From contig VMGC01000003.1 in NCBI GenBank assembly GCA_007376385.1, positions 1 to 64,000 of the forward strand: a stretch of 64,000 nt of DNA. The letters are read 5' to 3'. The position numbers and the translations under genes were made by a program. The first letter of the stretch is position 1, and the number at the start of each line of letters is the position of its first letter. Positions 1-64,000 of the stretch are shown here, piece after piece. Under the pieces are notes generated by a model. It had not been told where the DNA came from, searched no databases, and worked only from the letters and a program-made list of their open reading frames with translations. Source of the DNA: Parcubacteria group bacterium Gr01-1014_8. Its GTDB lineage: Bacteria; Patescibacteriota; Minisyncoccia; Phycocordibacterales; UBA2100.

Positions 1-137
1 GCTCGTACAGCCACAACCATCCTTTCGTGCCTCTGAATATGTTGAATTGCCTCATTCTCCCCTAGTTAGAGGAGTGCCAAATGTATCTGAACTTATTCAA
101 CAATATTGACCTCTCTTTTTGACCTCGGGGGGCGGCT

Positions 138-389
138 ATGCTACTATGCCGCCACATGGTTCTCCTCCAGCAAGCGCTTCCCTACGTGCAAATAGGCCTT
201 TCGGTCCTATTAATGCTGGCTATTTTGCTGCAGAGAACAGGCGCATCGCTCGGCGGCGCATTCGGCGTCGACAACTTCAGCTCCGGTTTCCACACTCGCA
301 GGGGGTTGGAGAAAACTTTGTTCCAAGCTACCATTGTGCTCGGTATCCTTTTCGCTTTGTCAGCACTCGTTAATCTTATTATCAGTTGA
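138..389 (+). CDS. secG: preprotein translocase subunit SecG
   Basis: 83 aa with two TM segments and a conserved glycine-rich motif LLQ..GASLGGAFG, as in E. coli SecG. Confidence 0.7.
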   Translation: MLLCRHMVLLQQALPYVQIGLSVLLMLAILLQRTGASLGGAFGVDNFSSGFHTRRGLEKTLFQATIVLGILFALSALVNLIIS

Positions 390-545
390 GGATAGCGAGC
401 GACAAGAAGACATCTTGACGTCTTTTTGTCAGAGCGACGAAAACTGCGAATAATTATTTATTATTTTATCAGTTAGTTTTAGTTGTCGCGAGATACGCGC
501 GACACCCGGCATCAGTTCGGTTATCTCTCTTTTTGTCAGTGAATT

Positions 546-2432
546 ATGCAAGGTGAACAGCATCCAGACCATCTGCGTCACATTTCAGATGCAGAAGAGT
601 CACAATTAAATAACGAGCCCGTGCCTCAAGCACGAGCGCCTCTTTCTGCAACACTTACACAGGAGCGAGATATGTTTCAGCTCCGTTCACTCGAAAAAAT
701 CATGCACCGGCTCTCCCCCGGAGAGCGAATGCTTCTATACGGGCTATCAATTCTGCTTGTCGGAAGCGCGCTTGTCCTCCTCATCGATGTAAATAAGATC
801 GTAAGTACTACTGTACCTTCTCACGGCGGCTCTCTTAAAGAAGGGTCTGTTGGCACCCCCCGCTTCGTGAATCCGCTCCTTGCTATGTCTCAAACAGACC
901 AGGATCTTACTTCCCTTATCTATTCGGGACTCATGCGTGCGACTCCAAGCGGTGACCTGACGCCAGATCTCGCGAGCGGTTATGAAGTTTCGGATGATGG
1001 CACAACATACATATTCCATATTCGACCCAATGCGACATTTCACGATGGCCACGCCGTTACTGCAAAGGACGTCATCTTCACCGTTAGCCTCACTCAGAAC
1101 CAAAATATAAAAAGCCCGCGACTCGCGGATTGGGACGGGGTTACGGTAAGCGAAAGCGACGAAAAGACGGTCGTCTTTCAGCTTCCCCACGCATACGGTC
1201 CATTCCTTGAGAATACGCAGCTTGGAATTCTTCCCAAGCATCTTTGGGGCCTCGTACCACCTGAAGAATTTCCCTTTCACGCGCTTAATACACATCCGAT
1301 AGGAAGCGGGCCATATGCCCTTACTGATGTTAAGACAGATGATGCCGGTTCGCCTATTCTTTACGAGTTATCTTCATTCAATAAATTCACGCTCGGAACA
1401 CCTAATCTCAATTCGATCATATTTCGCTTCTATTCGAACGAAGAGGCGCTGCGCGCGGGATTCGTCGCAGGCGAAATAGATAGTTTTGCCGGTGTGTCTC
1501 CGGAAAGTGATTCCTTGCAAGAACGCCGCGATACCCGCGTCGTGCGAACAGCGTCAACAAGGATCTTCGGCATCTTTTTCAATCAGAACCATGCGACAGT
1601 ACTCTCGGACGCTTCTGTACGTGCCGCCCTTTCAGCGGCAGTTGATAGAGACTCATTGATCGACTCCGTACTCGGCGGCTTTGCAAAAAAAGCAGAAGGT
1701 CCTATTCCGCCTGGTCTTCTGCAGAATAGTAGAAGCGCAACAACCTCAAGCCTGCCTGCCGCGACGAGCACGGCGCAGGCAGGCGCGACATCATCTCAGG
1801 GAACAAGCAACGCGGAAAAGGCCCGCGGTATCCTTTCTCGCGGGGGCTGGAAATACGACGAAACGTCGAATTCGTGGACAAAAAATAAGCAGGTTCTCGC
1901 ATTTGCGCTTGCTACAGCAGATACTCCAGAGCTGTCTGCGACCGCAAATGCGGTTGCTGAAACCTGGCGCAACATTGGCGTAGATATAGATGTGCAGGTA
2001 TACCCTCTTGCAGAATTCAACGCGAACGTTCTCCGGCCACGGCAATATGATGCCGTCCTCTTTGGAGAGGTAGTTGGACGCACACTGGACCTGTTCGCAT
2101 TCTGGCACTCAAGCCAGCGTAATGACCCGGGACTGAATCTTGCTCTGTACACGAATACGCACGCAGACAAGCTGCTCGCTTCGGCACGAACCGAAGTCGA
2201 CCGCGACGCTCGCGAAGAACTCTACCGCTCATTCTCAAAAATAATCGGCGACGACCAGCCCGCGGTCTTCTTATACGCACCCGAATTCATGTACGTTGTA
2301 CCGCAAAACTTGCAGGGTCTCTCATTCGGCGCCTTGACCTCGCCGTCAGAACGCTTTTTGGCAGTTCACCAGTGGTACACGGACACCGAGAGGATCTGGA
2401 ATATATTCTCAAGCAATTCCGTGACTGAATAG
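546..2432 (+). CDS. ABC transporter substrate-binding protein, family 5 (oligopeptide/dipeptide/nickel type), N-terminal membrane anchor
   Basis: 628 aa. N-terminal TM helix, then a typical SBP_bac_5 core (DGTTYIFHIRPNATFHDGHAVTAKDVIFT). Confidence 0.8.
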   Translation: MQGEQHPDHLRHISDAEESQLNNEPVPQARAPLSATLTQERDMFQLRSLEKIMHRLSPGERMLLYGLSILLVGSALVLLIDVNKIVSTTVPSHGGSLKEGSVGTPRFVNPLLAMSQTDQDLTSLIYSGLMRATPSGDLTPDLASGYEVSDDGTTYIFHIRPNATFHDGHAVTAKDVIFTVSLTQNQNIKSPRLADWDGVTVSESDEKTVVFQLPHAYGPFLENTQLGILPKHLWGLVPPEEFPFHALNTHPIGSGPYALTDVKTDDAGSPILYELSSFNKFTLGTPNLNSIIFRFYSNEEALRAGFVAGEIDSFAGVSPESDSLQERRDTRVVRTASTRIFGIFFNQNHATVLSDASVRAALSAAVDRDSLIDSVLGGFAKKAEGPIPPGLLQNSRSATTSSLPAATSTAQAGATSSQGTSNAEKARGILSRGGWKYDETSNSWTKNKQVLAFALATADTPELSATANAVAETWRNIGVDIDVQVYPLAEFNANVLRPRQYDAVLFGEVVGRTLDLFAFWHSSQRNDPGLNLALYTNTHADKLLASARTEVDRDAREELYRSFSKIIGDDQPAVFLYAPEFMYVVPQNLQGLSFGALTSPSERFLAVHQWYTDTERIWNIFSSNSVTE

Positions 2433-2503
2433 AGGTGCCTTTCCTTTTTCCGAACTACACGCTATAACCTACAAGAGATTTACTAACCCTCCTATTACAC
2501 GAT

Positions 2504-4354
2504 ATGTTCCCTCAATCACATCCCCCTACCCCCCCAGGCCCAGGCCAAAGCGGCCGCGGTCCTCGGCCTCCCCGAAGAGGTTTTGCTTCACGGCGGCCTC
2601 CAAGACAGAGGCGAATGCGCGTCGAACACCAAACATCCTCGCGAGAACGTGCACGCACTGCAGCAGCACCTATACCACCTCCTTCAGCTGACACCGTTCG
2701 TATAATCCCTCTCGGAGGCGTTGAAGAGATAGGACGCAATATGACTGCCATCGAGTTCGGCAATGATATCTTCGTTCTCGACTGCGGATTCCAATTTCGC
2801 GAAGAAGAGACGCCTGGGGTTGACTACATATTGCCGAACACCGGGTATCTTGAAGAGCGCCGAGATAAAATTCGCGGACTTCTGATCTCCCACGGTCACC
2901 TCGACCACATCGGCGGCATCCCCTACGTTTTGGATAGAATAGGCAACCCGACCATTTACACCCGCCGTCTGACCGGCAAGATGATACAAAAGAGACAAGA
3001 GGAATTCGCGCAGACGACGCCGGCAAACATACGCGAAGTCGAAAAAGATGAGGTGATAAAACTTGGCGCAGCAACCATCCGTTTTTTTGGCGTAACTCAC
3101 ACTGTCCCCGACTCGATGGGCATCATTATCGAAACTCCATGGGGAGATGTCGTGTTCACCGGAGACATAAAACTGAATCACGATAATGGACAGCCCTCAG
3201 ATGAGGAAGTCCGGGAGTTTGGGGTATTCAAAAATCGCAAGGTTTTATGCCTCCTCATGGACTCAACGAACGTCTGGCAACCAGGATTCTCCATTCCTGA
3301 GAGAAATGTGTATGAGACGCTTGAGAATATCGTCAAGAATTCCCACGGACGACTTATCATCGCGATGTTTGCCTCGCACCTGGAGCGACTGATCCGCGTC
3401 GTGCATTTCGCAGAAAAATACGGAAAGAAAATAGTCATTGATGGCAGGTCAATGAGAACGAATATCGAGATAGCTCGCGAACTCGGATTGATAAAATACA
3501 AAGACGACACTGTCGTCGCGGTAGAAAACCTTGCGCAGTACCCGCCCGAAAGAATGGTCATCCTTGCGACCGGAGCTCAGGGAGACGAATTTGCATCCCT
3601 AGCTCGCATCGGGAATAAATCACACAAATATATCCGACTGCAGCCAACAGATACTATCGTACTTTCGTCATCCGTCATTCCTGGCAATGAACGAGCTGTT
3701 CAAAAACTGAAGGACAATCTCTCGCGCCAGGGAGCGCACATCATTACCTACCATGCATCTGACGTGCATGCCTCCGGCCACGGAAATCGAGAAGAAGCTG
3801 TCTGGATACATAAACAGGTCAAGCCAAAATTCTTCGTTCCTCTGCATGGCTATCACTACATGCTTCGCGTTCACGCTGATCTCGCAGAAGAATTGGGTGT
3901 GCCTGCTGCGAACACCGTTGTTCCTGACAATGGCTCTGTCATCGAAATAACGAAGGGAGAAAAAATAGTAAAGACCAACCACAAAGCCCCATCGGAATTG
4001 CGCGTCGTTGAAGGACACACCGTGAGCGAACTTTCCGACGTTCTGATGCGTGACAGAAAAGCGCTTGGGCAGGAAGGATTCTGTGTTGTCGTCGCGACAG
4101 TCGATAGACGAAGCGGGAGACTGCACAAATCTCCGGATATCATCTCGCGCGGGTTCGTATACCTGCGTGACAACAAAGAACTTATGGACCAGACTCGGCT
4201 CATCATCAGAAAAAGCGTCGAACAGTCCATGCGGAACCCGCGCTCGGCCGATCTAGATGCGGCGCGAGAAGATCTTGCCGATTCAGTTGCACGGTTCCTG
4301 CTTCAGAGGACAATGAAAAGACCAATAGTCATACCGGTCATTGTCAGCATTTAA
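2504..4354 (+). CDS. rnj: ribonuclease J (metallo-beta-lactamase/beta-CASP RNase)
   Basis: ISHGHLDHIGGIPYV zinc motif plus beta-CASP and C-terminal domain. An unusual Pro/Arg-rich extension of about 60 aa makes the true start uncertain. Confidence 0.9.
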   Translation: MFPQSHPPTPPGPGQSGRGPRPPRRGFASRRPPRQRRMRVEHQTSSRERARTAAAPIPPPSADTVRIIPLGGVEEIGRNMTAIEFGNDIFVLDCGFQFREEETPGVDYILPNTGYLEERRDKIRGLLISHGHLDHIGGIPYVLDRIGNPTIYTRRLTGKMIQKRQEEFAQTTPANIREVEKDEVIKLGAATIRFFGVTHTVPDSMGIIIETPWGDVVFTGDIKLNHDNGQPSDEEVREFGVFKNRKVLCLLMDSTNVWQPGFSIPERNVYETLENIVKNSHGRLIIAMFASHLERLIRVVHFAEKYGKKIVIDGRSMRTNIEIARELGLIKYKDDTVVAVENLAQYPPERMVILATGAQGDEFASLARIGNKSHKYIRLQPTDTIVLSSSVIPGNERAVQKLKDNLSRQGAHIITYHASDVHASGHGNREEAVWIHKQVKPKFFVPLHGYHYMLRVHADLAEELGVPAANTVVPDNGSVIEITKGEKIVKTNHKAPSELRVVEGHTVSELSDVLMRDRKALGQEGFCVVVATVDRRSGRLHKSPDIISRGFVYLRDNKELMDQTRLIIRKSVEQSMRNPRSADLDAAREDLADSVARFLLQRTMKRPIVIPVIVSI

Positions 4355-5285
4355 GGTACCCATTGCCTGCCCTTGAACCAATTTTGGCTTTCAGCGATGG
4401 GAATTGAACAGCGCAAGAATGAAAGGTTTCAACCCCCAAGGCAAGCCCTGGACTCTGGAAAACGAGCACCGCTCGTTTCCCAAATTCCGCGGCCTGTCTG
4501 CGTGCATCGCACAGGCCTAGTCCTTCAGAAACAAGCGACTGAAACGCAGTAGTATAGGCGTCTTTGTAACTGCGCCGAACGTCAGTGAGGGATGTATTTT
4601 TCGCGATCGCTTTTAAAATTGCTCCCCGCACTTGTCGCAAGGAACCCTCGAATCTTGATTGTTTTGAGTGATGTGTACTGCGTCGCGAGGGATTCGGATA
4701 CATGTGCTTGAGATGCGTCCCATAATCCATGAGCGCCGAATACCATATGCGCGGTTCCCGTCTACCAATTGCTGCTTCAACGATTGGAAACAGCTCTTTG
4801 TCCTCGACCTTCTTTTTTCTAGGAAAAAAATGGTGGATGAACACTGCGCGTATATTTGTTTCGATAAAAGTTTCAGGCATATTGAATGCGAACGCCCGAA
4901 CAGCTTTCGCCGTGTAATCCCCTATTCCCGGCAACGCACGCAGCTCTTCATAACTCTCGGGGATCTTTCCGGCGTGGTTCTGCACGATTGCACGCGCCGC
5001 GTCGTGCAAATACTTCGCTCGCCGATTATAGCCAAGTCCGCTCCACACGTTCAAGACATCTACGAGCGACGCTTGTGCCAGTTTTTTGACAGTCGGAAAT
5101 TTCTCCAGAAATTCTTTGTATTTTCCAATGACCCTATGAACCTGCGTCTGCTGAAGCATTATTTCGGAGATGAGTATCTTGTATGGATCTTCCGTTTTTC
5201 TCCAGGGCAGATCTTTCCGCCCATGCGCTCGAAAAAACTCCAGAACAGTTCGTCTAAACGAAGTGTATCTGGCGTCTGTTGTCAC
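4344..5285 (-). CDS. HhH-GPD DNA glycosylase, MutY/EndoIII-like, no obvious Fe-S cysteine cluster
   Basis: MLQQTQVHRVIGKYKEFLEKFPTV...LPGIGDYTA helix-hairpin-helix motif. The last 60 or so codons run through an intergenic-type repeat, so the 3' end is uncertain. Confidence 0.65.
   Translation of the reverse strand: MTTDARYTSFRRTVLEFFRAHGRKDLPWRKTEDPYKILISEIMLQQTQVHRVIGKYKEFLEKFPTVKKLAQASLVDVLNVWSGLGYNRRAKYLHDAARAIVQNHAGKIPESYEELRALPGIGDYTAKAVRAFAFNMPETFIETNIRAVFIHHFFPRKKKVEDKELFPIVEAAIGRREPRIWYSALMDYGTHLKHMYPNPSRRSTHHSKQSRFEGSLRQVRGAILKAIAKNTSLTDVRRSYKDAYTTAFQSLVSEGLGLCDARRQAAEFGKRAVLVFQSPGLALGVETFHSCAVQFPSLKAKIGSRAGNGYLKC
4411..4441. repeat. partial copy of the intergenic repeat family (shares gaaaggtttcaaccccc with the copy at 28939)
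   Basis: 17 nt exact match to 28939-28955. The adjacent 11-mer ggcaagccctg is the reverse complement of cagggcttgcc in the other copy. An imperfect hairpin lies nearby at 4440-4470. Confidence 0.4.
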
Positions 5286-5569
5286 GATGTTGGATTGTCT
5301 GAAACTGTGTGCACTTTTGGGTTTTCCTGTGGAATTATCAGAATAGCCAATAAATAAGCGATAACTCCCGGAAATATTCCAGTCACAAGCACAAAAAATA
5401 TGAATATCACTCGTAAGAGTGCCGAGTCAACACCAAAATACTCCCCGAAACCGCCGAGGACTCCTGCAAAGGTCATGTCCGTCTTACTCCGCAATAACTT
5501 TTTCATGACGCGATTATACCCCATGAGATAACGAACGAACAATTGCCGTGACAACTCGGTGGAACTCAA
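5282..5569 (-). CDS. PspC-domain membrane protein
   Basis: 95 aa. MTFAGVLGGFGEYFGVDSALLRVIFIFFVL resembles the PspC N-terminal domain, followed by a TM helix. Confidence 0.6.
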   Translation of the reverse strand: MSSTELSRQLFVRYLMGYNRVMKKLLRSKTDMTFAGVLGGFGEYFGVDSALLRVIFIFFVLVTGIFPGVIAYLLAILIIPQENPKVHTVSDNPTS

Positions 5570-5621
5570 GAAACAAAAGCTTGCAGCGAGAGCCTAGGAT
5601 ATGTATCTCACGGGTTATGCA

Positions 5622-6311
5622 CTAAGGCGTATATACGACATCCTTTCGCTCAACGACCACCTTCCACTTCATGCGTTTGGCCGTTTTATAGAGCTTCATA
5701 TTAGGGTTGAAACAGATGGGCTGTGCGACCATTTCTAGGAATGAAATATCCGATTCCGTATCGCCAACACCGATCGACCTCGTCAGGGTCAGGCCTTCAT
5801 TTTCTACCGCTCGACGTACGATATTTGCTTTGTTGTATATAAGATGCTCATCAACAACGCGCCCAGTAAACAGCTCCTGGGGGCCTATTTCATACACCAG
5901 CCCATATGCCTTATCAAAACCAAGACGCGGACAGAATTTATCCAACACGGTTTTGGGTGAATGCGACACAGCAAGCAAGAAATATCCTTTTTTCTTCAAT
6001 TCTGGCAAGAGGTCGCGCGTATAACGATATGTTTGCTTCCACCTCGCCTGCACCATCCTTTCAGCAGCATCTGCGAGCGCAGAATAGTGGAGACCCTTTA
6101 AATGTTTGCGAAATGCCTGGACCAGCGCATCAACGTACGCGCCATAGTCCCCTTCTCGGTCGAGCCATTTCTGCCTCTCTCGTTCGTAGACGGCTTCAGC
6201 CTCCTTTGGAAATGAGCCGTCTTTAATTAGTTGGTCTACAAGCTGGATGAGTAAACTTGAGCGAAAAATTGTGCCGTCGACGTCAAAAATCGCGACCCTA
6301 CGTTTCTCCAT
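5622..6311 (-). CDS. HAD-superfamily hydrolase
   Basis: N-terminal AIFDVDGTI motif I (DxDGT) and downstream HAD motifs. Confidence 0.7.
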   Translation of the reverse strand: MEKRRVAIFDVDGTIFRSSLLIQLVDQLIKDGSFPKEAEAVYERERQKWLDREGDYGAYVDALVQAFRKHLKGLHYSALADAAERMVQARWKQTYRYTRDLLPELKKKGYFLLAVSHSPKTVLDKFCPRLGFDKAYGLVYEIGPQELFTGRVVDEHLIYNKANIVRRAVENEGLTLTRSIGVGDTESDISFLEMVAQPICFNPNMKLYKTAKRMKWKVVVERKDVVYTP

Positions 6312-6335
6312 GTGCTCATCCTATCATCACCACTA

Positions 6336-6445
6336 CAAATAAAGGGTATTCATACCGCGGGGTATTCGACCCTATGTTGGCTCCTCGGTTCGGAAATGAA
6401 AGTTAATACTTTCTCGCTTCGCTCGCAACGCTCGCCAATAAAGAT
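6336..6445 (-). repeat. intergenic repeat family copy E (minus orientation), about 85 percent identical to copy A
   Basis: The reverse complement reads tttattggcgagcgttgcgagcgaagcga...tttcatttccgaaccgaggagccaacatagggtcgaatacc, matching 24289-24370. Confidence 0.6.
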
Positions 6446-6561
6446 CAGGTGGGGGCCAGAGCTTTTGAGTCCGCGAGCGAGTGAACGCTGCTTTCCGCAA
6501 GATTAGCCCCCCGCTTCCGCAACGATAATACTCTCGTACCTTATAACATCAAGCTCCGCCG

Positions 6562-7758
6562 TTACTGTTTCTTTCCTCCACCAACTTTTTTCAAAATATC
6601 TGACGTAAAACTGAATGTCATCTTTTTCTTGCCCTCGAACCTCTCCTCTCCTAATCTCATGAGCTCGAGTACGAGTTCCATGCTTGAAAGACCTGTTTTT
6701 TTCCAGTTGTGATGATACAGGCTCCCTGGCAGAGTATTCACTTCATTCACGTATACTTTTTTCGAGTCTGCGTGAACAAGAAAGTCCACACGCGCGATAC
6801 CTGCGAGATCAAGTGCCCTATATACCCGAACCCCTAGGTCTTTGATTTCCGCCGTAAGTTCGTTGCTTATCTTTGCAGGAATTTCACTGTATTCAGCATT
6901 TACTCCTCCCCCGCCGCCTTTTTTCCCCCCGGAAAGATATTTGTCGCTAAAGTCGAAAAATTCAGTCTTGTTCAATGGTCTTTCGCAGTGCGCGGTTCGA
7001 ATTTCGTCATTTCCCATGATGGGCAGTGTGATTTCGATGAGCGGCTCGACGCTTTCTTCAACGAGTATCTTATTGTCATAGTGCAGAGCAACTTCAATCG
7101 CATTTTCAAGTTCCGATCCACTTTTAACTTTTGCCATACCTATCGAGGAGCCGAGATGAACCGGCTTAACAAAAAGCGGCCATTTTAAGTTCTTGATGGA
7201 TGTTAAGAGCGCGTCTTTATTCTTCGCCCATTCAGGTTTTGTAAACCACACGTACGGAACGACCGGCATGCCTTCAGCGGCAATTACCTGTTTCGTAAGA
7301 ACTTTGTCCATCGCAACTGCCGAGCCGAAAATATCACAACCGACAAACGGTACATTCGCCATGCGGAGAAGTCCCATCAAGGAGCCGTCTTCTCCATATG
7401 TGCCGTGCATTGAGGGAAATGCAACATCTATCTTCACCGTCTTTTTAAGAAACCCCGGCCACACAAGTGAAAATCCATTTTCAAATGAAAGCTGCACTTG
7501 TTTCTGTTTTTTAAGATGAGCTTCGTAGTCTGGGTCCTTGAAGAACGTGAGGTTATTCATCGACTTTTCCGAATACCATGCGCCTTCTTTCGTAATGTAC
7601 ACTGGCCACACGTCAAATTGCCCGCTTGCAAGCAACGATTCGATGATGGGAATATGTGCAGTTATCGTCGAAACATCATGTTCCGCGCTGCGTCCTCCAA
7701 AAATAACCGCTATAGACTTCACTTCTTGATTATATGTCACACGTACTGGTCCGGCCAA
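6562..7758 (-). CDS. ddl: D-alanine--D-alanine ligase
   Basis: ATP-grasp fold, N-terminal VIFGGRSAEHDVS motif. Lies downstream of murF as in dcw clusters. Carries a Gly-rich insertion. Confidence 0.9.
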   Translation of the reverse strand: MAGPVRVTYNQEVKSIAVIFGGRSAEHDVSTITAHIPIIESLLASGQFDVWPVYITKEGAWYSEKSMNNLTFFKDPDYEAHLKKQKQVQLSFENGFSLVWPGFLKKTVKIDVAFPSMHGTYGEDGSLMGLLRMANVPFVGCDIFGSAVAMDKVLTKQVIAAEGMPVVPYVWFTKPEWAKNKDALLTSIKNLKWPLFVKPVHLGSSIGMAKVKSGSELENAIEVALHYDNKILVEESVEPLIEITLPIMGNDEIRTAHCERPLNKTEFFDFSDKYLSGGKKGGGGGVNAEYSEIPAKISNELTAEIKDLGVRVYRALDLAGIARVDFLVHADSKKVYVNEVNTLPGSLYHHNWKKTGLSSMELVLELMRLGEERFEGKKKMTFSFTSDILKKVGGGKKQ

Positions 7759-9137
7759 TCATTTTGCAAGAGGACAACGTCCCCTTTTACTGTCATGTGA
7801 GGAAGCGCGATGTATGCCGCAAGTCCGTCGTCAAACCATGTCATTTCTCCCGTAAATCCTGCTTCTCTCAAACCCTTCTCAATGTACAGAGTTACGGAAT
7901 TTTTTATCAATACGATCTTTTCGATGCCGGCTCTCGCAAGCTGTCTTCCTATCTCCTTGTGAACTTCTTCCGCTCGAGAACCCATTTCAACGAGGCCGGG
8001 CGTGACATACAAACGTCGGCCAGGCAGAGATGCCAGAAACTCTATAACAGCCTTCACCCCGTCTGGACTTCCGTTGTAGCTATCGTCAAGCGTCGTGACG
8101 CCATCCAAGACCTTCGGTTCAAGACGATGAGGAAATGCGGACGTTTTCGCGATGCCTGTCTCTATGTGCGAAGGAGCGAGGCCGATACTCGTCGCAATGT
8201 CTACCGCAACGGCAAGCGGACCTATCTGATGAAGTCCGAGCAGTTTTGAACGTACATGTATTGCTACACTCCCGTTCGCGAGCATGCACGATGTACCTTC
8301 AAGTCTGGTCTTCGCATCTGAAACTTTCCAGTTCCCAACACCCTCCCTGCTGTACAGAGTATGCTCCTTTAATGCTCTTCCTTGCGAAATATCATTTTCT
8401 GCGTTGACATATACGAATTTGTCTTGGAGATATTCTGCCAGCTCAAAAATTGTATCCGCCGTGTTTTCTAACGTGCCAAATTTCTCTAAATGCGCCTCGT
8501 TGACGCCGGTGATGATGCCAATAGACGGTCTCACAAATCTGCATAATTTCTTAATATCCCCACGATAATATTCTCCTAGTTCGAAGACCAGAACATCTTC
8601 GTCGCCTTTTAGAGACTTTACAAATCCCGCTATCCCCAGCGGCGTGTTGTAGCTCCCGGGAGGCGCCGCAACTTTTTTCCCTTCACTAAGGACCGTTTTT
8701 AAGATCTCTCGCATTGATGTTTTGCCGTAGCTGCCTGCGATGGCTATTTTGAGAGCCTTGTGACGTGAAAGTCTTTGTTTTGCCCTCCCAATAAGCAGCA
8801 ATTCTATTGGCAATTGGATCGCTCGAAGAGCAAGAACAACAAGGATGAGGCCGTATGCGAGAAGGAACGGCCACACCAGGAATGCAATACCAACTACAAG
8901 CGGCTTTCCTGTCGAAAATGCGAGTGCTAGCCAGAGCACGACTAGGCTCCACGCAAGTACATACAGCAGGATTGCTTTAGGAGTCCACACTAATTTCTTA
9001 CGGTGTTCAACAAATCGAAAATCCTCTACCCGGTGCAGCCACTTCACATAGTCGCGGATATTGTATTCGCTTGCCTGCAACATATAGATCAGCGAGCGAA
9101 CGGAACTCGGCAAATATCGTGAAAGCCAAGGCATCAT
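7737..9137 (-). CDS. murF: MurF-like Mur ligase with an N-terminal two-helix membrane domain
   Basis: IAIAGSYGKTS P-loop and LDDSYNGSPDGVKAV (MurF DDSYNANP motif). The first 115 aa or so are two hydrophobic helices in place of the canonical MurF N-domain. Confidence 0.8.
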   Translation of the reverse strand: MMPWLSRYLPSSVRSLIYMLQASEYNIRDYVKWLHRVEDFRFVEHRKKLVWTPKAILLYVLAWSLVVLWLALAFSTGKPLVVGIAFLVWPFLLAYGLILVVLALRAIQLPIELLLIGRAKQRLSRHKALKIAIAGSYGKTSMREILKTVLSEGKKVAAPPGSYNTPLGIAGFVKSLKGDEDVLVFELGEYYRGDIKKLCRFVRPSIGIITGVNEAHLEKFGTLENTADTIFELAEYLQDKFVYVNAENDISQGRALKEHTLYSREGVGNWKVSDAKTRLEGTSCMLANGSVAIHVRSKLLGLHQIGPLAVAVDIATSIGLAPSHIETGIAKTSAFPHRLEPKVLDGVTTLDDSYNGSPDGVKAVIEFLASLPGRRLYVTPGLVEMGSRAEEVHKEIGRQLARAGIEKIVLIKNSVTLYIEKGLREAGFTGEMTWFDDGLAAYIALPHMTVKGDVVLLQNDWPDQYV

Positions 9138-9886
9138 ATTGAAAATTCTTTTATCAAAGTCGAGACGCGGTCGGGTTTCTCTTGCTGAACAAAGTGCGTT
9201 GCACCATCTACAACCCGAAGAACCGATCCCGCTACAAGTGAATTGATGCGCTCACCCTGTTCAAGCGGCGTTATCGTATCGTTTCTCCCCCAGATAATAA
9301 GCGTAGGTAATGAGATACGCGCGGCAAAGGCACTCAAATCTTCACGTACCACGGCAACAAAGGTGTCCTTAAGAGCTCCGGCGGTAAAATAGTCACTTCC
9401 TATTTTTTCATAGAGTTTACGGCGAAGCTGGTTGCGCCATATGCTGAGAGGAGGAATTACTGTAAGCACCTTCCCTATCTTCGCAACGCCGCCGAGCACG
9501 CTGTTCCTGGATCCCCTCTGCTTTGCAAGTCCCGCCGCAGAAATAAGAATGATCCGGCGCGGCTTTAGAATCCCACTTCCAACACCCTTAATAACGATCC
9601 TGCCGCCAAGCGAATGGCCGATAATAGTATCAACATCGAGATTTAATTTACGGATGAATTCGTTCACAAAATTCACATATGCGGAGACATTCCATGGCTG
9701 TATTGATATTTCGCTTTGCCCAAAGCCCGGCAGATCGAGACGGACGACCCTATATGTATGCTTTAACTCCCGCGAAAGCGCATCAAACGTATGAAGTGTG
9801 TCTTTCCATCCGTGAAGCATCAACACAACCCGTCCGGAACCTTCGTCCTCATATTGTGTCGCTAGATCTTGAACGATAGTCTTCAT
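9134..9886 (-). CDS. alpha/beta hydrolase
   Basis: HGW...GHSLGG nucleophile elbow, 250 aa. Confidence 0.6.
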   Translation of the reverse strand: MKTIVQDLATQYEDEGSGRVVLMLHGWKDTLHTFDALSRELKHTYRVVRLDLPGFGQSEISIQPWNVSAYVNFVNEFIRKLNLDVDTIIGHSLGGRIVIKGVGSGILKPRRIILISAAGLAKQRGSRNSVLGGVAKIGKVLTVIPPLSIWRNQLRRKLYEKIGSDYFTAGALKDTFVAVVREDLSAFAARISLPTLIIWGRNDTITPLEQGERINSLVAGSVLRVVDGATHFVQQEKPDRVSTLIKEFSI

Positions 9887-9889
9887 ATC

Positions 9890-10567
9890 TCAGGTTTTTG
9901 GCCAGATCCGTGCGGCTTTCGGCCACAACTTCGTCAAAGGATGGCCTGCACAGTCGTGCCTGCGAGCTTTGCAAATATAACGTCCATACAGAACAAGTCC
10001 ATTGTTCATATATTTCCAGTCTTTCCGGGGAACTAATTTTTCGAGGTCTTTGGAAATCTTCGTAAGATCCGTGTGACCCGTCAGATCAAATTTTCGGGCA
10101 AATCGCTTCACATGAGTATCCGTCGCGATTCCCGGCCATACATCGTACAATTCTCCCAGAACAACATGAGCAGTTTTATACCCGACCCCCGGCAATTTCT
10201 GTAGCATCGCTGCGTCGCTCGGCACTTTGCCTTTGTATTGCTGTGCGACTATTTTTGCAGCCTGTATTATCGCCTTTGATTTATTCCGAAAAAACGAGAC
10301 TCGGGATACTTCCCTTTCAAGAACTTTGGCATCGGCTTTTGCGAATGCTTTTGCATCCTTGTATTTCCTAAAAAGCTCTTCAGTAACCTTGTTCACTAAC
10401 TTATCCGTGCATTGTGCTGAGAGAATGACCGCAACAACGAACTGAAACGGCGTTTTGTATTGTAATTCGCTTTTTGGTTCAGGGTATTTCTTTTTTAGAT
10501 ACCGTACGATCTCTTCTGCTCTTTTTCGCCGTTTCGCAGTAGGTATCATACGGCGACTCCCTGACAC
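9890..10567 (-). CDS. nth: endonuclease III family HhH-GPD glycosylase
   Basis: LPGVGYKTAHVVL HhH-GPD motif, C-terminal Cys-containing segment. Confidence 0.8.
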   Translation of the reverse strand: MSGSRRMIPTAKRRKRAEEIVRYLKKKYPEPKSELQYKTPFQFVVAVILSAQCTDKLVNKVTEELFRKYKDAKAFAKADAKVLEREVSRVSFFRNKSKAIIQAAKIVAQQYKGKVPSDAAMLQKLPGVGYKTAHVVLGELYDVWPGIATDTHVKRFARKFDLTGHTDLTKISKDLEKLVPRKDWKYMNNGLVLYGRYICKARRHDCAGHPLTKLWPKAARIWPKT

Positions 10568-10581
10568 ATTCTCCTCCCAAA

Positions 10582-11043
10582 TTAGTATTGCTGAATAAAG
10601 ATCGGCACTTCAACAGATGCATCGCGTTCCTCATCGCCAGAAGGATTATCTTTGTGCAGTATAAGAGTCGCAGGTCCACTGTAGACCTCGGTCAGTTTTA
10701 CTTCAGCTTTGAAAGGAACGAATTCTTCGGTCATCCATTCGCCTTCAGCTTCTGCATGCCCCATAGCGACCACTTTTCCCCCTTCTGCGACGACCTCGAC
10801 GGGAAAACTTGCCTCGAAGTACCAAGGGCCTCGTGCTTGTCCAAAAACGCTGAATTCACGAAGCACCGTCACACCTGCTGGGATATTGTCAATGACTATC
10901 ATGTCTTTATCCGCATTGTTGTAATGTATCTTTACTGAATTTCCTTCAAAAAACCCCGAACCGTAATCAGAGGTAAGAAACCATACAAGGCCCGCAAGGA
11001 GAGCGATGCCAATTACGCCGATCAGTATCATCTGTTTGCTCAT
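10582..11043 (-). CDS. membrane-anchored Gmad2-like Ig-fold domain protein
   Basis: N-terminal TM helix. GPWYFEASFPVEV...EWMTEEFVPF resembles the Gmad2 domain. Confidence 0.45.
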   Translation of the reverse strand: MSKQMILIGVIGIALLAGLVWFLTSDYGSGFFEGNSVKIHYNNADKDMIVIDNIPAGVTVLREFSVFGQARGPWYFEASFPVEVVAEGGKVVAMGHAEAEGEWMTEEFVPFKAEVKLTEVYSGPATLILHKDNPSGDEERDASVEVPIFIQQY

Positions 11044-11058
11044 ACGGCTGATTTTACA

Positions 11059-11487
11059 TTACCTTTTGACGAAACGCGAAACGATGAAGAGGGTTGCGGG
11101 GAGCAGCAACGACATTTGAAGTATCGGCGAAACAGCGACCCCTAATATTGGGATGATGGGCATTTCAGGAAGATATTGCCAGCGATCAAGCGCTAGACCT
11201 TTATATTCCACAAATAGGGCGATCAAAAAACCGAGCGCAACGAGCGCAAGGTAATCGGACATCCGCATTTCATGGATCCAATCGAGAGAGCGCCTGATGC
11301 CGCTTACGAGCGCGAACGCACCGAGCGTATATAACACATCCCCTATTGTTGCCATTAGTACAACCGGCATTCCGAGGGTCCAGCTTTCATAACCCGTATA
11401 GAGATGAACATGCCACGACTCCCATGCAAGATGCAATGTGAATGAGACAAGCACTATCAATGTCAGCGTGGCGTACAAAGACCTCAT
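11059..11487 (-). CDS. integral membrane protein (4 predicted TM helices), function unknown
   Basis: Hydrophobicity pattern only. Confidence 0.4.
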   Translation of the reverse strand: MRSLYATLTLIVLVSFTLHLAWESWHVHLYTGYESWTLGMPVVLMATIGDVLYTLGAFALVSGIRRSLDWIHEMRMSDYLALVALGFLIALFVEYKGLALDRWQYLPEMPIIPILGVAVSPILQMSLLLPATLFIVSRFVKR

Positions 11488-11491
11488 AGTG

Positions 11492-12478
11492 TTAGCTTCT
11501 TTTTCCGTCCACCAAGCGCATCAATAATTCCGCTATCTTGTCAGAGTCATGCCGAATAAGCGCGCGGCGCAGCACATCACCCTTCGCTTTCCTTGTAACA
11601 CCGTTCGCAAGGAGATCAGCGCCCACAAGTGCATGTCCGCCATGTGCGGCTTTTCCGAGTGTTACGGGCTCTCCTTCATCCCTATATTTGCGAAGCAACG
11701 CGGACCCGGGTTTTTTCGTGTTGTATACCACTGTGTCAAACATGTTCTTTTTTCCAATGCATTGCTCAAATGTCCGCACGTAATCCGCAACCTTGAAATC
11801 ATCGGTGTGTCCGTTCTTATTCATCAAATTGACAACGTACACCTTCTTCGCTTTCGAGCGTCGGAGCGCATCGCTTATCCCCGGTACAAGAAAATTTGGT
11901 ATGAGCGATGTGTACAGATCCCCTGGACCGACGACGATGAGATCTGCCTCTCGAATTGCTTGAAGTGCCTTAGGATTGGCTCGTCCTTTCGGCTTAAGAT
12001 ATATCTTCTTGATGCCGAAACGAGATAAAAGCTGGTAATCTCCGAGCGCATCCTCACCTTCGATGACTTTGCCATTCTTAAGCTGTGCAACCAGTTTTAT
12101 TTTGTCGAGCGTAACCGGAATGACACGACCCTTAATATTTAAAATAGTGCTCGCGAGGTCAAGCGCTTTATCCAGCGAGCCTGTCACGATCTCAAGCGTT
12201 GAAATAAAGATATTCCCAAAATTGTGGCCTTTCAGCTCGCCCTTGTCGAAGCGAAAATTCATCAACTTTCGCATAACCTGCGGAGCGCTTGAGAGTGCGA
12301 CAAGACATTGCCTGAGGTCACCAGGAGGAAGAACGCCAAATTCATCCATTAAGCGGCCAGTCGAGCCGCCATCATCAGACATCGTAACTATCGCTGAAAG
12401 CTCTACTGGGTACTTCTTCAAGCCCTGCAAGAGAGCAAATCTGCCGGTCCCGCCCCCTATCGTGACGATTTTCTTCAT
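11492..12478 (-). CDS. YvcK/CofD-family protein (UPF0052, gluconeogenesis factor-like)
   Basis: MKKIVTIGGGTG N-terminal motif and overall length typical of the family. Confidence 0.8.
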   Translation of the reverse strand: MKKIVTIGGGTGRFALLQGLKKYPVELSAIVTMSDDGGSTGRLMDEFGVLPPGDLRQCLVALSSAPQVMRKLMNFRFDKGELKGHNFGNIFISTLEIVTGSLDKALDLASTILNIKGRVIPVTLDKIKLVAQLKNGKVIEGEDALGDYQLLSRFGIKKIYLKPKGRANPKALQAIREADLIVVGPGDLYTSLIPNFLVPGISDALRRSKAKKVYVVNLMNKNGHTDDFKVADYVRTFEQCIGKKNMFDTVVYNTKKPGSALLRKYRDEGEPVTLGKAAHGGHALVGADLLANGVTRKAKGDVLRRALIRHDSDKIAELLMRLVDGKRS

Positions 12479-12539
12479 ACGATAATGGCCCCTATGTGAG
12501 GCCTCTTAGATGACGAGCATAGCACAAAGGCCTTACGGA

Positions 12540-13124
12540 CTAAAGGCTCGCTACCTGGGGTCGAACGCCGAATTTCTTAAGCTCCAGAACTAATGCTGAG
12601 AGCGGGAGACCCACTATATTCCAGTAATCCCCTTCAATTGCGTCCACAAGAATCCCTGCGCGTCCCTGTATTGCGTACCCTCCCGCAACCTGTAGCGGCT
12701 CGCCCGTTCGCACGTATGCATCAATTTCTTCTCTGTCAGCTGCACGTAAATGCACTCGCGTGGAAATTACTTTTTCGGCGCTCCTGCCGCTTTTCGAGTC
12801 CACGATGACAAACCCAGTAATGATGTCATGCCATTTACCGGAAAGCATGCGGAGCATTTCCTTTGCCCGCGTTGCGGTATGCGGCTTCCCCAATAACTCC
12901 TTTCCAAAAATAATGAACGTGTCAGCACCGATGATGAGCGCGTTCGGATGTTTTGCTGCGACTGCTTCCGCTTTTCCTCGGGCCATTTTTAGAGCAAGTT
13001 TCTTTGGAGATAGTTTGAGACCAAGATCTTCCTCGTACCCGCTCTCGATTACCTTGAATGGGAGTCCAGTCTTTTCGAGGATCTTCTTCCTCCACGGAGA
13101 TTGAGAGGCAAGAATTATCTTTCG
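12540..13124 (-). CDS. maf: Maf-family nucleoside triphosphate pyrophosphatase
   Basis: KIILASQSPWRKKIL Maf signature. The start is probably the internal Met at 13124; the ORF extends to 13202. Confidence 0.8.
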   Translation of the reverse strand, partial: RKIILASQSPWRKKILEKTGLPFKVIESGYEEDLGLKLSPKKLALKMARGKAEAVAAKHPNALIIGADTFIIFGKELLGKPHTATRAKEMLRMLSGKWHDIITGFVIVDSKSGRSAEKVISTRVHLRAADREEIDAYVRTGEPLQVAGGYAIQGRAGILVDAIEGDYWNIVGLPLSALVLELKKFGVRPQVASL

Positions 13125-13208
13125 CATAGACGCGAGTATAACTGGATTAGTCCACAGCGCCAGTTGTGCGCCAGCGTGTCGGTTGATAGTATGCATGCAC
13201 ACACCCCA

Positions 13209-13380
13209 TACGTATCAAGAGAGTGGCGATCCTCCTTCGTTAAAACTACGGACGGAGAGCGAAATCTGGTTCGATGACCCACCGGCAACTTGTCCTTCTA
13301 AACAAGGATAAAGTGCTAAATCCAGCCCTCACGGGAAGATACTTTAATACATATCTCCCTCGGGGAGATTATTAGTTTTC
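13209..13380 (+). promoter_or_regulatory. SAM-I (S-box)-like riboswitch with terminator hairpin, leader of metK
   Basis: UAUCAAGAGAGUGGCG, GGAGAGCGAAAUCUGGUUCGAUGACCCACCGGCAACU, AAGUGCUAAAUCCAGC and GAAGAUAC resemble the conserved S-box cores. Followed by hairpin ATCTCCCtcgGGGAGAT and a T-rich tract. Confidence 0.5.
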
Positions 13381-13405
13381 TGCATTAATAAATTAATTTA
13401 GAAAT

Positions 13406-14458
13406 ATGTTCCATTTACTTGAACGATACACAGTAGAGAGCGTGACGTGCGGCCATCCTGATAAGGTCTGCGACCAGATATCAGACGCCATTCTCGATGC
13501 GATGCTTGAGCAGGATCCATATAGCCGGTCAGGGGTTGAAACGTTCGGAAGCCACGGAACTCTCATGATAGGCGGAGAAGTAAAGACGAGGGCGAAAGTA
13601 GATTTTGAGAAGATAGCGAGAAAAGTCTACAAAGATATAGGATATACGGCAAAACTTGAAGTGCTTGTTCGTATCGCACAGCAGTCACCCGACATCGCCA
13701 TGGGAGTAGACACGGGAGGAGCGGGAGACCAAGGCATCATGTATGGATACGCGACAAACGAGACAAAGGAGATGCTCCCTCTCGGTGTTGTGCTCGTGCA
13801 TGCGCTTGCACGCCGCTTGGAAAAACTTCGACGCGATAAAACGCTCAAGTGGCTCCGTCCCGATGGAAAAACACAGGTTACGATCGCGAACGGCAAGGTT
13901 ATAACCGCACTTTGCTCGACGCAGCACGACAATAAAGTGTCGCAAGAGGAAATCAGAAAACAGCTCATCAAGCACCTATTCACGCCTGTTCTCGGTTCAG
14001 TAAAAAATATTGAGATCCTAGTCAATCCAACGGGACGGTTCGTCCAAGGCGGGTTTGAAGCTGACGCAGGACTGACAGGTCGCAAAATTCAGGTGGACAC
14101 ATATGGCGGTCTGATGCCGCACGGAGGCGGGTGTTTCTCCGGAAAAGAGCCGATGAAAGTGGATCGTTCTGCCGCGTACATGTGCCGTTTCGTCGCAAAA
14201 AATCTCGTTGCAAATAAATATGCGAAGAAGGCCTTAGTGTCTGTCGCATATGCTATCGGGCGAGCAGAGCCTGTGATGATCGAAGCATTTGACGAGAAGG
14301 GAAAAAATCTAACTTCTATCGTAACGAAGAACTTTGATTTCCGCCCGCAAGCCATTATTGAGAGACTCGACTTACGCCGCCCCATCTATCAGGAAACAGC
14401 AGCATATGGACACTTCGGCGTAGCGGGCCGCTCATGGGAAAAAATAATTAAAATTTGA
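13406..14458 (+). CDS. metK: S-adenosylmethionine synthetase
   Basis: GHPDKVCDQISDAILDA N-terminal signature, GAGDQGIMYGYA motif. Confidence 0.9.
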   Translation: MFHLLERYTVESVTCGHPDKVCDQISDAILDAMLEQDPYSRSGVETFGSHGTLMIGGEVKTRAKVDFEKIARKVYKDIGYTAKLEVLVRIAQQSPDIAMGVDTGGAGDQGIMYGYATNETKEMLPLGVVLVHALARRLEKLRRDKTLKWLRPDGKTQVTIANGKVITALCSTQHDNKVSQEEIRKQLIKHLFTPVLGSVKNIEILVNPTGRFVQGGFEADAGLTGRKIQVDTYGGLMPHGGGCFSGKEPMKVDRSAAYMCRFVAKNLVANKYAKKALVSVAYAIGRAEPVMIEAFDEKGKNLTSIVTKNFDFRPQAIIERLDLRRPIYQETAAYGHFGVAGRSWEKIIKI

Positions 14459-14550
14459 AGGGCAATCTTTGCTAGCGCGTCATTCGAAAATGAATACATG
14501 CGTTGCACTCACTTCCTCACAATCCTCGTTAGATAGGCTAGAATGCTCGG

Positions 14551-15207
14551 ATGAACAAGGCGTTCATTTTCGACATGGACGGCGTGCTCATAGACAGTGA
14601 GCGCATATGGCTTGCGCATGACAAACGGATTCTTGATGATTTATTTACCGGTGAGGCGCGCATTAAGATGGGGAATTCGATCGGACTGAACATACGAGGC
14701 ATTCATGAAAAGGCGGCGAGGATCGGACATCCCGTTGATATTAAGACACTCGCAAATGAGTACGGCCGTGTAGCACCCGAAGTGTATGAACTCTCTAAAA
14801 TCACACACGACATTGACGCTCTCGTAGAAAGATTGATCGGCTGGAACTTCATGCTTGGTGTCGTCAGCGCATCACCGCAACGTGATATCGCTAAAGTGCT
14901 CACTCGAATCGCCACTCGCAAGAAATTCGAGGTGACTGTTTCCCTCGCCGATCGACACGACCTTCAACCGAAACCCTCTCCCGATGGTTATCTCGAAGCG
15001 CTACGTGAACTGAATGCCGATGCCAAACAGTCTTTCATCTTGGAAGATTCGAATTACGGTATTGAAGCAGGAAAATCCGCCGGTTGTACAGTCATCGGCT
15101 ATCGCGGCAATCTGATCGATGGATACGAACAAACGGGAGCTGATGAATATGCTAACACGATGGACGATGTCGCGGAGATAGTGAAAAAGCGAGCTACTCA
15201 ACCGTAA
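14551..15207 (+). CDS. HAD-IA hydrolase (beta-phosphoglucomutase-like)
   Basis: FIFDMDGVLIDSE motif I. Confidence 0.75.
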   Translation: MNKAFIFDMDGVLIDSERIWLAHDKRILDDLFTGEARIKMGNSIGLNIRGIHEKAARIGHPVDIKTLANEYGRVAPEVYELSKITHDIDALVERLIGWNFMLGVVSASPQRDIAKVLTRIATRKKFEVTVSLADRHDLQPKPSPDGYLEALRELNADAKQSFILEDSNYGIEAGKSAGCTVIGYRGNLIDGYEQTGADEYANTMDDVAEIVKKRATQP

Positions 15208-17020
15208 CCGATTTCGCGAGATTGCGCGGCCGATCTACATTCAGCCCTTTTTCTTTCGCAAAATAGTACGCAAAAAGCTGCAACGGCACGACATTCAATA
15301 TGGGACTTAGCATCTCGATAGTTTCTGGGACGTACAGACAATCGTCCACAAGTTTTGCTATATCGCTATCGCCCTCACTTGCGAGCGCGATGACAGGACC
15401 TTTTCTAGCTTTTATCTCGTGGATGTTCGATATCATCTTTTCGTACATTGAATCTTTAGTAACTATCGCTATAGTCGGAAAATTCTCGTCTATCATTGCA
15501 ATAGGTCCGTGTTTCATCTCCCCTGCTCCGCACCCCTCAGCATGAATATACGAAAGTTCTTTTAATTTGATGGCACCCTCATACGCGACGGGATAATTGT
15601 ATTTGCGGCCGATAAATAGAAAGTCACGATTTTTAATATATTTCTTTGCTAAAGCCTCGATTTTTTGTCGGTTATCCAATATTCGCTGGACTTTTGCCGG
15701 CAATTCTTTCAGGGCTCGTGCGATCTCCTGTCCTTCCTCCTGCGTCATGCCCCGCAGTCTCCCCAAAAACATCGTGAGAAGGGCCAGCACCGTCATTTGA
15801 GAGAGGAACGCCTTCGTTGAGGCTACGCTAATTTCTGGACCCGCGTGATTGTACACGCCAGCGTCGGTTTCTCGAGCAATGGTAGAACCGACGGCATTCA
15901 CGATACCGAGTGTAAGAGCACCTCGCCTTTTTCCCTCTCGTACAGCCTCAAGGGTGTCGAGCGTCTCACCGGATTGCGATATCGCGAGTACTGCTGTTTT
16001 CTCATTAATGACCGGTTTCTTGTATCGAAATTCAGAACCTATCTCAACTTCAACCGGGATTTTTGCATGCTCCTCGAGCATGTATTCTCCTACCAACCCT
16101 GCATATGAAGCAGTGCCGCACGCAACAACAACGATGCGATCAACATTCTCGAGTTGAGCGCCCGCAGACTCCAGTCCTCCGAGCTTAGCGTTGCCTTTAT
16201 CAACGACCAATCTTCCCCGCAACGTATTCTCTATGACTTCCGGACCCTCCATGATCTCCTTGAGCATGAAGTGTTCATACCCGCCTTTTTGCGCTTCCTC
16301 TGCGTTCCACTCGATATTTTCCGGGCTTCGATGAACGCCAGTGGAATCAAGCTTGAATATTCTGTGCTTATCCGGCGTAATCACTGCGACTTCCCCATCC
16401 TCAAGAAACACAACAGTCCGGGTGTGAGGTAGGATCGGCGACGGATCAGACGCAATAAAATGCTCCTTGTCGCCAAGTCCGAGGACTATCGGCGAGCCCA
16501 TACGAGCAGCAATAATGCGCTCCGGTTCATGTTTGTATTGCATGGCGATGCCATATGTTCCCCGCACTTCATTCAGAGCGGCAAGCGCGGCTTTTTCGAA
16601 ATCATTCTCGCTTTTCATGTGTTCTTCCACTAAATGCACGAGGATCTCTGTGTCGGAATCAGATACGAAAATATGCCCGGTCTTTTCCAATCTCGCTTTC
16701 AGTTCCTTAAAATTTTCAATGATGCCGTTATGTACAAGCATTATCTGCCCCGTGCAATCGCTATGAGGGTGTGCATTTGCTTCAGTGGGTTCGCCATGCG
16801 TTGCCCAGCGAAGATGAGCGATGCCGCTCTTTCCTTTAAATTCCTTCGGCACCTTTTTTCGGAGCTCCGTTACGGCACCGGGAGTCTTTACATTGCCCGA
16901 TTCCGGCAGAAATATACCTGCCGAGTCATAACCTCGATACTCCAAGGAAAGCAGCCCATCCATTAGGACTGTAGCCGCATTTTTCCCTTTTGAGCCGGTG
17001 TAGGCGAATATTCCACACAT
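15194..17020 (-). CDS. glmS: glutamine--fructose-6-phosphate aminotransferase
   Basis: MCGIFAY catalytic N-terminus at the internal Met, so the 5' part of the 661 aa ORF is an artefact. Two SIS domains, C-terminal KSVTVE. Confidence 0.9.
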   Translation of the reverse strand: MCGIFAYTGSKGKNAATVLMDGLLSLEYRGYDSAGIFLPESGNVKTPGAVTELRKKVPKEFKGKSGIAHLRWATHGEPTEANAHPHSDCTGQIMLVHNGIIENFKELKARLEKTGHIFVSDSDTEILVHLVEEHMKSENDFEKAALAALNEVRGTYGIAMQYKHEPERIIAARMGSPIVLGLGDKEHFIASDPSPILPHTRTVVFLEDGEVAVITPDKHRIFKLDSTGVHRSPENIEWNAEEAQKGGYEHFMLKEIMEGPEVIENTLRGRLVVDKGNAKLGGLESAGAQLENVDRIVVVACGTASYAGLVGEYMLEEHAKIPVEVEIGSEFRYKKPVINEKTAVLAISQSGETLDTLEAVREGKRRGALTLGIVNAVGSTIARETDAGVYNHAGPEISVASTKAFLSQMTVLALLTMFLGRLRGMTQEEGQEIARALKELPAKVQRILDNRQKIEALAKKYIKNRDFLFIGRKYNYPVAYEGAIKLKELSYIHAEGCGAGEMKHGPIAMIDENFPTIAIVTKDSMYEKMISNIHEIKARKGPVIALASEGDSDIAKLVDDCLYVPETIEMLSPILNVVPLQLFAYYFAKEKGLNVDRPRNLAKSVTVE

Positions 17021-17075
17021 AAATGGGTATGACGTCAATCTAGCACAATTGTTTCCAAAATATCCATATGCGGCC

Positions 17076-18134
17076 CTATATTCCCTCGAACACGGCGTCT
17101 GCAATATCGCTCCGAAACACATTGATTGCCGAGTTATCAGCCGGTCGTTTTGGATATGTTCTGTTGGTAAGGAGCACAAAAGCTACATCGCGCTCGATAT
17201 CACACACAACACTGCAACCGGTAAAACCAGTTTTTCCGAACGTGTGGACACTGCTGTGCTTGCCCATAAAATGAGGCTGGTTTAACTCCCATCCCAGACC
17301 GGTTGAATCGCCCAGTTCCTGGATCTGATTCGTTGCCATGTTGCGTATTGTTTTATTTGAAAAATATCGTCGCCCATCTAACTTCCCTCCTTTTAACAGC
17401 ATCTCAAGAAAGATCACTAGATCAGGCGCACATGAAAAAAGTCCTGCGTGTCCGACGACTCTTTCTTCGCGAGCAAAAACGCGTGCGCTTTCGTCGTGAA
17501 CTATTCCCCGCAGTTCCCCGCCACCTGACATCTCTGTTGGCGCGATCTCGCTCTGTAATTGTCTGCCCGGCAAAAAACCTGTCCGTTTCATTTTGAGCGG
17601 TCTAAAAAAATTGTCGCTCGCAGCTTGTCCAAGACCCACGCCAAATACACGTTCAACAATAAGACCAAGGAGCAACGCTGGCGTATTCGAATAACGAAAG
17701 ACAGACCCTGGCTTTGACGTTGGCTTTTGAGAGTAGACGAACTGCAAGATCTCGTCAGCAGTCTTACTAACAAGACTAGAGAGCGCTACGCCGTCAATTG
17801 TGTACGTGAGAAGATGTGTGATCGCTACGCTTTCTGCGGAACCACCATTATACTCCGGCACATACTTCATGACGGCATCGTCCAGTCGAAGCGCACCTTT
17901 ATCAAGAAGCGTGAGTGCAAGCGATGCCGTTGGAATTGATTTTGTGATAGACGCCACATCATAGATGGTGTCTTCAGCAACAAAGGAAGACGCCTCGGAA
18001 TAAGTTTGCCTCCCGAACGGATAGAACTTCCGCTCACCATTTGTTTTCACGATCCCCACGATGCCTCCCGGACAAACGCACTCTTCGATAGCCTGTATGC
18101 TCCGCTCAGCTAATCGCTCCTCAAGAGACCTCAT
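17076..18134 (-). CDS. serine hydrolase, beta-lactamase class C / penicillin-binding-protein-like
   Basis: SITKSI (SxxK) active-site motif, 352 aa. Confidence 0.7.
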   Translation of the reverse strand: MRSLEERLAERSIQAIEECVCPGGIVGIVKTNGERKFYPFGRQTYSEASSFVAEDTIYDVASITKSIPTASLALTLLDKGALRLDDAVMKYVPEYNGGSAESVAITHLLTYTIDGVALSSLVSKTADEILQFVYSQKPTSKPGSVFRYSNTPALLLGLIVERVFGVGLGQAASDNFFRPLKMKRTGFLPGRQLQSEIAPTEMSGGGELRGIVHDESARVFAREERVVGHAGLFSCAPDLVIFLEMLLKGGKLDGRRYFSNKTIRNMATNQIQELGDSTGLGWELNQPHFMGKHSSVHTFGKTGFTGCSVVCDIERDVAFVLLTNRTYPKRPADNSAINVFRSDIADAVFEGI

Positions 18135-18703
18135 TCCTTGAATAATAGCGCACGGAGTTCTTCTTTCCTTTTTTCATCCAATCGCGCCCGCCACAGCAAA
18201 AATCGTGTTGCGGTTGAGCGAAACTTTGGATCATCACAGAGACTAAGCAGTTCATCAAATGAAACGAGGCGGGATAGTATTTTTTCTCCCGGCTCAGGGT
18301 TTGGTTCCTGTTTCTTCCTGCAATTTCGCGCGACAAAAATATGAATAGTCCACTCTATCTTCCCGGATGGCATTTCTTCACCTGCCAACTGCCAGTCGTC
18401 GGATGTGTAGCCTGTCTCTTCGAGCAATTCGCGCTTCGCTGCGGGTAGCGGCTCCTCCCCAGGTTCAACACGTCCGGCAGGCATCGTGACAAATTCGCCA
18501 CTGTCCGGTTGCTGTTCGTCATGAACACATATTTTATCGCCGACTATTGCGAATATTTCTACCGTATCCGGTCGCTTCAAGCGCTCAAAAGTCCTAACGG
18601 TTCCATCGAAGACCTGCTGTTGCCACTGCCACACTTCAAAAATCTTTCCCTTGAAAACCATCTTTGCTTCAGGCGGCATGGGTTTTCTCCAACTTGCGGT
18701 CAT
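18131..18703 (-). CDS. NUDIX hydrolase
   Basis: Nudix box GRVEPGEEPLPAAKRELLEETG. Confidence 0.75.
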   Translation of the reverse strand: MTASWRKPMPPEAKMVFKGKIFEVWQWQQQVFDGTVRTFERLKRPDTVEIFAIVGDKICVHDEQQPDSGEFVTMPAGRVEPGEEPLPAAKRELLEETGYTSDDWQLAGEEMPSGKIEWTIHIFVARNCRKKQEPNPEPGEKILSRLVSFDELLSLCDDPKFRSTATRFLLWRARLDEKRKEELRALLFKE

Positions 18704-18707
18704 ATAC

Positions 18708-20093
18708 TTATTTGTACAGGATCTCCTTCGCTCGCTCGCGGATGTCTATTGGATAGATGCCTGTAAAACATGAGGTGTTCAACTGCGATTCCGGAACACC
18801 GATCGCATCGATCATGCCTTGATACGAGAGGTATTGAACCGACGTTGCCCCAAGGAAGTCACGGATCTCATCGACAGATTTTGTCGCGGCAATAAGCTCA
18901 TTCTGCTTCGCGATATCTATGCCGTAAAAATCTGGATATTTAACGGGCGGCGATGAGACTACAAAATGTACCTCTGATGCTCCCGTTTCGAACAGCATTC
19001 GAACAATTTTCTGCGATGTGGTGCCGCGAACTATAGAATCATCGACGACAATGACGCGTTTTTGGCGGATAACACTGTCCCGTGGATTCAATTTCATTCG
19101 CACGCCTTGTTCGCGCAAATGCTGTTCTGGCTGGATGAATGTGCGTTGAATGTAGCGATTCTTCCCAAGCCCGAATTCCAGCGGGATGCCGGCCTCGCGC
19201 GCATAACCGAGCGCTATCGGAGTAGCGGTATCGGGAACCGGAATGACCACGTCTGCTTCTATCCTTTTTTCGCGTGCAAGCTGGGCGCCGAATTTTTTCC
19301 TCACTTCATATACAGATCTTCCAAGCAGCTCGCTTGAAGCTCGCGTAAAATATACAAATTCAAACACATCGAGCTTCAGGTTCCCCGGCTTTAACTGCTC
19401 ACTTCGGAGGCCGTTCTCATCAATGATGATCATTTCGCCCGGTTCCACGTCACGAACGAACGATGCTCCGATCGGATTGAACGCGCACGTCTCTGATGCG
19501 ACTATCCAACCTCCGTTGAGTTGTGCGAGTGAAAGCGGCCGAATGCCGCATTCATCGCGAATAGCAATAAGTTTATCCTTTGAAAGAATGAGGATGCAAA
19601 AAGCTCCGGTTATGAGTGGAAATGTTTTTCGAACCGCATCCTCAAGCGTCATACCGTCTTTCACATATTCGGCAATAGCGTCAGCAACAAAACGCGAATC
19701 TGATATGTCGGATACATCGTGACCCCGAGACTTCAAGAAATCCTGCAAAGCCGCTGTAGACGGCAAATTGCCGTTGTGCGCGAGTGCGATCGCATCGTTG
19801 GCGACGAGAATGGGTTGCGCGTGCGCCAATTTTGAGCCCGCGGCTGTTGAATAGCGATTGTGGCCTATGGCAATGTGGCCGTGAAGCTTTTTTATTGAAT
19901 CCTCAGAAAAGACTTGAGCCACAAGTCCCATGTCCTTGTGGCAATATAATCTCGTACCATCTGCTGTCGATATGCCGGAGCTTTCTTGTCCGCGATGTTG
20001 GAGCGAGTAGAGGCCGAAATACGCAAGCCGCGCGGCCTCAAGTCCTTTCCCATGAACTCCAAACACCGCGCATTTCTCTTTGATTTCTTCCAT
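18708..20093 (-). CDS. purF: amidophosphoribosyltransferase
   Basis: Propeptide then CAVFGV catalytic Cys, Ntn glutaminase domain, PRTase motif VIVVDDSIVRGTT. Confidence 0.9.
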   Translation of the reverse strand: MEEIKEKCAVFGVHGKGLEAARLAYFGLYSLQHRGQESSGISTADGTRLYCHKDMGLVAQVFSEDSIKKLHGHIAIGHNRYSTAAGSKLAHAQPILVANDAIALAHNGNLPSTAALQDFLKSRGHDVSDISDSRFVADAIAEYVKDGMTLEDAVRKTFPLITGAFCILILSKDKLIAIRDECGIRPLSLAQLNGGWIVASETCAFNPIGASFVRDVEPGEMIIIDENGLRSEQLKPGNLKLDVFEFVYFTRASSELLGRSVYEVRKKFGAQLAREKRIEADVVIPVPDTATPIALGYAREAGIPLEFGLGKNRYIQRTFIQPEQHLREQGVRMKLNPRDSVIRQKRVIVVDDSIVRGTTSQKIVRMLFETGASEVHFVVSSPPVKYPDFYGIDIAKQNELIAATKSVDEIRDFLGATSVQYLSYQGMIDAIGVPESQLNTSCFTGIYPIDIRERAKEILYK

Positions 20094-20118
20094 ATGACAT
20101 TATAACACACTTTCCGAA

Positions 20119-21228
20119 TTACGCATCAGGGAACGCTTCCTTTATCTCTTTTGCGAGATACGGATTCCACATAGCTCCCGTTGCACTCATCACTATATCA
20201 GCGCCAACATTCCGGTATTCTTTGAAATCCTGTGGACTTGTAACGCCTCCAACGCCGACAATCGAAAAATCTGCCTTCAACTTCCGTCGGGCACCAACGA
20301 GCCGCTTTGCCATATCGAGTCCTGCCCACTTGATGGCGTGCCCGCATACTCCGCTTTTTAGCCTCATCGGCAACCCTGGGAGCGCTTGCTTGCCGCTTTT
20401 GTCTACTACTGGAGCTGCTATTGTATTTATCGAAGCGATCGCATTGGCATATTTTGTCGCAATTCTCCCGAGCTCCTCGACATCGGCATCGTCATTGTAA
20501 TAACCTACCTTAAGGATTAATGGCAATGTTCCTATAGCCTTTCGGATCGCTTCCGAAACGCGCTCTGTCATATCGAGGTTGTAACAGACAAGCCCCTCGT
20601 TCCCGATATTAGGACACGAGAGATTTGCTTCCAATATTTTCGCTCCAGTTTGCGCAGACAATCTTCCTGCCTCGGCAAAATCCGCGACAAACTCATCCGC
20701 ACTCTGCCCCTCACGCACGGTACCCATAAAACTCATGACCATGACTTGCCCGGTACCTGCCGCAGAAACGGCTTTTTTTGCGTCTTCTTGCCATACATTT
20801 GGGGGGCGCGAGGGCACGCCGAATGAATTCGTTATCGAAAGCGGCTCGCTATATTCCGTGTCCGCCACAAGCGGCTGCCCAGCTCTCTCCAGCGTCAGAT
20901 CGCCCTCTATGTTCACGGACAGCACATTCGGGAATGGATGGCACGGAAATTCATTTGCGCGTGCCGTTTTATAGACCGGCACGTCAAATCCTTTTCGGAA
21001 TGCCGCCGCAACATATTTAGAATTAAGGAGCGGGCCCGCAGGGATACCGAGCGGATAGTTTATTTTGATTCCCAAAAAGTCGAAACGCGGCTCCCCTTCC
21101 GCAACACGTATACCGTCCGCAAAACCGTTAAAGGGACCTTTTGTGTAATTATCCTCATAACTCAGCAGTGGATCATAGAACGGGGCCCGCAACATGTGTG
21201 CATCATACCACCAAGCTCTATCGCTCAA
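20119..21228 (-). CDS. dihydroorotate dehydrogenase-family flavoprotein (TIM barrel)
   Basis: ILEANLSCPN motif, FMN-binding GVGGV near the C-terminus. Confidence 0.6.
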   Translation of the reverse strand: MSDRAWWYDAHMLRAPFYDPLLSYEDNYTKGPFNGFADGIRVAEGEPRFDFLGIKINYPLGIPAGPLLNSKYVAAAFRKGFDVPVYKTARANEFPCHPFPNVLSVNIEGDLTLERAGQPLVADTEYSEPLSITNSFGVPSRPPNVWQEDAKKAVSAAGTGQVMVMSFMGTVREGQSADEFVADFAEAGRLSAQTGAKILEANLSCPNIGNEGLVCYNLDMTERVSEAIRKAIGTLPLILKVGYYNDDADVEELGRIATKYANAIASINTIAAPVVDKSGKQALPGLPMRLKSGVCGHAIKWAGLDMAKRLVGARRKLKADFSIVGVGGVTSPQDFKEYRNVGADIVMSATGAMWNPYLAKEIKEAFPDA

Positions 21229-21276
21229 AATTAGCCCGGATGTGCATTATCCAAGGCGCCCTGATATTTTGTCTAT

Positions 21277-21738
21277 TTAACGCACCCTCTTAAACCGCAG
21301 AGTCTCTCCATCCACATAGGTAAGTTCCAGTTCATCATCGCTTGATCTATCGACCGTAAAAAACATAACTTCGTTAGGCGTCATTATTTTCATATACGAT
21401 AATCCTTCGCGAATAGGAAACGGGGTTGGTTCATCTGTTGGGCTCATGAATGTATACCAATTTGCCTCTGAAGTAGCCGACGCGTCTCCTTCATACCTGT
21501 CAATAACTGAAAAATCCGGCTTGAATTCGCGCGTAAATTTCGCATCTTCAGCGCTTTTCCACACACCCACGATCGTATTCGCTGGTGTTTCAGCTTTTTT
21601 GGCATGTATTGCCGGATTCACTTCCTTTGTATCGTGCGACGGTTCAAACACTCCTAATTTCCCGAAGTAGTATCCAACTCCAGCGCCGACGGCTATAACG
21701 ACAACAACAAGCAGAACGATCCTCATATCGATTGACAT
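21277..21738 (-). CDS. hypothetical membrane-anchored/secreted protein
   Basis: N-terminal hydrophobic helix, no recognisable domain. Confidence 0.35.
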   Translation of the reverse strand: MSIDMRIVLLVVVVIAVGAGVGYYFGKLGVFEPSHDTKEVNPAIHAKKAETPANTIVGVWKSAEDAKFTREFKPDFSVIDRYEGDASATSEANWYTFMSPTDEPTPFPIREGLSYMKIMTPNEVMFFTVDRSSDDELELTYVDGETLRFKRVR

Positions 21739-22298
21739 TATACTCCCGCAATTGACCTCGCCACGAGCCCGGTTACATATATACCGATAAAGTTCATACA
21801 GAACATAACAAGAAAAAAACGTTCTTTGCGAATGTTTGAGAAACCAAGGAGCGCGAGTCCAAGCTCATCTGGCAGTGGAGAAGCGATAATAAGAGCACCA
21901 ATAAAAGGAAGCAGTCGGTGGATGAGTCTTGTGTGCCACATTGCCTTGAAACGCATCGGCATGGTTGCATGCGATATCAGATATTTCACGTCCTCGGAAA
22001 ATTTGTCACGAACAATCCAGAACAGCACATAATCGCCACACACCGCCCCAACAGCGCCGATCAAGGCGACGCTCCATATGGAAGTGTCCACTGATAACTG
22101 ACCAAGAACAACAATTGAGGGTGCAATAGTCAGCATTGACGTACAGAAAAAACCCGCCACAAAACTTCCCACCTGGGCGAAACCATCAGTCGTTGATATG
22201 AGCACATGGACGATCCCTGAGCGGATGATAAGCGCAGCAAAGAGAACACTCGCTAACAGCGAGCCGCTCAAATGAATGAGGTGGTATTTTCCCTTCAC
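21738..22298 (-). CDS. hypothetical integral membrane protein
   Basis: Multiple TM helices. Start overlaps the stop of the downstream gene. Confidence 0.4.
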   Translation of the reverse strand: MKGKYHLIHLSGSLLASVLFAALIIRSGIVHVLISTTDGFAQVGSFVAGFFCTSMLTIAPSIVVLGQLSVDTSIWSVALIGAVGAVCGDYVLFWIVRDKFSEDVKYLISHATMPMRFKAMWHTRLIHRLLPFIGALIIASPLPDELGLALLGFSNIRKERFFLVMFCMNFIGIYVTGLVARSIAGV

Positions 22299-22327
22299 AG
22301 ATGCATTGTAACCGAAACAAATATGTC

Positions 22328-23215
22328 TTAAGAAAAATACGTCTGGATCAAGAGGTCATATCGCCATTTTTGTATTTTTGGCCACTTATGCATGCGAGCG
22401 GTGGACCATACTGCTCGAAGGAACGCAAGATCCGCAGCATATGCTGATATCACGGGAAGCTGGTATTTGGCCGCAAGCTTATCGAGCATAAGGAAGTAGC
22501 GGCGCTTTTGCTCGTTCGAATACCGATACCGAGCGTAAAATTCGTAGCTGCGATCGTCCGGATGCAGATCAATGTGAATGAGGGCGGTAACCAGGTCAAA
22601 TCCAAAGGGAGCTTGAAAAAAATGCTCCAGATCTATGACGCCCGCCGCGAATAGATTTCTCGGATTGAAATCTCCATGTGAGAGAACAAAAGGAAATGCT
22701 GAAAGCCGTTCGGACGCCTCGTCGAATCTGCTTTGGATCTTTCGCGCGAGACCGGGCAGTTCTTTACAGAGCTCACCCAAAAATATGCCTGAAGCAAGTT
22801 CTGAAGGGGGGCCCTGAGTCGTATGCGTAGTCATTTGCGCTTCTGCGTACTGCAGAACGACTTGTAACAACTCGCGAAAATGCTCTTCAGAGATCGCCCC
22901 GTTTGTTTGCCAATCTTCTTCAAAATTATCGCCTATGCTTTTATCTCCCAGCGACTTTTCGATAAAATATGCCTTGTCGCCCAGTGTTCCCGAATCAAGA
23001 AGTGCCGCAACCGGATAGCCGGCATTCTCCATCATTGTATGAACCTCAAGATGGCGAGAAATAGATGCGGGTTCACCAACACGTACATATTCACCATTTC
23101 CCCTATATACCCCTGTTACCCCACCCTGCTGTAACACCACAAGTTCAAAAGTCTTTCCTCCTATGGTAATAAACTTTTCCATATACGCTCTACGGATGGA
23201 AGTAGAATGCGACAC
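22328..23215 (-). CDS. aminoglycoside phosphotransferase (APH)-fold kinase
   Basis: HGDFNPRNLF catalytic motif (HGDxxxxN) and DLE/D motifs. Confidence 0.6.
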   Translation of the reverse strand: MSHSTSIRRAYMEKFITIGGKTFELVVLQQGGVTGVYRGNGEYVRVGEPASISRHLEVHTMMENAGYPVAALLDSGTLGDKAYFIEKSLGDKSIGDNFEEDWQTNGAISEEHFRELLQVVLQYAEAQMTTHTTQGPPSELASGIFLGELCKELPGLARKIQSRFDEASERLSAFPFVLSHGDFNPRNLFAAGVIDLEHFFQAPFGFDLVTALIHIDLHPDDRSYEFYARYRYSNEQKRRYFLMLDKLAAKYQLPVISAYAADLAFLRAVWSTARMHKWPKIQKWRYDLLIQTYFS

Positions 23216-24239
23216 CGATAATGATGTACGCGGTCAATAACTGCAATCCCTCGAACCAATTGCTCTCCCCGTCTTCAATAACGAGATTAGCGATCAACAC
23301 TGCAAGCACTACCGTCACCAATTCGAACATACCGAATACAAGCGTGACGTGTGTTTCAAAGAAAAAACTAAGAAGAACCAGGAGCGGCGCGATGAGCATC
23401 GCTATTTGAGTCGCCGAGCCGAGCGCTATTTGAATCGACAGATCCATTCGATTCTTTATAGAAACCAGAATTGCGGAACTGTGTTCTGCGACGTTCCCAA
23501 TGATAGCGACAAAAATGACTCCGATGAACATCTCCGTCCACCCGAGGCTCTGTACTATTGGCTCAACTGCTCCGATGAGAAGCTCGCTCATCAATGCTAT
23601 CGCTGCAGTCGAAGAGAAAAGCACGATAAGACTCTTTCTATTGCTCCAATGACTTTCATACTCCGCTACTTCTTCAACATACAAATGTTTATGCGTGTAC
23701 AGCGAAAATATGAGGCTCGCACCATAGATGCCTATCATGAGAACCGCAACTGCGATACTAAGATCCTCAATGACGGCTGTTTCAACACCAGGAGCAGTCA
23801 AGAGAAATATTGCGGGCATCACAAGTGCAATGACAGCAAGTAAGAGGGTCGAACCGCTTGATAGAACAGCTGTTCTATTGAACTTCTGTGATGAGAATAC
23901 GAGACCTCCCGCAAACATCGACGCACCCATAACAAGGAGAATGTTTCCTACGATCGAACCGATTATTGATGCCTTCACTATTCCGATAAGTCCAGCTCGG
24001 AGCGCAAAAAAAGCGATGATGAGTTCCGCTGCGTTCCCGAAAGTCGCATTCAAGAGTCCCCCTACTCCGACGCCTGCACGACGAGCCAGATGGTCAGTCG
24101 CTTCTCCGATGAATTTAGCAAGTGGAATTATTGCAAGCGCAGATAGAAAGAAAAGTACGAGCGGCGGGGTGTCCAACAACGAGGCAAAGAGAGCCACCGG
24201 GACAAACACAAGCATCCCTACAAACAGCTTATTCAGCAT
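23190..24239 (-). CDS. Ca2+/H+ (CaCA family) antiporter
   Basis: Two alpha repeats GNAAELII and GNVAEH, 10 to 11 TM helices. Confidence 0.85.
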   Translation of the reverse strand: MLNKLFVGMLVFVPVALFASLLDTPPLVLFFLSALAIIPLAKFIGEATDHLARRAGVGVGGLLNATFGNAAELIIAFFALRAGLIGIVKASIIGSIVGNILLVMGASMFAGGLVFSSQKFNRTAVLSSGSTLLLAVIALVMPAIFLLTAPGVETAVIEDLSIAVAVLMIGIYGASLIFSLYTHKHLYVEEVAEYESHWSNRKSLIVLFSSTAAIALMSELLIGAVEPIVQSLGWTEMFIGVIFVAIIGNVAEHSSAILVSIKNRMDLSIQIALGSATQIAMLIAPLLVLLSFFFETHVTLVFGMFELVTVVLAVLIANLVIEDGESNWFEGLQLLTAYIIIGVAFYFHP

Positions 24240-24288
24240 TGCAGAATAGTACCGTGTTGGCGTCTCAATGCAAAAGAGATACAGAGAC

Positions 24289-24405
24289 GTTTATTGACGA
24301 GCGTTGCGAGTGAAGCGAAAATGTACTCATTTTCATTTCCGAGCCGAGGAGTCAACACAGGGTCGAATACCCTTTATCTGGCATTGCCGTCGAAAACGGC
24401 AATGT
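24289..24405 (+). repeat. intergenic repeat family copy A, with a downstream 9 bp hairpin
   Basis: tttattgacgagcgttgcgagtgaagcgaaaatg...cattttcatttccgagccgaggagtcaacacagggtcgaataccc, then CATTGCCGTcgaaaACGGCAATG. Confidence 0.6.
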
Positions 24406-24480
24406 TGATTCGTCTCGGCATAGCGACTCATTACCAAATAGGCCGCTCTGACACCTCGCAGCATACTGCGAGAGCTGGCT

Positions 24481-24960
24481 TTACTTTGCGAGAAGACGTT
24501 TGTTTCTGAAAGGAGCGGTAAGAAAACGAATGAGACGACTTTTCAAATAGAAATCGATGGAGTGCGGTACAAGGTCAATATGTGCAATGAAGACAACGAG
24601 CCCGCGAATTTGCTCTCTAGCATCAACCGTATTCTTCCCAACGTACCCATATTCTTGCCCAATTCGTACAACCGCAAGAAGCATGGACGCGAACAACATG
24701 ATCGGGAGAAATGGCCCCGCAGAGTAAACTCCAACAAATCCCAAGAACCACAAAACAAACAGTATCGACGCACTAGCGGAAAGTGACGGCATAGACCTAT
24801 TCAGACGCTTAGCTTCTACTTCACTTACCTCACGTAGGGTTGCTTCCCCCTTGGCCGCTCGTTTCGAGACGCCATACCAAGTCTTTTGAACAGGTATCCA
24901 TATACCCTCTGAATATCGACGTGTTTTAGGCTTATTTGGACGTTTTGACGTTGCTTTCAT
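24481..24960 (-). CDS. hypothetical membrane protein
   Basis: Two central TM helices and a basic N-terminus, no domain recognised. Confidence 0.4.
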   Translation of the reverse strand: MKATSKRPNKPKTRRYSEGIWIPVQKTWYGVSKRAAKGEATLREVSEVEAKRLNRSMPSLSASASILFVLWFLGFVGVYSAGPFLPIMLFASMLLAVVRIGQEYGYVGKNTVDAREQIRGLVVFIAHIDLVPHSIDFYLKSRLIRFLTAPFRNKRLLAK

Positions 24961-25171
24961 ATATGTTCAGGGCTCTTTGGGACAAAGGATCGCGCCTCAA
25001 AAAGTGGAATGGCACAGTATCAAATAGCTGCCCTCTTGACAACAAGCACGGATATCGTCCTGTCTTCTTTCCTCCCTTTGAGCGTCTAGAAAGCCGCGAT
25101 ACAATCGCCACTCGGGAAACTAGCTCGCGGTATCTTTTCTGGCGTTCAATACTGCTCTCCCTGAGAGAAAG

Positions 25172-27340
25172 TTGTGCGTCAGCATAGTCTCAACGGCAAT
25201 GGTTTTTTTCGACCCAAGCGGAGTCAGAAAGATAGTATTTGGGATAACGGTTTTTGTCATTCTCGTACTTCTTAGTGCAACACTCTTTGGCAGCTCACAA
25301 TATTTGAAGAATGCACGCATCTTTGCAGAAACGGCATATGCTCCGGTCAATTGGAGCGAACCCCAATTTGAAAAAACACTGGCGCTTACGTTCGACGACG
25401 GCCCTAAGCCCATATACACAGAGGAAATTGTGTCAGTTTTGAAAGAAAATGATGTTCCGGCAACCTTTTTTCTTGTTGGGGAGCAGATGATACGCCATCC
25501 CACGATAACTCGCTCGATCGTCTCGAACGGCTTTGATGTCGGCAATCACTCTCTGACACACTCGCGAAACATCCATTCGAGCTCTGAACGCATACATCGC
25601 GAAATAGTTGCGACCGATCGTATCTTGAGCGCTATTACCGGCCACTCAAGCATATTCTACCGGCCGCCTTATTTGTTGGATCAGGAATTTGGAAGTATTG
25701 ATGGGATGAGCATTGACAGCGACGTCATTAGAACGATCGAGGAGGTAGGGCCAATTGTGGTCGGTGCGGATGCAGGCGGCGAAGATTGGGAAACAGCAAT
25801 ACGGGCAGATGCGGACATTATTTATGAGCAGGTTGCCGCAGATGCGAGGGACGGACATCATGTCATCTTGTTGCACGATGCGGCGGGAGCGGGAGCAACT
25901 GCCGATGCGCTGAGAGAACTCATCCCTGCATTGAAAGCTGAAGGATACAGATTCGTCCCGCTCTCCTTCTATTTCGGTCTCACCCGGGAACAGGCCATGC
26001 CGGAAGTTGGAATTGGCGTCATACTATCAGAAGCAGTTCTCACCCTTCTCGTTTTTACGGAAGTCAGCGGCGGTGCACTGCTATACATATTAGTTGTTTC
26101 AATGGTTGTTATTGCAGTCGCTCGCATCTGGTTCATCATTTTGGTCCGCCGTATCATTGTTCCGCTTGTTCGAACGCCTAGGTTTCGCGGTATTCTTCCT
26201 TCTGTCTCGGTCATAATTCCAGCACATAACGAGTCCGCGAACATTGAGGCGACCATTCATTCCGTCATGTCGGGAAGTGTAACGCCGGAGGAAGTAATCG
26301 TTGTCGATGATGCCTCGAGCGATAATACGGCGAAACTCGTCAGAGAACTTCAAGTGAAATACGATCCGCGTTTGAGATTGCTGCAGAAGGAGCGCGGCGG
26401 CTCGAAAGCCGCCGCGCTGAATGCTGGTCTTCCCGAAGCGGCCGGAGATGTTCTTGTCTGTATCGACGCTGATACAACTGTGAGCCGGCACGCTCTTAGG
26501 AGACTCCTGTATCATTTTCATGATACAAAAGTCGGCGCGGTCGCAGGCAAAGTGTACCCTGCGTCACTGCGTTCTTTCTTTGAGAAACTGCAATATCTTG
26601 AATACGTGCAAGCGCAAAATTTGGATAAAGAAGTATTTTCGGTCGTGAACGCAGTCGGCATCGTACCCGGTGCCATCGGAGCTTGGAGAAAAACCGCAGT
26701 CGTGAACGCAGGCGGCTACTCCCTCGACACTGTCGTTGAAGATCAAGACCTTTCACTCGCGCTTCTTCTCAGAGGCTGGAATATCGTGTATGAACCGGAA
26801 GCCCTCGGATACACGGAAACTCCTACCAGCGCCCAGACGTTCTTCAAACAGCGATTCCGCTGGGTTCATGGAACGATGCAATGTTTTCGCAAATACGAGG
26901 CGTGGTTTGCTTCCCCGTTCGCTCCCCGGATGGGTTTTATCGTCCTGCCGAATCTACTCTTGTTCAACCTCATCATTCCGCTCGCCGCACCTCTTGTTGA
27001 TATTGCGTTCTTCGCGAGCGTCTTTGGTATATTCAACGTCCCGCTTGTAGCGACAATATTCATTTTCTTTATTCTTTTTGATCTTCTCTATGCCTACGAA
27101 GGCCTGCGGCTTGAAGAAAAACCGACGTATTCACTCATTCCACTTATTCCTATTCAGCGCTGGGTATACCGATACATTGTCGCCGCGGCAATGTTCAAAA
27201 GCGTAGTCGCTGCACTCGCCGGTACATTAGTGGTGTGGGCAACTCCCTCACGCCGCGGCACAGCGTCGCGTGAATGGGCACTTGTGCAAGCGAAAGCAGA
27301 ACGACTTCAAACTCAAATATCAAAGATCTCTACCGACTAA
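25172..27340 (+). CDS. fused polysaccharide deacetylase (NodB/CE4) - family 2 glycosyltransferase (processive synthase-like) membrane protein
   Basis: Signal anchor, TFDDGP and NodB His motifs, TM segments, then GT2 motifs DDASSDNT, DADT and QRFRW. Confidence 0.8.
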   Translation: MCVSIVSTAMVFFDPSGVRKIVFGITVFVILVLLSATLFGSSQYLKNARIFAETAYAPVNWSEPQFEKTLALTFDDGPKPIYTEEIVSVLKENDVPATFFLVGEQMIRHPTITRSIVSNGFDVGNHSLTHSRNIHSSSERIHREIVATDRILSAITGHSSIFYRPPYLLDQEFGSIDGMSIDSDVIRTIEEVGPIVVGADAGGEDWETAIRADADIIYEQVAADARDGHHVILLHDAAGAGATADALRELIPALKAEGYRFVPLSFYFGLTREQAMPEVGIGVILSEAVLTLLVFTEVSGGALLYILVVSMVVIAVARIWFIILVRRIIVPLVRTPRFRGILPSVSVIIPAHNESANIEATIHSVMSGSVTPEEVIVVDDASSDNTAKLVRELQVKYDPRLRLLQKERGGSKAAALNAGLPEAAGDVLVCIDADTTVSRHALRRLLYHFHDTKVGAVAGKVYPASLRSFFEKLQYLEYVQAQNLDKEVFSVVNAVGIVPGAIGAWRKTAVVNAGGYSLDTVVEDQDLSLALLLRGWNIVYEPEALGYTETPTSAQTFFKQRFRWVHGTMQCFRKYEAWFASPFAPRMGFIVLPNLLLFNLIIPLAAPLVDIAFFASVFGIFNVPLVATIFIFFILFDLLYAYEGLRLEEKPTYSLIPLIPIQRWVYRYIVAAAMFKSVVAALAGTLVVWATPSRRGTASREWALVQAKAERLQTQISKISTD

Positions 27341-27391
27341 CACATTCGCTCTGTTGTGCCCGGCACTTCCTCGTTCTCACTCGGTCATCGT

Positions 27392-28084
27392 TCAACGTTC
27401 GGTCACGATATCCAGCCAAGGACCCTGCGATACGGCCTCGTTCGCAACATGCCGCCATTCCACTTCTGATACATCACCAGCGTGTAAACAATCGCGCATT
27501 GCAGGAGAGAGGTCGATACCTGCCCATTCGCCCTGTTCATTCGCTGGCCACTCAGCATCTCCAAACACGTAGTCCACATCATCTGTCTCATGTGGTCCTA
27601 CATCCTCCCACTGACCGAAGCATGATTTTCCTCTCAGCCGTACCTCGATCCAGCGGTCTTTCAAAAGCGTCGTGCGTGCGCTACTCTCGTTCCACGGGAT
27701 CATGTCTGAATTGTTTTTTCTTTTATCCCTTCGCATGTCATTGTATGGCAGAGCAACATAGAAGGGATTTTCTTTGGGTGTGAAGGCGCATGGCTGATAC
27801 CCACAACGTTCTTCTGGGTCATCAACGCCCCCGAAATGCTCCTCCCAATCCTCGTCCCATGCGCTGGCGCTGTTGTGTATGAACGCGTTGTCCTCGGTCG
27901 CTCCCTCGCCCACCCAAAAAACCGTTGCTTTGGCCGTTTTCCACCCCTCTCGATCCATCCCATTAGACACCGCGCTTGCGGCTGAAAAGTCGAAAAGCGT
28001 GGCCGAATACTGCCAAAAAATCAGAAAAACGAGCGCACAAAGAGCGCCTGCAATCGCTCCAATAATGAGTCGGCGGTCCAACAT
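27392..28084 (-). CDS. membrane-anchored protein with a possible RlpA/expansin-like double-psi beta-barrel domain
   Basis: IEVRLRGKSCFGQWEDVGP...GIDLSPAMRDCL resembles a DPBB fold. Start is probably the internal Met before the TM helix; the ORF extends to 28252. Confidence 0.4.
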   Translation of the reverse strand: MLDRRLIIGAIAGALCALVFLIFWQYSATLFDFSAASAVSNGMDREGWKTAKATVFWVGEGATEDNAFIHNSASAWDEDWEEHFGGVDDPEERCGYQPCAFTPKENPFYVALPYNDMRRDKRKNNSDMIPWNESSARTTLLKDRWIEVRLRGKSCFGQWEDVGPHETDDVDYVFGDAEWPANEQGEWAGIDLSPAMRDCLHAGDVSEVEWRHVANEAVSQGPWLDIVTER

Positions 28085-28223
28085 GGCCACGCATTGTACC
28101 AAAAGAGTACCGTTTGGACGTATTGCGCCTTTTTTTGTGACAAGAACCTTACAATGTCGGTTAGAAAACATTAAAAAGCCTGCCGCAAGTACAAGTTCTA
28201 GTTTCATTTGAGACAATAAAGCA

Positions 28224-28940
28224 GTGAAAGCTATTTTCTTTATTCTTGTCATTTCGTTCTTCAGCGCAGTTCAGTGGGTATCAAATATCGCGCTTCCTCC
28301 TCTTCCTCCCTCAACCGCACAGCAGACTGCTTCTGTTTCCATCTCCACGACAGATACAACCGAAACTTCGCCAACATCAAAAAAGTCAGAGCAAAATACT
28401 GCCGCATCTTCGCTGGTGCCAAAACAGTTGCCCGCGGCTTCGACACAACAACCTCATCCGTCCAACAAATTTCCCGAGCAGACAACCCCTCCGACACCGA
28501 TCACATTATCTGTAGAAACTGAAAAAGATTTCTTAACAAAAGTTGAGATAGAAATATTCTTGCTTACTAATAAAGAGCGCACAGCACTGGGACTCCCCTC
28601 GCTTGTCACAGATACTGAGCTTGCGGCAATTGCTGAAGCACACAGCAAGGACATGCTCATGAACGACTACTTCTCGCATGAAGATAAGAGCGGATGCAGT
28701 TCATCATGCCGGGCAAATAACAGAGGATACTCTTGGTCAACAATTGGAGAGAATATTTATATGATGTCCGGTTACGAACTTTCCGCAACAGAAGCTGCCG
28801 CAATGATCGTACAGGGCTGGATGAACAGCCCCGGACATCGTGCAAATATCCTGCGTCCTGCCTTTACTCACCTTGGCGTCGGTGTTGTTGCGGAAGGGAA
28901 AAACGTCTATTCAACGGCGCTTTTCGCGAAACCGAGATGA
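28224..28940 (+). CDS. secreted CAP/SCP/PR-1-like domain protein with Ser/Thr/Pro-rich linker
   Basis: Signal peptide, low-complexity T/S/P/Q linker, C-terminal CAP domain (EAHSKDM...GHRANIL...HLGVGV). Confidence 0.7.
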   Translation: MKAIFFILVISFFSAVQWVSNIALPPLPPSTAQQTASVSISTTDTTETSPTSKKSEQNTAASSLVPKQLPAASTQQPHPSNKFPEQTTPPTPITLSVETEKDFLTKVEIEIFLLTNKERTALGLPSLVTDTELAAIAEAHSKDMLMNDYFSHEDKSGCSSSCRANNRGYSWSTIGENIYMMSGYELSATEAAAMIVQGWMNSPGHRANILRPAFTHLGVGVVAEGKNVYSTALFAKPR

Positions 28941-29046
28941 AAGGTTTCAACCCCCAGGGCTTGCCGCGGGATTTTGAACCTGTGCTGTCTACGTCGCTCG
29001 GAAATGCGAAACCTGCGCTTTCGCATTTCGCGTGCTACCCTCGACA
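28938..29046 (-). repeat. intergenic repeat family copy B (diverged, minus orientation) between convergent genes
   Basis: Contains GAAATGCGAAAcctgcgcTTTCGCATTTC (29001-29029), catttccgagc and acaggttcaaaatccc. Its 3' end gaaaggtttcaaccccc is shared with 4411. Confidence 0.5.
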
Positions 29047-29054
29047 GATAAAAA

Positions 29055-30371
29055 CTACTGAAGCTTCTGGTTTGCGATATTCATTTCTTCCAGTTCGATC
29101 TGCACTTCTGCCGGGACCTCCTGGGATGTGTCCTTTTTTAACAATCGGAACGATCCGCCTACGATCGCAACAATTGTCGCGATACCGCCGATTGCAAGAC
29201 CCCAGCGCGCACCAACATATTCGCCGATCCAACCCACAAGCGGCCCTCCAAGCAACGTGCTGCCGGTGATCGCCATTGTCCAGAGCGCCATTACTCGTCC
29301 GCGCATCTCAGGCACGCTTTCCAGTTGAACCATCGTGTTTGCAGAAGAAGACATGTTGATCGAGAACAAGCCGACCAAGATCATGCCACCTATCGCAGAA
29401 ACTAACGTTGGAGCGAGAGCAGTGCCAATGATGGAGATACCGAATAAAAGCCCGAAAATTACAAAGAGATGGGGCGCGACAGTATGTCTGCTTGCAGCAT
29501 ATAGGCCGCCAATTACTGACCCGATGCCAAAAGCCGACATAAGAGCCGCATACGCGCTCACATCGGAAAGAAACGTTTGCTCTGCAAATATCGGGAGACT
29601 TATCTGAAACTCGTACGCGAATGTACCAATAACTGCGATCATTATCAAGATGCCCCGAATACGAGGCATCGATTGTACGTAGCGAAACCCCGCCCGCAAT
29701 TGCCCCGATCTTGTGCCTATGGGTGGCGAGCGATGTAATTCTTTTTCTTTCATCAAAAAGAGCATCCATATGACAGCCACGTAGGTGAATGCATTGAATA
29801 GAAAACAAAATGCGATGCCAGCGGTCGCGATAAGAATTCCTCCGATTGACGGCCCTACTGCTCGCGCAAGATTATTGACCGTTGAATTAAGACTCACAGC
29901 ATTATTCAGGTGTTTCGCATCTACCATTTCAGATACAAACGTCTGACGTGTGGGATTATCAAAGATCCGGATGAGACCCCATACGAAAGCAAACACGAAA
30001 AGCATCCACGTACGCATAGTGCCCGCATACACAAGAACACTCATGCAAAGGGCAAGGATGCCGAGCGCCGCTTGGGTAAGCAGCAATATCTTCCGCTTGT
30101 CGAAGCGATCCGCCACAACACCTCCCCACACACCAAACACTAAGAGCGGGAAAAACTGCGTCGCAACGATCAAACCGAGCTTGCTACCGGACCCAGTAAC
30201 TTGGAGCGCAAGCCATCCAAGAGCGATCAATTGCATCCAGGTACCTGAAAGAGATACCGCCTGACCGATAAAATATAGACGATAATTACGAATAGCGAGC
30301 GACGCAAAAATCCGCCCGAAAAATACCCCGATTTGTCGCATCGTGCCATGATAGCGCACATTCAATCTCAC
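29055..30371 (-). CDS. MFS transporter
   Basis: 12 TM helices, MFS-type loop motif. Confidence 0.8.
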   Translation of the reverse strand: MRLNVRYHGTMRQIGVFFGRIFASLAIRNYRLYFIGQAVSLSGTWMQLIALGWLALQVTGSGSKLGLIVATQFFPLLVFGVWGGVVADRFDKRKILLLTQAALGILALCMSVLVYAGTMRTWMLFVFAFVWGLIRIFDNPTRQTFVSEMVDAKHLNNAVSLNSTVNNLARAVGPSIGGILIATAGIAFCFLFNAFTYVAVIWMLFLMKEKELHRSPPIGTRSGQLRAGFRYVQSMPRIRGILIMIAVIGTFAYEFQISLPIFAEQTFLSDVSAYAALMSAFGIGSVIGGLYAASRHTVAPHLFVIFGLLFGISIIGTALAPTLVSAIGGMILVGLFSINMSSSANTMVQLESVPEMRGRVMALWTMAITGSTLLGGPLVGWIGEYVGARWGLAIGGIATIVAIVGGSFRLLKKDTSQEVPAEVQIELEEMNIANQKLQ

Positions 30372-30403
30372 AGTTCTCTTTCGGAGACTTCCTTAATCTT
30401 TGT

Positions 30404-30474
30404 TGCCAGACTTGGACTCGAACCAAGATACTCGCCTCCAGAGGGCGATGTCCTACCGTTAGACGATCTGGCAA
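30404..30474 (-). tRNA. tRNA-Gln(CUG)
   Basis: Hand-folded cloverleaf: acceptor TGCCAGA/TCTGGCA, anticodon loop CTCTGGA, T-arm CTTGG-TTCGAGT-CCAAG. Confidence 0.8.
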
Positions 30475-30522
30475 TGATGCGGAAATTCCACAACGTGGCT
30501 CACAATAACTGAAATGTGCACG

Positions 30523-31482
30523 TTATTCAATCACACATACCCTCTTGTCTCTGGACAATTTAACCGGTATTTCCGCAATAGACTGGACGCCATCTTTGTC
30601 AAACGTGACACGAAGCAAAAGTCCTGTGCTGACCTCATCGTTCCAATACTGGTCAAACACAAAGTTTCCGAGGGAGTAGTAGATATCTTTGCCGTTATAT
30701 AGTTCGTGCTCCTGAACTATGTGAGGATGGGAGCCAATAACAATTTCCGCCCCCGCGTCTACGAACGAATGTGCGAGCTGCCGCATTGGTTTTGTTGGAG
30801 GCACATATTCCTCGCCCCAATGCGCATACACAACAACCACTCGTTTGCTTTCTGCTTCCGTTCGCACCTGCTCAACAACAGGATTAAGCTCGCCTGCCCC
30901 GTTAGAAGCCGAAAGCTTTCTAACTGGGGTCCAATCGCTCCAATTCACGAATGAGAATGGAATTCCGTTTATTTCTAAGCGCGCAACACGATCTGACTCG
31001 GTGGAGTCCGGATCACCGAAATACTGAATTCCCGCACCATCAAGCCATTTTTTGGTTTGCAACAATCCCTCGCGACTGAAATTCATTATGTGATTATTCC
31101 CAATATTTACGAGAGACATATTATGCCGCTTCAAAAGAGTCGCCGTACTCGTCGAAAATGTAAACGTAACATTTTCAGGCGTGTCTACTTTGCTTCCAAG
31201 ACTCAAAGACGAATGGGTCGTGATCGGACCTTCAAGATTCGCGACAACAACATCCGAGCTCAATAGTGTCTCCCGTATGCAGGAAAACACATGGTCATCC
31301 CCGTTCTCTCGCATTGTTTCGCGAACAGAGCGGTCGAACATCATGTCGCCTCCAAAAAGAATTTGGGCATCTTTTTTTGCTGGCAGAAGTGAAAAAAAGA
31401 CCGCGTGCGGCGCTTCTGCCGGAAGCGGCAACAGACTGCCGAACATGAGGATCGAGAGAAAAAACAGAACCATAACGCACAT
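30523..31482 (-). CDS. CapA-family metallophosphoesterase
   Basis: Signal peptide, metallophosphatase motifs GGDMM, NLEGP, GNNH, HWG, GSHPH. Confidence 0.6.
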   Translation of the reverse strand: MCVMVLFFLSILMFGSLLPLPAEAPHAVFFSLLPAKKDAQILFGGDMMFDRSVRETMRENGDDHVFSCIRETLLSSDVVVANLEGPITTHSSLSLGSKVDTPENVTFTFSTSTATLLKRHNMSLVNIGNNHIMNFSREGLLQTKKWLDGAGIQYFGDPDSTESDRVARLEINGIPFSFVNWSDWTPVRKLSASNGAGELNPVVEQVRTEAESKRVVVVYAHWGEEYVPPTKPMRQLAHSFVDAGAEIVIGSHPHIVQEHELYNGKDIYYSLGNFVFDQYWNDEVSTGLLLRVTFDKDGVQSIAEIPVKLSRDKRVCVIE

Positions 31483-31997
31483 TAAGGATTTGCACCCCGC
31501 AAATCGTGTTTCAAGAATTCTCCTACTTTTCCTTCAGTACTCGCTTTTATGAAACGCTTTACAAGATCTACCATCACAGGAACTTCCAAATAGTCGATGA
31601 TGATCGCAACCCACGCGAGCCAAAGCGGAAGTGCAACAGGAACGGAGCCGATGAGTGATGCAACAACGAATTCGTCACTGATCCAAAAGAGATGCAGCCA
31701 TTGCAAATTAAGAAAAAGCAGATAGACAAGCGCAGAGTAACCCCACTTACTCCTCAGCTCATTGATGTAGACGAACGAGACCGAGATAAGTGCGGGAATT
31801 TCTGTGTAATCAACCAATATAATGAACAGCTGATGAACAGCTGAGAGCGAAAAAAGCGGTACGCCAAATGCTTTCGCCCACACAACCTCTCCGAAAAGCC
31901 ATACGAGATGCGCAATTTGCAACAAAAAAAGACTGAGCGCAATAGATACATTCAAAATATACGTCCGCTCGTACCATGCCCAAAAAACCTTCCACAT
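31482..31997 (-). CDS. hypothetical integral membrane protein
   Basis: 5 TM helices, no domain recognised. Confidence 0.4.
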   Translation of the reverse strand: MWKVFWAWYERTYILNVSIALSLFLLQIAHLVWLFGEVVWAKAFGVPLFSLSAVHQLFIILVDYTEIPALISVSFVYINELRSKWGYSALVYLLFLNLQWLHLFWISDEFVVASLIGSVPVALPLWLAWVAIIIDYLEVPVMVDLVKRFIKASTEGKVGEFLKHDLRGANP

Positions 31998-32032
31998 ATG
32001 ACAATAGTATCACTCACACTTACGGGTGCGGA

Positions 32033-33076
32033 TCAATTAATGTGCGAGAGAGAATGAGGCTTTCCTTCTGCGATAGAAGCATGCGTGATACGGATGAATA
32101 CCGCTTTTTTATGAAATTCCGGGATAGTTTTTGCACCAACGTAACCCATACCTACCTGCAATCCTGAAGCAAGATCAGCGATTATCTCTGAAACAGGTCC
32201 TTTGTACGGAACAAGCGCTTCAACTCCTTCCGGCACAGCTTTACGCCCATGTGTAAAGTAGCGTTCAGCACCTGATGCTCCGGAGATGACCGCTTTAGAG
32301 CCCATGCCGCGATACTCTTTGAATTTTTCACCGCCTTTTTCTACCACCTTCCCTGGCGCCTCGTCAGTACCGGCGAAAAGATTGCCGCCCATCACCGCAG
32401 ATGCTCCTGCTGCAAGCGCCTTTGCGACATCGCCCGATGTTCGGATCCCTCCGTCGGCAATGACCGGGATCTTTTTTTTCTGCGCAACAGAAGCAACATC
32501 AATGATCGCAGAGAGCTGAGGAACGCCAACTCCCGAAATGATCCGCGTCGTGCAGATGGAGCCGGGACCGACTCCGACTTTTACGGCATCCGCAAATTTG
32601 CACGCTTCTTTTGCCGCCTCGGCAGTAGCGATATTGCCAAATATGAGTTTGGAGTGCTTCAGGCCTTTCTTTATCTTCCGTGCGCTATCGAGTACATTCA
32701 GATTGTGTCCGTGCGCGCAGTCAATAACAATCGCGTCACATCCCACATCATCAAGCGCTTTTGCGCGGTCAACGGCAAAAGGACCGCATGCCGCGGCTAC
32801 TTTGACACCAACTTTTTTTACCTCTTTTACCATCTTCACTTGCTCCTCAATTGAACAATTCCGATGCAAGACACCAAGGGCGCCAAGCTTCCCCAGCGCA
32901 ACAGCCATAGCGCTGTCAGTCACCCTGTCCATCGCAGCAGAAATGAACGGCAGCGAGAGATTGATACCGGCGATCTTTGTTTTTAGAGACGCCTCCGATG
33001 GTTCCATCCTGCTAGCGGCAGGACGAATGAGAACGTCGTCGAATGTAAATCCTTTTACGTAAAGCTTTACTCCCAT
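32033..33076 (-). CDS. IMP dehydrogenase/GMP reductase family protein lacking the CBS subdomain
   Basis: [11 protein letters not shown] catalytic loop. 347 aa is too short for GuaB with CBS pair. Confidence 0.75.
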
Positions 33077-33110
33077 GTCCTACCGTAGCACAAATATCGT
33101 GGTTTGTACA

Positions 33111-33863
33111 CTAACGCTTTTTTATTGTTGCGACCACCGCGCAATGGTCGCTGACACCATCTTCAAGAGAGACGTTTGACGCCGTATATGCAGGCGTCGT
33201 AAAAAGCCCGTCGACCATCTTGTCCGCTATCTCATTTCGCTTTGTTCTTGCTGCCCGATGCAGAGTGAGGTCAATACTCGTTTTATATTCGAGTGGAATG
33301 TTGTCTGTGTACCTCCTCGCAAATTCTGAAAATATTTCCCCTCCGCGTGGCGCGTTAAAATCCCCAGTGAGAACAAACTCCCCCGCCGCGTCGAGAATGG
33401 GAAGTAGCGCGGCGAGATCTTTTCTCTGATATTCGTCAGGTTTTCCATTAGGTGTCCAGCCGAAATGTGTCGTTCCTATCGTGTACGATGTATTGCCGGT
33501 ATGAATGGTGCCGAAAAGCACCATTGCGTGCTCGCTTTCAAACTTGCTTTTTGAATCTGGAAAGTCAAATGTTTTAGGAGGAGAGCCAGCTATCCCACGA
33601 TAGTAGTGTACGTGCGTATCCATTGGAAAACGAGATAATATCCCAAGACCAGTTGGCGCAGGATGGCCTTCCGAAGGATGGATACTCATCGGCACAAACG
33701 CAAAGTGCCGCATCGAAAGTGCATCCAGAAATCTCGGAATGTCCGGTTCGCGCAATTCCTGCAGGCAACACACATCAGGCTTTCGTTCTTTCAAAAATGG
33801 AAGAACGGTATCCAAATGGAGCGCTCGCTCAATGTTGAGGGAGACGAGTCGTATGCTCGCCAT
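33111..33863 (-). CDS. endonuclease/exonuclease/phosphatase (EEP) family protein
   Basis: LQELRE, GDFN, SDHCAV motifs. Confidence 0.7.
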   Translation of the reverse strand: MASIRLVSLNIERALHLDTVLPFLKERKPDVCCLQELREPDIPRFLDALSMRHFAFVPMSIHPSEGHPAPTGLGILSRFPMDTHVHYYRGIAGSPPKTFDFPDSKSKFESEHAMVLFGTIHTGNTSYTIGTTHFGWTPNGKPDEYQRKDLAALLPILDAAGEFVLTGDFNAPRGGEIFSEFARRYTDNIPLEYKTSIDLTLHRAARTKRNEIADKMVDGLFTTPAYTASNVSLEDGVSDHCAVVATIKKR

Positions 33864-33866
33864 ACC

Positions 33867-35534
33867 TTACTTCCCTTTCTTGCTAGCCGCTTTGATGAAC
33901 GCCGTAAAGAGAGGGTGCGGAGTAAGCGGCCGAGCACGCAGCTCCGGATGATATTGAGTACCGACGTAGAATGGATGGACATTCTTCGGCAATTCCGCGA
34001 TTTCCATCAAATAGCTCCTGTCCGGCGAGACCCCAGAGAATACAAGTCCTGCTTTTTCCAACTTCTCGACGTACTCCGGATTTATCTCATAGCGGTGGCG
34101 ATGACGTTCTGAAACTTCCTTCACGCCATACGCTTCTCGAACCACCGAACCCTCTTTCAAAAGACAAGGATACGCACCGAGTCTCATAGAGCCTCCATAA
34201 TCGCTACGCGCCAATTTTTCTTTTTGCTCTGGAAGAATATCTATGACCGGATACGGAGTGTTCGGGTTTATTTCCGTCGTATTCGCATTCTCCATGCCGG
34301 CCTTGTGCCTCGCATATTCAATAACGAGCATATGAAGGCCGTAACAGAGACCAAAATATGGAATGTTGTTCTCGCGCGCAAATTTCGCAGCTTGGATCTT
34401 TCCCTCAATCCCAGTCTCACCAAACCCCCCCGGGACTATGATGCCGTCATACTGACTCAATTCCGAGACAGACATCTTTCCGTTTTGAATATCTTTTGCA
34501 TTTATCCATGCAATCTTCGGTTTCACTCCGAGTTCATATGAAGAGAATTTGATGGCTTCAATAACGGAAAGGTAAGCGTCTGAAAGTACAAAATCGCCTG
34601 TATCAAAATATTTCCCGACAATACCGATGTTCACGACATCACGGCCGTTATGCGCATGTTCCGCAAATTTTTTCCATTCATTCAAATCGGATTCACCTCG
34701 TGCGCGTTTTCCGAGAGCTTTCAACAAAATATCGGAGAGGCGGTCACGTTCGAAATTCGACGGCACATCGTAAATAGAATCTACGTCTGGAGCAGAAATT
34801 ATATTATCAGCATGCACGTTGCATGATATCGCCAACTTTTCTTTTCGCTTATGGTCAAGCGGCATACGACTTCGCGCAATAATGATGTCAGGCTGGACTC
34901 CGTATGAGTTCAGCATTCTGACAGCATTTTGAGTTGGCTTGGTTTTCATCTCCCCTACCGTTCCCGGTATCGGCAGATATGACACCATCACGAAAAGAAC
35001 ATTTTCCGGACGTTCAAGGTGCATGACTCGCGCGGCATCGATAAAGAGGGCATTTTGAAAGTCGCCCACTGTTCCACCGATCTCGATCACAGAAACATCG
35101 GACTTTGAGAGTTTTGCCGCACGTTTAAGTCTATCCATTATCTCATCGCGTACATGCGGTATCGCCTCCACACACTTTCCGTCATACCCAAGATTTCTTT
35201 CTCTCTCTATCACTGACTTATAAACCATCCCGCTCGTCATATAATCTTCCGGCCCTAGATCGCGGTCTAAGAATCGCTCATAGTTCCCCATATCTTGGTC
35301 TGTCTCAAGTCCTGAATCGAGCACAAACACCTCTCCGTGCTCTATCGGATTCATCGTACCCGCATCCACATTGAGGTACGGGTCTATTTTTACGAGATTT
35401 ACCAAAAGTCCCCGAGCGGAGAGGATCTTTCCTATGGACGCGGTCGCTATGCCCTTCCCGACGGCTGACATAACACCTCCGATGACGAAGATGTACTTGT
35501 GTCCATCTTTTTTACGCGCACGCGGTGCAGGCAT
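33867..35534 (-). CDS. pyrG: CTP synthase
   Basis: N-terminal synthetase domain and C-terminal class I GATase (GLCYGLHM). Confidence 0.95.
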   Translation of the reverse strand: MPAPRARKKDGHKYIFVIGGVMSAVGKGIATASIGKILSARGLLVNLVKIDPYLNVDAGTMNPIEHGEVFVLDSGLETDQDMGNYERFLDRDLGPEDYMTSGMVYKSVIERERNLGYDGKCVEAIPHVRDEIMDRLKRAAKLSKSDVSVIEIGGTVGDFQNALFIDAARVMHLERPENVLFVMVSYLPIPGTVGEMKTKPTQNAVRMLNSYGVQPDIIIARSRMPLDHKRKEKLAISCNVHADNIISAPDVDSIYDVPSNFERDRLSDILLKALGKRARGESDLNEWKKFAEHAHNGRDVVNIGIVGKYFDTGDFVLSDAYLSVIEAIKFSSYELGVKPKIAWINAKDIQNGKMSVSELSQYDGIIVPGGFGETGIEGKIQAAKFARENNIPYFGLCYGLHMLVIEYARHKAGMENANTTEINPNTPYPVIDILPEQKEKLARSDYGGSMRLGAYPCLLKEGSVVREAYGVKEVSERHRHRYEINPEYVEKLEKAGLVFSGVSPDRSYLMEIAELPKNVHPFYVGTQYHPELRARPLTPHPLFTAFIKAASKKGK

Positions 35535-35629
35535 AGAACTTCGGTCTCTACTCTAACACATTGAATTGTACATGGCACGCTGCTGAAAAATCGACCTACG
35601 CCCTGTGGAGAACAACGCCGAAGGTCAGA

Positions 35630-36571
35630 TCACGACCGCAGATACCTCCTTACTGCCAGATAACTGGAAAGCGCGCCAAGTCCCATACCTACTGCCGTAA
35701 GAACAACAAAAAGGAGTGCGAAATTATCGACATAGTAGGCGAAAGAGTCAAAAGAGCCGAAAAGAACTTCGGAAGACGCATCGAGACCCACCAGTACCGG
35801 GTAAAAGAGAAGGACGGGATACAGAAGCACAAGAACGACGATCGCGGAAATGACGCCATACAATACTCCCGCAATTACGAACGGGCCGCGCACATACCAT
35901 CGGCCGGCGCCTACCAAATTCATAACCCCTATCTCATCTCTCGATGTGTATATGGCAAGCCTTATCGTATTAAATGTTATCAACAATGAAGACAGGGCCA
36001 TGACGATCTCTTTCGCGATGCCGTTCTTTCTCGATGTATCGATTATTTCCGATAGACGATCAATCGCGGTCTTATTTTGGTGATAGTTAACTTTGCTGAT
36101 CGCGGAACCATCTTGCGAGGCCTGCTGCGCTTCGAGAAACTTAGCAACATTCTCATATTGAGACGTCTGTTTCGCCTGAACAGCGAGCGATGCCCCGAGC
36201 GGATTGTCAGTTAATTGGTCAAGCGCTTGTAGAGTCAATTGATCATTTTTGTGCCGCTCGCGAAATTCCGTTAGAGCTTGCTCGCGGCTTGTATACGTCA
36301 CGATCGCAACCTCCGGAAGCGCCTCAAGTGCCTTCTTAATGTTCATAACCTGCTCCTCCGATGCGTTTGTTGCAAAATAAACGTTTACGTCAACTTTTTC
36401 CGTAAGCTGACGGAGAGTCTCATTCATCGCCGCATCGGAAATTATTACATTGGTGAGCACAAATAACGTGACGCTCATCATGAGAACGGCACTGAACGAC
36501 ACGAACCCATTGCGGATGAATCCGATCAATCCATATCGCGCGACTCTTTTTGTTGTTACCCAAGACGACAT
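35630..36571 (-). CDS. ftsX: cell division ABC transporter permease FtsX
   Basis: TM1, large extracytoplasmic loop, 3 C-terminal TM helices. Immediately downstream of ftsE. Confidence 0.8.
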   Translation of the reverse strand: MSSWVTTKRVARYGLIGFIRNGFVSFSAVLMMSVTLFVLTNVIISDAAMNETLRQLTEKVDVNVYFATNASEEQVMNIKKALEALPEVAIVTYTSREQALTEFRERHKNDQLTLQALDQLTDNPLGASLAVQAKQTSQYENVAKFLEAQQASQDGSAISKVNYHQNKTAIDRLSEIIDTSRKNGIAKEIVMALSSLLITFNTIRLAIYTSRDEIGVMNLVGAGRWYVRGPFVIAGVLYGVISAIVVLVLLYPVLLFYPVLVGLDASSEVLFGSFDSFAYYVDNFALLFVVLTAVGMGLGALSSYLAVRRYLRS

Positions 36572-36580
36572 ATATGCATT

Positions 36581-37270
36581 CTACAGTATGTATTTTCCTT
36601 GTTTGTCATCGCGTACCACTCTTCCCAGCTCAAGCGTTACAACGCGGCGTCCTACATTATCAACAACTGATTTATTGTGCGTTGTGAGGAGCACTGTCGT
36701 GCCAAGATCGTTGATCTTTTTCAAGATTTCCACGACATCGTGAGTGTTTATCGGATCGAGATTTCCTGTTGGCTCATCTGCGATGAGAACATCGGGTTGA
36801 TTCACGAGCGCGCGAGCGATGGCAACACGCTGTTGTTCGCCTCCCGAAAGCTCTTTGGGAAAGTTCCACATTTTTTCCGAGAGGCCTACAAGGTCGAGAA
36901 CATGCGGGACATCGGCTTGAATATCTTCGTCAGTTCTGCCCGAGACTTCCATCGCGAACGCGACATTCTCATACACATTTTTCGTCGGCAACAGCCTGAA
37001 GTCCTGAAATATCGTGCCGATGCTTCGACGAAGTTCGAGCAATTCTTTATCGCTGAGACCTGCTATTTCGCGTGAGCCGAAATAGACCGCGCCTTCAGTC
37101 GGAAATACCTCTGCAAAAAGCATCTTTAAGAGGGTTGTTTTCCCTGCACCCGAGTGTCCGACTATCGAAACGAACTCTCCCGGTTCTATTTGGAGTGTAA
37201 TGTCCTCTACTGCTGCTCTTCCTCCATTGTAAAATTTCGTGACTTTGTCGTAATAGATCATGGTAGACAA
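36581..37270 (-). CDS. ftsE: cell division ATP-binding protein FtsE
   Basis: Walker [10 protein letters not shown], signature [15 protein letters not shown]. Confidence 0.9.
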
Positions 37271-37353
37271 GCGCTTAAGCTTACTTAAAGACGTTACCTC
37301 AGACCTCCTTTCGTTTCCGGACTTTCAACCAATGTGAGCCATTATACCCTGTC

Positions 37354-38238
37354 CTAGCGGGCATCCAAGGACTTTTCTGCATCAATGAAGGATTGTATGT
37401 CCCCTCCGAGCACTTTTTCAACGTCCCTGCGTTCATGCTCCGTTCTGTGGTCCTTCACCAATTGATATGGATGGAGCGTGTATGAACGGATCTGACTTCC
37501 CCATTCTATCTTTGTCGAAGTGCCTGCCGAAAGTCCTCGCGCCTCCTTATCTTGTGCTTCTTGCCGCATTTTAAACAGTTTCCCTCGAAGCATTTCAAGC
37601 GCTTTTTCTCGATTTTGGAGTTGACTCCTCTCGCTCGTGACATGCACGGAGATTCCAGTCGGTTTATGTGTCATTCGCACCGCCGTGTCCCGCTTGTTCA
37701 CATTTTGTCCGCCTGGACCACCTGAACGTGCAACGGTAATTTCAAGCTCTTGCTCAGGAATGTGCGATTCGCCGACATCGGGTAATTTCGGCAATATCTC
37801 AACTAACGAAAAAGAAGTTTGCCTCTTACCTGCAGAATTAAACGGGGACATGCGGACGAGTCTATGAACGCCTGCCTCTCTTTTTAAAGCTCCGAAAACA
37901 CCGGAGCCCGCTATCTCAAACGAGACGCTTCGGTATCCTCCCATTGTATTTTGATTTGAATCAATAAGTCCTGCCTGCCATCCTTTAGATGCCGCATACT
38001 TTCCATACATTTCAAAAAGAATGCGCGAGAAATCCTCCGCATCGTCTCCCCCAGCTCCAGAAACTATCGACACTATCGCATCCCCTTTGTCGTAGCCTTC
38101 ACTCCCTGCAAGCTGTTGTTTCAAATGTTGATACTCCTTCAATATTTCCTGCGCTTTATCTTTATTGCTCCAAAAGTCCGGCGCTCTCATCGCTGTCTCA
38201 ATATCCCCAATTCTTTTTTCGATAAGTTCTTTTTGCAT
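37354..38238 (-). CDS. prfB: peptide chain release factor 2 (short form, no programmed frameshift)
   Basis: SPF tripeptide ([15 protein letters not shown]) and GGQ motif ([11 protein letters not shown]). Single continuous 294 aa frame. Confidence 0.85.
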
Positions 38239-38239
38239 A

Positions 38240-38315
38240 TGGAGCCACCTCCCGGGCTTGAACCGGGGACCTACCCCTTACGAAGGGGTTGCTCTACCAA
38301 CTGAGCTAAGGTGGC
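38240..38315 (-). tRNA. tRNA-Thr(CGU)
   Basis: Cloverleaf GCCACCT...AGGTGGC, anticodon loop TTCGTAA, T-arm CCCGG-TTCAAGC-CCGGG, encoded CCA. Abuts the prfB start codon. Confidence 0.85.
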
Positions 38316-38372
38316 GCAGGCCAATCCTACGGCAATATAGCCACATTTTCAACGCAAACACTTTATACACCG

Positions 38373-38708
38373 TTGACACCGTATCCGATTGTACTCGGTT
38401 ATACTTACTATATGACTGATCGTAGTCGTATTAGACCTCTCGAACAAAAACATGCATATAAGTTTGGTGATCTGGTTCGCTTAAGCTCCACAATTCCAGG
38501 ATCAGTGCTACCACTTGTAACAGATCGCTTCCAGCCTGGAAAACCATACCGCGTCGTAGCAGTAAAAGAGCCGATGATCTACCTTATGCACCCAAACATC
38601 GAATTGAACCGTGCTATCAATTTTAATCCTGATACTGATGTAGATAAGCCACGGTACGGATTTATCAGAAACATCGGCATCAACCTTATTGAGCCGATGC
38701 CCAACTGA
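38373..38708 (+). CDS. hypothetical protein (111 aa) flanked by a tRNA-Thr and a partial duplicate of it
   Basis: ORF only, no recognisable motif. Only plus-strand ORF in a minus-strand block. Confidence 0.35.
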   Translation: MTPYPIVLGYTYYMTDRSRIRPLEQKHAYKFGDLVRLSSTIPGSVLPLVTDRFQPGKPYRVVAVKEPMIYLMHPNIELNRAINFNPDTDVDKPRYGFIRNIGINLIEPMPN

Positions 38709-38782
38709 CAAAGCGGAGCACCTCCACCCTCAGTCACAGGATGAGTTTTAATACACCGTCTTTTCTTTCTCATGAGCCACCA

Positions 38783-38850
38783 TCCCATAAGGACCGCCCG
38801 CTCAACTGAGCTAAGGCGGCAACTTCGTTATCCTACGGCAGATTGGACTA
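38783..38850 (-). pseudogene. tRNA-Thr-derived fragment (internally deleted duplicate including upstream flank)
   Basis: caactgagctaaggcggc matches the tRNA-Thr 5' half (1 mismatch over 18 nt) and the downstream flank atcctacggca matches exactly. The reverse complement keeps ends GCCGCCTTAGCTCAGTTG...GGTGGCTCA but lacks the anticodon arm. Confidence 0.5.
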
Positions 38851-38890
38851 ATTTCCAATTTTCGGAACAGAGACTTTCAATTGGTCTTAT

Positions 38891-39838
38891 CTATTCAGAA
38901 AGAACCTTCATGACACGGTCGACCACCGTGGCCCTTGTACCAAGAGCATAGTGTCCTACGCCTTCGATTACGAAATACGGGACTTTGTTTTCTTTCAACG
39001 CAGGCCCTAGGAGATCGCTCGGATATAAATGATCCTTGTCCCCAATCCCGGCAGAGACGCGAACTCCCTTTTCGATAAGCGCCCTTACCATCGGCGCGAC
39101 GTAAGTTACTGCGACCTCGTCAATTTGTGCTTCAGCACCGAGATCTCCACGCATGGTCTGTTGCATTCCGAACATCTCGTAATCTATCTCGGCGCTCGGC
39201 AAAAAAGACTTGTCGTGCTCCCCGCCTGGCATCATCCCCAACTGCCGTAATTTACTCTTGAGAAGGACCCCGAAATTAATCGATGCCGTCTTAAGACGAA
39301 GTGGGTCGTCGCCCTCAATCATTCCAGCAGGAGCATAGAGAAAGATCTTTCGAAAGAGCTCCGGTCGGAGCGTGGCGGCCAGCACTGCAGACACGGCACC
39401 CGCAGAATGGGCTATGACATCTATGGGTTGTGGTATGGCCAGGTTTTCCAACATCTCTATCGAACCAATGGCTCGTTTCACTTGAGCATCAGAAAAGACG
39501 CACTTTTCTTTTTTCCACTTCGCTAATTCCTTTTTCGCATTTTGTAATTTTTCTTCTCCTTTGAGCTTATTCTTCGATCCGAACTGGTCAATTTCTACAT
39601 TTTCTGCAGCAAAAAAAGATTTTCCCTTATTGTAAAGGCTTTCTAGAAATCCCTTATAGGTGGTGTATGACAATCCTAGGCCGGGCAAGAAATATACTGT
39701 GGGATCGCTGGAATTTTCTGCTTGCATTAAAGTGTATCTGATTTCTTGATCGCCCACTCGAACACTATGTGTGCACTTGTGAAAGAGATCTCTGAAAGGA
39801 TCTCCTAATGATTGCGGTTGTTCAAGTAGTGTGTGCAT
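38891..39838 (-). CDS. alpha/beta hydrolase family protein
   Basis: IAHSAGAVSA nucleophile elbow, 315 aa. Confidence 0.5.
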   Translation of the reverse strand: MHTLLEQPQSLGDPFRDLFHKCTHSVRVGDQEIRYTLMQAENSSDPTVYFLPGLGLSYTTYKGFLESLYNKGKSFFAAENVEIDQFGSKNKLKGEEKLQNAKKELAKWKKEKCVFSDAQVKRAIGSIEMLENLAIPQPIDVIAHSAGAVSAVLAATLRPELFRKIFLYAPAGMIEGDDPLRLKTASINFGVLLKSKLRQLGMMPGGEHDKSFLPSAEIDYEMFGMQQTMRGDLGAEAQIDEVAVTYVAPMVRALIEKGVRVSAGIGDKDHLYPSDLLGPALKENKVPYFVIEGVGHYALGTRATVVDRVMKVLSE

Positions 39839-39995
39839 ACATTGAAATATTTGAGTCTCAATTGTACTCCACTCGAACCTATTTTGCCGAACACTGCTGA
39901 TGTCGCGTGCTCCGCGCGCGGAAATCCCATTCCCCCCTACGCGGCGCTTCGCGCCGCGCGTATTTCGGCCTCTGAAAAGCCATTGAGTTTGATTC

Positions 39996-40280
39996 TGGAG
40001 CCGATGTCCGGGATTGAACCGGAGACCTCGTTCTTCGCTTACACCTCTCCTTTAGATATTCGAGAGGGCTAGACTGTATCTTCCCCCCACTTTTTTTGAA
40101 TTCTTAAAGTGGGGGACCCTTGTCAGTCGTTCGGGCGAATCAAGCAAAATGCTCGTCGCCACGGTCTGAACCTTTCGAGGCCTTTAACCGTAATTCGGGA
40201 TTCATTCAGACGTTACCGCCCGAATGGGCAGGGGTCTGCGACCCACCAAGAACGTGCTCTACCAACTGAGCTACATCGGC
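39996..40280 (-). tRNA. tRNA-Thr(GGU) interrupted by a group I intron between positions 36 and 37
   Basis: Exon 1 40245-40280 (GCCGATGTAGCTCAGTTGGTAGAGCACGTTCTTGGT), exon 2 39996-40035 (AAGAACGAGGTCTCCGGTTCAATCCCGGACATCGGCTCCA). Spliced product folds as a canonical 76 nt tRNA. Confidence 0.65.
40036..40244 (-). ncRNA. group I self-splicing intron (about 209 nt, no ORF) in the tRNA-Thr(GGU) anticodon loop
   Basis: 5' exon ends in U; intron ends in G (AAGCG). S-like element GAAGAUACAGUCUAG, R-like UUCAGACCGUGG able to form P7. P1 possible as GGU|GGG with CCUGCC giving U-G at the splice site. Long hairpin CCCCCACUUU...AAAGUGGGGG. Confidence 0.6.
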
Positions 40281-40408
40281 TAAAACATTTGCTCCGCAAA
40301 TGTTCGCCCGAACATTCGGGATTGAATGTTTTAGGGCCTATTGCGCTTATATCAGCGCAAATCGATACTAGCACGCACCCTCTAATTTCTCCATGATAAA
40401 ATTGCCAT

Positions 40409-40630
40409 ATGACGGAAATAGAGAAACATCCGCTCAAATATTTGAGCGAAAATATGGGCGTCGCGCTTGGGCTCGTCTTGATATGGCGTGGCCTGTGGTA
40501 CGGGCTCGACGCGATAGATATGTGGGTGTTTGGAGGTACGCACATGTTCACTGCTATTTTCGGCGTGCTGCTCGGGGTCCTTATTTTGTATCTTCCGCAT
40601 CGCGATCTGAGTGCTCTTGAACGGCTGTAA
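40409..40630 (+). CDS. hypothetical small membrane protein (73 aa)
   Basis: Two hydrophobic helices. Upstream of gdhA on the same strand. Confidence 0.3.
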   Translation: MTEIEKHPLKYLSENMGVALGLVLIWRGLWYGLDAIDMWVFGGTHMFTAIFGVLLGVLILYLPHRDLSALERL

Positions 40631-40666
40631 TATCTCTTTTCACGAAGTTGTCGTAAGATACTCCGA

Positions 40667-41908
40667 ATGGCTGTCGTAAATCCGTTCACGTCATATATTG
40701 AACGCCTCGCACGCGCTGCGCGCGCCTTGGGACTCTCGGAAGTCGAAAAAAAACGATTGTCAGAGCCAAACAACATTGTAGATACTCAGATAGAACTTAC
40801 GCGTGATAATGGAACAGTAGAAAGACTCCGCACCTACCGCGTACAATTCAATAATGCACGCGGGCCGTATAAAGGCGGGATCCGCTTTCACAAGGCGGCG
40901 GACTTAGACGAAGTAAAGGCGCTGGCTGCGGCCATGGCAATAAAGTGTGCGGTAGTTGATATTCCGATGGGAGGCGCTAAAGGAGGTGTCCAATTTGACC
41001 CAAAGCAATATTCAGAAGCGGAAATAGAGCGAGTCGCACGAGCATTCATCCGAGCTATGGGTGATGCAATCGGCGCCGACAAAGATATTCCCGCGCCAGA
41101 CGTATACACCAACAGCAACATAATGGGCATCATGCTGGATGAGTTTCAAAAAATGCACGGCCGAAATGAACCCGCCATGATAACGGGAAAGCCGCAGGGA
41201 CTCGGCGGAATAGTCGGTCGTGACACAGCTACAGCACAAGGCGGTGTGTATGTGCTCGATTACTTTGTGAGTGCTCTTGGTTTCAAGAAAAAAGGTCTGC
41301 GCGTCGCAATACAAGGGTTTGGGAATGCGGGGGCTACCGCTGCAAAGATCTTGAGCGGAGATGGACACAGTATCGTCGGCATTTCCGATAGCAGCGGAGC
41401 TCTCCTATTCGAAACTGGGCTGGACATAGACAAACTCCTTCTTGAAAAAAACAAAAGCGGCGAGTTAAAAGATACGCGTGCAAGAATCGCAACAAATCAG
41501 GAGCTATTAGAAACGGACTGTGATGTTTTGATACCTGCCGCACTCGACAATCAACTGACCGTTGAAAATGCGCCTCGGGTAAAAGCAAAAATAATACTGG
41601 AATTGGCCAACGGGCCAACTACTCCGGAGGCGGACGTGATTTTCGGGCAACGAGACATTACTGTCATCCCCGATGTACTAACTAACGCGGGGGGAGTTAC
41701 CGTATCCTATTTTGAATGGCTGCAAAATCGGGAAGGAAGCATCTGGTCGGAAGAAAAAGTACGCGAGCAATTGAAAGAAATAATGACAAAAGCATCCGGC
41801 GTTCTATGGAAAAAATCAAAGGAACTGAATGTCCCCCTCCGAGATGCGGCGTTCCTTCTTGGCGTTGAACGAATTGTGAGTGCTATGAGGACCCGGAGGG
41901 CTGTCTAA
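40667..41908 (+). CDS. gdhA: glutamate dehydrogenase (Glu/Leu/Phe/Val dehydrogenase family)
   Basis: Catalytic K motif IPMGGAKGGV, Rossmann GFGNAG. Confidence 0.9.
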   Translation: MAVVNPFTSYIERLARAARALGLSEVEKKRLSEPNNIVDTQIELTRDNGTVERLRTYRVQFNNARGPYKGGIRFHKAADLDEVKALAAAMAIKCAVVDIPMGGAKGGVQFDPKQYSEAEIERVARAFIRAMGDAIGADKDIPAPDVYTNSNIMGIMLDEFQKMHGRNEPAMITGKPQGLGGIVGRDTATAQGGVYVLDYFVSALGFKKKGLRVAIQGFGNAGATAAKILSGDGHSIVGISDSSGALLFETGLDIDKLLLEKNKSGELKDTRARIATNQELLETDCDVLIPAALDNQLTVENAPRVKAKIILELANGPTTPEADVIFGQRDITVIPDVLTNAGGVTVSYFEWLQNREGSIWSEEKVREQLKEIMTKASGVLWKKSKELNVPLRDAAFLLGVERIVSAMRTRRAV

Positions 41909-41909
41909 C

Positions 41910-41927
41910 GCGCGAGTGAAGGGACTT
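41910..41927. repeat. 18 nt exact duplicate of the tRNA-Asp 3' end (T-stem/acceptor), 140 nt from the gene
   Basis: gcgcgagtgaagggactt is identical at 41910-41927 and 42067-42084. Starts 2 nt after the gdhA stop. Confidence 0.5.
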
Positions 41928-42030
41928 TTTCTCCCCCGCTTTGCATTTGCAAAGCTCCTCCGAAACCGGCCGCCCTCGCTCGAACCAGTGGCGCTCGGGT
42001 CGGCTTCAAGTCCCGTTTTGCATAGCAAAA

Positions 42031-42059
42031 CAAAAGAGTCCCATAGTGGGACTCTTTTG
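42031..42059 (-). terminator. intrinsic terminator downstream of tRNA-Asp
   Basis: 12 bp perfect stem CAAAAGAGTCCCA/TGGGACTCTTTTG, followed on the minus strand by TTTTGCTATGCAAAA. Confidence 0.55.
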
Positions 42060-42067
42060 TCTCGCTG

Positions 42068-42141
42068 CGCGAGTGAAGGGACTTGAACCCTCGACCTTTC
42101 CCGTGACAGGGGAACGCTCTAACCAGCTGAGCTACACCCGC
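42068..42141 (-). tRNA. tRNA-Asp(GUC)
   Basis: Acceptor GCGGGTG/CACTCGC, anticodon loop CTGTCAC, T-arm GAGGG-TTCAAGT-CCCTT. Confidence 0.85.
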
Positions 42142-42229
42142 AAGTGAGGAACAAAGAGATGCGTGCACGCTCTTTTTCCGGACGCCGCGGGTGCATCCTA
42201 AACACATCCCGCAAGGCCCGTACAATATA

Positions 42230-42493
42230 TCACTTACGCCTCTTTTTCAAACCTTTATGACCTAAGAGATATTTAACGACATCGATACCCGAAACAGCGG
42301 CCCACACGCTATTTGTGAGCATGAACGGAACTACTCCTTGATCATACGCGTAGACGAAAAGACCTACCCCACTCACAAAATTGATGAAGTCATACCAAAA
42401 ACTTTCCGCCTTAAGTTTGCCGTACTCGTTGGCGATAAACGCGGAAAGAGTAAGGAGGGCAGATGCAATGCCCAGGATTTCTATGCTACTCAC
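42230..42493 (-). CDS. hypothetical small membrane protein (87 aa) between tRNA-Asp and tRNA-Met
   Basis: Three hydrophobic helices, basic C-terminus KGLKKRRK. Confidence 0.35.
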   Translation of the reverse strand: MSSIEILGIASALLTLSAFIANEYGKLKAESFWYDFINFVSGVGLFVYAYDQGVVPFMLTNSVWAAVSGIDVVKYLLGHKGLKKRRK

Positions 42494-42512
42494 CTTAGTA
42501 TTCTACTACAGG

Positions 42513-42586
42513 TGCTGGGGGACGGGATCGAACCGTCGACCTAGCGCTTATGAAACGCTCGCTCTAACCGACTGAGCTACCCCAGC
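42513..42586 (-). tRNA. tRNA-Met/Ile2(CAU), elongator type
   Basis: Acceptor GCTGGGG/CCCCAGC, D-loop AGTCGGTTA, anticodon loop TTCATAA, T-arm GACGG-TTCGATC-CCGTC. Confidence 0.85.
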
Positions 42587-42630
42587 GTTTCGCCAGAATA
42601 GCATTTTTGACAGGCGACTCAACTATTTTG

Positions 42631-42782
42631 TTGCGGGGGCGGGCTTGGTCAGGAATAATTCGCTTGCCGACGCAAGCGAATTTTCACGACCCTGGCTCGC
42701 AGTCTCGCGCGCGCTCGACATCGCTCCGCCTTGCAAGTCCCGACGAGAAGTGCGAAGGCACTTCTCTCCCCCGCACAACCCG
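42631..42782 (-). ncRNA. about 150 nt structured element with tRNA-fMet-like acceptor termini but no T-arm (degenerate tRNA paralog or tRNA-like ncRNA)
   Basis: 3' end ttgttgcgggggcggg is identical to the 3' end and flank of the adjacent tRNA-fMet. 5' end UGCGGGGG pairs with the 3' end. Contains a 9 bp hairpin GAGAAGUGC/GCACUUCUC, an 11 bp hairpin AAUUCGCUUGC/GCAAGCGAAUU and a possible anticodon-like stem UCGGG/CCUGA. Confidence 0.35.
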
Positions 42783-42790
42783 ATCACAGC

Positions 42791-42817
42791 AAAAAATCCG
42801 CGCGAGGCGGATTTTTT
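42791..42817. terminator. bidirectional intrinsic terminator hairpin between tRNA-fMet and the tRNA-like element
   Basis: AAAAAATCCGCgcgaGCGGATTTTTT, perfect 11 bp stem flanked by A and T runs. Confidence 0.5.
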
Positions 42818-42827
42818 GCTGTACTTG

Positions 42828-42899
42828 TTGCGGGGGCGGGACTTGCACCCGCGACCTTCAGGTTATGAGCCTGACGAGCTACTACTGCTCCACCCCGCT
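42828..42899 (-). tRNA. initiator-like tRNA-Met(CAU) with non-canonical D and T loops
   Basis: AGCGGGGUGGAGC...CUCAUAA...CCCCGCAA resembles E. coli tRNA-fMet. A1:A72 are unpaired. D-loop AGTAGTA lacks G18G19 and T-loop is TGCAAGT instead of TTCRANY. Confidence 0.6.
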
Positions 42900-42906
42900 A
42901 CAGATG

Positions 42907-42942
42907 ATGATACCGCGATTGAGACTCCGAACGCAAGCGAAT
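42907..42942 (-). promoter_or_regulatory. putative sigma70-type promoter for tRNA-fMet
   Basis: Minus strand reads TTGCGT, 18 nt spacer, TATCAT, 7 nt, then tRNA +1. Confidence 0.3.
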
Positions 42943-43042
42943 TTTATTTGCGACGTAGAGCGAGTGAAATGCAAAAGAGCACTTTTGCATTTCCGAGCCG
43001 AGGAGCAAACACAGGTTCAATACCTCGCAGCTTTGCTGCGAG
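42942..43042 (+). repeat. intergenic repeat family copy C with downstream hairpin
   Basis: gcgagtgaaatgcaaaagagcacttttgcatttccgagccgaggagcaaacacaggttcaatacc, then CTCGCAGCtttgGCTGCGAG. Confidence 0.6.
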
Positions 43043-43096
43043 ACAGGGCGAGCGAAGCGAGCTCCATAATACCTCGGGGCTTGCTCCGAGGGACCT

Positions 43097-43786
43097 TTAT
43101 TCAATATATTTGAATTCTCTAAAAACGCGCTCATACATTCGTATCACGCGTTTTGCTTCGCGCGCATCAAGCTGAACATTTGCACTATCGTGCACAACAC
43201 GATTTCTTATTTTGTGAGCTTCCCACGCGAAATCGATCGAATTGAATGCCTCAATAGGAATTTGCTTCATTTTATCTGCCATTGTTTCCCCTTTATATCC
43301 GAGCACATCCAAGAGGTCATTCAGCATGATATCCGCTTCAAGTATGGCAAGCCGCCATTTTTCCACATCTTCTGAATTCACCTGCTCCCAAATTCGACGC
43401 CAGCGAAGCTGTGTCCTAGACAGATCTTGGCTGACAATTGGTCGAGCACCGGCAGCCATAGCTGTTCGCTCAATGCGGCGTATCTGCAGGATGCGCACAA
43501 CGCAATAGATGATGCCGGCGCCAAGGACAAGTGAAAGAAATGTTGCAAGGGGAAATATCGGCCCCCAGAAATTTAGGATCGTATCGACTGACCAGCCGGT
43601 CGTCACCTCCTGCTGTATCGACTGCACGATTGGCGTTGGCTCCGGATAGACACTGGGATCATAGGTAAAGGGCGAGGGCGGCGGTGCGTCTCCGTAGCCC
43701 GCATCATAGAACCACGCCAAGGTAACGCTCTCAAAAAAATGAACTACTGCCCAGTAGGCATCTCCAAGTGAACTTCCTCCATTCAT
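43097..43786 (-). CDS. hypothetical single-pass membrane protein with a cytoplasmic RNxxxH (HEPN-like) motif domain
   Basis: About 80 aa N-terminal segment, one TM helix, then a basic stretch and a 130 aa alpha-helical C-domain containing EAHKIRNRVVHD (Rx4H). Confidence 0.4.
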   Translation of the reverse strand: MNGGSSLGDAYWAVVHFFESVTLAWFYDAGYGDAPPPSPFTYDPSVYPEPTPIVQSIQQEVTTGWSVDTILNFWGPIFPLATFLSLVLGAGIIYCVVRILQIRRIERTAMAAGARPIVSQDLSRTQLRWRRIWEQVNSEDVEKWRLAILEADIMLNDLLDVLGYKGETMADKMKQIPIEAFNSIDFAWEAHKIRNRVVHDSANVQLDAREAKRVIRMYERVFREFKYIE

Positions 43787-43795
43787 TCGCCTATT

Positions 43796-45211
43796 CTACC
43801 GCGTTTGTTCAATATCCTTGCCGATTGTAAACAACATCTCTTCCCCACCATGCGAACCAATGGCTTGAAAGCCTACTGGGAGCTCTTTCCCATCGCGAGT
43901 GACAGTACCCGCGGGCACAGATATCGCAGGAACGCCTGCAAGATTTACAGGTACGGTGAAAATATCTGCCGCGTACATAGCGAGAGGATCGTCCGATTTT
44001 TCTCCGATCTTAAACGCGGGAATTGGCGATGTGGGTGTTGCAACAGCATCAACCGATTCAAATGCTTTTTTAAAATCCTCACGGACGAGGGAGCGAACAG
44101 CACGAGCCTTACGATAGTACGCGTCAGCGTAACCCGATGAGAGCACAAATGTTCCTACTAAGATCCGGCGCCTGGCTTCGGGACCGAATCCACGTCCTCG
44201 CGTTTTTGTGTATACATCTCCTATTGTTTCTGCGGGTTCAGAAAGACCATAACGTATACCGTCAAAGCGCGCCAGATTCGTAGACACTTCGGCCGGATTA
44301 ATAATGTAGTACACAGCAAGAGAGTATGTGAGATTCGGCAATTCGATGTCTCGGATCTCATACCCTGCTTTCCGCAAATTATTGAGCACACTCTCGAACC
44401 GCAAAGATACATCTTTTTCCACTCCACTTGAGACGAACGCGCGAGGTACCCCTATCACCTTCGGCTTTTTTACGTACACAGCTGTATCCGGAAGCGACGT
44501 ACTGTCGTTAGTATCGTGCCCTCGTATCGCGTTAAACACAGCCTCAACATCGCCGACTGTTTTGCCGATGGGGCCGATCTGATCAAGAGATGACGCAGCT
44601 GCCATTAATCCGAAGCGCGACACTGCACCGTACGTTGGTTTCAAACCGACAACACCGCAAAGAGCCGCGGGCTGGCGAATTGAGCCGCCAGTGTCACTTC
44701 CGAGACCGACCAGAGCCATATTCGCCGCAACCGCCGCCGCAGGTCCTCCCGACGTCCCGCCAGCAACACGCGATGTATCGTACGGATTCTTGGTTACGCC
44801 ATACGCTGAATTTTCCGTCGAGGAGCCAAGAGCAAATTCATCCATATTTGCTCGTCCCAAAAATACCGCTCCCTCATTTTTTAGCTTTGTTGTTACGGTT
44901 GCATCATACGAAGCTACATAGCTCTCCAATATCTTGGAGGCAGCGCTCGCATGTCGCCCTTTTATTAAAATATTGTCTTTTATCGCAACAGGAATTCCAG
45001 TAAGAGATAATGCATTGCCTTCTCGTATGCGTTCGTCCGCTTCTTGTGCTTCAGCGAGCGCTGTTTCCGCCCATACTTCTAAATACGCATGAATATCAGG
45101 GTCGCGCAGGGCTATCTCTTTTAAATAGGCTTCGGTTAGTTCTCTCGCTGAAAATTTCTTGGCATCGAGTGCGCGTCTGGCCTCCATAACCGTAAGTGCT
45201 GATAGTTCCAT
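43796..45211 (-). CDS. gatA: Glu-tRNA(Gln)/Asp-tRNA(Asn) amidotransferase subunit A
   Basis: Amidase signature GGSSGGPAAAVA with Ser-cisSer-Lys triad context, 471 aa. Confidence 0.9.
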   Translation of the reverse strand: MELSALTVMEARRALDAKKFSARELTEAYLKEIALRDPDIHAYLEVWAETALAEAQEADERIREGNALSLTGIPVAIKDNILIKGRHASAASKILESYVASYDATVTTKLKNEGAVFLGRANMDEFALGSSTENSAYGVTKNPYDTSRVAGGTSGGPAAAVAANMALVGLGSDTGGSIRQPAALCGVVGLKPTYGAVSRFGLMAAASSLDQIGPIGKTVGDVEAVFNAIRGHDTNDSTSLPDTAVYVKKPKVIGVPRAFVSSGVEKDVSLRFESVLNNLRKAGYEIRDIELPNLTYSLAVYYIINPAEVSTNLARFDGIRYGLSEPAETIGDVYTKTRGRGFGPEARRRILVGTFVLSSGYADAYYRKARAVRSLVREDFKKAFESVDAVATPTSPIPAFKIGEKSDDPLAMYAADIFTVPVNLAGVPAISVPAGTVTRDGKELPVGFQAIGSHGGEEMLFTIGKDIEQTR

Positions 45212-45213
45212 AC

Positions 45214-47534
<2,321 letters not shown>

Positions 47535-47586
47535 TTACAAGGTAGAGCCTGTCGATGCCAGTAGCCAATGTAGGGTCGAAAAACGC

Positions 47587-47997
47587 CTAGTACCGCAATT
47601 CGACGGAACGCTGAAGCGCACGAGCACTCGTCCCAATAGAAGCACAGCTAGTGCTGTATCCGTCCGAGTGAATAGTGGTCCGAGGATAAAAGTTTCGTTT
47701 CGTTACAACTACTCTCACGCAGCGCCCGTTTGGTTCGAATTCGTACGAGAACGTCACCGTCCACGGAGCATACGATGCCTGGCTATAGTACGAGCCTTCG
47801 GCGTAGTAAGAAGACTGGCTGTAGTACGTGCTTTGCGAATAGTATGTTGATTGACTGTAGTATGTACCTTGAGAATAGTACGTCCCCTGCGAATAGTATC
47901 CGCCTTCACCATACGCAGCGTATGCAAAAAAGGGCACCGCGCTCAACAAAAAGACAAGAGCAAACAGAAACTTCTTCTTTTGTTGCGATACGTTCAT
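47587..47997 (-). CDS. secreted tyrosine-rich tandem-repeat protein (YYSQxT hexapeptide repeats)
   Basis: Signal peptide, then (G/S)TYYSQ repeated about 7 times, encoded by an 18 nt tandem DNA repeat. Confidence 0.55.
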   Translation of the reverse strand: MNVSQQKKKFLFALVFLLSAVPFFAYAAYGEGGYYSQGTYYSQGTYYSQSTYYSQSTYYSQSSYYAEGSYYSQASYAPWTVTFSYEFEPNGRCVRVVVTKRNFYPRTTIHSDGYSTSCASIGTSARALQRSVELRY

Positions 47998-48002
47998 GTA
48001 CT

Positions 48003-48314
48003 CTATTGAGCTTGGGTCGTTACGTTAACGGTTTGACCATCGCACGTTATTTGCTCAGGCGGAGATGACGTTGAAAATAGCTCATGACGAATATCCCAAT
48101 AGAGCGCACATTCTGCCCCAGTGTCTGCAGCGTAAAATGCGAATTGCGAATCTCTTCCTATGGAAGAAAGAATGACGCTTTTACGCGCGATGGTTACGAT
48201 AGCCAGTCCCAGCGCGAGTGAAAGCGAGGCGATAAGAGCCGAAAGAAGGAGTGTAAAACCGCGGCTTTTTTCCTTTGGAAATTTCATATCAATATCATTA
48301 CAACGCGCTGCCAT
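48003..48314 (-). CDS. pilin-like / pseudopilin protein
   Basis: KSRGFTLLLSALIASLSLALGLAIV N-terminus is pilin-like but lacks Glu at +5. Confidence 0.5.
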   Translation of the reverse strand: MAARCNDIDMKFPKEKSRGFTLLLSALIASLSLALGLAIVTIARKSVILSSIGRDSQFAFYAADTGAECALYWDIRHELFSTSSPPEQITCDGQTVNVTTQAQ

Positions 48315-49068
48315 CTTCTACCCAGCGGTATAAGTTCTCGGAGATGGTGAACGAACGCGGTTGAAACGAACCGCTACGCCACTGTACAGTCACGCTGACC
48401 CTTATTTCGTCTGGTGCATTTATGAACTTGACATGCGCGGTACGCGTAAAGCGCGTTGCAGTCCATCCCGACAGGCCTCGGCCATACCCATACAAATTAC
48501 CATCTGTCTCTAGCGGTGGACATGTGCCGGATGTACATACGCTTGCGTCCATGTAATTGTCGCGTGTATCTATAACGAACGGGGCATCATTCGGGATGCC
48601 TTCAAGCAAGTCTACAGCTGTGCCCAAAGCGTTCTCTAGTATGTGCCCGTCACGTACGGATCGAACTGATTCAATCGCCTCTTGTGCCAGATGGAACGCC
48701 GTTATCTGATCTCTCGCATAGAAAGCAGTGGCCAGACTTTGCGCGACGAGTCCCATCGGAACCACGATAGCTATTGTGAGGAGCGAGATCGCTACCAACG
48801 TCTCAATGAGCGAGAACCCCGAACTGTCAGATGCTCTTTGCGGATCACGCAATAAAAAAGCCCGCCCCGCCGTTCCTCGCCTCATAGAGGCGAGGTATTC
48901 CGCGGGACGGGACCAGGCTTTTGTTTTGGAATAGGAATCGACCACCGTCGATTCGAGTTTAGTGTGCATCCCCGCAGCAAGCTGCGGGATATTGCACGCC
49001 AATAAAAGACCGGACATCGGTTTTCCTTGACTTGAAGCGCGTGAACCTGGACGCAGATGCTTTATCAT
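48298..49068 (-). CDS. type IV minor pilin (prepilin N-terminal domain)
   Basis: GFSLIETLVAISLLTIAIV class III signal with E+5. Confidence 0.7.
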   Translation of the reverse strand: MIKHLRPGSRASSQGKPMSGLLLACNIPQLAAGMHTKLESTVVDSYSKTKAWSRPAEYLASMRRGTAGRAFLLRDPQRASDSSGFSLIETLVAISLLTIAIVVPMGLVAQSLATAFYARDQITAFHLAQEAIESVRSVRDGHILENALGTAVDLLEGIPNDAPFVIDTRDNYMDASVCTSGTCPPLETDGNLYGYGRGLSGWTATRFTRTAHVKFINAPDEIRVSVTVQWRSGSFQPRSFTISENLYRWVEDGSAL

Positions 49069-49703
49069 AGGTCTAGTATTCGCTGCGCCGCCGTCGCTTG
49101 TATGGAATAGGTAGTCTTTGTTTTTACTTTTGCTGCACCAGCAATGCCTTTCACGACAATAACGACTTTAGGCTGAACAGTATCACCCGGCGTAGTGCCC
49201 ACTACGTAAAACGCCATCTCTTCAATACTGACCTCTTCTGCCGTTATGGGAAATTCTGTTCCCCCTCCATTTTCAGATTTATATATTCGTTTCGTTTCTG
49301 CATCATATCGGTACCTCCACTGGTCATTAACATCACTTGAACTTCCGCCGAAAGGCTCGAACGCGAAGGACGTACCGGGAGTATCCGCGCAATCCTGCGG
49401 GATTGTCTGCGTCCCGCTGCCGCAATGATAGGTACTGCCCATGCGGATAGCGCGCACCATGCCATCAAGGGCTATGTTCAAATTATTCATCACTGATTCG
49501 AGCGCCCGAGCTTTTCTGTTGGCATCAATGAGAGAAACGAGCGCCCCGAGACCAACGAGCATAACGATCGCAAAGAGCCCCACTGAGACGACCATTTCGA
49601 CAAGCGAAAATCCGGGGGAGTGTCCTCCATGGAATACAGAACGCGAGGAATGAGGGTGAATCCCCTTTTTTTCCGTACTCCTTGCCGTTGATCTTGGTTC
49701 CAT
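49065..49703 (-). CDS. type IV minor pilin
   Basis: PGFSLVEMVVSVGLFAIVML prepilin motif. Confidence 0.7.
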   Translation of the reverse strand: MEPRSTARSTEKKGIHPHSSRSVFHGGHSPGFSLVEMVVSVGLFAIVMLVGLGALVSLIDANRKARALESVMNNLNIALDGMVRAIRMGSTYHCGSGTQTIPQDCADTPGTSFAFEPFGGSSSDVNDQWRYRYDAETKRIYKSENGGGTEFPITAEEVSIEEMAFYVVGTTPGDTVQPKVVIVVKGIAGAAKVKTKTTYSIQATAAQRILDL

Positions 49704-49704
49704 A

Positions 49705-50385
49705 CTATCGTACTGAGATCTGCCCTGTCGCTTCGACGATGATCGACTTCGTATCTCCTCGAGGTGAACGAACGACTATCCGCGCGTTCTGCTGACAATT
49801 CGCGAGTGAGAGAAGACACGAGAGATCATTCGCACTTATAAGCGCATCCGGTTCCGGTCGTCTAAAGAGAATATCCAACTTCGAGACCGCCGTACATGTG
49901 CTTGCGTCCGCACCTGCGGGTACGCAAAGCCTGCCGACCGAAAATCCACCTGCAAGCGTCGATGCTTGCTGCAGCTCGCACGTCGCTGAAGAACTGGAAT
50001 CAGGACAATCATACAAACCATTCTCGATGACCGCGTCCGCAAAGATCTGGTAGGACGTAGGGTCAGAACTCGCGAAATGCATTCCATAGGATGCCCCGAA
50101 ATTACCGGCGCCGAAGCGCTGCACGGCGATGCCATAGACTTGCGTCTGGCTTACGGAGAGGGCGACATCATACGTCAAATTTTCCAACGTTATTGCCGCC
50201 CCGAATTTTGAATAATTTGCCAGGAGAATTGATGAAATGATCACAAAGATTGCCGTAACAACCATGAGCTCGATCAGCGTGTATCCTCCATCAGAAGATG
50301 CTTCCGCCGCGTCAGAACCTTTTTTTGAACGCGTTCGTTCACTTCCCCGCACAACGCTTCCTACGGAAGAAAAGGAATGGATATG
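49705..50385 (-). CDS. type IV minor pilin (start uncertain)
   Basis: GYTLIELMVVTAIFVIISSILLA prepilin motif. The annotated 365 aa ORF overlaps pilD in another frame, so a later GTG/ATG start is assumed. Confidence 0.6.
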   Translation of the reverse strand, partial: HIHSFSSVGSVVRGSERTRSKKGSDAAEASSDGGYTLIELMVVTAIFVIISSILLANYSKFGAAITLENLTYDVALSVSQTQVYGIAVQRFGAGNFGASYGMHFASSDPTSYQIFADAVIENGLYDCPDSSSSATCELQQASTLAGGFSVGRLCVPAGADASTCTAVSKLDILFRRPEPDALISANDLSCLLSLANCQQNARIVVRSPRGDTKSIIVEATGQISVR

Positions 50386-51170
50386 CCGTATACGTTCAAT
50401 TGCCATACTAGTATGCAGCTTGCGATGAGAAAGGGACCAAAGGGAACCTCGCTCTCCATTGTAAAGCGCGGAGCGCCCCTGCTCAATGGAGTTATCCCAA
50501 TCTTCTCCGCATACGCAAGAAGCACAGGAAGCGGGAGTAAGATACAGACACTTACGACGGCACCGATAATGAACGCACATAGTATGGCAAAAGGACCCGC
50601 GATGGGTCCTAAAAGAAAACCAATAGTAAATGCAAGTTTTACGTCGCCGAGTCCCATCCATTTGCCTCTCGACACAAGCCACAGCGAAAAAAGCGGCGTT
50701 GCAGTGGCAAGAGCGCCAAGAACTACGTATGTAATTTGGGACGCCTCTTCCATCGCAAGGAGGCCATACACAAATGCGACTACGCCCGCTGCATAGCTCC
50801 ACACATCAGGAATAACTGTGTGGTATATATCGTACACAGTGATCGCTACAAAGAGTGCCATGATGAGCACTCCTAAGATCTTTAATTCGATAGGAAGCGG
50901 GGAAAGACCCACCAGAACAAAAAGTAGCGCCGTTCCTATTTCAACCAGTGGATATTGCAAAGATATGCGATTCTTGCAATAGCGACATGCGCCCCCTAAG
51001 TAGACAAAAGAAAACACGGGTACGAGATCGACAACCTTGAGTACCGTCCGACACGAAGGACATGCGCTTCTTCCCATCAAATCCCGCTTCCCTTCTCGCA
51101 GGATAAGCACATTCACAAAACTCCCAATGATCAACCCAGATGCGCCAAAGAGGAATGCTTCGAGGACCAC
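50361..51170 (-). CDS. pilD: prepilin peptidase (A24 family)
   Basis: N-terminal CxxC...CxxC zinc motif, 6 to 8 TM helices, catalytic Asp context. Confidence 0.85.
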   Translation of the reverse strand: MVLEAFLFGASGLIIGSFVNVLILREGKRDLMGRSACPSCRTVLKVVDLVPVFSFVYLGGACRYCKNRISLQYPLVEIGTALLFVLVGLSPLPIELKILGVLIMALFVAITVYDIYHTVIPDVWSYAAGVVAFVYGLLAMEEASQITYVVLGALATATPLFSLWLVSRGKWMGLGDVKLAFTIGFLLGPIAGPFAILCAFIIGAVVSVCILLPLPVLLAYAEKIGITPLSRGAPRFTMESEVPFGPFLIASCILVWQLNVYGISIPFLP

Positions 51171-51246
51171 AGGGAAAAGAATAGCACAACGCCCCCTCCT
51201 TGGGGGCGTTGTGTATCCGCTCTTTTAGGCGGTAGAAGACTTTCCC

Positions 51247-51756
51247 CTACGGCTTCACGCAATACGACGGATCATCACATGTGGTAGCGCCACCTGCGAG
51301 CCCCGCCCAAAGTCCGTCAACGTCACCGAGTGGAACCGCGCTAGCGCCTCCTTCGATAACTGATTTAATGACGTAGCTAGAGCACGGCACTGCCGTACAT
51401 GCTGCACCTGCCCCGTCGGCAGAAGCATACGAGTACACGTACGAACCACTGTTCGTCGGGTCACTTGATATCTGTGAGATGAACTGCTCTGTGACAAGAG
51501 CCCCAAGTCCGCTGGCAGCACCCATGTCTGTTGTGCCAGACACACCACCCGCAACAACTGCTGGGTATGATTGGTGCGCATCGTAGTACAACTCAAGCGC
51601 TAACTGCATTTGCTTCATGTCCGCGATGCGGCGTGCATCACGTCCCTTCTTTCGCGCGCTGTTCAAGGACGCAAGAACGACGGACGAAAGAATACCGATG
51701 ATGGCGATAACCACCAATAGTTCAATGAGAGTGAAGCCTCTCGATGTTCGATTCAT
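51247..51756 (-). CDS. pilA: type IV major pilin (PilA-like)
   Basis: RGFTLIELLVVIAIIGILSSVVLASL. Start is probably the internal Met before the leader. Confidence 0.8.
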   Translation of the reverse strand: MNRTSRGFTLIELLVVIAIIGILSSVVLASLNSARKKGRDARRIADMKQMQLALELYYDAHQSYPAVVAGGVSGTTDMGAASGLGALVTEQFISQISSDPTNSGSYVYSYASADGAGAACTAVPCSSYVIKSVIEGGASAVPLGDVDGLWAGLAGGATTCDDPSYCVKP

Positions 51757-51791
51757 AAAATAAGATTTATTACTAATGTTACTAATAATGG

Positions 51792-52265
51792 CTAATTGCA
51801 ACCGGATCGAACGCTTCCGTTTGCATCAACGTATACCATTCCAGGGGTCGTCCGGGGCCCCGTTCCGACTTCCAGATATGCACACGCTTGCCAATTCTGG
51901 GTAGTCGCCCCCCCTGTTGAGAGATCCGCCTGCGTACCGATGGCATAATCGCATGCACTGCCCGATCCTTCAGTGCAGGCGGTGGTGGAGCCGGAGGGAT
52001 CTTTATATGCCGACAGATCTGGCGTCGTACACGTGCTGACTCGAGCTGCCCCTGATGTGCAACCTACAAAGGTCGTAGCAGCTCCACCCGTATCAGCAAT
52101 GGCAACTGCGTTGCCTATTTGGCGAAGATCCTCTACGCGGCGCGTATCGCGGCCTTTTTTACGAGCATTATTCAAGGACGCCAAAATGACCGAGGACAAG
52201 AGCCCAATAACCGCAATAACCACCAATAGTTCAATGAGAGTGAAGCCTCTGTTTTTTTCTTGCAT
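51792..52265 (-). CDS. pilA: type IV major pilin paralog (PilA-like)
   Basis: MQEKNRGFTLIELLVVIAVIGLLSSVILASL. Confidence 0.8.
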   Translation of the reverse strand: MQEKNRGFTLIELLVVIAVIGLLSSVILASLNNARKKGRDTRRVEDLRQIGNAVAIADTGGAATTFVGCTSGAARVSTCTTPDLSAYKDPSGSTTACTEGSGSACDYAIGTQADLSTGGATTQNWQACAYLEVGTGPRTTPGMVYVDANGSVRSGCN

Positions 52266-52365
52266 AGCGGATCATTAACACAGCGTCTCCCCACTTTTCA
52301 CAGGGCGGCCGCCTAATTATACGGAATTATTGACGTCATTGGCGTCTGCCTGTGGATAGCTTCAT

Positions 52366-53574
52366 CTAGAGACCCGACGCAATGTTGTAGATAGGAACAA
52401 GAACAGCCGCGAGCAGTATTGCAACCCCAAGGGCGAGCCCTACGATCATCACCGGCTCGATAAGAGAAACAAGAGTATCTATTGCATTATTGACTTCCCG
52501 CCGATAGTAACGCGACATCGTGTCCAGAATATTGCCCATATTGCCGGTCTCCTCTCCTATCTTCATCATCGCGACGATGATACCCGGAACTTCCGGATGT
52601 TTGCGGAATGCTTCGGATACGGGGAGTCCCGCCTTCACATCGGTAGCAACTTCTGTTAATACTTTTTCATAGGTGACATCGCCCACAACGCTTGCAGTGA
52701 TCTCAAGCCCGCGCAGCATTTGAATGCCACTTTTTAACATTGTTGCGAGGTTGTCGGACATGCGGGAGAGGTAAAGCTTTCGATAAATGACGCCAATGAT
52801 CGGCATCTGCAATCTTGCTCGCGAGAGAAAAAGCATGCCGTTCTCGCTCTTGCCATATCGGAATATGAAAACGCCGCTAATAACAAGAAGGACCCCCAAG
52901 AGTAATATGTAGTTTGATAGAAATGTGCTTATGCCTATGACTATTCTTGTGTAAATAGGCACGGCCTGTCCTACCTCCTCAAGCATCAGCGCGAGACGCG
53001 GTATGACAAGAGTGAGCATAAGGATCATAACAACCACGAACGTAAGCAGAATGAACGCTGGATAGACGAGCGCATTTTTCGCTTTTTGCGTGATCTCATA
53101 GTTTCTGTCGAGGTACTCCGCAAGAAATGCGAACGTCTCGTCTAATTTACCCGTTTCCTCGCCGGCGCGAACCATGTTCACATAGAACGGCGAGAACACA
53201 TCTGGCTGACGCGAAAGAGCAGCCGCTATAGAGCTTCCACTTTGAATGTCATTCGCGACTTCAGTGAGTTTTTCGGCAAGCTTCGGTGTTCTCGCCTCAG
53301 CTGCTAGCAATCTGAATGCGCGAAGCGCAGATACCTGTGCTTCGAAAAGCGTGGTTATCTGGCGCGACACCATCACAAGATCGGAACTCTTTATCCTGTC
53401 AAATATCGCAACACGCGAAGTGAACGATTGCTTGATCTCAACCGGTTCTATGGAAGAGATGATCAAGCCTCTTCTCTGTATTGCGGTGATCGCAAGGTCT
53501 ATGTTCACCGCATCAATGGTGCCAGTGCGCTCTGTCCCGGTTTGATCAAGTGCTTTGTAAGAAAAAATTGCCAT
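52366..53574 (-). CDS. pilC: type IV pilus platform protein PilC (GspF family)
   Basis: Two T2SSF repeats, 3 TM helices, 402 aa. Confidence 0.9.
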   Translation of the reverse strand: MAIFSYKALDQTGTERTGTIDAVNIDLAITAIQRRGLIISSIEPVEIKQSFTSRVAIFDRIKSSDLVMVSRQITTLFEAQVSALRAFRLLAAEARTPKLAEKLTEVANDIQSGSSIAAALSRQPDVFSPFYVNMVRAGEETGKLDETFAFLAEYLDRNYEITQKAKNALVYPAFILLTFVVVMILMLTLVIPRLALMLEEVGQAVPIYTRIVIGISTFLSNYILLLGVLLVISGVFIFRYGKSENGMLFLSRARLQMPIIGVIYRKLYLSRMSDNLATMLKSGIQMLRGLEITASVVGDVTYEKVLTEVATDVKAGLPVSEAFRKHPEVPGIIVAMMKIGEETGNMGNILDTMSRYYRREVNNAIDTLVSLIEPVMIVGLALGVAILLAAVLVPIYNIASGL

Positions 53575-53595
53575 GAAAACAGAATATCGAGCTGT

Positions 53596-54657
53596 CTACA
53601 ACAACTTTTGCAACACATTCGGGTTTAGAGAATACTGGTACGCGCTTTCCACCGATATCTCCCCCTTCCCTACAAGTTCAGCGAGGGAACGGTTCATGTC
53701 TATCATTCCTTCAGTCGAGGATGTTTCAATGACCGTATTTATCTCATGAGTTCTCTTTTCGCGAATGAGGTTCGCGACCGCTTTATTATTTATAAGAAGT
53801 TCGTATGCCGGGATCAATCCGCCTGATATGCGCGGGATGAGACGTTGTGAGAAGATCCCGGCGAGAGACGCCGCAAGCTGAAGGCGTATTTGGTCTTGCT
53901 GGTTCGCAGGGAAAGTGTCAATGATACGGTCGATGGTCTGCGCGGCATTGTTCGTATGAAGCGTCGAAAAGACCAGATGACCGGTTTCAGCCGCTGTAAC
54001 AGCAGCGGCCATCGTCTCTGGTCCTCGCATTTCCCCTACCAAGAGAACGTCAACGTCCTCTCGGAACGCAGATAGAAGCGCGGAAGCGAAGTCTTTTGTG
54101 TCAATGCCAACCTCTCTCTGATCTATCAATGATTGTTTCGGAGTGTGCACATATTCTATCGGGTCTTCCACCGTGACGATATGTTCCATACGCTCCGTAT
54201 TGATGAGTTCGATCAAAGACGCAAGCGTCGTCGTCTTTCCTTGCCCCACCGGGCCTACCACCAAAAAGAATCCTTGTGATTTTCGCGCGAACGACTCCAA
54301 CACGTCGGGGAGATTCAATTCTTGCACGGAACGTATCGTCTTAGGGATAAGCCTCAGAGCGATGCCGACGGCACCGCGCTGAAAGAACGCATTACCTCTG
54401 AAACGGGTACCGTCCTCAGTCTGATACGCAAAATCTACTTCCTTGGTATCAAAGAATCGTTTCTGTTGTTCCGGTGTCAGGAGCGCTTTCGCGAACCCAA
54501 GCGTATCTTCCGGAGTTAGAACTGGTTCTTTCAACATTGGCGAGAGCGAGCCCGCTACGCGTATGGTGGGATGTGCTTCTGTTGAAAAATGAAGGTCAGA
54601 TGCACCTTCATGTATGACCACATTAATATACTTTGCCAGTGTTTGAGGATAATCCAT
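53596..54657 (-). CDS. pilT: type IV pilus retraction ATPase PilT
   Basis: GPVGQGKTTT Walker A, Asp box, His box, 353 aa (no N-terminal GspE domain). Confidence 0.85.
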   Translation of the reverse strand: MDYPQTLAKYINVVIHEGASDLHFSTEAHPTIRVAGSLSPMLKEPVLTPEDTLGFAKALLTPEQQKRFFDTKEVDFAYQTEDGTRFRGNAFFQRGAVGIALRLIPKTIRSVQELNLPDVLESFARKSQGFFLVVGPVGQGKTTTLASLIELINTERMEHIVTVEDPIEYVHTPKQSLIDQREVGIDTKDFASALLSAFREDVDVLLVGEMRGPETMAAAVTAAETGHLVFSTLHTNNAAQTIDRIIDTFPANQQDQIRLQLAASLAGIFSQRLIPRISGGLIPAYELLINNKAVANLIREKRTHEINTVIETSSTEGMIDMNRSLAELVGKGEISVESAYQYSLNPNVLQKLL

Positions 54658-54801
54658 ATGAAATCCCTAAGAGGAAAGCGAGTGTGTTGCTCCCTTCTCC
54701 CGACTCATGCACGCTACACACGACATTGTAACCTATTTTTTGTACGCACATGAGGAACTGTGTGAAGAAGTGGGATTTCTGTTTATACCTCTAGCGAGTC
54801 C

Positions 54802-54904
54802 GGGTGCCGGATGCGGTTTGTAGGGACCCCGCAGCCGACAGACGAGGACTCGAGGATTTTTCTAGAAAGAAAAATCCGTGCCCGGAAAACCGCATCCGGC
54901 ACCC
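54802..54904. repeat. 103 bp nested inverted-repeat element between the REC-domain gene and pilT
   Basis: Outer 18 bp perfect inverted repeat GGGTGCCGGATGCGGTTT...AAACCGCATCCGGCACCC. Inner 10 bp palindrome GGATTTTTCTagaAAGAAAAATCC. Confidence 0.6.
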
Positions 54905-54913
54905 TGCGAGCGT

Positions 54914-55360
54914 CTATTTCTTTCCTATGGCCTCCATCGTCATCGTGACCACCTCCGAAGGTATCATGCTTGCCTTAACGACATACTTATCGACACCAAG
55001 CTTTTCCGCCTGCACTTTGTCACCATCATTGCTCTGATTCGTGAGGGCTATTGTTTTTGCACCCTCCGCTAATTTCTCTTCTTTGACTCTACTCAAGAAA
55101 CTAAATCCATCGTCCCCTGGCATGACAATATCGAAAAGAATAGCCGCAGGCTTAAGACCTCCTCGAAGCACCGTGAGAGCGTCCGCTGTAGACTGGCATG
55201 CCTCAACCGCAAATCCCTTCTGCATGAACTTCATACTGTACATATCAAGAAGGAAGTGGTCGTCATCGACTAGCAGGATGGTTCCATTCTGCCCCGGGGA
55301 GGACGCGGGCATAGATGGCTTTTGCGGCCCACTCGCGCTATTTTGTTTTTCTTCAGCCAT
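54914..55360 (-). CDS. CheY-like response regulator receiver (stand-alone REC) in the pilus locus
   Basis: ILLVDDDHFLLDM...DIVMPGDDGF, phospho-acceptor Asp and conserved Lys context. Confidence 0.8.
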   Translation of the reverse strand: MAEEKQNSASGPQKPSMPASSPGQNGTILLVDDDHFLLDMYSMKFMQKGFAVEACQSTADALTVLRGGLKPAAILFDIVMPGDDGFSFLSRVKEEKLAEGAKTIALTNQSNDGDKVQAEKLGVDKYVVKASMIPSEVVTMTMEAIGKK

Positions 55361-55377
55361 ACAGGATCATTTCTCTT

Positions 55378-57123
55378 TTAAACATCTGTAGTCTCTGTTT
55401 CAGTTTTTGCTGCAACCTCCTTCTCGGTTTCATCTGCCAAAAGCAAGGTACTCAAGGAATCAATCTCAGAATAAGGAACCATTTTTGCGAACGACTTCAG
55501 CATAGCATCCTCTCTCATCGTGAGCATTCCCTGCGCGCGAGACACCCGCCACAATTCCGACTCGACGGGATTCTTTAGGACAATATGCTCGATGTCCGAC
55601 CCCATTTCCATGACCTCAAAGACTGCCATTCTTCCCTTTAATCCTGTCATGCAGCCGGGTGATTTCTCCGGTTCAAATATTGTGTCCGGTACCTTGAATC
55701 GGTATTTTTCCGGAAGACTTGAAAGCTGCTCTTCGATGTTCTTTCTGATAGATGGCGTCATGGGGACTTCCTTCCCTGTCCCTGCACAGAGTGTGCGCAC
55801 AAGCCGCTGGGCAACCGAAGCGATGAGAACAGGCGGAATAAGGTAGGGTTCCACGCCCATATCGATGAGCCTCGGAATCGTCCCAACTGCATCGTTCGTG
55901 TGGATGGTCGAGAGCACCAAGTGACCCGTAAGCGCCGCCTGCACGGCAAGTTTTGCCGTTTCTGCATCGCGGATCTCACCCACCATGATGATATCGGGGT
56001 CTTGTCGGAGTGTCGTACGAAGGCCAGTCGCGAAGGTGTATCCTATCTCAGGCCTGACTTGTGATTGCGTAATACCTTCCACGTAATACTCGATCGGATC
56101 TTCGAGTGAAAGCACGTTCTTATGTTCCCTGTCCAGCTCTGATAGCATTGAATACAACGTCGTCGATTTACCGCTTCCCGTGGGACCCGAGATGAGTACC
56201 AAGCCGTGCGGCTGTTTTATCGCGTTGCGTAACAATTTCAGATTTCTCTCCGAGAGTCCGATTGAATCGAGGGGAATAAATCCCTTATCACGGTCAAGGA
56301 TCCGAACAACAACCTTCTCACCATTGGATGAAGGAAATGTGGAAACACGAAAGTCTATCTGCCTTTGCTCAATAGAAGCAGAAAAACGTCCATCCTGTGG
56401 TTTTCGTTGTTCATCGAGCCGTATTGAGGCCAAAACCTTGATACGTGCGACAAGCGCTCGATGAGTATTTGCCGGCAGAATAACACTCGTATGAAGATCT
56501 CCATCCACTCGGTAACGAACGCGAACTCCCGTCGGTGTCGGTTCGATGTGGATGTCGGACGCATTACCATCAATGGCATACCTAAGGATAGTGGACACTA
56601 TCTTTATCGTCGGCGCATCCTCCTGAATGACTTGTGTCGGCCCCTCTTTCGGCTTTGCGTTCCCAAGGTCCAATAGCGCTTGATCCAATTCATCCGTCGG
56701 CGGCCGCGTGTCTGATTCAGTTTGCAAGTCAGACACCGCTTGGTCCACGTCACCACCGAGAACGCGATACATTGCAATGACCTTCTTGAGATCCTCTTCT
56801 GATATTCGGAACACTTTGAAAGGAACGCCGGTCTTTCGTGCGATGAAGTTCAACGCGTCGATGCCTTCGATATCATCCGGATCAACCATGCCGACTTCCA
56901 AGACTCCTTCTTCAAGAGAAACGGGGGCAAAACGATAGTGCTCCGCCGCTTCTTGCGGAATGAACTTCAACACTTCGTACGGGATTTTGGTGTCTCCGAG
57001 AGCCTTTGAAGGAATATCAACAGATATATCCCCCGCGGCTCCTGGGGAAAAGTTGCTCGGTACCGGATTTGTTACTATCGGCTGGATTATGGTCATACTA
57101 CGTTCATCAACGTCACGCTGCAC
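55378..57123 (-). CDS. pilB: type IV pilus assembly ATPase PilB (GspE family)
   Basis: N-terminal GSPII_E_N domain, Walker A GPTGSGKSTT, tetracysteine-like region. Confidence 0.9.
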   Translation of the reverse strand: MQRDVDERSMTIIQPIVTNPVPSNFSPGAAGDISVDIPSKALGDTKIPYEVLKFIPQEAAEHYRFAPVSLEEGVLEVGMVDPDDIEGIDALNFIARKTGVPFKVFRISEEDLKKVIAMYRVLGGDVDQAVSDLQTESDTRPPTDELDQALLDLGNAKPKEGPTQVIQEDAPTIKIVSTILRYAIDGNASDIHIEPTPTGVRVRYRVDGDLHTSVILPANTHRALVARIKVLASIRLDEQRKPQDGRFSASIEQRQIDFRVSTFPSSNGEKVVVRILDRDKGFIPLDSIGLSERNLKLLRNAIKQPHGLVLISGPTGSGKSTTLYSMLSELDREHKNVLSLEDPIEYYVEGITQSQVRPEIGYTFATGLRTTLRQDPDIIMVGEIRDAETAKLAVQAALTGHLVLSTIHTNDAVGTIPRLIDMGVEPYLIPPVLIASVAQRLVRTLCAGTGKEVPMTPSIRKNIEEQLSSLPEKYRFKVPDTIFEPEKSPGCMTGLKGRMAVFEVMEMGSDIEHIVLKNPVESELWRVSRAQGMLTMREDAMLKSFAKMVPYSEIDSLSTLLLADETEKEVAAKTETETTDV

Positions 57124-57222
57124 GCAAAAAACATGTATATCAGTGCTTCCCAGTATACCGCGCTTCGCTCGCTGTCACATTTCAACACTCAAGAACATCG
57201 AGACGGTCCCCTTCAAAAGCGG

Positions 57223-57585
57223 CTATCGGCGAGGCGACGTGCTTGTGGCCTGCTTTCCCTGTCCTGCATTGAGAGGAGCGAACGGATTCAAGCGTCCGAC
57301 TGGTTCAGGTATGATTTGACTCCCAAAATCCTGCAGCGTTTGGAAGGCAGGGTCTGAAAAAATGCTTCCCTCCAGAGCAACTGCACGTAGTTGAAGGAGT
57401 GTGGCAACGAGGTCTTTGTCAGACGCGGTGCCGGCCGTTGTAAAGTCTTCTGTTACCAACAGATCCGGCGAGCTCGAATCACCGCTGAGTCCAAACCACG
57501 CTCCCACGCCCACTATTATGGCGAGGCCGCCGATGACAATTTTGTTTCTAACTATCATTTCAAACATATTCATTATTTTAGCCAA
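57223..57585 (-). CDS. hypothetical pilus-associated membrane protein (PilP-like position)
   Basis: 120 aa with an N-terminal TM helix. Located between pilO and pilB. Confidence 0.3.
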   Translation of the reverse strand: MAKIMNMFEMIVRNKIVIGGLAIIVGVGAWFGLSGDSSSPDLLVTEDFTTAGTASDKDLVATLLQLRAVALEGSIFSDPAFQTLQDFGSQIIPEPVGRLNPFAPLNAGQGKQATSTSPRR

Positions 57586-58136
57586 TACGTCCTCACCGTT
57601 ACGTCGTAGCGATACGTCGGATTGACCTGGGTCTGCTGCCCCTCAGCATTCATCGAGAGTGACACGAGATCAACGATGCGCAAACTTTTCTCCAATTCTT
57701 CCATGAATTGCACAAAGCTTTCGTACGAGCCGGAAGTCGTGAATTTGAATGTTAGGGAGTCAAAGGCGCGATTGCCGCCGCCTATCACGCCGCTCACGGT
57801 TTTTGTAGCTTCTGCTGGCGTGCCAATGACGACATTCTGGAGTCCGAGCCCGAATCTGCTTGCGATATTGTCGAGGTCCAGAACGAGTCGCACATTGTCA
57901 ACGTGATCCGGCAGCAATTTATGCAAGCGTTCTATGTCTTGCGGATCAAACGCATTGTAACGGGAGAGGAGAGATTGTTTTAATCGCTGCAATTCTCCCG
58001 CCTTGTCCAAGGCCTGGTTATATTCAGTTATTTGCGCTTGCAGGACACGGGTTTGATCGTACGTCGGTTTCGTATAAAAAAAGAAGATCGCAACGGACAT
58101 TGCAAGTCCCGCAATAGCTATAATGGTACGTGACAT
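57573..58136 (-). CDS. pilO: PilO-like pilus assembly protein
   Basis: N-terminal TM, coiled coil, C-terminal ferredoxin-like region. Gene order pilM-N-O. Confidence 0.5.
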   Translation of the reverse strand: MSRTIIAIAGLAMSVAIFFFYTKPTYDQTRVLQAQITEYNQALDKAGELQRLKQSLLSRYNAFDPQDIERLHKLLPDHVDNVRLVLDLDNIASRFGLGLQNVVIGTPAEATKTVSGVIGGGNRAFDSLTFKFTTSGSYESFVQFMEELEKSLRIVDLVSLSMNAEGQQTQVNPTYRYDVTVRTYWLK

Positions 58137-58141
58137 ATATC

Positions 58142-58819
58142 TTATTGCGCGTCGGTACTCTCCGGTAGTCCTTCAGGAGGAAGCGGGAGAGCGCCGGTTG
58201 GTTGTTGTTGCTCTTGCACCTCCGGAGCTGCTACTGCGCCAAATTGGCCATACCGCAAGGCTGAAGGGTTTACGAGTGCCCCAAGGTCAAAGTGTACGCC
58301 GTCTATTTGCCTATTGATGTTAGAAAATATGGGACTTGCGATGGCGCCGCTTTTGCTGAGGTAATCCGCCTGCAAGGCTATCGAGTTTACACTCATGGCG
58401 ATACCTCGCATTTTTACGTTCATGTTATGCGCATCGACTGCTTGAAAATCAAGATTGGTGAACGCAACTGTCTGAAGCGTCAGTTGCTCAAGCAAATGGA
58501 AAAAGATGGAAGGTGCGATGTGTTCAGAGAGCACCTGGTCGGCTGCACTCATGCGGTCGTCCAAACGCGTTAATTCCTGGATGAGCGCCGGTTCAAACGC
58601 AGCCTTTGCTCTCTCGAGTTGTTCAAGCTTGCTTGAAGTGGAGGTCTTCAAAAATTGTTCATAGAGAAACACTCCGACCGCCAAAGCGACAGACGCCACG
58701 AGCAGTACTATCGCGATGAGGACAAAAAGGTCGGAGAGACCAGGGCCGCGACTATACGATGGCGCAGCCGGAATGGTCGCGTCCCGAGGAATGAATGAAG
58801 ATTTAATGCCGGTTTCCAT
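58142..58819 (-). CDS. pilN: PilN-like pilus assembly protein
   Basis: Single TM then coiled-coil. Immediately downstream of pilM. Confidence 0.55.
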   Translation of the reverse strand: METGIKSSFIPRDATIPAAPSYSRGPGLSDLFVLIAIVLLVASVALAVGVFLYEQFLKTSTSSKLEQLERAKAAFEPALIQELTRLDDRMSAADQVLSEHIAPSIFFHLLEQLTLQTVAFTNLDFQAVDAHNMNVKMRGIAMSVNSIALQADYLSKSGAIASPIFSNINRQIDGVHFDLGALVNPSALRYGQFGAVAAPEVQEQQQPTGALPLPPEGLPESTDAQ

Positions 58820-58828
58820 AAAAACTGT

Positions 58829-59980
58829 TCAGCGGTGCTGCAACTCACGAAGCGCTAACCCCACCGCAACTGCAAACCCTGGACCGATCTCGCGAAGAAC
58901 CTTGTCGAGAAACGCAGGCGTCTCAGTTCTCGCGAACGGATTCGCTATCTCGACTTCTGTTTGCAATAGTTCGTTCGCGTGAGCGGCAAGGCCGGGAAGA
59001 GAAGCTCCGCCACCAGTAAGTATCGCGCGCGATACATTTTTGTTGTATCGCTTCCCGTAGCTCAATAGTACCCGATTCGCTTCCGAAAACACTCGTTCAA
59101 GTGTTGATAACAGAGCAACCTTTATTTTGTCGTTCTCATCAGCTGAAAATGCCGAGGCTTCCACAAGGCCATGTTCCCTTTTTATCCTCTCCGCCTTTTC
59201 GAAATCCCAGTTCAAGGAACGCGCAAGGTTCTCCGTCATATGCTGCCCCCCGTGTGTTACGAGATGTGTTACCCGCACGATGCCTTTCTCCACCACATAC
59301 ATCTTCGTTGTCGCAGCGCCTAGGTCTATGACAAGAACCGGAGCCATTCCATGGCCAAGAGATGAGCGTATCGCACTGAAGATCTCTATTTCATAGAATT
59401 TTATGGAGAGCCCCGTTTCAGATGCTATGGTCTGATATGCACGTACGGTCTCATTGTGTATCGCAACCAAGAGCACCTCCTGGCCCTTTGATTGCATCGG
59501 TGTTTTTTCGGTTATGCGATCAAATGCGGCTTCCTCAGCCTCATCTTGCGGTATAACGAACCAATCGAGCATAACTTCTGAAGCCGGCAACGGAATATAT
59601 TTGCGAGCCTCGATAGGGATCATTCGTTTTAACTGGTCCGAATCAACTTTTGGCATATCAAGCACCGAGACAAGGCTTGACGAGAATGGAATTGAAAGGC
59701 CCCCAGCGCGTGCTGTCACGTTGGCTTCGCGAATAAGATCGAGAATGGCTTCGGCGGTCTTTTCTGGCGTTAATTTGACGGCCTTCCCAATAGAAACGTC
59801 CCCATACGGTCCGAGGGCTATCTCGCCATATGTCTCAAGGATCGCAGCGCCATGGGCAGGCCGAAGTTGTACTATTTTTGCCGATGAGGCGCCAATATCA
59901 ATACCAAGTACACTTCCTGTTCCCGACTTGAATCCGAGTGAGGCACCTAGTTGCGAGAAGGATGGAAGTGAAAAAGCCAT
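58829..59980 (-). CDS. pilM: type IV pilus assembly protein PilM (actin-like ATPase fold)
   Basis: LGIDIGASSAKIVQL phosphate-1 motif, 383 aa. Confidence 0.8.
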   Translation of the reverse strand: MAFSLPSFSQLGASLGFKSGTGSVLGIDIGASSAKIVQLRPAHGAAILETYGEIALGPYGDVSIGKAVKLTPEKTAEAILDLIREANVTARAGGLSIPFSSSLVSVLDMPKVDSDQLKRMIPIEARKYIPLPASEVMLDWFVIPQDEAEEAAFDRITEKTPMQSKGQEVLLVAIHNETVRAYQTIASETGLSIKFYEIEIFSAIRSSLGHGMAPVLVIDLGAATTKMYVVEKGIVRVTHLVTHGGQHMTENLARSLNWDFEKAERIKREHGLVEASAFSADENDKIKVALLSTLERVFSEANRVLLSYGKRYNKNVSRAILTGGGASLPGLAAHANELLQTEVEIANPFARTETPAFLDKVLREIGPGFAVAVGLALRELQHR

Positions 59981-60086
59981 ATACTTGCTAAAGAGTCCAG
60001 ACGTTAACAGTTATACAAAGAAGCATACGGCAACGGAAAAAAGCCGAATGGCACGTGAGCGAATTGTACCATGGCTAAAGCTGGCC

Positions 60087-60416
60087 CTATTCAATACCAT
60101 CTATCTTAGCAGCAAGAATGAAGTCGTTTTCTGATAGTCCATGCATCGAATGTGTCGAGAGTTCCACCCCAACCCCACCCCACTTCAAGACAATGTCCGG
60201 ATGATGACCTTCGGCTTCTGCAATTTCGCCAATTTTGTTCACAAACGCGAGTGCTTCCTTAAAATCCTTCAGCTTAAAGGAGCGGGACATCTTTTTTGCG
60301 TCATCCGACAGCCGCCACTCTGGAGTTTGTTTCCTCAGTGTCTCTGCCTCATCTCGCGTCAGCGGTACAGCGCCCACCTCGCATGGTATGCATTTTTTCT
60401 GCAGCAACGTCATGAC
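60087..60416 (-). CDS. pterin-4a-carbinolamine dehydratase (PCD/DCoH)
   Basis: EGHHPDIVL motif [EH]-x-H-H-P. Start taken at the internal Met, since the longer ORF would overlap comFC. Confidence 0.7.
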   Translation of the reverse strand, partial: VMTLLQKKCIPCEVGAVPLTRDEAETLRKQTPEWRLSDDAKKMSRSFKLKDFKEALAFVNKIGEIAEAEGHHPDIVLKWGGVGVELSTHSMHGLSENDFILAAKIDGIE

Positions 60417-60427
60417 ACAATAGTAGC

Positions 60428-61072
60428 ATGATGCGTTTTTTTCGAGCCATATTTGATGCGATTCTCCCGCAAAAAGCACGGGTCGCACGAACACAGACCT
60501 ACACATTGAAAGATTTGGAGCTTTCGCCTACGACTCACGAAGCATACGGAGTACAGATAACAACGCTGATGTCATATCGAACGAAAGCAGTTGAAGATCT
60601 CATCCGCGCTTTGAAATATGACGGGGCAAAACACGCATCACATGCCCTCGCAGAAGCACTTGGAGAATATCTGCAAGAAGAGATCGCCCACATCAAGCTG
60701 TTTTCCTCAAAATCAGTGCTTCTCGTTCCTATATCCCTTCACAGTGAACGTCTTCGAGAACGCGGATTTAATCAGATAGAAGTTGTGCTCAATGCATTGC
60801 CAGAAGAATTCAAGAACGGGAAGCTCACAACTCTCTCGCCTCGTACGCTCACGCGCATTCGCAACACCCCACAACAAACAAGGCTTTCAAGAAATGAACG
60901 TCTGAAGAACGTAGAAGGTGCGTTCGCCGTTTCGGACGAAAAGACGCTTCAAGATACGCATGTCATTCTCATTGATGATGTAACAACTACCGGAGCAACG
61001 CTTTCGAGTGCGGCACAAACACTCAAGAAAACAGGAGTATCATTTTCAATGATTGCTCTCGCACGAGCATAA
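60428..61072 (+). CDS. comFC: ComF family phosphoribosyltransferase-domain protein
   Basis: C-terminal PRTase motif VILIDDVTTTGATL. Confidence 0.75.
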   Translation: MMRFFRAIFDAILPQKARVARTQTYTLKDLELSPTTHEAYGVQITTLMSYRTKAVEDLIRALKYDGAKHASHALAEALGEYLQEEIAHIKLFSSKSVLLVPISLHSERLRERGFNQIEVVLNALPEEFKNGKLTTLSPRTLTRIRNTPQQTRLSRNERLKNVEGAFAVSDEKTLQDTHVILIDDVTTTGATLSSAAQTLKKTGVSFSMIALARA

Positions 61073-61183
61073 ACTGCGGGCTTGGCGGGATTCAGACTTT
61101 GTAAGCGAGGCATCACAAGGGTATCTTAGCGAGTTTCTTGAGAGGTTATTGAGGTGTCTGGATCGCCCCAACTGTACGGCGTG

Positions 61184-61774
61184 TTATTCGAGTGACACAC
61201 CTATATCGCCATCAAACTGGCCCTGCTTTACGTTGATACTGTTTGCCTTGATGAAATTTCTGTAGACAAGTTTGCCAGCAATATCTAACTTATGGAATAT
61301 CTCCATATAATTCCAGAATATGCCTTTGCTATATTTCGAATACTGTTTTTGATGAAGAGTCTCATTTGCTGCTTTATCTTTTTTAATGTCGCCCCATAAA
61401 GTCGTAATCGCATTTTGAACATCGCTTGCAAAAGATGGCACGTAGATAAGAAGTCCCTGATTAAAGAAACCTAAATGTTCGCTCTGTGCAGACGGGTCCG
61501 CAGTAGGAACAACTGCGCCCTTTGCGACATAGCTATGCGATACTCCGTTTCGAAACAACTCATAAATCAATTCTGCAATTGGATGATATTGAGGCGGCAT
61601 GTACACACTCTTGCAAAAGGCAACAAAGTTATTCTTGGTAGTACCGGGCCCGGTTTTTCCTGTTATGAAACTCCCACACATTTCCATGGCGGTAAATACC
61701 GCACTTGCCCACAGGAGGGTGCCTTTTTCATTTGGGCCGATAGAGTTTACTAAGTCCTCGAAAAAGATTGCCAT
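61184..61774 (-). CDS. hypothetical protein with an RNxxxH motif (possible HEPN-like)
   Basis: 196 aa with ELFRNGVSHSY (Rx4H), no other recognisable domain. Lies between comFC and tRNA-Ser. Confidence 0.4.
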   Translation of the reverse strand: MAIFFEDLVNSIGPNEKGTLLWASAVFTAMEMCGSFITGKTGPGTTKNNFVAFCKSVYMPPQYHPIAELIYELFRNGVSHSYVAKGAVVPTADPSAQSEHLGFFNQGLLIYVPSFASDVQNAITTLWGDIKKDKAANETLHQKQYSKYSKGIFWNYMEIFHKLDIAGKLVYRNFIKANSINVKQGQFDGDIGVSLE

Positions 61775-61992
61775 ATTGAAAATTGTAGCTCCGACTGTGC
61801 TCTTCGGGTACTCGGGTCAGTCCGATAAAAAAGTCTTCGGGCGGTGAGATATTAGTCTTTGCTCGAACCCACTTCGCACGCGCGGAGCGCGTGGTGGCTT
61901 GAAACTGAAGCGTACGCCCCGATTCCGCTGACTCTCGCCTCTGCCGCGCCGCTTTGCGGCGCGGCTCTGTCCGAACTCGAAGTTTCTATCTG

Positions 61993-62081
61993 CGGAGAGG
62001 GAGGGATTCGAACCCTCGAGACAGTTTTACCCGCCTAACACGTTAGCACCGTGCCGCCTTCGACCACTCGGCCACCTCTCC
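61993..62081 (-). tRNA. tRNA-Ser(GCU)
   Basis: Acceptor GGAGAGG/CCTCTCC, 3 bp D-stem, anticodon loop GTGCTAA, long variable arm, T-arm GAGGG-TTCGAAT-CCCTC. Confidence 0.85.
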
Positions 62082-62270
62082 CTCGATTCGCTTACGCGAA
62101 TCATATCGGAAGGAGGCCTCGCCCTTCGGGCTCCCTAAAGCCTGCTCGGCACTTGCCTCGCATTGGCTTTTTCCGCATTCGCGGAATCGGATGAAATAGA
62201 CGCCAGGTCATATTTCATGGCCACCTCTCCAACCGCACTACCCTATCATAGAACAATAGGGTTTTCTAAA

Positions 62271-62624
62271 TCACAAAACTTTGTGTATCAACCAAGAGAG
62301 AAGCGACAGAACGATGGCACCCAATACCGCACTCCAGAAACCTGCGATAGAAAATCCTGGCACTATCCACGTCATTGCATAAAAAAGAAATGCGTTCAAA
62401 ACAAAAGCAAACAGTCCGAATGTGATGAGAGTGATCGGGAATGTAAGGATCTGCAGAACGGGACGAATAACGGTTACAATGACTGACCATACGAGTGCGA
62501 CTAAAAGAACTGTCGTCCATCCGCCTGCAATTGTTATGCCTGGGACAATGTTGACGGTTAATAGCACCGCCGCGACGTTCCCTGCATATTTCAAGAGAAA
62601 GTGCATGCGTTCATGATACGACAT
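62271..62624 (-). CDS. YvlD/phage-holin-family-4-like four-helix membrane protein
   Basis: 117 aa with 4 TM helices, pattern similar to the Phage_holin_4_2/DUF360 family. Confidence 0.55.
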   Translation of the reverse strand: MSYHERMHFLLKYAGNVAAVLLTVNIVPGITIAGGWTTVLLVALVWSVIVTVIRPVLQILTFPITLITFGLFAFVLNAFLFYAMTWIVPGFSIAGFWSAVLGAIVLSLLSWLIHKVL

Positions 62625-62985
62625 AAAGCACTCCCAGGCAAAACACCCGCCAGCTTTCGGCTGATGGGTGTCTTTTAGTTCCGAATTTCAGCGCTACTCC
62701 TGTTCTTCCTCTGCCATGCCTTCCAACAGGTCTTCATCCAGCTCTTCACTTTCCTCGGCTGGTTCATTCCCCTCATCATCGTTAGACATCATCATAGATA
62801 TGCAACGCTATCCTGATAACGAGCATTCGCTCGATATCGTGTCTTCGCGGGGATGACAATGAAAGCAAGCTTTCGCTTCGCATCCTCGCTAGCCACGATA
62901 ACACCGCTATCGTACCGATACCTACCCCGCGTGCAAGCGATAGGGGTGTGAATAACTTTTGGGGAGCATATAATTCCTCTACCTC

Positions 62986-64000
62986 ATGAACGCCTCCGAT
63001 ACCATCACCGCGCATTTTCGCCTCACTAAGCCACAAATTGCGGCTCTCCGACGACTTGGACTAATAACTATTGCTGATATCTTGCGCCATTTTCCTGCAC
63101 GCTATGAGAGAGCCGGCGAATCATCAGACATCTCCCATTTGGTAGCGGGACAAAAAGTAACCCTCTATGGAGAGTTATCGAAACTTGAAGCAAAGCGATT
63201 ATGGAAAAGTCGCCGCACAGCAACAGAAGGTATCTTCGAAGACGCGACCGGAAAAGTGAAAGTGCTCTGGTTCAATCAACCTTACATCGCAAAAATGGCG
63301 CCGCAAATGCAGCTTGTTAAATTAACAGGTTCCGTTGCCGGCAAAAACAAACCATATATCACTAATCCTGAAATTGAGACGTTGCCACCAGGCTTCATAC
63401 CTCCGGTGCAAAGTGAAAAATTGTTCAACGTGGCACGATCTGAACCAACACCAACCTCCATTTTCCCCGTCTATCCGGAAACGCGCGGTATTACGTCTCG
63501 TTGGTTCTTTCACGCCTTGGAACGCATTTTTGGATCGAACACACATATCACGCTCGAAGATCCTCTCCCAAGTAATGTACGAGAAAGATACCACCTACCC
63601 GATCTTTCTACATCGCTTATGTGGGCGCATAAGCCGGAAAAGGAATCGCATGCAGAAGTCGCGCGAAAACGTTTTGCGTTCGAAGAAATTTTTGTGCTCA
63701 ACGTCATGCGTGCGAAAGAACGCGCAGAAAATGACGCACTGCCTTCATTTCAAATAGATAATGCAAAAGAACATGCAGTGCATTTTCTCGAAAGCGTGTC
63801 GTTCAAAGCGACGCGCGCGCAGCATGTAGCGATAGAAGACATCCTCGCTGATCTTAAGAAAAATCACCCGATGGCACGGCTCCTCGAAGGTGATGTTGGA
63901 AGCGGCAAAACCCTTGTCGCCGCAGCGACTGCATATGCGATCGTAAATTCAAGACCTCGAGGACAGACCTTCGGCACGCTCCAGGTCGGTTATATGGCGC
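62986..64000 (+). CDS. recG: ATP-dependent DNA helicase RecG (5' part, continues beyond the window)
   Basis: N-terminal wedge/OB domain then helicase motif I GDVGSGKT. No stop codon before the window end. Confidence 0.8.
   Translation, partial: MNASDTITAHFRLTKPQIAALRRLGLITIADILRHFPARYERAGESSDISHLVAGQKVTLYGELSKLEAKRLWKSRRTATEGIFEDATGKVKVLWFNQPYIAKMAPQMQLVKLTGSVAGKNKPYITNPEIETLPPGFIPPVQSEKLFNVARSEPTPTSIFPVYPETRGITSRWFFHALERIFGSNTHITLEDPLPSNVRERYHLPDLSTSLMWAHKPEKESHAEVARKRFAFEEIFVLNVMRAKERAENDALPSFQIDNAKEHAVHFLESVSFKATRAQHVAIEDILADLKKNHPMARLLEGDVGSGKTLVAAATAYAIVNSRPRGQTFGTLQVGYMA

Follow-up and report, generated by a model that had tools for sequence, protein, structure and literature searches.

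A structured mobile repeat of CPR bacteria without terminal inverted repeats or target-site duplication

What are the short, hairpin-bearing repeats that lie between the genes of Parcubacteria group bacterium Gr01-1014_8, a small groundwater bacterium, and how did they come to be scattered there? The genomes of CPR bacteria (Patescibacteria) are very small, and are usually described as poor in mobile DNA. The stretch analysed here, termed 'the window', is 64 kb long, and contains five copies of the repeat and one fragment of its 3' domain, which amounts to one copy in about 13 kb. Otherwise the window consists of housekeeping genes and a cluster for type IV pili, and it encodes neither a transposase nor an integrase or reverse transcriptase. 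A sequence-only reading had suggested, among other possibilities, that the repeats are 'REP/MITE-like', and this proves to be right in kind but not in detail. The repeats are dispersed, ORF-less, multi-copy and intergenic, present or absent at matching sites, and matched by near-identical copies elsewhere. They are not classical MITEs, since terminal inverted repeats and target-site duplications were both tested for and are absent, and they are not simple REP palindromes. They constitute, instead, a structured mobile repeat of CPR bacteria that matches no Rfam family and for which search found no published description.

Copy D, on the plus strand at 42943–43100, is the canonical full-length element (83 bits with a covariance model). 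It starts with TTTAT (42943–42947) and comprises three helices: P1 (42947–42951 with 43005–43009), P2 (42966–42977 with 42982–42993) and P3 (43011–43017 with 43092–43098), the last of which encloses three hairpins. The minimum-free-energy fold consists of these same three helices and three hairpins, with a z-score of -4.9. The element ends in a second TTTAT (43096–43100) which, on the opposite strand, supplies the TAA stop codon of the gene at 43097–43786; the end at 43042 that was proposed earlier falls short of this, and the 3' domain carries three extra hairpins. Copy A (24290–24377, plus strand; 82.9 bits) is the minimal form, with only a simple hairpin as P3. In the 5' strand of its internal loop is a subfamily variant, GAGCGTTGCGAG, and both of the genes that flank it are antisense to it. 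Copy E (6339–6442, minus strand; 64.9 bits) belongs to the subfamily of copy A, to which it is about 87–88% identical, and its P3 contains one small additional hairpin. Its neighbours are ddl (6562–7758) and a gene for a HAD hydrolase (5622–6311). The stem GAAATGCRAAAG/CTTTYGCATTTC, thought at first to be common to all copies, is that of C and D, whereas E and A have GAAGCG/CATTTC as their outer stem.

Copies C and F form a second subfamily. Copy C (28937–29054, minus strand; 44.4 bits) has CTGTC/GACAG as P1 and GAGGGTAGCACGC and CGAGCGACGTA as internal loop strands, and begins immediately after the TAG stop codon of an MFS transporter gene (29055–30371). Copy F (376–469, plus strand), which was missed in the sequence-only reading, is diverged: P1 is CAGTT/AACTG, P2 is GACAAGAAGAC/GTCTTTTTGTC, and P3 is AT-rich. 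Its P1 and P2 are fully compensated, it aligns with copy C in the conserved segments, and it is found by the covariance model at 37 bits (E = 6e-6) versus only E = 2.9 by a sequence-only HMM. The sequence directly after it, TTATCAGTTAG, is a repeat of its own first bases. The fragment (4419–4517, minus strand) is the 3' domain only, comprising three hairpins and AACCTTTCAT without the 5' core, in about 100 nt (z = -3.35). A recurring '17 nt piece' at 4411 had been noted here; the recurrence is real, and extends to the whole 3' domain. Positions 4419–4460 are 79% identical to 28937–28978 of copy C, and the HhH-GPD ORF at 4344–5285 has a C-terminal extension that runs through the fragment. The fragment is therefore the exception to the earlier statement that all copies are intergenic, which holds for the five copies proper.

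Several procedures agree on the four copies recognised at the outset. An 18-nt core, CATTTCCGAGCCGAGGAG, occurs three times in the window at up to three mismatches, versus 0.06 occurrences expected. Repeat finding pairs E with A over 83 nt at 88% identity (about 85% over 90 nt had been estimated) and A with D over 59 nt at 80%; the matches of C are weaker. The covariance model, built from the wider family and run on the window with filters off, scores the four at 83, 83, 65 and 44 bits (E = 2e-16 to 1e-7). Two weak matches to the model, at 14446–14536 (20 bits) and 62815–62902 (16 bits), were rejected as copies, as was a candidate degenerate copy beside copy E on the plus strand (GAGCGAGTGAA, 6475–6485), which gave no convincing alignment. 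Sigma-70-like sequences occur on the antisense strand at the 5' end of copy D, and in copy A; these are weak matches only, and neither an internal nor an outward promoter is established.

Members of the family are about 90–190 nt long, and have neither an ORF nor terminal inverted repeats. Their consensus is 5'-TTTA-TTRGC-GACGTAGAGCGAGN-GAAATG[variable stem and loop]CATTTC-CGAGCCGAGGA-GCYAA-C-ANAGGKT[0-3 hairpins]AMCCTNT-AT-3'. P1 (TTRGC/GYYAA) is a long-range helix by which the entire left domain is closed off. At its middle pair, 19 sequences have A-U, 19 have G-C, four have G-U and two have U-A; in the window, P1 takes the forms TTGGC/GCCAA, TTGAC/GTCAA, TTTGC/GCAAA, CTGTC/GACAG and CAGTT/AACTG. 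P2 is a hairpin of 12 bp, conserved in its outer half and variable in its inner half; its foot lies 7 nt from a conserved GTAG on the 5' side. P3 closes the 3' domain, which measures about 20 nt as a plain hairpin, about 40 nt when it has one extra hairpin, and about 90 nt when three hairpins make it a cloverleaf-like four-way junction. P2 begins 18 nt from the left end of the element, and P3, or the last hairpin, lies 5–8 nt from the right end; the sequences of P2 and P3 are unrelated to each other. Variable hairpins are inserted at the tips of helices only, namely in the P3 loop and, at loci L030 and L078, in the P2 loop or J1/2, where the inserts are 60–85 nt long. Tips of the CUUG type and the triloop type recur. 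The P3 loop itself varies freely (e.g. TAAT, TTTTT, TGCT and CAG), and in other copies one to three hairpins take its place. This disposes of the suggestion that the conserved tail is a degenerate T-arm: GGGTCGAATACCC is the tip of helix P3, and gives no tRNA-like match. The conserved ATG of GAAATG does not begin a small peptide, either; the variable length of P2 shifts the reading frame across the core from copy to copy.

Between P1 and P2 lies an internal loop of two purine-rich strands, in which about 25 nt are nearly invariant in genomes labelled Parcubacteria, Kaiserbacteria, Zambryskibacteria and Saccharibacteria, while P1, P2 and P3 covary. When its strands are read against each other, C-G pairs flank two tandem G·A/A·G motifs, CGAC/GGAG beside P1 and CGAG/CGAG beside P2, and column 19 varies from C to U opposite an invariant G. 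Sheared tandem G·A pairs are well established, and by inspection the 5' domain may be better seen as one long irregular rod. Such a rod would be possible on the purine-rich strand only, and the strand preference of folding, described next, agrees with this.

The sequence-only reading had predicted compensatory substitutions in the hairpin; they are present, and in three helices rather than one. In an alignment of 47 sequences, from which the interior of the P3 insert was removed, 93.2% of cells are paired versus 82.0% in shuffles, a percentage that is inflated to some extent since the 3' strand of P3 was placed by best complementarity followed by AT, which favours pairing there. Thirteen of the 24 pairs have changed on both sides, and 127 cells have done so versus 37.5 expected. 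The sequences were gathered by an exact pattern over J2/1 and parts of P1 and P3, so that those columns are fixed by selection of the sample. None of 500 shuffles reaches the observed values, and slid controls are only 37–55% paired. RNAalifold, on its own, predicts P1, P2 and the core of P3, and minimum-free-energy folds of the untouched window copies reproduce all three helices. There is also a moderate strand asymmetry: of the two strands, the one given here has the more stable fold in 39 of 50 elements (p about 1e-6), and G-U pairs outnumber A-C pairs by 30 to 16. Three helices kept by compensatory changes around a near-invariant loop show that the single-strand fold of the element is under selection, contrary to what simple decaying duplicates would display. 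The fold data may fit RNA and single-stranded DNA alike.

The family extends well beyond the window, and the copies are not a local segmental duplication. Both outcomes that had been named beforehand as refuting the finding, such a duplication and a lack of structural covariation, are thereby ruled out. Exact-pattern scans find the same core in 81 other loci, nearly all of them in CPR/Patescibacteria genomes or groundwater metagenomes. Ten are among the 185,579 species-representative genomes of GTDB (28-nt degenerate pattern), of which nine are labelled CPR (Parcubacteria, Saccharibacteria, Zambryskibacteria, Kaiserbacteria and 'bacterium CG10') and the tenth carries, as recorded, the label Gammaproteobacteria. 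The other 71 are metagenome loci (24-nt pattern). Scans of viral contigs, phage records and plasmid records with these patterns give no core match. A search of the whole window against Rfam 15 at gathering threshold matches no family to the element, and at E-values up to 10 copies D and A yield chance hairpin matches only, all of 20 bits or less; the families without a match include hammerhead, twister, twister-sister, pistol, hatchet, hairpin and HDV-like ribozymes, group I and group II introns, and the IS605-orfB motifs. A literature search by sequence and by topic likewise found no description of the repeat.

Where the copies sit is informative. Each lies directly 3' of TTTAT, or a variant of it (TTGAT, CTAT or a run of Ts), and this motif is often the T-tract of a terminator hairpin. 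At 57 distinct sites, the bases that precede TTRGC are T in 54, 57, 75, 96 and 94% of cases, then A in 96%, and the T-run on the 5' side is between one and eight bases long. At the 3' end the element has its own terminal TNTAT (T, N, T, A, T), followed by T in 76% of cases. The two motifs are not a target-site duplication, since the variable base of TNTAT is paired to column 74 inside P3 and its identity does not track the 5' flank: TTTAT at the 5' end accompanies TATAT at the 3' end at L065, L072 and L080, and TTGAT accompanies TTTAT at L008 and L054. The 5' and 3' motifs do not co-vary, and there is no repeat outside them. Nor is there similarity, in the 47-sequence alignment, between the 5' end, TTGGCGACGTAGAG, and the reverse-complemented 3' end, ATAAAGGGTATT, as terminal inverted repeats would require. 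Upstream, nothing is conserved beyond the T-run and TTTAT, and in particular no promoter. A hairpin of at least 6 bp abuts the T-run at 31% of insertion sites versus 10% of control flanks.

The genes around the copies have nothing in common. Those in the window lie between genes for a solute-binding protein and a small ORF; ddl and the HAD hydrolase gene; genes for a Na/Ca exchanger and a hypothetical protein; genes for an MFS transporter and a CAP-domain protein; and, for copy D, tRNA-Met and a hypothetical gene next to gatA. The flanks of the copies share no similarity, and the 196 distinct proteins encoded next to all loci fall into clusters of three at most. The copies are oriented at random with respect to their neighbours (upstream genes, 33 same and 27 opposite; downstream genes, 31 and 29). 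Unrelated neighbours and random orientation dispose of a cis-regulatory leader or riboswitch, and the lack of a recurrent protein among the 196 disposes of a gene-linked guide RNA such as the omega RNA of TnpB/IscB, a bridge RNA, a retron or CRISPR. An integron attC site was also considered and rejected, since the order of the R-box-like sequences is wrong and P1 is variable in sequence, as was a bulge-helix-bulge intron, the two junctions being unable to pair.

Comparison with relatives provides evidence that the copies are mobile. Three orthologous loci, whose proteins are 80%, 69% and 67% identical, have no copy D between the same gene and tRNA-Met. The relatives' orthologs of the gene at 43097–43786 have their own stop codon, then a spacer and tRNA-Met, and the shared flanks resume exactly at TCAATATA after copy D's TTTAT. 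The spacing of ddl and the HAD gene is 2 nt in the nearest relative, whose HAD protein is 89% identical, versus 250 nt with copy E in the window; and the HhH-GPD product is 219 aa in the nearest relative versus 313 aa in the window, where the ORF continues through the 3'-domain fragment. Over 21 kb of sequence from these relatives, the covariance model detects no copy. Some copies have been amplified recently: one subfamily consists of 157-nt copies, 96–98% identical, at four fully sequenced, different sites in one metagenome, and at several further sites that are cut by contig ends. The loop variant common to copies E and A was seen in no other retrieved locus, and the genome-specificity of subfamilies points to amplification within genomes rather than to conserved genes. 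Partial copies abut the terminal TTTAT of full copies at L061, L003 and L044, and after copy F in the window, and both 5'-truncated (4419–4517) and 3'-truncated pieces occur. Empty matching sites and near-identical copies argue against a host gene conserved by position. The element is dispersed and non-autonomous; it enters on the 3' side of TTTAT, always in the same orientation to this motif, and duplicates no target sequence.

How does it move? The lack of inverted repeats and of duplication, the T-rich target at the left end with the same motif at the right, the structured subterminal regions, and the strand asymmetry together match single-strand transposition of the IS200/IS605 kind and the ORF-less elements derived from it. 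Our preferred reading, to which we give a probability of about 0.55, is that the repeats are small, ORF-less, non-autonomous mobile elements, intergenic in CPR/Patescibacteria, that are recognised as a folded single strand in an IS200/IS605-like manner. A trans-acting enzyme would recognise the fold on one nucleic-acid strand, most likely single-stranded DNA, and insertion and excision would proceed by 'peel and paste', as in transposition of the IS200/IS605 type (HUH, Y1). The layout fits this, with target, linker and hairpin at the left end, and hairpin, short linker and cleavage motif at the right; P1 stacked on P3 would set the two ends of the element side by side. After insertion, the element would probably be neutral, or serve as an accessory hairpin or terminator.

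Enzymes of this kind are present in the same genomes. A phmmer search of 579 kb of element-bearing loci, with an IS200 TnpA sequence as query, found one Y1 ORF (L080, 7288–7704; E = 8e-34), and no RAYT-like gene. The family of this ORF is very abundant in CPR data, with more than 7,000 clusters at E ≤ 1e-25, mostly on contigs shorter than 1.5 kb. The ends of CPR IS200, taken from four copies in one Nomurabacteria genome, read TTAAT or TTCAT, TGCGCCAGCCTAAA-hairpin ... hairpin-TTGTTGATT, with a linker of 14 nt between target and hairpin at the left end. The type of target (TTNAT) and the layout (a linker of 14–18 nt, hairpins, then 5–9 nt) are thus common to CPR IS200 and the repeat. The left end of the IS at L080 starts TAGCGAAG, and the repeat starts TAGCGACG; at L099–L101, this IS200 and a copy of the repeat are separated by about 25 nt. 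The CPR IS200 hairpins, CCACCGCC and GGCGGTGG, are near-identical at its two ends and unrelated to P2 and P3. In about 600 kb of element-bearing sequence, neither an autonomous copy nor an enzyme with matching ends turned up, and searches for the 5' end without the core, the core without the 5' end, and large cargo in P3 returned only the 60–85-nt inserts of L030 and L078. We do not claim membership of the IS200/IS605 family for the repeat, since the hairpins of the IS are unrelated to those of the repeat, P2 and P3 differ from each other, and no transposase gene flanked by the ends of the repeat was found. Counting against the IS200/IS605-like reading, too, is that there is nearly no room for a guide sequence 5' of P1.

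Among the closest known systems are the elements derived from IS200/IS605 (PATEs). These, too, have neither terminal inverted repeats nor target-site duplications; insert strictly 3' of a short T-rich tetra- or pentanucleotide (TTTAT for the repeat, TTAAT or TTCAT for CPR IS200); have structured ends near both termini, and one strand that folds better; acquire new copies at the element's own terminal motif; and share their genomes with Y1 transposases. The differences from IS200/IS605 are that its left and right hairpins resemble each other whereas P2 and P3 do not; that its ends have no counterpart to the invariant internal loop of about 25 nt, nor to a long-range P1 that closes the left domain; that the right-end cleavage motif of the repeat is paired within P3; and that no cognate tnpA with the ends of the repeat was found. 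REP, BIME and REPIN–RAYT sequences are similarly extragenic, numerous, often at gene 3' ends and hairpin-dependent, and in the REP/REPIN–RAYT (Y1) case have GTAG 5' of the main hairpin, and mobilisation in trans by a single-copy enzyme of the sort that we propose for the repeat. But REPs are simple palindromes of 20–40 nt, and REPINs are inverted pairs of REPs, whereas the repeat is a multi-helix structure of 90–190 nt with a conserved loop. Correia/NEMIS, ERIC, RUP, BOX and classical MITEs are likewise of about 100–200 nt, ORF-less, numerous and intergenic, and can give stop codons to genes or extend ORFs. MITEs and these other small intergenic repeats are defined by terminal inverted repeats and duplications (TA and similar), both of which the repeat lacks. 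Rickettsia palindromic elements (RPE), finally, are small structured repeats that can be translated inside coding sequences, as the fragment at 4419–4517 is in the HhH-GPD ORF; but RPEs occur in-frame within genes as a rule, and the coding case of the repeat is a single exception at a gene 3' end.

The strongest rival to transposition as folded DNA is that the repeat functions as a structured RNA, whether a small RNA or a ribozyme (self-cleaving or other), that is carried by a multi-copy unit or is itself that unit. The invariant loop would then be a putative catalytic or protein-binding core, and the helices its scaffold. We regard this as unlikely. An invariant loop with covarying stems and variable tip insertions is the classic signature of a functional RNA, and this counts against the preferred reading; the loop is near-invariant across CPR lineages, the insertions are confined to helix tips with recurrent CUUG-type and triloop ends, the forward strand folds better, G-U pairs exceed A-C pairs, and the fold of copy D has a z-score of -4.9. 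Against this, nothing is conserved upstream beyond TTTAT, so the RNA would have no promoter of its own, and orientation is random, so in half of the cases read-through would transcribe the wrong strand. Close relatives have no copy at the matching sites, the subfamilies are specific to genomes, as amplification would leave them and as conserved genes would not be, and no Rfam ribozyme or other RNA family matches even at E-values up to 10. A mobile element that carries a functional RNA would reconcile the two views. We consider it somewhat less probable again that the rod (P1, the tandem G·A motifs and P2), together with P3, forms an undescribed, self-mobilising nucleic acid core, catalytic or guide-like. 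Such a core could be a candidate new class of small ribozyme that frees or ligates the element at TTTAT, or it could be the recognition module of a new, CPR-specific system of single-strand transposition.

Mobility might instead proceed through an RNA intermediate, or by another route that depends on a ribozyme or a reverse transcriptase, in a manner resembling group IIC introns. These home right downstream of terminator stem–loops, in terminator orientation, and have structured, covarying helices, and it is in this light that three observations are of interest: the enrichment behind terminator-like hairpins and T-tracts (31% versus 10%), the variable length of the T-run, and the 5'-truncated copy at 4419–4517, to which the ribozyme-like covariation can be added. 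We judge this improbable. Group IIC introns are at least about 400–700 nt long, with six domains and usually an ORF for reverse transcriptase, none of which the repeat has; at 90–190 nt it falls far below any group II intron, and it has no domain V/VI signature and no Rfam intron match. No reverse transcriptase is encoded in the window or among the 196 neighbouring proteins, and 3'-truncated pieces occur as well as 5'-truncated ones. A group IIC intron in the strict sense was rejected; the preference for sites behind terminator hairpins is all that the two have in common.

More improbable still is that the element is a terminator, or a 3' module that stabilises RNA, equipped with an extra domain, retained by the host and disseminated through recombination. 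Many copies do lie at gene 3' ends, and the last hairpin of copy D with TTTATT is flagged as terminator-like. But copy A is not so flagged, roughly one copy in two lies antisense to the preceding gene, the conserved 5' domain has no role in termination, and matching sites in relatives are without copies. Very improbable indeed are an origin from tRNA, despite the resemblance of GGGTCGAATACCC in copies A and E to a T-arm and the position of copy D beside tRNA-Met, given that this loop varies within the family and gives way to hairpins, and that ARAGORN and the Rfam tRNA models find only the six true tRNAs of the window; and a decaying local segmental duplication, given the dissimilar flanks and the 81 loci elsewhere.

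At the density of the window, about one copy per 13 kb, a genome of 1 Mb would hold roughly 60–80 copies, and at such density the repeat would be a real factor in genome evolution. Its effects in the window include a stop codon (copy D), a longer ORF (HhH-GPD) and a wider spacer (ddl–HAD). The covarying fold, with its invariant loop across CPR lineages, provides a well-defined substrate with which to find the enzyme or activity that recognises it; if the loop should prove to be catalytic or RNA-guided, the repeat would represent a new class of mobile structured nucleic acid. It is also a useful marker for the annotation and binning of CPR genomes, and it breaks metagenome assemblies: about twenty of the core matches lie within 200 nt of a contig end, as is expected of such a repeat.

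In the window, the HhH-GPD (endonuclease III-like) ORF at 4344–5285, on the minus strand, encodes 313 aa, whereas its counterpart in L088 (2445–3104), the nearest relative, has 219 aa. The extra C-terminal part is encoded by a fragment of the repeat's 3' domain and by the sequence behind this fragment; it thus seems that the insertion took the place of the gene's final few codons and its stop codon. Copy D also meets a gene end. The TAA stop codon of the gene at 43097–43786 is the opposite strand of this copy's terminal TTTAT (43096–43100), and the element-free ortholog has a TGA stop at the same position.

Often, the 3' TTTAT of one element runs straight into the first 6–25 nt of another (TGGCGA…, TAGCGACGTAGAACGAG…, CAGTTAG…). 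Such partial starts occur in the window at 464–480, and in three loci from other genomes and metagenomes: L061 (around 1000–1160, minus strand), L003 (360–400) and L044 (around 1090–1130, minus strand). They could be remnants of tandem insertions, or a trace left by the mechanism of transposition. Beside copy E there may be a second copy, decayed and inverted. On the plus strand of the 115-nt spacer (6443–6561) between this copy and ddl—the strand opposite copy E—GAGCGAGTGAA at 6475–6485 is an 11-nt match to the family's junction between J1/2 and P2; the alignment is unconvincing.

Sigma-70-like matches occur at two copies. One, weak, is antisense to the 5' end of copy D and directed out of the element (42941–42968, minus strand; TTCACT, 16 nt, TAAAAT); the other, similarly weak, lies in copy A in the sense direction (TTGACG, 17 nt, GAAAAT). 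Conservation is too low in both for us to call promoters.

An IS200-type element with a 138-aa Y1 transposase is widespread across the CPR data (e.g. L080, 7180–7780; L092–L095; L099–L101). Its target is TTAAT/TTCAT, both of its ends carry CCACCGCC…GGCGGTGG hairpins, and its right end is TTGTTGATT. A single 997-kb Nomurabacteria contig holds four identical copies, and in L099–L101 a copy of the repeat lies ~25 nt away from the IS200-type element. One genome that bears the repeat, L004 (CAZSGI010000003.1), is labeled 'uncultured Gammaproteobacteria bacterium'. The label could reflect mis-binning of a CPR contig, or the repeat could genuinely occur outside CPR.

Elsewhere, a ParE-toxin gene lies between gatC and gatA in a relative (L086, 695–1021; L087, 638–964); the gatC–gatA junction of the window is without it. 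A short tandem repeat of 18/36-nt period (GTAGTA… units) occupies 47767–47899, within a 136-aa ORF (47587–47997, minus strand) that has no Pfam match. This ORF is situated just upstream of a type IV pilus cluster (48298–59980, minus strand) comprising several prepilin-like genes with N_methyl motifs, a prepilin peptidase, two T2SSE ATPases, a PilC-like T2SSF, PilO and PilM. The cluster contains a 122-nt direct repeat (51620–51741 and 52129–52250; 76%), because two paralogous pilin genes adjoin there.

Follow-up and report, generated by a model that had tools for sequence, protein, structure and literature searches.

The locus examined here raises the question of whether a single polypeptide of a genome-reduced bacterium both synthesizes and deacetylates an exopolysaccharide, and which polymer such a protein would make.

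A single intact gene encodes both domains

The analyzed window comprises 64,000 nucleotides of contig VMGC01000003.1, which belongs to a Parcubacteria metagenome-assembled genome. Positions 25172..27340 on the forward strand form one open reading frame (ORF) of 722 codons, counted from a TTG codon, with a single terminal stop. A first-pass annotation of this DNA, made from the letters and ORF translations, had described one polypeptide fusing a CE4 polysaccharide deacetylase to a processive GT2 synthase. Translation of the ORF revealed no internal stop or frameshift that would split the gene in two, and homologous proteins occur as colinear single ORFs in independent assemblies, which upholds the single-polypeptide description. 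The fusion is confirmed as a real, intact gene of a genome-reduced Parcubacteria lineage.

Translation probably starts at the ATG at 25199, giving a protein of 713 amino acids (gene 25199..27340, forward strand; 2.14 kb), because this methionine and a downstream MVFxD..G.R pattern are kept in homologues and because the NCBI protein TSC86115.1 (100% identical; annotated as deacetylase/GT2) is also 713 aa long. Residues are numbered from this ATG below, unless the 722-aa ORF is named. With regard to a possible horizontal acquisition, the GC content of the gene (0.49 to 0.51) is the same as that of the window, and its approximately 50 closest named homologues in a protein database search were all patescibacterial. 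As both flanking genes (24481-24960 and 27392-28252) lie on the reverse strand, the fusion gene is monocistronic. A scan for promoters and terminators around the gene yielded no more signals than shuffled sequence did.

Domain architecture and predicted topology

The protein consists of a transmembrane (TM) helix, a CE4/NodB-homology domain, one long TM helix, a PgaC-like GT2 domain, and three C-terminal membrane helices. An AF2 model (pLDDT, 90.2; pTM, 0.81) has the same layout, with one 53-residue helix between the CE4 and GT2 domains and a QRxRW helix ahead of the three membrane helices.

The CE4 domain (aa 58 to 265; 25370..25993, forward strand) was matched by PF01522 (Polysacc_deac_1; E = 1.1e-27; 96.8 bits; gathering score, 23.1; aa 67 to 168 of the 722-aa ORF), and a PDB sequence search with this domain returned CE4 proteins with E values down to 1.5e-28. 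All five CE4 motifs are present on the forward strand in canonical order, with an intact Asp/His-His metal site: MT1, TFDDG (25388-25402; within TFDDGP, aa 64 to 69, 25388-25405); MT2, HSLTH (aa 117 to 121; 25547-25561); MT3, RPPY (25661-25672); MT4, DW (within 25781-25792); and MT5, LLHD (25868-25879). The CE4 residues D66/D67, H117/H121, R155/P157, D196/W197, and H226 were invariant among 39 homologues (33 to 64% identity). In Foldseek searches, the N-terminal part of the model matched Bc1960, PdaC, and other CE4 enzymes, with TM-scores of 0.8 to 0.9 relative to the target.

The GT2 catalytic core (aa 334 to 545; 26198..26833, forward strand), which was delimited by Pfam matches, identity to PgaC, alignment with BcsA, and residue invariance, matched PF13641 (E = 3e-32; aa 343 to 567 of the 722-aa ORF), PF00535 (E = 3.8e-30), and PF13632 (E = 2e-23). 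It contains the forward-strand motifs DDASSD (26306-26323; within DDASSDNT, aa 370 to 377, 26306-26329), DAD (26465-26473; within DADT, aa 423 to 426, 26465-26476), and ED, the last inside VEDQD (26735-26749). The helix that follows (26831..26905, forward strand) bears QRFRW (aa 551 to 555; 26849-26863), and the AF2 model, alignment, and invariance indicate that it is the counterpart of the interface helix with QxxRW in processive synthases. In the same 39 homologues, D371/D375, D423/D425, E514/D515, and Q551-R552-x-R554-W555 were invariant; the ED motif aligns with TED of BcsA, and QRFRW aligns with its QRxRW. Three C-terminal membrane helices (aa 576 to 608, 614 to 636, and 644 to 674; 26924..27220, forward strand), recognized by AF2, hydropathy, the TIGR03937 model, and Foldseek, are a putative part of a translocation channel. 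The glycosyltransferase and membrane part of the model matched CvHAS, BcsA, and chitin synthases (Chs1) in Foldseek.

The motifs that the first-pass annotation had quoted (TFDDGP, His-His, DDASSDNT, DADT, and QRFRW) are all present in the ORF, and the Pfam families that it had proposed for checking (PF01522, PF13641, and PF00535) were all matched, with E values of 1.1e-27 to 3e-32. Its assignment of the GT2 core to the processive-synthase type also stands, given the invariant motifs and the fold matches to CvHAS, BcsA, and Chs1; the catalytic residues, whose loss it had considered, are present.

The CE4 domain is flanked by the N-terminal TM helix (aa 9 to 38, also a helix in the AF2 model; 25223..25312, forward strand; hydropathy maximum, 2.79) and by the long helix (aa 272 to 324; 26012..26170, forward strand), the C-terminal two-thirds of which is hydrophobic (hydropathy, 2.8). 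A net acidic segment precedes the long helix, and a strongly basic one (RR…R…R.R) follows. On the basis of this position between two helices and the acidic-before, basic-after charge pattern, the CE4 domain is predicted to be extracytoplasmic and the GT2 domain cytoplasmic, and the hydrophobic part of helix 272-324 is predicted to cross the membrane and to join them. The extracytoplasmic location suggested earlier for the NodB domain thus agrees with hydropathy and charge, as a prediction.

The fusion is a member of a widespread protein type

The rarity that the first-pass annotation had implied for the fusion was not borne out: proteins of this kind already have a standard NCBI product name, are widespread across bacterial phyla, and include a studied member, MatB of Streptomyces (PMC4391728, PMC5972031). 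In our phylogenetic survey, which was drawn from protein databases and tblastn searches of plasmids, all of the 150 best 50%-identity cluster representatives matched in one stretch across both domains. Colinear relatives were found in Bacillus, Streptomyces, Sphingomonas, Prevotella, Sulfitobacter, and Kocuria, and the same colinear protein recurred in assemblies of independent origin that cover many samples and phyla (including loci L005-L012 and L015-L017). A GH18 (chitinase-family) domain was carried by 95 of the 150 closest representatives, and a PG_binding_1 domain was present in some homologues. A peptide-pattern scan of genome contigs, the patterns of which were too specific, gave four weak single-domain matches. 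Our literature searches found nothing relevant on the CE4-GT2 fusion in CPR/Patescibacteria or on the GH18-CE4-GT2 form, and no characterized GH18-CE4-GT2 protein. Judged by its sequence, the Parcubacteria protein is an ordinary further member of the bifunctional polysaccharide deacetylase/GT2 (MatB type) proteins. With its architecture named, widespread, and represented by a characterized protein, the fusion itself matters little.

Comparison with characterized systems

MatB (SCO2962/SLI_3306) is described as an extracellular CE4 domain connected through a TM helix to an intracellular GT2 domain, and the PNAG made by MatAB is required for aggregation and adhesion (PMC4391728, PMC5972031). The product of MatB is poly-β-1,6-GlcNAc, and the protein has been read as coupling synthesis and deacetylation, that is, as IcaA plus IcaB in one (PMC5972031). 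The first-pass annotation had likewise read the Parcubacteria fusion as coupling the two steps. The likeness of the Parcubacteria protein to MatB itself, which is drawn from descriptions of MatB, extends to the order of domains (N-terminal NodB-like CE4, TM helix, and C-terminal PgaC-like GT2), to gene length (approximately 2.19 kb for matB), and to the nearest relatives of each domain (PgdA/NodB for CE4 and PgaC for GT2 in both proteins). By sequence, it is 35% identical to, and colinear over 642 aa with, Streptomyces viridifaciens UKZ03153.1, which is annotated as [quoted passage not shown] The genomic contexts differ. Whereas matA is translationally coupled to matB in the actinomycete, the fusion gene of the Parcubacteria genome has no MatA-like gene upstream and neither an IcaC-like acyltransferase gene nor an IclR regulator gene next to it; it stands alone between its opposite-strand neighbors. 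The MatA-position protein of the Streptomyces locus, a low-complexity query and hence a weak test, had no tblastn match in the window or in the patescibacterial loci.

A pairwise comparison with Escherichia coli PgaC gave 35% identity for the GT2 core (233 aa; 142 bits). The two proteins share the D, DxD, ED, and QRxRW motifs as well as a membrane layout of two hydrophobic segments near the N terminus and three near the C terminus. The loop between the two N-terminal segments is very short in E. coli PgaC, whereas the CE4 domain sits at that place in the fusion. The predicted logic, in which the polymer is made inside and partly de-N-acetylated outside, is that of PgaC/PgaB and IcaA/IcaB, but here synthase and deacetylase form one polypeptide. 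TIGR03937 (PgaC_IcaA) was the best NCBIfam model (181 bits; model positions 6 to 406 of 407, reaching aa 694 of the 722-aa ORF); as this score is far below the equivalog cutoff of 422.3 bits, it does not establish the protein as a PNAG synthase. NodC (TIGR04242) scored 79.4 bits against a cutoff of 550, and CelA scored 58 bits, while PgaB and IcaB models were absent among the best 25 NCBIfam families listed. Unlike PgaB, the fusion has no GH153 domain. Within the 64-kb window, E. coli PgaD and PgaA had no tblastn match (weak evidence for PgaD, which is short and poorly conserved), and queries with PgaB, GH18, DUF8173, and CBM-CE4 sequences found nothing beyond the fusion itself. The genes flanking the fusion carry unrelated Pfam domains or none, with no partner of the PgaD/IcaD type.

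The GH18-CE4-GT2 proteins of Geobacillus icigianus, Bacillus mycoides plasmids, and Pyrinomonadaceae have a core that is colinear with aa 58 to 690 at 34 to 39% identity, but these Bacillota and Acidobacteriota proteins carry an extra N-terminal GH18 part of approximately 450 to 600 aa that is missing here. Rhizobial NodC and NodB likewise are a GT2 and a CE4 enzyme acting on GlcNAc chains, encoded by separate adjacent genes; the substrates of NodB, a cytoplasmic enzyme, are short oligomers. The CE4 domain of the fusion is 31% identical to Sinorhizobium meliloti NodB (80 bits), whereas the identity of its GT2 domain to S. meliloti NodC is only 27% (79 bits).

Proposed function and alternative explanations

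On balance, we infer that the protein is probably a bifunctional membrane enzyme that makes a partly de-N-acetylated GlcNAc polymer, most likely β-1,6-linked dPNAG as for MatB. The cytoplasmic PgaC-like GT2 domain would polymerize UDP-GlcNAc processively, and the nascent chain would be pushed through a channel composed of membrane helices of the same protein. Outside, the loop that separates TM1 from TM2 of the synthase would consist of the canonical NodB/PgdA-type CE4 domain, which would remove some of the N-acetyl groups from the chain at its exit. The resulting poly-GlcNAc would be partly cationic, would be kept on the cell surface, and could aid adhesion. A genome-reduced Parcubacteria lineage would thereby keep a one-gene route to a probably adhesive polymer, and the predicted product is a reasonable candidate for host or surface attachment in organisms believed to be epibionts.

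A possible, though clearly less probable, alternative is that the same architecture and mechanism yield a β-1,4 product, in which a chitin-like chain would be converted to a chitosan-like polymer or oligomer by NodC/NodB-like logic in one protein. The CE4 domain is nearest to NodB, PgdA, and PdaB-type enzymes, which act on β-1,4 GlcNAc substrates, and is far more distant from E. coli PgaB (28 bits over 60 aa); this speaks against a β-1,6 linkage. The Pfam model Chitin_synth_2 was matched just above its gathering score (29.8 versus 27). The GH18 domains fused in 95 of the 150 representatives, together with GH18 genes within 1 to 4.5 kb of the fusion in two of eight patescibacterial loci (L006/L007 and L009), fit a β-1,4 product as well or better. 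The authors of the MatB study themselves found that sequence alone left 1,4 and 1,6 undecided (PMC5972031). Against this alternative, the GT2 domain scores approximately twice as high to PgaC/IcaA as to NodC, both by HMM (181 versus 79 bits) and pairwise (142 versus 79 bits), the only characterized protein of this architecture makes β-1,6 PNAG (PMC5972031), and no GH18 gene was found in the 64-kb window.

It is unlikely that the two domains work apart, with the GT2 domain making a polymer or glycolipid and the tethered CE4 domain deacetylating GlcNAc of peptidoglycan, as in PgdA-like protection from lysozyme. By sequence and structure, the best characterized CE4 relatives (Bc1960, PgdA, and PdaC) are indeed peptidoglycan GlcNAc/MurNAc deacetylases, and the PG_binding_1 domain of some homologues points the same way. 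However, the retention of the CE4-TM-GT2 core as one colinear unit in all 150 representatives, across many phyla, argues for functional coupling, as does the reading of MatB as two Ica proteins in one. Tethering beside the channel exit would also favor the nascent chain as the substrate.

We consider it very improbable that the GT2 domain is nonprocessive and adds just one sugar to an acceptor such as a lipid, or that its sugar is not GlcNAc. The top PDB sequence match of the GT2 core was a nonprocessive archaeal mannosyltransferase, PcManGT (E = 2.4e-15), and no NCBIfam equivalog cutoff was reached. PcManGT, however, lacks QRxRW at the aligned position, where QRFRW is invariant among the fusion homologues; the ED motif aligns with that of BcsA; the PgaC_IcaA model aligns over its full length, including the C-terminal membrane helices; and the fold matches of the whole model are HAS, BcsA, and Chs. 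No supporting point was found for an artifact, whether a pseudogene or two neighboring genes fused through an error of assembly or sequencing. Homologous single ORFs of independent origin effectively rule it out, and the lack of internal stops and the invariant catalytic residues also speak against it.

Neighboring genes

The convergent neighbor of the fusion gene (27392..28084, reverse strand) encodes a membrane-anchored double-psi beta-barrel (DPBB) protein; the ORF reaches 28252, and the conserved part starts at M57. This DPBB family comprises approximately 3,200 sequences and has no Pfam or NCBIfam model. A DPBB gene convergently adjoins the fusion gene in six of eight patescibacterial loci. 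The pairing is not universal, since in L006 the fusion is followed by a gene that is not related to the DPBB protein of the window. Conserved adjacency, the one link between the two, suggests the DPBB protein as a candidate accessory protein of such polysaccharide systems, a lead that can be tested at low cost. A more speculative and rather doubtful extension is that in Patescibacteria the two genes would form a minimal surface-polysaccharide module, in which the DPBB protein would replace the glycan-cutting or -handling part of other systems (GH18, PgaB-GH153, or BcsZ) and a cationic GlcNAc polymer would glue episymbionts to their hosts without PgaD, IcaD, or MatA.

On the other side, the divergent upstream gene (24481..24960, reverse strand) encodes a small membrane protein with a weak match to the DUF5670/lmo0937 family. 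In several patescibacterial loci, a gene of this type again lies upstream of the fusion gene, a weak association.

A single gene encoding a deacetylase-synthase fusion

The first-pass annotation had described one polypeptide in which a CE4 deacetylase, probably extracytoplasmic, is followed by transmembrane (TM) segments and a processive GT2 synthase core; this observation was confirmed, and its interpretation was essentially right. A single open reading frame (25172..27340, +) extends for 722 codons from a TTG, with its sole stop at the end and no frameshift. The first in-frame ATG after this TTG, at 25199, yields a protein of 713 amino acids (aa) and is the likelier start, because the N-terminal methionine and adjoining residues are conserved in aligned homologs. 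The database protein TSC86115.1, annotated as a deacetylase/GT2, is 100% identical and also 713 aa long. Both flanking genes (24481-24960 and 27392-28252) are on the opposite strand (-), and the fusion gene is therefore transcribed alone. Its GC content is not unusual.

Pfam searches placed Polysacc_deac_1 at the N terminus (E = 1.1e-27) and several GT2 models over the C-terminal two-thirds (E = 3e-32 to 2e-23). The top NCBIfam match was PgaC_IcaA (TIGR03937; 181 bits, model positions 6 to 406 of 407), which falls far short of the 422-bit equivalog cutoff; NodC and CelA scored 79 and 58 bits, and the CE4 part was nearest to the PdaB, PgdA, and NodB models. Across 39 aligned homologs (33 to 64% identity), the key residues of the five CE4 motifs (TFDDG, HSxxH, RPPY, DW, and LLHD) were invariant, as were the GT2 synthase motifs (DDxSxD, DxD, ED, and QRxRW), so the synthase core retains its catalytic residues. 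The ED and QRFRW of the fusion align with the TED and QRxRW of Escherichia coli BcsA. The GT2 core is more similar to E. coli PgaC (35% identity, 142 bits) than to Sinorhizobium meliloti NodC (27%, 79 bits), whereas the CE4 domain resembles NodB (31%, 80 bits) and is barely like PgaB (28 bits). Sequence similarity thus marks the protein as a fusion of a PgaC-like synthase with a canonical NodB/PgdA-like deacetylase.

Predicted structure and topology

AlphaFold2, run with the homolog alignment, gave a confident model (pLDDT of 90.2, pTM of 0.81) comprising a helix (aa 9 to 38), the CE4 barrel, one continuous 53-residue helix (aa 272 to 324), a GT-A domain, the QRFRW helix (aa 545 to 569), and three more long hydrophobic helices (aa 576 to 674). 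The hydropathy profile was consistent with this layout. Net acidic charge ahead of helix 272-324 and an RR…R…R.R pattern behind it suggest that the CE4 domain is extracellular and the GT2 domain intracellular, a prediction that agrees with the extracytoplasmic placement proposed earlier. Because the two N-terminal hydrophobic segments of E. coli PgaC are joined by a very short loop, the CE4 domain would sit where a PgaC-like synthase has its first external loop. In Foldseek searches against the PDB, the structures matching the GT/TM part were Chlorella virus hyaluronan synthase, BcsA, and chitin synthases, and those matching the N-terminal part were CE4 deacetylases; no PDB chain carrying CE4 and GT2 together was found.

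Distribution of the fusion

The CE4-GT2 architecture is not new: it already has a name and an experimentally studied example. MatB, the bifunctional synthase/deacetylase of Streptomyces, is described as having an extracellular CE4 domain and an intracellular GT2 domain linked by a TM helix, and MatAB makes poly-β-1,6-GlcNAc, which is required for aggregation and adhesion (PMC5972031). A Streptomyces viridifaciens protein with the bifunctional annotation is colinear with the fusion (35% identity over 642 aa). Glycosyltransferase-deacetylase fusions were also seen in PNAG-like loci without pgaA and pgaD in a survey of exopolysaccharide operons (PMC7112194).

In a search of 5.8 billion proteins, all 120 best matches carried both domains, several already under the standard product name for such fusions. 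An exhaustive search of 50%-identity representatives yielded 1,496 with an E value of ≤1e-30; the best 150 (E ≤ 2e-102) all matched over both domains, nearly all in one stretch (aa ~58 to 690). Colinear copies were detected by tblastn on plasmids of seven genera (Sphingomonas, Novosphingobium, Bacillus [B. mycoides], Streptomyces, Prevotella, Sulfitobacter, and Kocuria). Such fusions thus occur widely and have been recognized before. Among the matches listed, the closest ~50 named homologs were patescibacterial (Minisyncoccia, Kaiserbacteria, and Kerfeldbacteria).

Forty of the 150 best representatives were short forms (≤780 aa) without GH18, like the fusion in the window, and 95 were proteins of ~1,100 to 1,250 aa, extended at the N terminus by a GH18 (chitinase-family) domain. 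Examples of the latter are found in Geobacillus icigianus (P0109; L010, 6001-9342), whose GH18 catalytic region (NIDFE) retains the D-x-E, and on a Bacillus mycoides plasmid (L012, 3594-6944); a literature search found no characterized GH18-CE4-GT2 member. Some homologs of ~790 aa carry a peptidoglycan-binding domain. In P0052, P0081 (L017, 5001-7352), and other forms of ~780 to 800 aa, an inserted PG_binding_1 domain separates the CE4 part from the GT2 part.

Proposed mechanism and product linkage

In the best-supported reading, the GT2 domain would polymerize UDP-GlcNAc processively in the cytoplasm, the chain would be translocated through the protein's own helices, and the tethered CE4 domain would partly de-N-acetylate it at the outer face. 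No PgaD, PgaA, or MatA equivalents were found in the window; the enzyme may therefore act alone or with unrecognized partners.

Similarity to PgaC and the MatB precedent favor a β-1,6 linkage. A β-1,4-linked product is favored by the NodB/PgdA-like character of the CE4 domain, a marginal Pfam Chitin_synth_2 match, and the repeated association with GH18, which is fused in most relatives and encoded nearby in two patescibacterial loci. In these loci, stand-alone GH18 genes adjoining a DUF8173 gene (L006/L007, 9236-10447, -; L009, 12580-13791, -) lie 1 to 4.5 kb downstream of the fusion. The 64-kb window contains no GH18 gene.

Genomic context

The only mildly new element is a conserved neighbor of the fusion in Patescibacteria. 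This gene, which lies downstream in convergent orientation (27392..28252, -; conserved over 27392..28084), encodes a membrane-anchored double-psi β-barrel (DPBB) protein without matches in Pfam or NCBIfam. A gene 51 to 64% identical occupies the same tail-to-tail position in five other patescibacterial loci (L005, L009, L015, L016, and L017), whose fusion proteins are only 41 to 65% identical to that of the window. For 22 of the 120 best DPBB homologs, the longest contig was the same size as that of a fusion homolog, and several of these contigs were only 4.6 to 12 kb. All ~3,200 family members are labeled "hypothetical." DPBB-type domains either bind β-linked glycans or cleave them, which makes an accessory role plausible, and conserved adjacency marks the protein as a candidate accessory factor of the fusion. 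Against a partnership, however, the two genes are convergent and not cotranscribed, and the DPBB gene is missing from the downstream position in L006/L007 and L008.

In three loci, the gene immediately preceding the DPBB gene on its strand encodes a CBM_4_9 plus CE4 protein (L009, 9285-10748; L016, 8029-9546; L017, 8317-9984; all -), which best matches the holdfast deacetylase HfsH in NCBIfam (112 bits, under the cutoff); this second deacetylase is absent from the window. In the window, the start of a gene for a secreted CAP/SCP-domain protein with a long Ser/Thr/Pro-rich linker (28224-28940, +) overlaps the DPBB frame when that frame is taken at its full length.

Upstream of the fusion, on the opposite strand, a small membrane protein that weakly matches the DUF5670/lmo0937 family recurs (window, 24481-24960, -; L005, 5289-5807; L006, 2745-2939, counted for L006/L007; L009, 5237-5389; L016, 4035-4415). 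It is single copy within the window and could reflect conserved synteny or be a small membrane partner.

On one patescibacterial contig, the fusion is followed, 5.6 kb downstream, by a second synthase-like GT2 gene without a CE4 domain (L008, 13752-14151, +; 421 aa). The window also encodes a PGA_cap (CapA-like) protein (30523-31482, -; E = 3e-53), adjoining tRNA-Gln (30402-30473) and an MFS_3 transporter gene (29055-30371). Two tRNA-Met (CAT) genes (42511-42586 and 42827-42899, -) lie ~240 nt apart, close to tRNA-Asp (42067-42141).

What the first reader, a model, noticed from the sequence alone, without database searches (positions are those of the whole stretch)
38240..38850. Partial tRNA duplications next to four tRNA genes; a 478 bp segment carrying one ORF is bracketed by tRNA-Thr and a copy of its 5' half plus flank
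Four cases were seen:
- tRNA-Thr(CGU): 18 nt of the 5' half plus 11 nt of upstream flank recur 500 nt away at 38813-38850, enclosing the 111 aa ORF at 38373-38708
- tRNA-Asp: the 3' 18 nt recur exactly 140 nt away at 41910-41927
- tRNA-Ser: the 5' 12 nt (ggccacctctcc) recur at 62217-62228
- tRNA-fMet: the 3' 16 nt recur in the tRNA-like element

This pattern resembles att-site scars of tRNA-targeting integrative elements, or repeated local tRNA duplication and decay. The Thr case looks like a mini-insertion or excision remnant.
Basis: seen in the sequence. Interest (0 to 1): 0.55.

Follow-up and report, generated by a model that had tools for sequence, protein, structure and literature searches.

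The report
Gene-end hairpin insertions beside tRNA genes
The partial tRNA copies are real and mark the edges of small insertions at tRNA gene ends in a Kaiserbacteria (CPR) genome; two or three belong to compact hairpin elements, apparently undescribed, whose arms copy the end of the neighbouring gene.

Summary
All four partial tRNA copies exist, and none is expected by chance. The window comes from a Candidatus Kaiserbacteria (Patescibacteria) genome.

In 202 tRNAs from 80 related loci, the tRNA 3' end recurs downstream in 16 cases as a direct copy and in 21 as an inverted copy. The 5' end recurs upstream in 9. All control geometries gave 0.

The fMet and Asp cases share one layout: tRNA, terminator hairpin, inverted copy of the tRNA 3' end, structured core, direct copy.
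- The fMet element belongs to a recurrent "type 2" family. 38 of its 41 helix pairs show compensatory changes.
- A second core, "type 1", is abundant in metagenomes (at least 120 contigs). It follows almost any tRNA and also sits at the ends of rpmG, rpsI, fusA, rnhA and other genes. Its arms always match the neighbouring gene.
- The Ser case has the mirror-image layout at the 5' end.

Related genomes have empty sites.

The Thr case is different. The whole promoter, tRNA-Thr(CGU) and prfB start were duplicated around an orphan gene, and the upstream copy has decayed.

I found no integrase, no Rfam family and no publication. The mechanism is inferred: a DNA-level insertion that carries a replacement copy of the gene end, made by an unknown enzyme acting in trans.

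The parts
38240..38315 (-). Functional tRNA-Thr(CGU). Its CCA end lies 1 nt before the prfB start codon.
   Evidence: ARAGORN; Rfam tRNA 67.1 bits.
38316..38352 (-). Leader and promoter-like site of tRNA-Thr(CGU): TTGAAA at 38352-38347, 17-nt spacer, TAGGAT at 38329-38324.
   Evidence: Consensus scan; a comparable -10 region precedes the tRNA in L005 and L007.
38412..38708 (+). ORF98, an orphan gene enclosed by the Thr duplication (the TTG-extended ORF starts at 38373).
   Evidence: Only itself among 5.8 billion proteins. No Pfam or PHROG hit. Codon score 0.166 against 0.205 +/- 0.048 for native genes, with all other frames negative. AF2 pLDDT 63.6, all-beta, no fold match.
38757..38858 (-). 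Decayed upstream copy of the promoter, tRNA-Thr(CGU) and prfB start. Promoter-like TTGGAA-17-TAGGAT at 38858-38830, 48-nt pseudo-tRNA at 38820-38773, prfB-start-like ATGAGAAAGAAAAG at 38773-38757.
   Evidence: Alignment A3; repeats D2 and D4. The fold is not significant, z = -1.7. Closer to Thr(CGU) than to Thr(GGU), read directly from the sequence.
42067..42141 (-). tRNA-Asp(GUC). Its 3' 18 nt (42067-42084) is repeat copy A.
42024..42066 (-). Terminator-like 20-bp hairpin directly after tRNA-Asp.
   Evidence: Inverted repeat I1, 90% complementary; fold. Similar hairpins follow tRNA-Asp at empty sites in L005, L011 and L017.
41910..42023 (-). Asp gene-end element. Left arm 42002-42014 is an inverted copy of the T loop and T stem. 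Body is 41928-42001. Right arm B at 41910-41927 is an exact direct copy of the tRNA 3' 18 nt and abuts the gdh stop codon.
   Evidence: 13 nt, 92% complementary. z = -5.6 for 41907-42066, i.e. this element together with the terminator hairpin listed separately. No homologue of its core in the loci or in the type-1/2 models.
42827..42899 (-). Initiator-type tRNA-Met(CAU). Repeat copy A is 42825-42840.
42786..42822 (-). Terminator-like hairpin after tRNA-fMet (16 bp perfect by the repeat finder, 17 pairs in the fold), flanked by A and T runs.
   Evidence: An orthologous hairpin is present in L043 and at element-free fMet sites L029 and L065.
42628..42778 (-). Type-2 gene-end element. Left arm a (42758-42775) and left arm b (42732-42742) are inverted copies of the acceptor 3' strand and of the T stem/loop. 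An internal hairpin separates them. Core is 42644-42731. Right arm B is 42628-42643.
   Evidence: nhmmer E = 6e-34 to the type-2 model. Orthologue in L043 at E = 7e-35. Fold -103.7 kcal/mol with z = -7.2 for 42625-42826, which also includes the terminator hairpin listed separately. Arms. Family covariation.
61992..62081 (-). tRNA-Ser(GCU). Nt 1-12 (62070-62081) is repeat copy A'.
62082..62230 (-). 5'-side insertion: a 137-nt structured insert (62082-62218) plus an upstream copy of tRNA-Ser nt 1-12 (62219-62230).
   Evidence: 2 matches, 0.00 expected. Fold z = -3.8. Same layout as the 5' copies upstream of tRNAs in L037, L041, L051, L063 and L064.

Best explanation
The partial tRNA copies are boundary repeats of small DNA insertions at the ends of tRNA genes. 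Each insertion keeps the tRNA intact because the terminal segment of the gene is present twice.

**Three cases are compact structured "gene-end elements".** On the 3' side (fMet, Asp) the order is:
1. intact tRNA;
2. terminator hairpin;
3. left arm, an inverted copy of the T loop, T stem and acceptor 3' strand;
4. structured core;
5. right arm, a direct copy of tRNA nt ~58-76 plus 1-3 nt.

The Ser case is the mirror image at the 5' end. The fMet element is a member of a family spread through Kaiserbacteria. The Asp element has the same anatomy but a core with no relatives in the data.

**The fourth case (Thr) is a larger event of the same logic.** A segment carrying an orphan gene separates a decayed copy of the promoter, tRNA-Thr(CGU) and prfB start from the functional copy.

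**Proposed mechanism (inferred).** The mobile unit is [replacement gene end + spacer + inverted arm + core]. It enters a conserved gene near its end by recombination within the short stretch it shares with the target. It supplies a working end and displaces the host's own end, which becomes the outer repeat. Target choice lies in the arms, not in a sequence-specific integrase. The enzyme acts in trans and is unknown.

**Shown:**
- the repeats, and their asymmetry far beyond chance;
- the conserved, covarying structure;
- arms matched to each neighbouring gene;
- occupied versus empty sites;
- coding-type divergence between the two gene-end copies at protein genes.

**Inferred:** which repeat is host-derived, the recombination step, the enzyme, and whether any RNA is made.
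For: - **Non-random, polar repeats.** 16 direct and 21 inverted 3' copies lie downstream and 9 direct 5' copies lie upstream. All five control geometries gave 0 of 202. Window shuffles expect 0.00.
- **Anatomy in the window.** Inverted arms are at 42002-42014, 42732-42742 and 42758-42775. Folds give z = -7.2 (fMet), -5.6 (Asp) and -3.8 (Ser).
- **Family membership of the fMet element.** nhmmer E = 6e-34. There are 26 type-2 hits after Met, fMet, Gln, Asp, Leu, Lys and Cys tRNAs. 38 of 41 helix pairs show compensatory changes.
- **Same architecture with a different core (type 1).** Of 151 copies, 92 lie directly after a same-strand tRNA of almost any identity. The arms always match that tRNA.
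- **Protein-gene targets of type 1.** It sits at the C-termini of rpmG and rpsI. It also sits at the N-termini of fusA, a typA-like GTPase, rnhA and a GT4 glycosyltransferase, where the gene is on the opposite strand. Its polarity therefore follows the gene end, not the direction of transcription.
- **The two gene-end copies diverged under coding constraint.** They differ by 60 synonymous and 15 non-synonymous codons in 12 cases. The outer copies keep their start or stop codons.
- **Insertion polymorphism.** L009 has an exact 126-nt insertion relative to L017. L056/L043, L004/L005 and L059/L078 are further occupied/empty pairs. Occupancy is 8-27% per tRNA species.
- **GIY-YIG genes between partial and full tRNA copies.** GIY-YIG nuclease genes (PF01541) occupy that position in L022, L039, L063 and L066.
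- **Thr.** ORF98 and the hydrolase are absent from 80 related loci. The closest relatives carry an HNH-like ORF between the two Thr tRNAs instead.
Against: - No enzyme has been identified. No recombinase was found in the ORFs tested, and the rest of the genome was not available.
- The Asp core has no relatives. It could be a decayed element or something else.
- The Ser case rests on a 12-nt repeat plus analogy. No related tRNA-Ser loci could be fetched.
- Where a terminator follows the tRNA, it is orthologous to the terminator at empty sites. That also fits an element inserted beyond the native terminator that carries both arms.
- G-U pairs outnumber A-C about 35 to 18 on the tRNA-sense strand (my tally). 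That leaves room for an RNA-level role.
- No strain-level empty site was found for the window itself. The other contigs of this organism are identical.
- The protein-gene evidence comes from type-1 elements, which are absent from this window.
Confidence: 0.55

Rival explanations
1. The elements are genes for structured non-coding RNAs. They are transcribed with or just after the tRNA. The paired arms form a copy of the tRNA's acceptor/T-stem minihelix, so that RNase P, RNase Z or the CCA-adding enzyme processes and stabilises the RNA. The repeats exist because the RNA must mimic, or pair with, the neighbouring tRNA.
For: - Structure is conserved by compensatory changes, and core sequence is strongly conserved across very divergent genomes.
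- Stems of variable length are inserted at fixed positions, as in many structured RNAs.
- 92 of the 93 tRNAs lying directly upstream of a type-1 core are co-oriented with it, 3' end facing the left arm.
- G-U exceeds A-C on the sense strand, about 35 to 18.
- The type-2 shape resembles a tRNA, with an acceptor-like stem, a hairpin where the D arm would be, and a T-stem-like helix.
Against: - A strong terminator hairpin lies between the tRNA and the element at the fMet and Asp sites.
- The same core sits at the 5' ends of genes on the opposite strand, with arms made of coding sequence. A tRNA-mimic function does not explain that.
- Presence is patchy, with clean empty sites.
- The copies at protein genes show coding-type divergence, which implies transfer of DNA between lineages.
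- No Rfam family matches.
Confidence: 0.2
2. The repeats are classic attL/attR scars. Integrase-bearing islands or prophages once integrated into the tRNA 3' ends, and later lost nearly all their DNA by deletion.
For: - The repeated segment (T loop to the 3' end) is the usual crossover region of tRNA-targeting integrases. This rests on established knowledge (Williams 2002), not on a test here.
- The two gene-end copies differ by synonymous changes, as at the icd site of phage 21 and e14 (from memory). Data.
Against: - The intervening DNA is 110-190 nt at many independent sites, with a conserved core. Random deletions would not give that.
- The inverted arm is not explained.
- One core family pairs with more than 25 different targets.
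- No integrase was found in the ORFs tested.
- There are no true core matches in 2.9 million viral contigs.
Confidence: 0.08
3. There is no mobile element. Local tandem duplications of tRNA genes were followed by decay, or replication template-switching at terminator palindromes produced the inverted and direct copies in place.
For: - The Thr case is a duplication followed by decay.
- L030 shows a tandem [half tRNA + element] unit.
- The tRNA end, terminator and left arm together form one long palindrome centred on the terminator loop.
Against: - This cannot explain one conserved core sequence at dozens of unrelated targets in many genomes.
- It cannot explain the synonymous-type divergence between copies.
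Confidence: 0.1
4. The short matches are chance similarities between conserved tRNA segments and flanking DNA.
For: The Ser match is only 12 nt. Roughly three 12-mer matches between any tRNA and the whole window are expected by my own estimate, if position is ignored.
Against: - Shuffles give 0.00 for every pattern.
- Position, strand and end are all as in the family-wide pattern, and the control geometries gave 0 of 202.
Confidence: 0.02

Closest known systems
tRNA-targeting integrative elements (prophages, genomic islands, tycheposons) with att repeats
   Same: A direct repeat of the tRNA 3' segment from the T loop to the end. The gene is kept intact because a second copy of its end is supplied. 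Protein-gene ends are also used, with synonymous differences between the copies.
   Different: There is no integrase and no cargo, and the inserted DNA is only ~110-200 nt. An inverted copy of the target and a conserved structured core are present. One core family is found at dozens of different targets. 5' ends are used as well.
MITEs and REP/REPIN-type extragenic palindromes
   Same: Small, non-coding, hairpin-forming, multi-copy, and placed just beyond gene ends.
   Different: In MITEs and REPs the terminal or palindromic sequence is the conserved part, and target duplications are short and fixed in length. Here the centre is conserved, the arms change with each site, and the arms copy 14-60 nt of the neighbouring gene.
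[quoted passage not shown]
   Same: They target the most conserved parts of essential genes. This lineage carries both: the tRNA-Thr(GGU) intron in this window, and GIY-YIG and HNH-like ORFs beside tRNAs in relatives. The GIY-YIG ORFs are bracketed by the same kind of partial tRNA copies.
   Different: The window's elements encode no nuclease and are too small to be self-splicing introns. They avoid harming the gene by duplicating its end, not by splicing.
CTX-phage-type folded single-strand attachment sites and integron attC sites
   Same: The element's own hairpin stem reproduces the duplex sequence of the target.
   Different: Those sites are read by XerCD or IntI at fixed sequences. Here the stem sequence differs at every target. 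No such recombinase was identified, and the attC core sites were not looked for. The resemblance is recalled from the literature, not tested.

Membership tests
Integrase-mediated tRNA island (att scar) | Direct repeat of the tRNA 3' segment flanking the inserted DNA | tested here: met
   18/18 for Asp and 16/16 for fMet.
Integrase-mediated tRNA island (att scar) | A tyrosine or serine recombinase gene within or beside the repeats | tested here: not met
   Only 139-181 nt lie between the repeats. No recombinase domain appears in the 15 ORFs scanned. The other ORFs were judged housekeeping by inspection of their translations. The rest of the genome was not available.
Integrase-mediated tRNA island (att scar) | One element family restricted to one or a few target sequences | tested here: not met
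   Type 1 occurs at more than 25 tRNA species and at six or more protein genes. Type 2 occurs at seven or more tRNA species.
MITE | Terminal inverted repeats conserved among copies | tested here: not met
   The arms differ at every site and match the neighbouring gene. The centre is the conserved part.
MITE | Short target-site duplication of fixed length | tested here: not met
   Repeats range from 12 to 60 nt. At protein genes they have diverged mostly at synonymous sites.
Type-2 gene-end element (family defined here) | Sequence match of the core and the same order of arms and hairpins | tested here: met
   The window fMet element scores E = 6e-34 and aligns over its full length with 17 others. 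The Asp element does not match, even at E <= 10.
Structured RNA family in Rfam 15 | Covariance-model match at or near the gathering score | tested here: not met
   Only tRNAs were found in the window and in 7 related loci. At E <= 10 only noise overlapped the elements.
tRNA pseudogene from local duplication (Thr case) | Collinear similarity to the parent gene and its flanks, with loss of the cloverleaf | tested here: met
   Alignment A3 shows the promoter, nt 1-18 and the 3' end retained, with the anticodon arm deleted. It is not called by ARAGORN or Rfam. Fold z = -1.7.
Free-standing homing endonuclease cassette (Thr case) | A nuclease domain in the enclosed ORF | tested here: not met
   ORF98 has no Pfam or PHROG hit and no fold match at E <= 0.001, from a low-confidence model. 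GIY-YIG was confirmed only in relatives.
Group I intron in tRNA (side feature, tRNA-Thr GGU) | Intron after nt 36 that follows a U and ends in G, with exons that rebuild a cloverleaf with anticodon GGU | tested here: inconclusive
   The exons, the U before the 5' splice site and the terminal G were read from the sequence. RF00028 scores only 15 bits. The published divergent Thr introns are likewise missed by RF00028 (PMC13011429). Splicing was not tested.

The most novel reading that the evidence does not exclude
These are members of a new class of retargetable, protein-less insertion elements of Patescibacteria. A conserved hairpin core is flanked by exchangeable arms that specify, by nucleic-acid complementarity, the end of a conserved gene. 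The element carries a recoded replacement of that gene end. This would be a natural "home-and-rescue" design, mobilised by a trans-acting enzyme that reads the core and not the target.
Probability: 0.3. Interest if true: 0.9.

Novelty: new variant of a known kind. Interest (0 to 1): 0.68.

Why it matters
If this reading is right, CPR bacteria, with their very small genomes, carry an abundant family of tiny elements. These elements sit at the ends of essential genes without damaging them, and their target is written in their own arms.

- That would be a third way, beside splicing (introns, inteins) and integrase-borne gene-end copies, for selfish DNA to occupy the most conserved sites of a genome.
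- It would point to a nucleic-acid-guided insertion activity worth looking for.

There are practical consequences too. The partial tRNA and gene-end copies mislead tRNA and pseudogene annotation. The conserved cores are easy markers for surveying these elements.

Tried and rejected
- **Rfam.** Gathering and E <= 10 searches on the window and on related loci found nothing but tRNAs, FMN and LOOT elsewhere.
- **Viral contigs.** Two type-1 patterns gave 0 hits. A loose type-2 pattern gave 10 hits, none confirmed by the model.
- **ORF98.** No homologue, no Pfam or PHROG family, a low-confidence model and no fold match.
- **A short peptide encoded by the type-1 core.** Rejected. The apparent start codon covaries as part of a stem.
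- **In-frame read-through at N-terminal sites.** Rejected. The displaced start opens a short ORF in another frame.
- **Known small ribozymes** (hammerhead, twister, pistol, HDV-like). I saw no consensus by eye, and Rfam gave no hit over the element. This was not tested further.
- **DGR template/variable repeats.** Rejected. The mismatches between the two copies are not at adenines of the downstream copy (by inspection).
- **Casposon-type fixed 14-15 bp duplication.** Rejected because repeat length is variable.
- **Logan contig breaks inside tRNAs as a sign of strain variation.** Rejected. The contigs are identical to the window and break in several tRNAs.
- **G-U versus A-C counts for type 1.** Uninformative, because the stems hardly vary.
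- **Literature.** Five searches found only the tRNA intron paper.
- **Genome-wide search for an enzyme.** Not possible, because only the window and fetched loci were available.
Full report
**Where the window comes from.** The genes around the finding (pyrG, ftsX, ftsE, prfB, gdh, gatA) and their closest relatives place the window in Candidatus Kaiserbacteria (Patescibacteria/CPR). The best species-level relatives have 67-68% FtsX identity. The same sequence occurs on an ENA metagenome contig, on a second ENA contig and on two Logan contigs. All are identical to the window. Across 80 related loci the order is conserved: tRNA-fMet, tRNA-Met, tRNA-Asp..., tRNA-Thr(GGU), tRNA-Thr(CGU), prfB, ftsE, ftsX..., tRNA-Gln. 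The spacers between the tRNAs vary from 19 nt to several kb.

**The observation.** All four partial copies are present.
- Thr: 17/18 plus an 11-nt flank match.
- Asp: 18/18.
- fMet: 16/16.
- Ser: 12/12, at 62219-62230, not 62217-62228 as first reported.

Shuffles of the window expect no extra match for any of the four patterns.

A stronger control comes from the family. I took 202 tRNAs with complete 300-nt flanks and masked all other tRNAs. An exact copy of at least 11 nt of the 3' end lies downstream in 16 cases (direct) and 21 cases (inverted). A copy of the 5' end lies upstream in 9 cases. The remaining five combinations of end, side and orientation are empty. The phenomenon is therefore real, polar and typical of the lineage.

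**Anatomy of the 3' cases.** The direct copies lie 110-190 nt downstream. They begin in the T loop (nt 58-60) and end 1-3 nt past the discriminator base. The same order recurs between tRNA and copy:
1. a spacer, which after Asp and fMet is a strong terminator-like hairpin;
2. a left arm that is the reverse complement of the tRNA's T loop, T stem 3' strand and acceptor 3' strand;
3. a structured core;
4. the direct copy, or right arm.

In the window the arms are at these positions:
- Asp: 42002-42014.
- fMet: 42732-42742 and 42758-42775, separated by a hairpin.

The fMet element folds into a multibranch structure closed by the arms, at -103.7 kcal/mol and z = -7.2. The Asp element folds less well, z = -5.6.

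**Two core families.** The type-1 consensus is GAARGGGGTCGGGRAAAC-loop-GTTTYCCCGTGGAGGAAGG-(optional hairpin)-GGGAAAACCGWGGGTTTCCCAG.
- In the Kaiserbacteria loci it follows Asp, Gln, Thr(CGU) and Thr(GGU). There are 26 copies, and every one with an annotated tRNA nearby lies after it on the same strand.

Type 2 has the core GCGGAGCGATGT-hairpin-ACCGCGAGC...GGGTCG-hairpin.
- It includes the window's fMet element (E = 6e-34) and its orthologue in L043.
- It follows Met, fMet, Gln, Asp, Leu, Lys and Cys tRNAs.
- In an alignment of 18 type-2 elements, 38 of 41 predicted pairs keep pairing through changes on both sides.

Type 1 is absent from the window. The Asp core matches neither family and has no relative in the loci. 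No Rfam family matches any of these elements. No true match exists in the viral collection. Five literature searches found nothing on them.

**The arms follow the neighbour, and not only tRNAs.** Of 151 type-1 cores, 92 lie directly after a same-strand tRNA of almost any identity. Each has arms made from that tRNA. The part of the right arm that corresponds to the T loop is replaced by element sequence (TTCTTAT or TGAGAT). The left arm complements the real T loop exactly.

Most of the other cores lie at the ends of protein genes:
- the last ~15 codons of rpmG and rpsI;
- on the opposite strand, the first codons of fusA, a typA-like GTPase, rnhA and a GT4 glycosyltransferase, cut at its WGGAQ motif.

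The layout there is the same: gene end, spacer, inverted copy of the inner part of that end, core, second copy of the gene end. The second copy keeps its start or stop codon but is not read in frame with the gene. In 12 such cases the two copies differ by 60 synonymous and 15 non-synonymous codons. Both copies therefore diverged as coding sequence, and one of them must come from another lineage. The element's polarity follows the geometry of the gene end and not the direction of transcription. That argues for a DNA-level event.

**Empty sites.**
- L009 carries an exact 126-nt insertion after tRNA-Thr(CGU). In L017 the tRNA is followed directly by the same prfB leader.
- L056/L043, L004/L005 and L059/L078 are occupied/empty pairs for tRNA-Asp. 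tRNA-fMet is element-free in L021, L029 and L065.
- Occupancy by the two modelled families or a bare repeat is 8-27% per tRNA species.
- Where a terminator follows the tRNA, it is orthologous at occupied and empty sites. The data therefore cannot say whether the inserted unit is [gene end + terminator + left arm + core] or [left arm + core + right arm]. The intact coding character of the outer copies at protein genes favours the first.

**The 5' cases.** Nine tRNAs have their first 11-21 nt copied 63-300 nt upstream.
- In L041, L051 (Thr-CGU) and L063 (Thr-GGU) the same ~105-nt structured insert lies between copy and gene.
- In L039, L063 (Gln) and L066 (Thr-GGU) the insert is a small GIY-YIG nuclease gene. 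In L022 a GIY-YIG gene lies between tRNA-Gln and a 3' copy.
- The window's tRNA-Ser fits this class: nt 1-12 are copied 137 nt upstream, and the insert folds with z = -3.8. No related tRNA-Ser locus could be fetched, so this case rests on analogy.

**The Thr case.** The upstream copy is more than a tRNA fragment. It keeps a promoter-like TTGGAA-17-TAGGAT and tRNA nt 1-18. It also keeps the last ~14 nt of the tRNA and a sequence like the first codons of prfB. The anticodon arm and part of the T arm are deleted. It resembles Thr(CGU), not Thr(GGU). It is not called as a tRNA, and its fold is not significant. I read it as a pseudogene of the whole 5' end of the tRNA-Thr/prfB unit.

Between the copies lies ORF98 on the other strand. 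It has native-like codon usage but no homologue, no family and no recognisable fold. ORF98 and the adjacent alpha/beta-hydrolase are missing from all 80 related loci. The closest relatives, L005 and L007, carry an HNH-like ORF between the two Thr tRNAs instead. The interval is a hot spot for insertions. The Thr event follows the same "duplicate the gene end, insert between" logic on a larger scale. It has no hairpin core and no clear inverted arm.

**What I conclude.** The repeats are insertion boundaries and the Thr copy is a decaying duplicate. The Asp, fMet and probably Ser repeats are not scars of large integrase-borne islands. They bracket complete, compact, structured elements.

The best-supported mechanism is a DNA-level insertion at the end of a conserved gene. 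The insertion supplies a replacement end and displaces the host's own end. Target choice is encoded in the arms. I put this at about 0.55. The enzyme is unknown.

The main rival is an RNA-level function of the hairpin, about 0.2. Its support is the covariation, the co-orientation with tRNAs and a modest excess of G-U over A-C pairs. Against it are the intervening terminators, the opposite-strand protein-gene sites, the patchy presence and the coding-type divergence of the copies.

Classic att scars (0.08), purely local duplication (0.1) and chance (0.02) fit poorly.

**Side finding.** The "tRNA-like" stretch at 39996-40280 is a tRNA-Thr(GGU) gene interrupted after nt 36 by a 209-nt intron. This matches the divergent group I introns of Patescibacteria tRNA-Thr described by Nakagawa et al. 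2026 (PMC13011429).

Noticed in passing
window 39996-40280 (-): tRNA-Thr(GGU) interrupted after nt 36 by a 209-nt intron (5' exon 40245-40280, 3' exon 39996-40035). ARAGORN and the Rfam tRNA model miss it, and RF00028 gives only 15 bits. It fits the divergent group I introns of Patescibacteria tRNA-Thr (PMC13011429). Seven related loci (L036, L044, L046, L047, L059, L068, L079) show the same split signature: a D-arm-containing 5' fragment upstream of tRNA-Thr(CGU) and no annotated tRNA-Thr(GGU). Only L036 was read in full.
   Followed up: partly
window 6340-6460 (+), 24240-24385 (-), 28950-29070 (+), 42900-43040 (-): A dispersed intergenic repeat of ~100 nt in four copies, also present in related loci. 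Consensus GGGTATTCGAACCTGTGTTGGCTCCTCGGCTCGGAAATG-hairpin-CATTTCACTCGC. It has no flanking gene-end duplication.
   Followed up: partly
window 38891-39838 (-): An alpha/beta-hydrolase-like gene lies between the two tRNA-Thr genes. It has no counterpart in any of 80 related loci, and its exact product was found on one other contig only. It is likely a lineage-specific insertion.
   Followed up: partly
window 26745-26762: A third near-copy (16/18) of the tRNA-Asp 3' end lies inside the ORF 25172-27340. Shuffles expect none.
   Followed up: no
L022 17078-17456; L039 13849-14183; L063 15280-15667; L066 1144-1538: Small GIY-YIG nuclease genes (PF01541) lie between a partial tRNA copy and the full tRNA-Gln or tRNA-Thr(GGU). 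In L022 the 3' end of the insert resembles the 3' end of type-2 elements.
   Followed up: partly
L005 4557-5045; L007 ~7694-8149: An HNH-like ORF (HNH_3, below the Pfam cut-off) lies between tRNA-Thr(GGU) and tRNA-Thr(CGU) in the closest relatives. The window has the hydrolase and ORF98 at that position.
   Followed up: partly
L030 11070-11480: A tandem arrangement: tRNA-Gln, type-1 element, a 38-nt copy of tRNA-Gln nt 35-72, then a second type-1 element.
   Followed up: no
L097, L117, L122, L130, L137, L145, L147, L149 (around the type-1 core): In a group of AT-rich contigs the type-1 core sits behind a promoter-like AT-rich stretch and small hairpins, with no tRNA or clear gene end beside it. 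No Rfam family matches, and its nature is unknown.
   Followed up: partly
window 38236-38240: The prfB start codon lies 1 nt after the CCA end of tRNA-Thr(CGU). The gene is short (294 aa) and starts at a point that corresponds to about residue 30 of E. coli RF2. No Shine-Dalgarno sequence is visible.
   Followed up: no

Follow-up and report, generated by a model that had tools for sequence, protein, structure and literature searches.

A compact group I-type intron in a tRNA-Thr(GGU) gene belongs to a known family of CPR introns

The split tRNA-Thr(GGU) gene and its surroundings

The window (the whole stretch of DNA analysed here, 64,000 nt) carries on its minus strand a tRNA gene that is interrupted within the anticodon loop by a compact insert. 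When its exons, GCCGAUGUAGCUCAGUUGGUAGAGCACGUUCUUGGU (minus strand 40280-40245) and AAGAACGAGGUCUCCGGUUCAAUCCCGGACAUCGGCUCCA (minus strand 40035-39996), are joined, the product is a canonical 76-nt tRNA-Thr(GGU). The parts of the gene are:

40245..40280, minus strand: 5′ exon of tRNA-Thr(GGU), 36 nt, ending in CUUGGU, as delimited by ARAGORN on the spliced sequence; it holds the acceptor 5′ strand, the D arm, the 5′ strand of the anticodon stem, U32 U33 and the anticodon G34 G35 U36
40036..40244, minus strand: group I-type intron, 209 nt, between tRNA positions 36 and 37, without an ORF
39996..40035, minus strand: 3′ exon, 40 nt, starting AAGAACG and ending CCA; it holds A37 A38, the 3′ strand of the anticodon stem, the variable loop, the T arm, the acceptor 3′ strand and the discriminator U

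The last base of the 5′ exon is U36 (40245), the terminal base of the intron is a G (40036), and the CCA end of the tRNA is encoded at 39998-39996. ARAGORN calls the spliced 76-mer tRNA-Thr(GGU); in its drawing all four arms (acceptor, D, anticodon and T) are intact, and the anticodon loop reads UUGGUAA. The original prediction had described this join, this loop and a 209-nt insert that follows a U, ends in G and contains no ORF; its exon coordinates are exact, the rest is borne out, and the same U and G border the insert in the relatives described below.

Gene finders handle the locus poorly. Unspliced, the gene escapes both the default mode of ARAGORN and the Rfam tRNA model. The intron mode of ARAGORN does recognise the split and gives the intron as 209 nt, but it sets the junction two bases early and calls the tRNA Arg(GCG). 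The Pro, Leu and Pyl calls that the same mode makes in the whole window are fusions of ordinary adjacent tRNAs, and we rejected them. For the 285-nt precursor, the folding energy is -116.4 kcal/mol, compared with -87.8 ± 5.1 when the sequence is shuffled (z = -5.7; 0 of 200 shuffles as good). A profile of the intron family (nhmmer) matches the window solely at the intron, with E = 2e-43, and neither this profile nor ARAGORN in default or intron mode found a second tRNA-Thr(GGU) in the window. A scan for promoters and terminators around the split gene returned nothing exceeding shuffle level.

The neighbouring genes are cellular. A hydrolase, glutamate dehydrogenase and prfB (RF2) form the immediate flanks, and FtsE/FtsX, CTP synthase, a GMP reductase/IMPDH-family protein, GatA and LigA are encoded nearby. 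We considered a phage tRNA cluster and rejected it: phage records match at the tRNAs only, and the neighbours are cellular housekeeping genes. The order split tRNA-Thr, prfB (RF2), ftsE, ftsX, pyrG is common to Kaiserbacteria, Minisyncoccia, Patescibacteria-group and Saccharibacteria MAGs, with protein identities within that order of 62-86% to a Candidatus Kaiserbacteria MAG (L052) and about 50-70% to the Minisyncoccia, Patescibacteria-group and Saccharibacteria MAGs. Across the Kaiserbacteria and Minisyncoccia MAGs, protein identity ranges over 54-86%. From this gene order and similarity, we infer that the window is part of a Patescibacteria (CPR) chromosome. The identical GDH protein is found solely on metagenome contigs, and there no gene is called across the intron/tRNA gap. 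In the supplement to PMC13011429, two genomes with a Thr intron have 2 Thr tRNAs by tRNAscan-SE, and most of the other genomes listed have 3, as would be expected if no GGU copy exists besides the split gene.

Relatives and the covarying fold

Relatives were collected in two ways. A scan of one genome per species (GTDB) used a pattern taken from the assignment of the R and S elements (GAACGACUR, 25-55 nt, GAAGAUAYAGUC) and returned 42 loci, of which 27 are full-length split tRNAs, 3 are partial or cut by the end of the locus, and 12 have no similarity outside the pattern and were taken as chance matches. The record titles name Saccharibacteria, Paceibacterota, Yanofsky-, Wolfe-, Kaiser-, Moranii- and Peregrinibacteria and 'Patescibacteria group', nearly all of them Patescibacteria/CPR MAGs; a few are titled 'bacterium' or 'Bdellovibrionales'. 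A metagenome scan relied on P4 only (GAAUWACGGUYA, 12-42 nt, AGACCGURGC) and returned at least 120 loci. Among the 120 listed, ARAGORN delimits a split tRNA in 106, and in every one of these exon 1 ends in UGGU. All 27 genome loci and all 106 listed metagenome loci are tRNA-Thr(GGU) genes split at 36/37; in each, the 5′ exon ends in UGGU, which puts U at -1, and the last intron base is G. The arrangement is not due to chance, since it recurs in 27 + 106 independent loci. Because all retrieval patterns were built from this intron, more divergent members would be missed; among the loci retrieved, tRNA-Thr(GGU) 36/37 is the sole location of the family, and the family is large. Two alignments were made, A1 from the window and the 27 genome loci (28 sequences) and A2 from 102 metagenome sequences that were independently ascertained. 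The elements to which they point are, in intron order:

40227..40247, minus strand: P1, exon G34 G35 U36 and intron G1-G3 (40247-40242) with CCUGCC (intron 13-18, 40232-40227)
40203..40226, minus strand: P2 hairpin, intron 19-28 with 33-42, capped by the GNRA tetraloop GUAA (40216-40213)
40197..40199, minus strand: 5′ strand of P3, CCC, intron 46-48, pairing with GGG at 40119-40117 in a pseudoknot with P7
40161..40191, minus strand: P4-P5 domain, with P4 ACGGUU (54-59)/GACCGU (79-84), an A-rich J4/5 and P5 GGCCU (63-67)/AGGUU (72-76)
40134..40160, minus strand: P6 hairpin, intron 85-89 with 107-111, with an inner stem; 3-4 of 5 pairs show compensatory changes
40124..40133, minus strand: R element, comprising J6/7 and the 5′ strand of P7, with A115 (40130), bulged C116 and GACUG (40128-40124); taken over intron 112-125, it reads CCGAACGACUGACA
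40117..40119, minus strand: 3′ strand of P3, GGG, intron 126-128, preceded by J7/3 ACAA
40084..40115, minus strand: P8 hairpin, intron 130-139 with 152-161, CCCCCACUUU / AAAGUGGGGG; 4-5 of the 5 pairs counted show compensatory changes
40069..40083, minus strand: S element GAAGAUACAGUCUAG, comprising J8/7 GAAGAUA, the 3′ strand of P7, CAGUC (40076-40072), and U174 A175 G176
40044..40067, minus strand: P9 hairpin, intron 178-183 with 196-201, with a 12-nt A/U-rich loop; 5-6 of 6 pairs show compensatory changes
40036..40038, minus strand: the last three intron bases, G207 C208 ωG209 (40036); ωG is invariant in A1 and A2

Run unguided on the window and the 27 genome loci, RNAalifold recovers the four tRNA stems together with P1, P2, P4, P5, P6, P7, P8 and P9, with compensatory changes in 38 of 66 pairs. 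When the P3/P7 pseudoknot is included, 94.1% of the cells in the named structure are paired in A1, compared with 79.0% in column shuffles, with a covariation score of 0.465 (0.173 in the shuffles); none of 500 shuffles reaches it, a comparison in which shuffling does not remove phylogenetic relatedness. Control structures slid by moving the partners 1-3 columns are only 30-47% paired. The replicate A2 gives the same picture (92.4% paired against 77.3% shuffled; covariation score 0.424 against 0.149). Compensatory changes back P2, P3, P5, P6, P8 and P9. P4 and P7 are correctly placed and invariant or nearly so, and since covariation cannot prove helices that do not vary, these two rest on conservation and position.

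The individual helices bear this out. P1, which the original prediction had proposed could form around the splice site, was predicted independently by RNAalifold and is supported by covariation and by its U·G wobble: the splice-site pair U36·G16 is present in 27/27 distinct sequences of A1 and 101/102 of A2, the GGU/GCC pairs are invariant, and the first intron pair appears as GU, AU, GC, UA and CG. In P2, compensatory changes affect all 10 pairs in A2 and 8 of 10 in A1, and its loop L2 is a GNRA tetraloop in nearly all of 128 sequences. P3, at three base pairs, is paired in 99.7% of cells in A2, with changes from C-G to U-A at all three pairs, and in 97.5% in A1. P5 shows compensatory changes in 4 of its 5 pairs, and P4 is invariant except for its last pair, U59·G79, which changes to C-G.

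P7 is formed by GACUG (intron 117-121, 40128-40124) and CAGUC (169-173, 40076-40072), extended by A115-U174 across the bulged C116. It is directly followed by the 3′ strand of P3 and by P8, as group I topology requires, and its 5′ strand in the R element is invariant in the 102 sequences of A2, which were collected without that motif. Relative to the RF00028 consensus GACUA/UAGUC, the helix differs by a double change in which base pairing is retained. The original prediction was right about the S-like element GAAGAUACAGUCUAG (40083-40069), which is real and lies in the only part of the intron that RF00028 aligns; across the family, AAGAUACAGUCUA in this region is near-invariant, as is CCGAACGACUGACA of the R element. 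Its candidate for the other strand of P7, the R-like UUCAGACCGUGG (40170-40159, intron 75-86), actually takes in the 3′ part of P5, then J5/4, the P4 3′ strand and the first bases of P6. This stretch cannot be P7, because the covarying P6 and the true R element separate it from P8 and because G79 tracks its P4 partner; AGACCGU within it pairs with ACGGUU (P4), and the whole stretch lies upstream of P6. We therefore rejected a P7 of UUCAGAC/GUCUAG (75-81 with 171-176), given its wrong topology, the nested, covarying P5 and the change of U59·G79 to C-G. Two further pairings were also set aside. An alternative P3 of intron 9-16 with 123-130 (GACCCCUG/CAAGGGUC) looks strong in the window, but relatives do not preserve its 5′ partner, which falls within the variable P1 hairpin. 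GUCUGAA (34-40) with UUCAGAC (75-81) as P4 would require the bases 33-42 that form the covarying 3′ strand of P2. The core helices P3-P9 stand in canonical order with the P3/P7 pseudoknot, and R and S elements form P7 with a bulged base beside a G-C pair and an A-rich J8/7. The original prediction of a compact group I intron in the anticodon loop of a tRNA-Thr(GGU) thus holds, with covariation-backed P1-P9, the pseudoknot, the U·G wobble and ωG.

These patterns also weigh on what else the locus might be. A decaying pseudogene, or two unrelated tRNA fragments around an inert insert that yield no mature tRNA, would fit the failure of standard tools to find the gene. Against it, compensatory change has preserved both exons, the bases at the splice sites and about 50 pairs of the intron in a set of >130 loci that spans many CPR classes; the two sides of the tRNA stems covary although the intron lies between them (RNAalifold), the surrounding gene order is conserved, and the window holds no other tRNA-Thr(GGU). 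Judged by this pattern of conservation, the pseudogene reading appears effectively refuted, and we give it very little chance. Still harder to credit is an intron of another type, whether a group II intron or a bulge-helix-bulge (BHB) intron of the archaeal/eukaryal kind, which a protein endonuclease cuts. BHB introns do commonly lie in the anticodon loop, but their usual site is 37/38 rather than 36/37, and no BHB motif surrounds the splice sites here, where instead P1 carries a U·G wobble and the intron finishes on G. Rfam gives no group II match, and the helix order and the R and S elements are those of group I.

Relation to known tRNA introns

The group I intron described here belongs to a known family. 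Castelle et al. 2018 (Nat Rev Microbiol), as summarised in bioRxiv 10.1101/2025.07.03.662931, described 15 'divergent group I' introns found only in CPR tRNA-Thr(GGT); in that summary they have the size and structure of group I-like introns, go undetected by Rfam, lie directly after the anticodon and end in G. Nakagawa et al. 2026 (PMC13011429) list introns at 36/37 of tRNA-Thr(GGU) in three complete Patescibacteria genomes in their Table 1, one of the genomes with a published Thr intron being GCA_001029635.1 (CP174359.1 is also a complete CPR genome that carries the intron), and equate them with the 'divergent group I introns' of Castelle et al. 2018. These introns were missed by RF00028 and found by the bacterial tRNA-intron model of tFind, and two were called Arg(GCG) 34/35 by ARAGORN (PMC13011429). 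The intron in the window shares with this class its host tRNA, anticodon, site 36/37, terminal G, group I-like build of about 200 nt and phylum, as well as the failure of RF00028 and the ARAGORN miscall as Arg(GCG) 34/35. As far as the class is known from the 2018 work through its later summary, no difference is demonstrable, the comparison being one of descriptions. The intron is therefore real and not new, since its family entered the literature through bioinformatic work in 2018 and reappeared there in 2025-26. The original prediction had considered both its host and its place unusual. A tRNA-Thr host had been described before under the name 'divergent group I' (10.1101/2025.07.03.662931, as far as it reports the 2018 work; PMC13011429 Table 1), and insertion at 36/37 is classical for introns of tRNA-Arg(CCU) and tRNA-Ile2(CAU) (Williams 2020, 10.1101/2020.01.27.920355; PMC13011429). 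In the published accounts of the Thr class, as far as these cover the 2018 work, we found no model at the level of covariation.

The divergence of the family shows in how Rfam treats it. At the gathering score of RF00028 (50), the intron has no match; in E-value mode it scores 15.3 bits (E = 0.2 in a 501-base search), and only P8-J8/7-P7′-P9 is aligned. Among 15 relatives, the best reaches 21.4 bits, and the RF00028 alignment of one relative (L123) was too inaccurate to guide the helix assignment. The original prediction had proposed that the lack of a covariance-model hit would count against it. The score does fall below the threshold, yet this is no refutation, because RF00028 misses members of this family, in agreement with the literature.

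Placement among group I subgroups is less straightforward. The layout is minimal and typical of IC3, with P2 and without P2.1, P5abc, P7.1/7.2 or P9.1. In the Michel-Westhof classification, P7.1/P7.2 between P7 and the 3′ strand of P3 is the usual hallmark of IA1/IA2; neither is present here, only ACAA lying in that interval in the window and in the family consensus. In the published tree, the Thr introns fall with the IA introns and form a long branch there, and no Patescibacteria tRNA intron was assigned to IC (PMC13011429). Our family profile, compared with one IC3 and one IA tRNA intron, gave short motif matches only, in the S element for IC3 and in the P4-J4/5 wording for IA.

The small IC3 introns of Azoarcus pre-tRNA-Ile2(CAU) and of Agrobacterium and cyanobacterial tRNA-Arg(CCU) have the same plain P1-P9 layout as the Thr intron, and in both the GNRA-capped P2 appears to dock on P8. 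They also share the site 36/37 (Ile2.5Ug and Arg.5Ug in 10.1101/2020.01.27.920355). The Thr intron differs from them in its host tRNA, in a P7 of GACUG/CAGUC rather than GACUA/UAGUC, in a P3 of 3 bp and in an L9 that is no tetraloop; beyond the S element, no sequence similarity to the one IC3 intron compared is detectable, and the published tree groups the Thr introns with IA, not IC (PMC13011429). [quoted passage not shown] They differ in their site (35/36) and host tRNAs, in being detected by RF00028, in some carrying HNH endonuclease genes and in their demonstrated self-splicing in vitro; in the Asn example, a long stretch separates P7 from P8, an interval that in the Thr intron is taken up by ACAA and the 3-nt P3 strand alone. 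With the cyanobacterial and plastid tRNA-Leu(UAA) intron (Anabaena; Zaug et al. 1993, cited in PMC13011429), the Thr intron shares a short P1 and P10 and exons that can be held by the anticodon stem, here predicted together with P1 (RNAalifold). The tRNA-Leu(UAA) intron is larger, is inserted at 34/35, belongs to IC3 and is readily found by standard models.

Proposed splicing, candidate tertiary contacts and what they mean

The reading that best accounts for the locus, and that we hold with considerable confidence, is of a group I intron whose removal is required to make tRNA-Thr(GGU), which most likely splices itself and which belongs to a phylum-wide, vertically kept 'divergent group I' family confined to tRNA-Thr(GGU) 36/37. 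Its removal can be proposed to follow standard group I chemistry. The anticodon G34 G35 U36 would pair with the guide GCC (intron 16-18), setting the wobble U36·G16 in P1, and the core (the P3/P7 pseudoknot, P4-P6, P8 and P9) would fold, braced by the GNRA tetraloop of L2 on P8. An exogenous guanosine bound at G117 (40128)-C173 (40072) of P7, the presumed guanosine-binding pair, would attack 3′ of U36. The ωG209 would then take the guanosine site, and the 3′-OH of U36 would attack the bond before A37. The resulting ligation of the exons would create the anticodon loop UUGGUAA. P1 and the 5-bp anticodon stem are compatible with each other, and it is probably this stem that holds the exons together, because P10 is weak. 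The two bases preceding ωG pair with the P1 loop, probably aiding placement of the 3′ splice site.

Several points speak against this reading, namely the shortfall against RF00028, the invariance of P4 and P7, a P3 of only 3 bp and the weak P10. Some of them would equally suit an RNA that has a group I fold and is not autocatalytic, its pared-down core needing a protein cofactor or chaperone in the cell. The minimal P3, the weak P10, the few peripheral elements and the large divergence from the RF00028 model could all be taken that way, and for the Thr class we found no published in vitro splicing test, the 2018 work being represented by its later summary and the 2026 tests covering only the Asn and Asp introns (PMC13011429). 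Those two introns, from the same phylum, both self-splice in vitro (PMC13011429), which argues against the need for a helper. The intron has no ORF, there is no conserved maturase-like neighbour, CPR genomes are protein-poor, and the conserved L2-P8 and L1-tail contacts suggest stabilization by RNA only. We consider dependence on a protein improbable, and self-splicing remains our preferred account.

The first of these candidate contacts joins the P1 loop to the intron's tail. G207 and C208 (40038-40037) pair with C7 and G6 in the P1 loop (40238-40239), and throughout the subfamily with a long P1 hairpin, to which the window belongs, the loop reads C5-R6-Y7 and the intron ends in R207-Y208-G209. 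The pairs 6-208 (GC/AU) and 7-207 (CG/UA) covary, with all four combinations seen, and they are paired in 100% of the 21 A1 sequences that have letters at these positions and in 90.5% of A2. In 76 of 128 sequences, the P1 loop region contains the reverse complement of the intron's final three bases, compared with 34.8 ± 3.9 when tails are shuffled among sequences (maximum 48 in 2000 shuffles). A subfamily with a short L1 and the tail AUG is without the pairing. For a conventional P9.0 between J7/9 (UAG/UAA) and the bases preceding ωG, inspection of the alignment by eye gave no co-variation. As a hypothesis, the loop-tail pairing could substitute for P9.0/P10 in positioning the 3′ splice site, or it could hold ωG.

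The second links L2 to P8. Where L2 is GAAA, 52 of 72 sequences have in P8 an asymmetric motif (..GCUA[AC].. // ..AUGC..) similar to the 11-nt tetraloop receptor; with GUAA, GCAA or GYGA loops, the motif is found in 3 of 56, and P8 there is a plain G-C helix, as it is in the window. The Fisher p is about 2e-15, uncorrected for relatedness, and this co-variation points to a probable tertiary contact between L2 and P8. In the Azoarcus ribozyme, an L2-P8 tertiary contact is seen in the crystal structure. In the literature on the class, with Castelle et al. 2018 represented by its later summary, we found no description of either the loop-tail pairing or the L2-P8 co-variation.

It is conceivable, although we think it rather doubtful, that the Thr family is a distinct minimal branch of group I introns, neither typical IA nor IC3, in which a helix of 2-3 bp between the P1 loop (C5 R6 Y7) and the tail (R207 Y208 ωG) replaces P9.0/P10 in choosing the 3′ site, or sequesters ωG until the first step is done. 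If this were true, the 3′ splice site would be defined in a way unlike any we have seen described for group I introns, and this would be held in a ribozyme of roughly 170-250 nt with >130 natural variants.

What is of remaining interest in the family is that it has no Rfam model, that its catalysis is predicted and that it offers two covarying candidate tertiary contacts (L1-tail and L2-P8). With its many members, small size and rich covariation, the family should be well suited as an Rfam seed and for work on ribozyme structure. Since tRNAscan-type tools and Rfam miss the gene, CPR genomes seem to be without a tRNA-Thr(GGU), and a split gene that is missed distorts both estimates of completeness and inferences about codon usage. 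If the split gene is the sole copy, as it appears to be, the threonine codons that need a GGU anticodon depend on a predicted ribozyme, and this dependence would fall in organisms that have among the smallest of bacterial genomes.

Possible contacts of the P1 and P2 loops

The last three bases of the intron, R-Y-ωG (ωG being base 209), are complementary to a C-R-Y in the P1 loop (L1), both in the window and in the same columns of A1, our alignment of the window with 27 genome loci, and A2, a separately retrieved set of 102 metagenome sequences. The elements concerned lie in the window as follows:

40238-40240 with 40036-40038, L1-tail pairing (intron 5-7 with 207-209)
40213-40216, P2 loop (L2), GUAA
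40084-40115, P8

Across A1 and A2, all four combinations are seen at two covarying pairs of the L1-tail pairing. Members with a long L1 keep the complementarity in these alignments, and the short-L1 subfamily, with tail AUG, is without it. The L1-tail pairing may be a substitute for P9.0/P10.

The form of P8 co-varies with the identity of the L2 tetraloop across the whole family in A1 and A2. Where L2 is GAAA, P8 carries a motif resembling the 11-nt receptor in 52 of 72 cases, and with other GNRA loops P8 is a plain G-C helix (53/56). This co-variation suggests a tertiary contact between L2 and P8.

Size and distribution of the family

Split tRNA-Thr precursors are 246 to 330 nt long. Expansions of 20-40 nt in the P1 loop, P5 or P6 occur in four retrieved loci (L170:5686-5986, L087:576-905, L029:3010-3319 and L040:2501-2783), and the core is unaltered in such members.

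A CPR-type split tRNA-Thr was also found in three loci (L021, L037 and L043) whose records are titled 'uncultured Bdellovibrionales'. L021 and a Saccharibacteria MAG locus from the same study, L025, have identical exon ends and are both 285 nt long. The label probably reflects mis-binning or mis-naming, rather than spread beyond Patescibacteria.

Separately, the 23S rRNA gene of a Saccharibacteria MAG holds a standard group I intron (L038:2008-2247, plus strand; RF00028, 73.8 bits), unrelated to the pattern match by which this locus was retrieved.

Neighborhood of the split gene

Features of the window near the split gene are:

40284-40329, two adjoining perfect hairpins, directly upstream of the tRNA-Thr 5' end
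38240-38315, tRNA-Thr(CGU), adjoining the RF2 ORF
37354-38238, minus strand, RF2 (prfB) ORF, only 294 aa

The hairpins, with arms AACAUUC…GAAUGUU and AACAUUUGC…GCAAAUGUU, give rise to a spurious match to Rfam's 'Pox_AX_element' (22 bits).

The RF2 ORF begins 2 nt past the end of tRNA-Thr(CGU). The PCRF profile aligns to this RF2 only from profile position 86, and in four CPR MAG loci this short form is matched from residue 3-9. An RF2 that is short at its N-terminus seems to be usual in such genomes.
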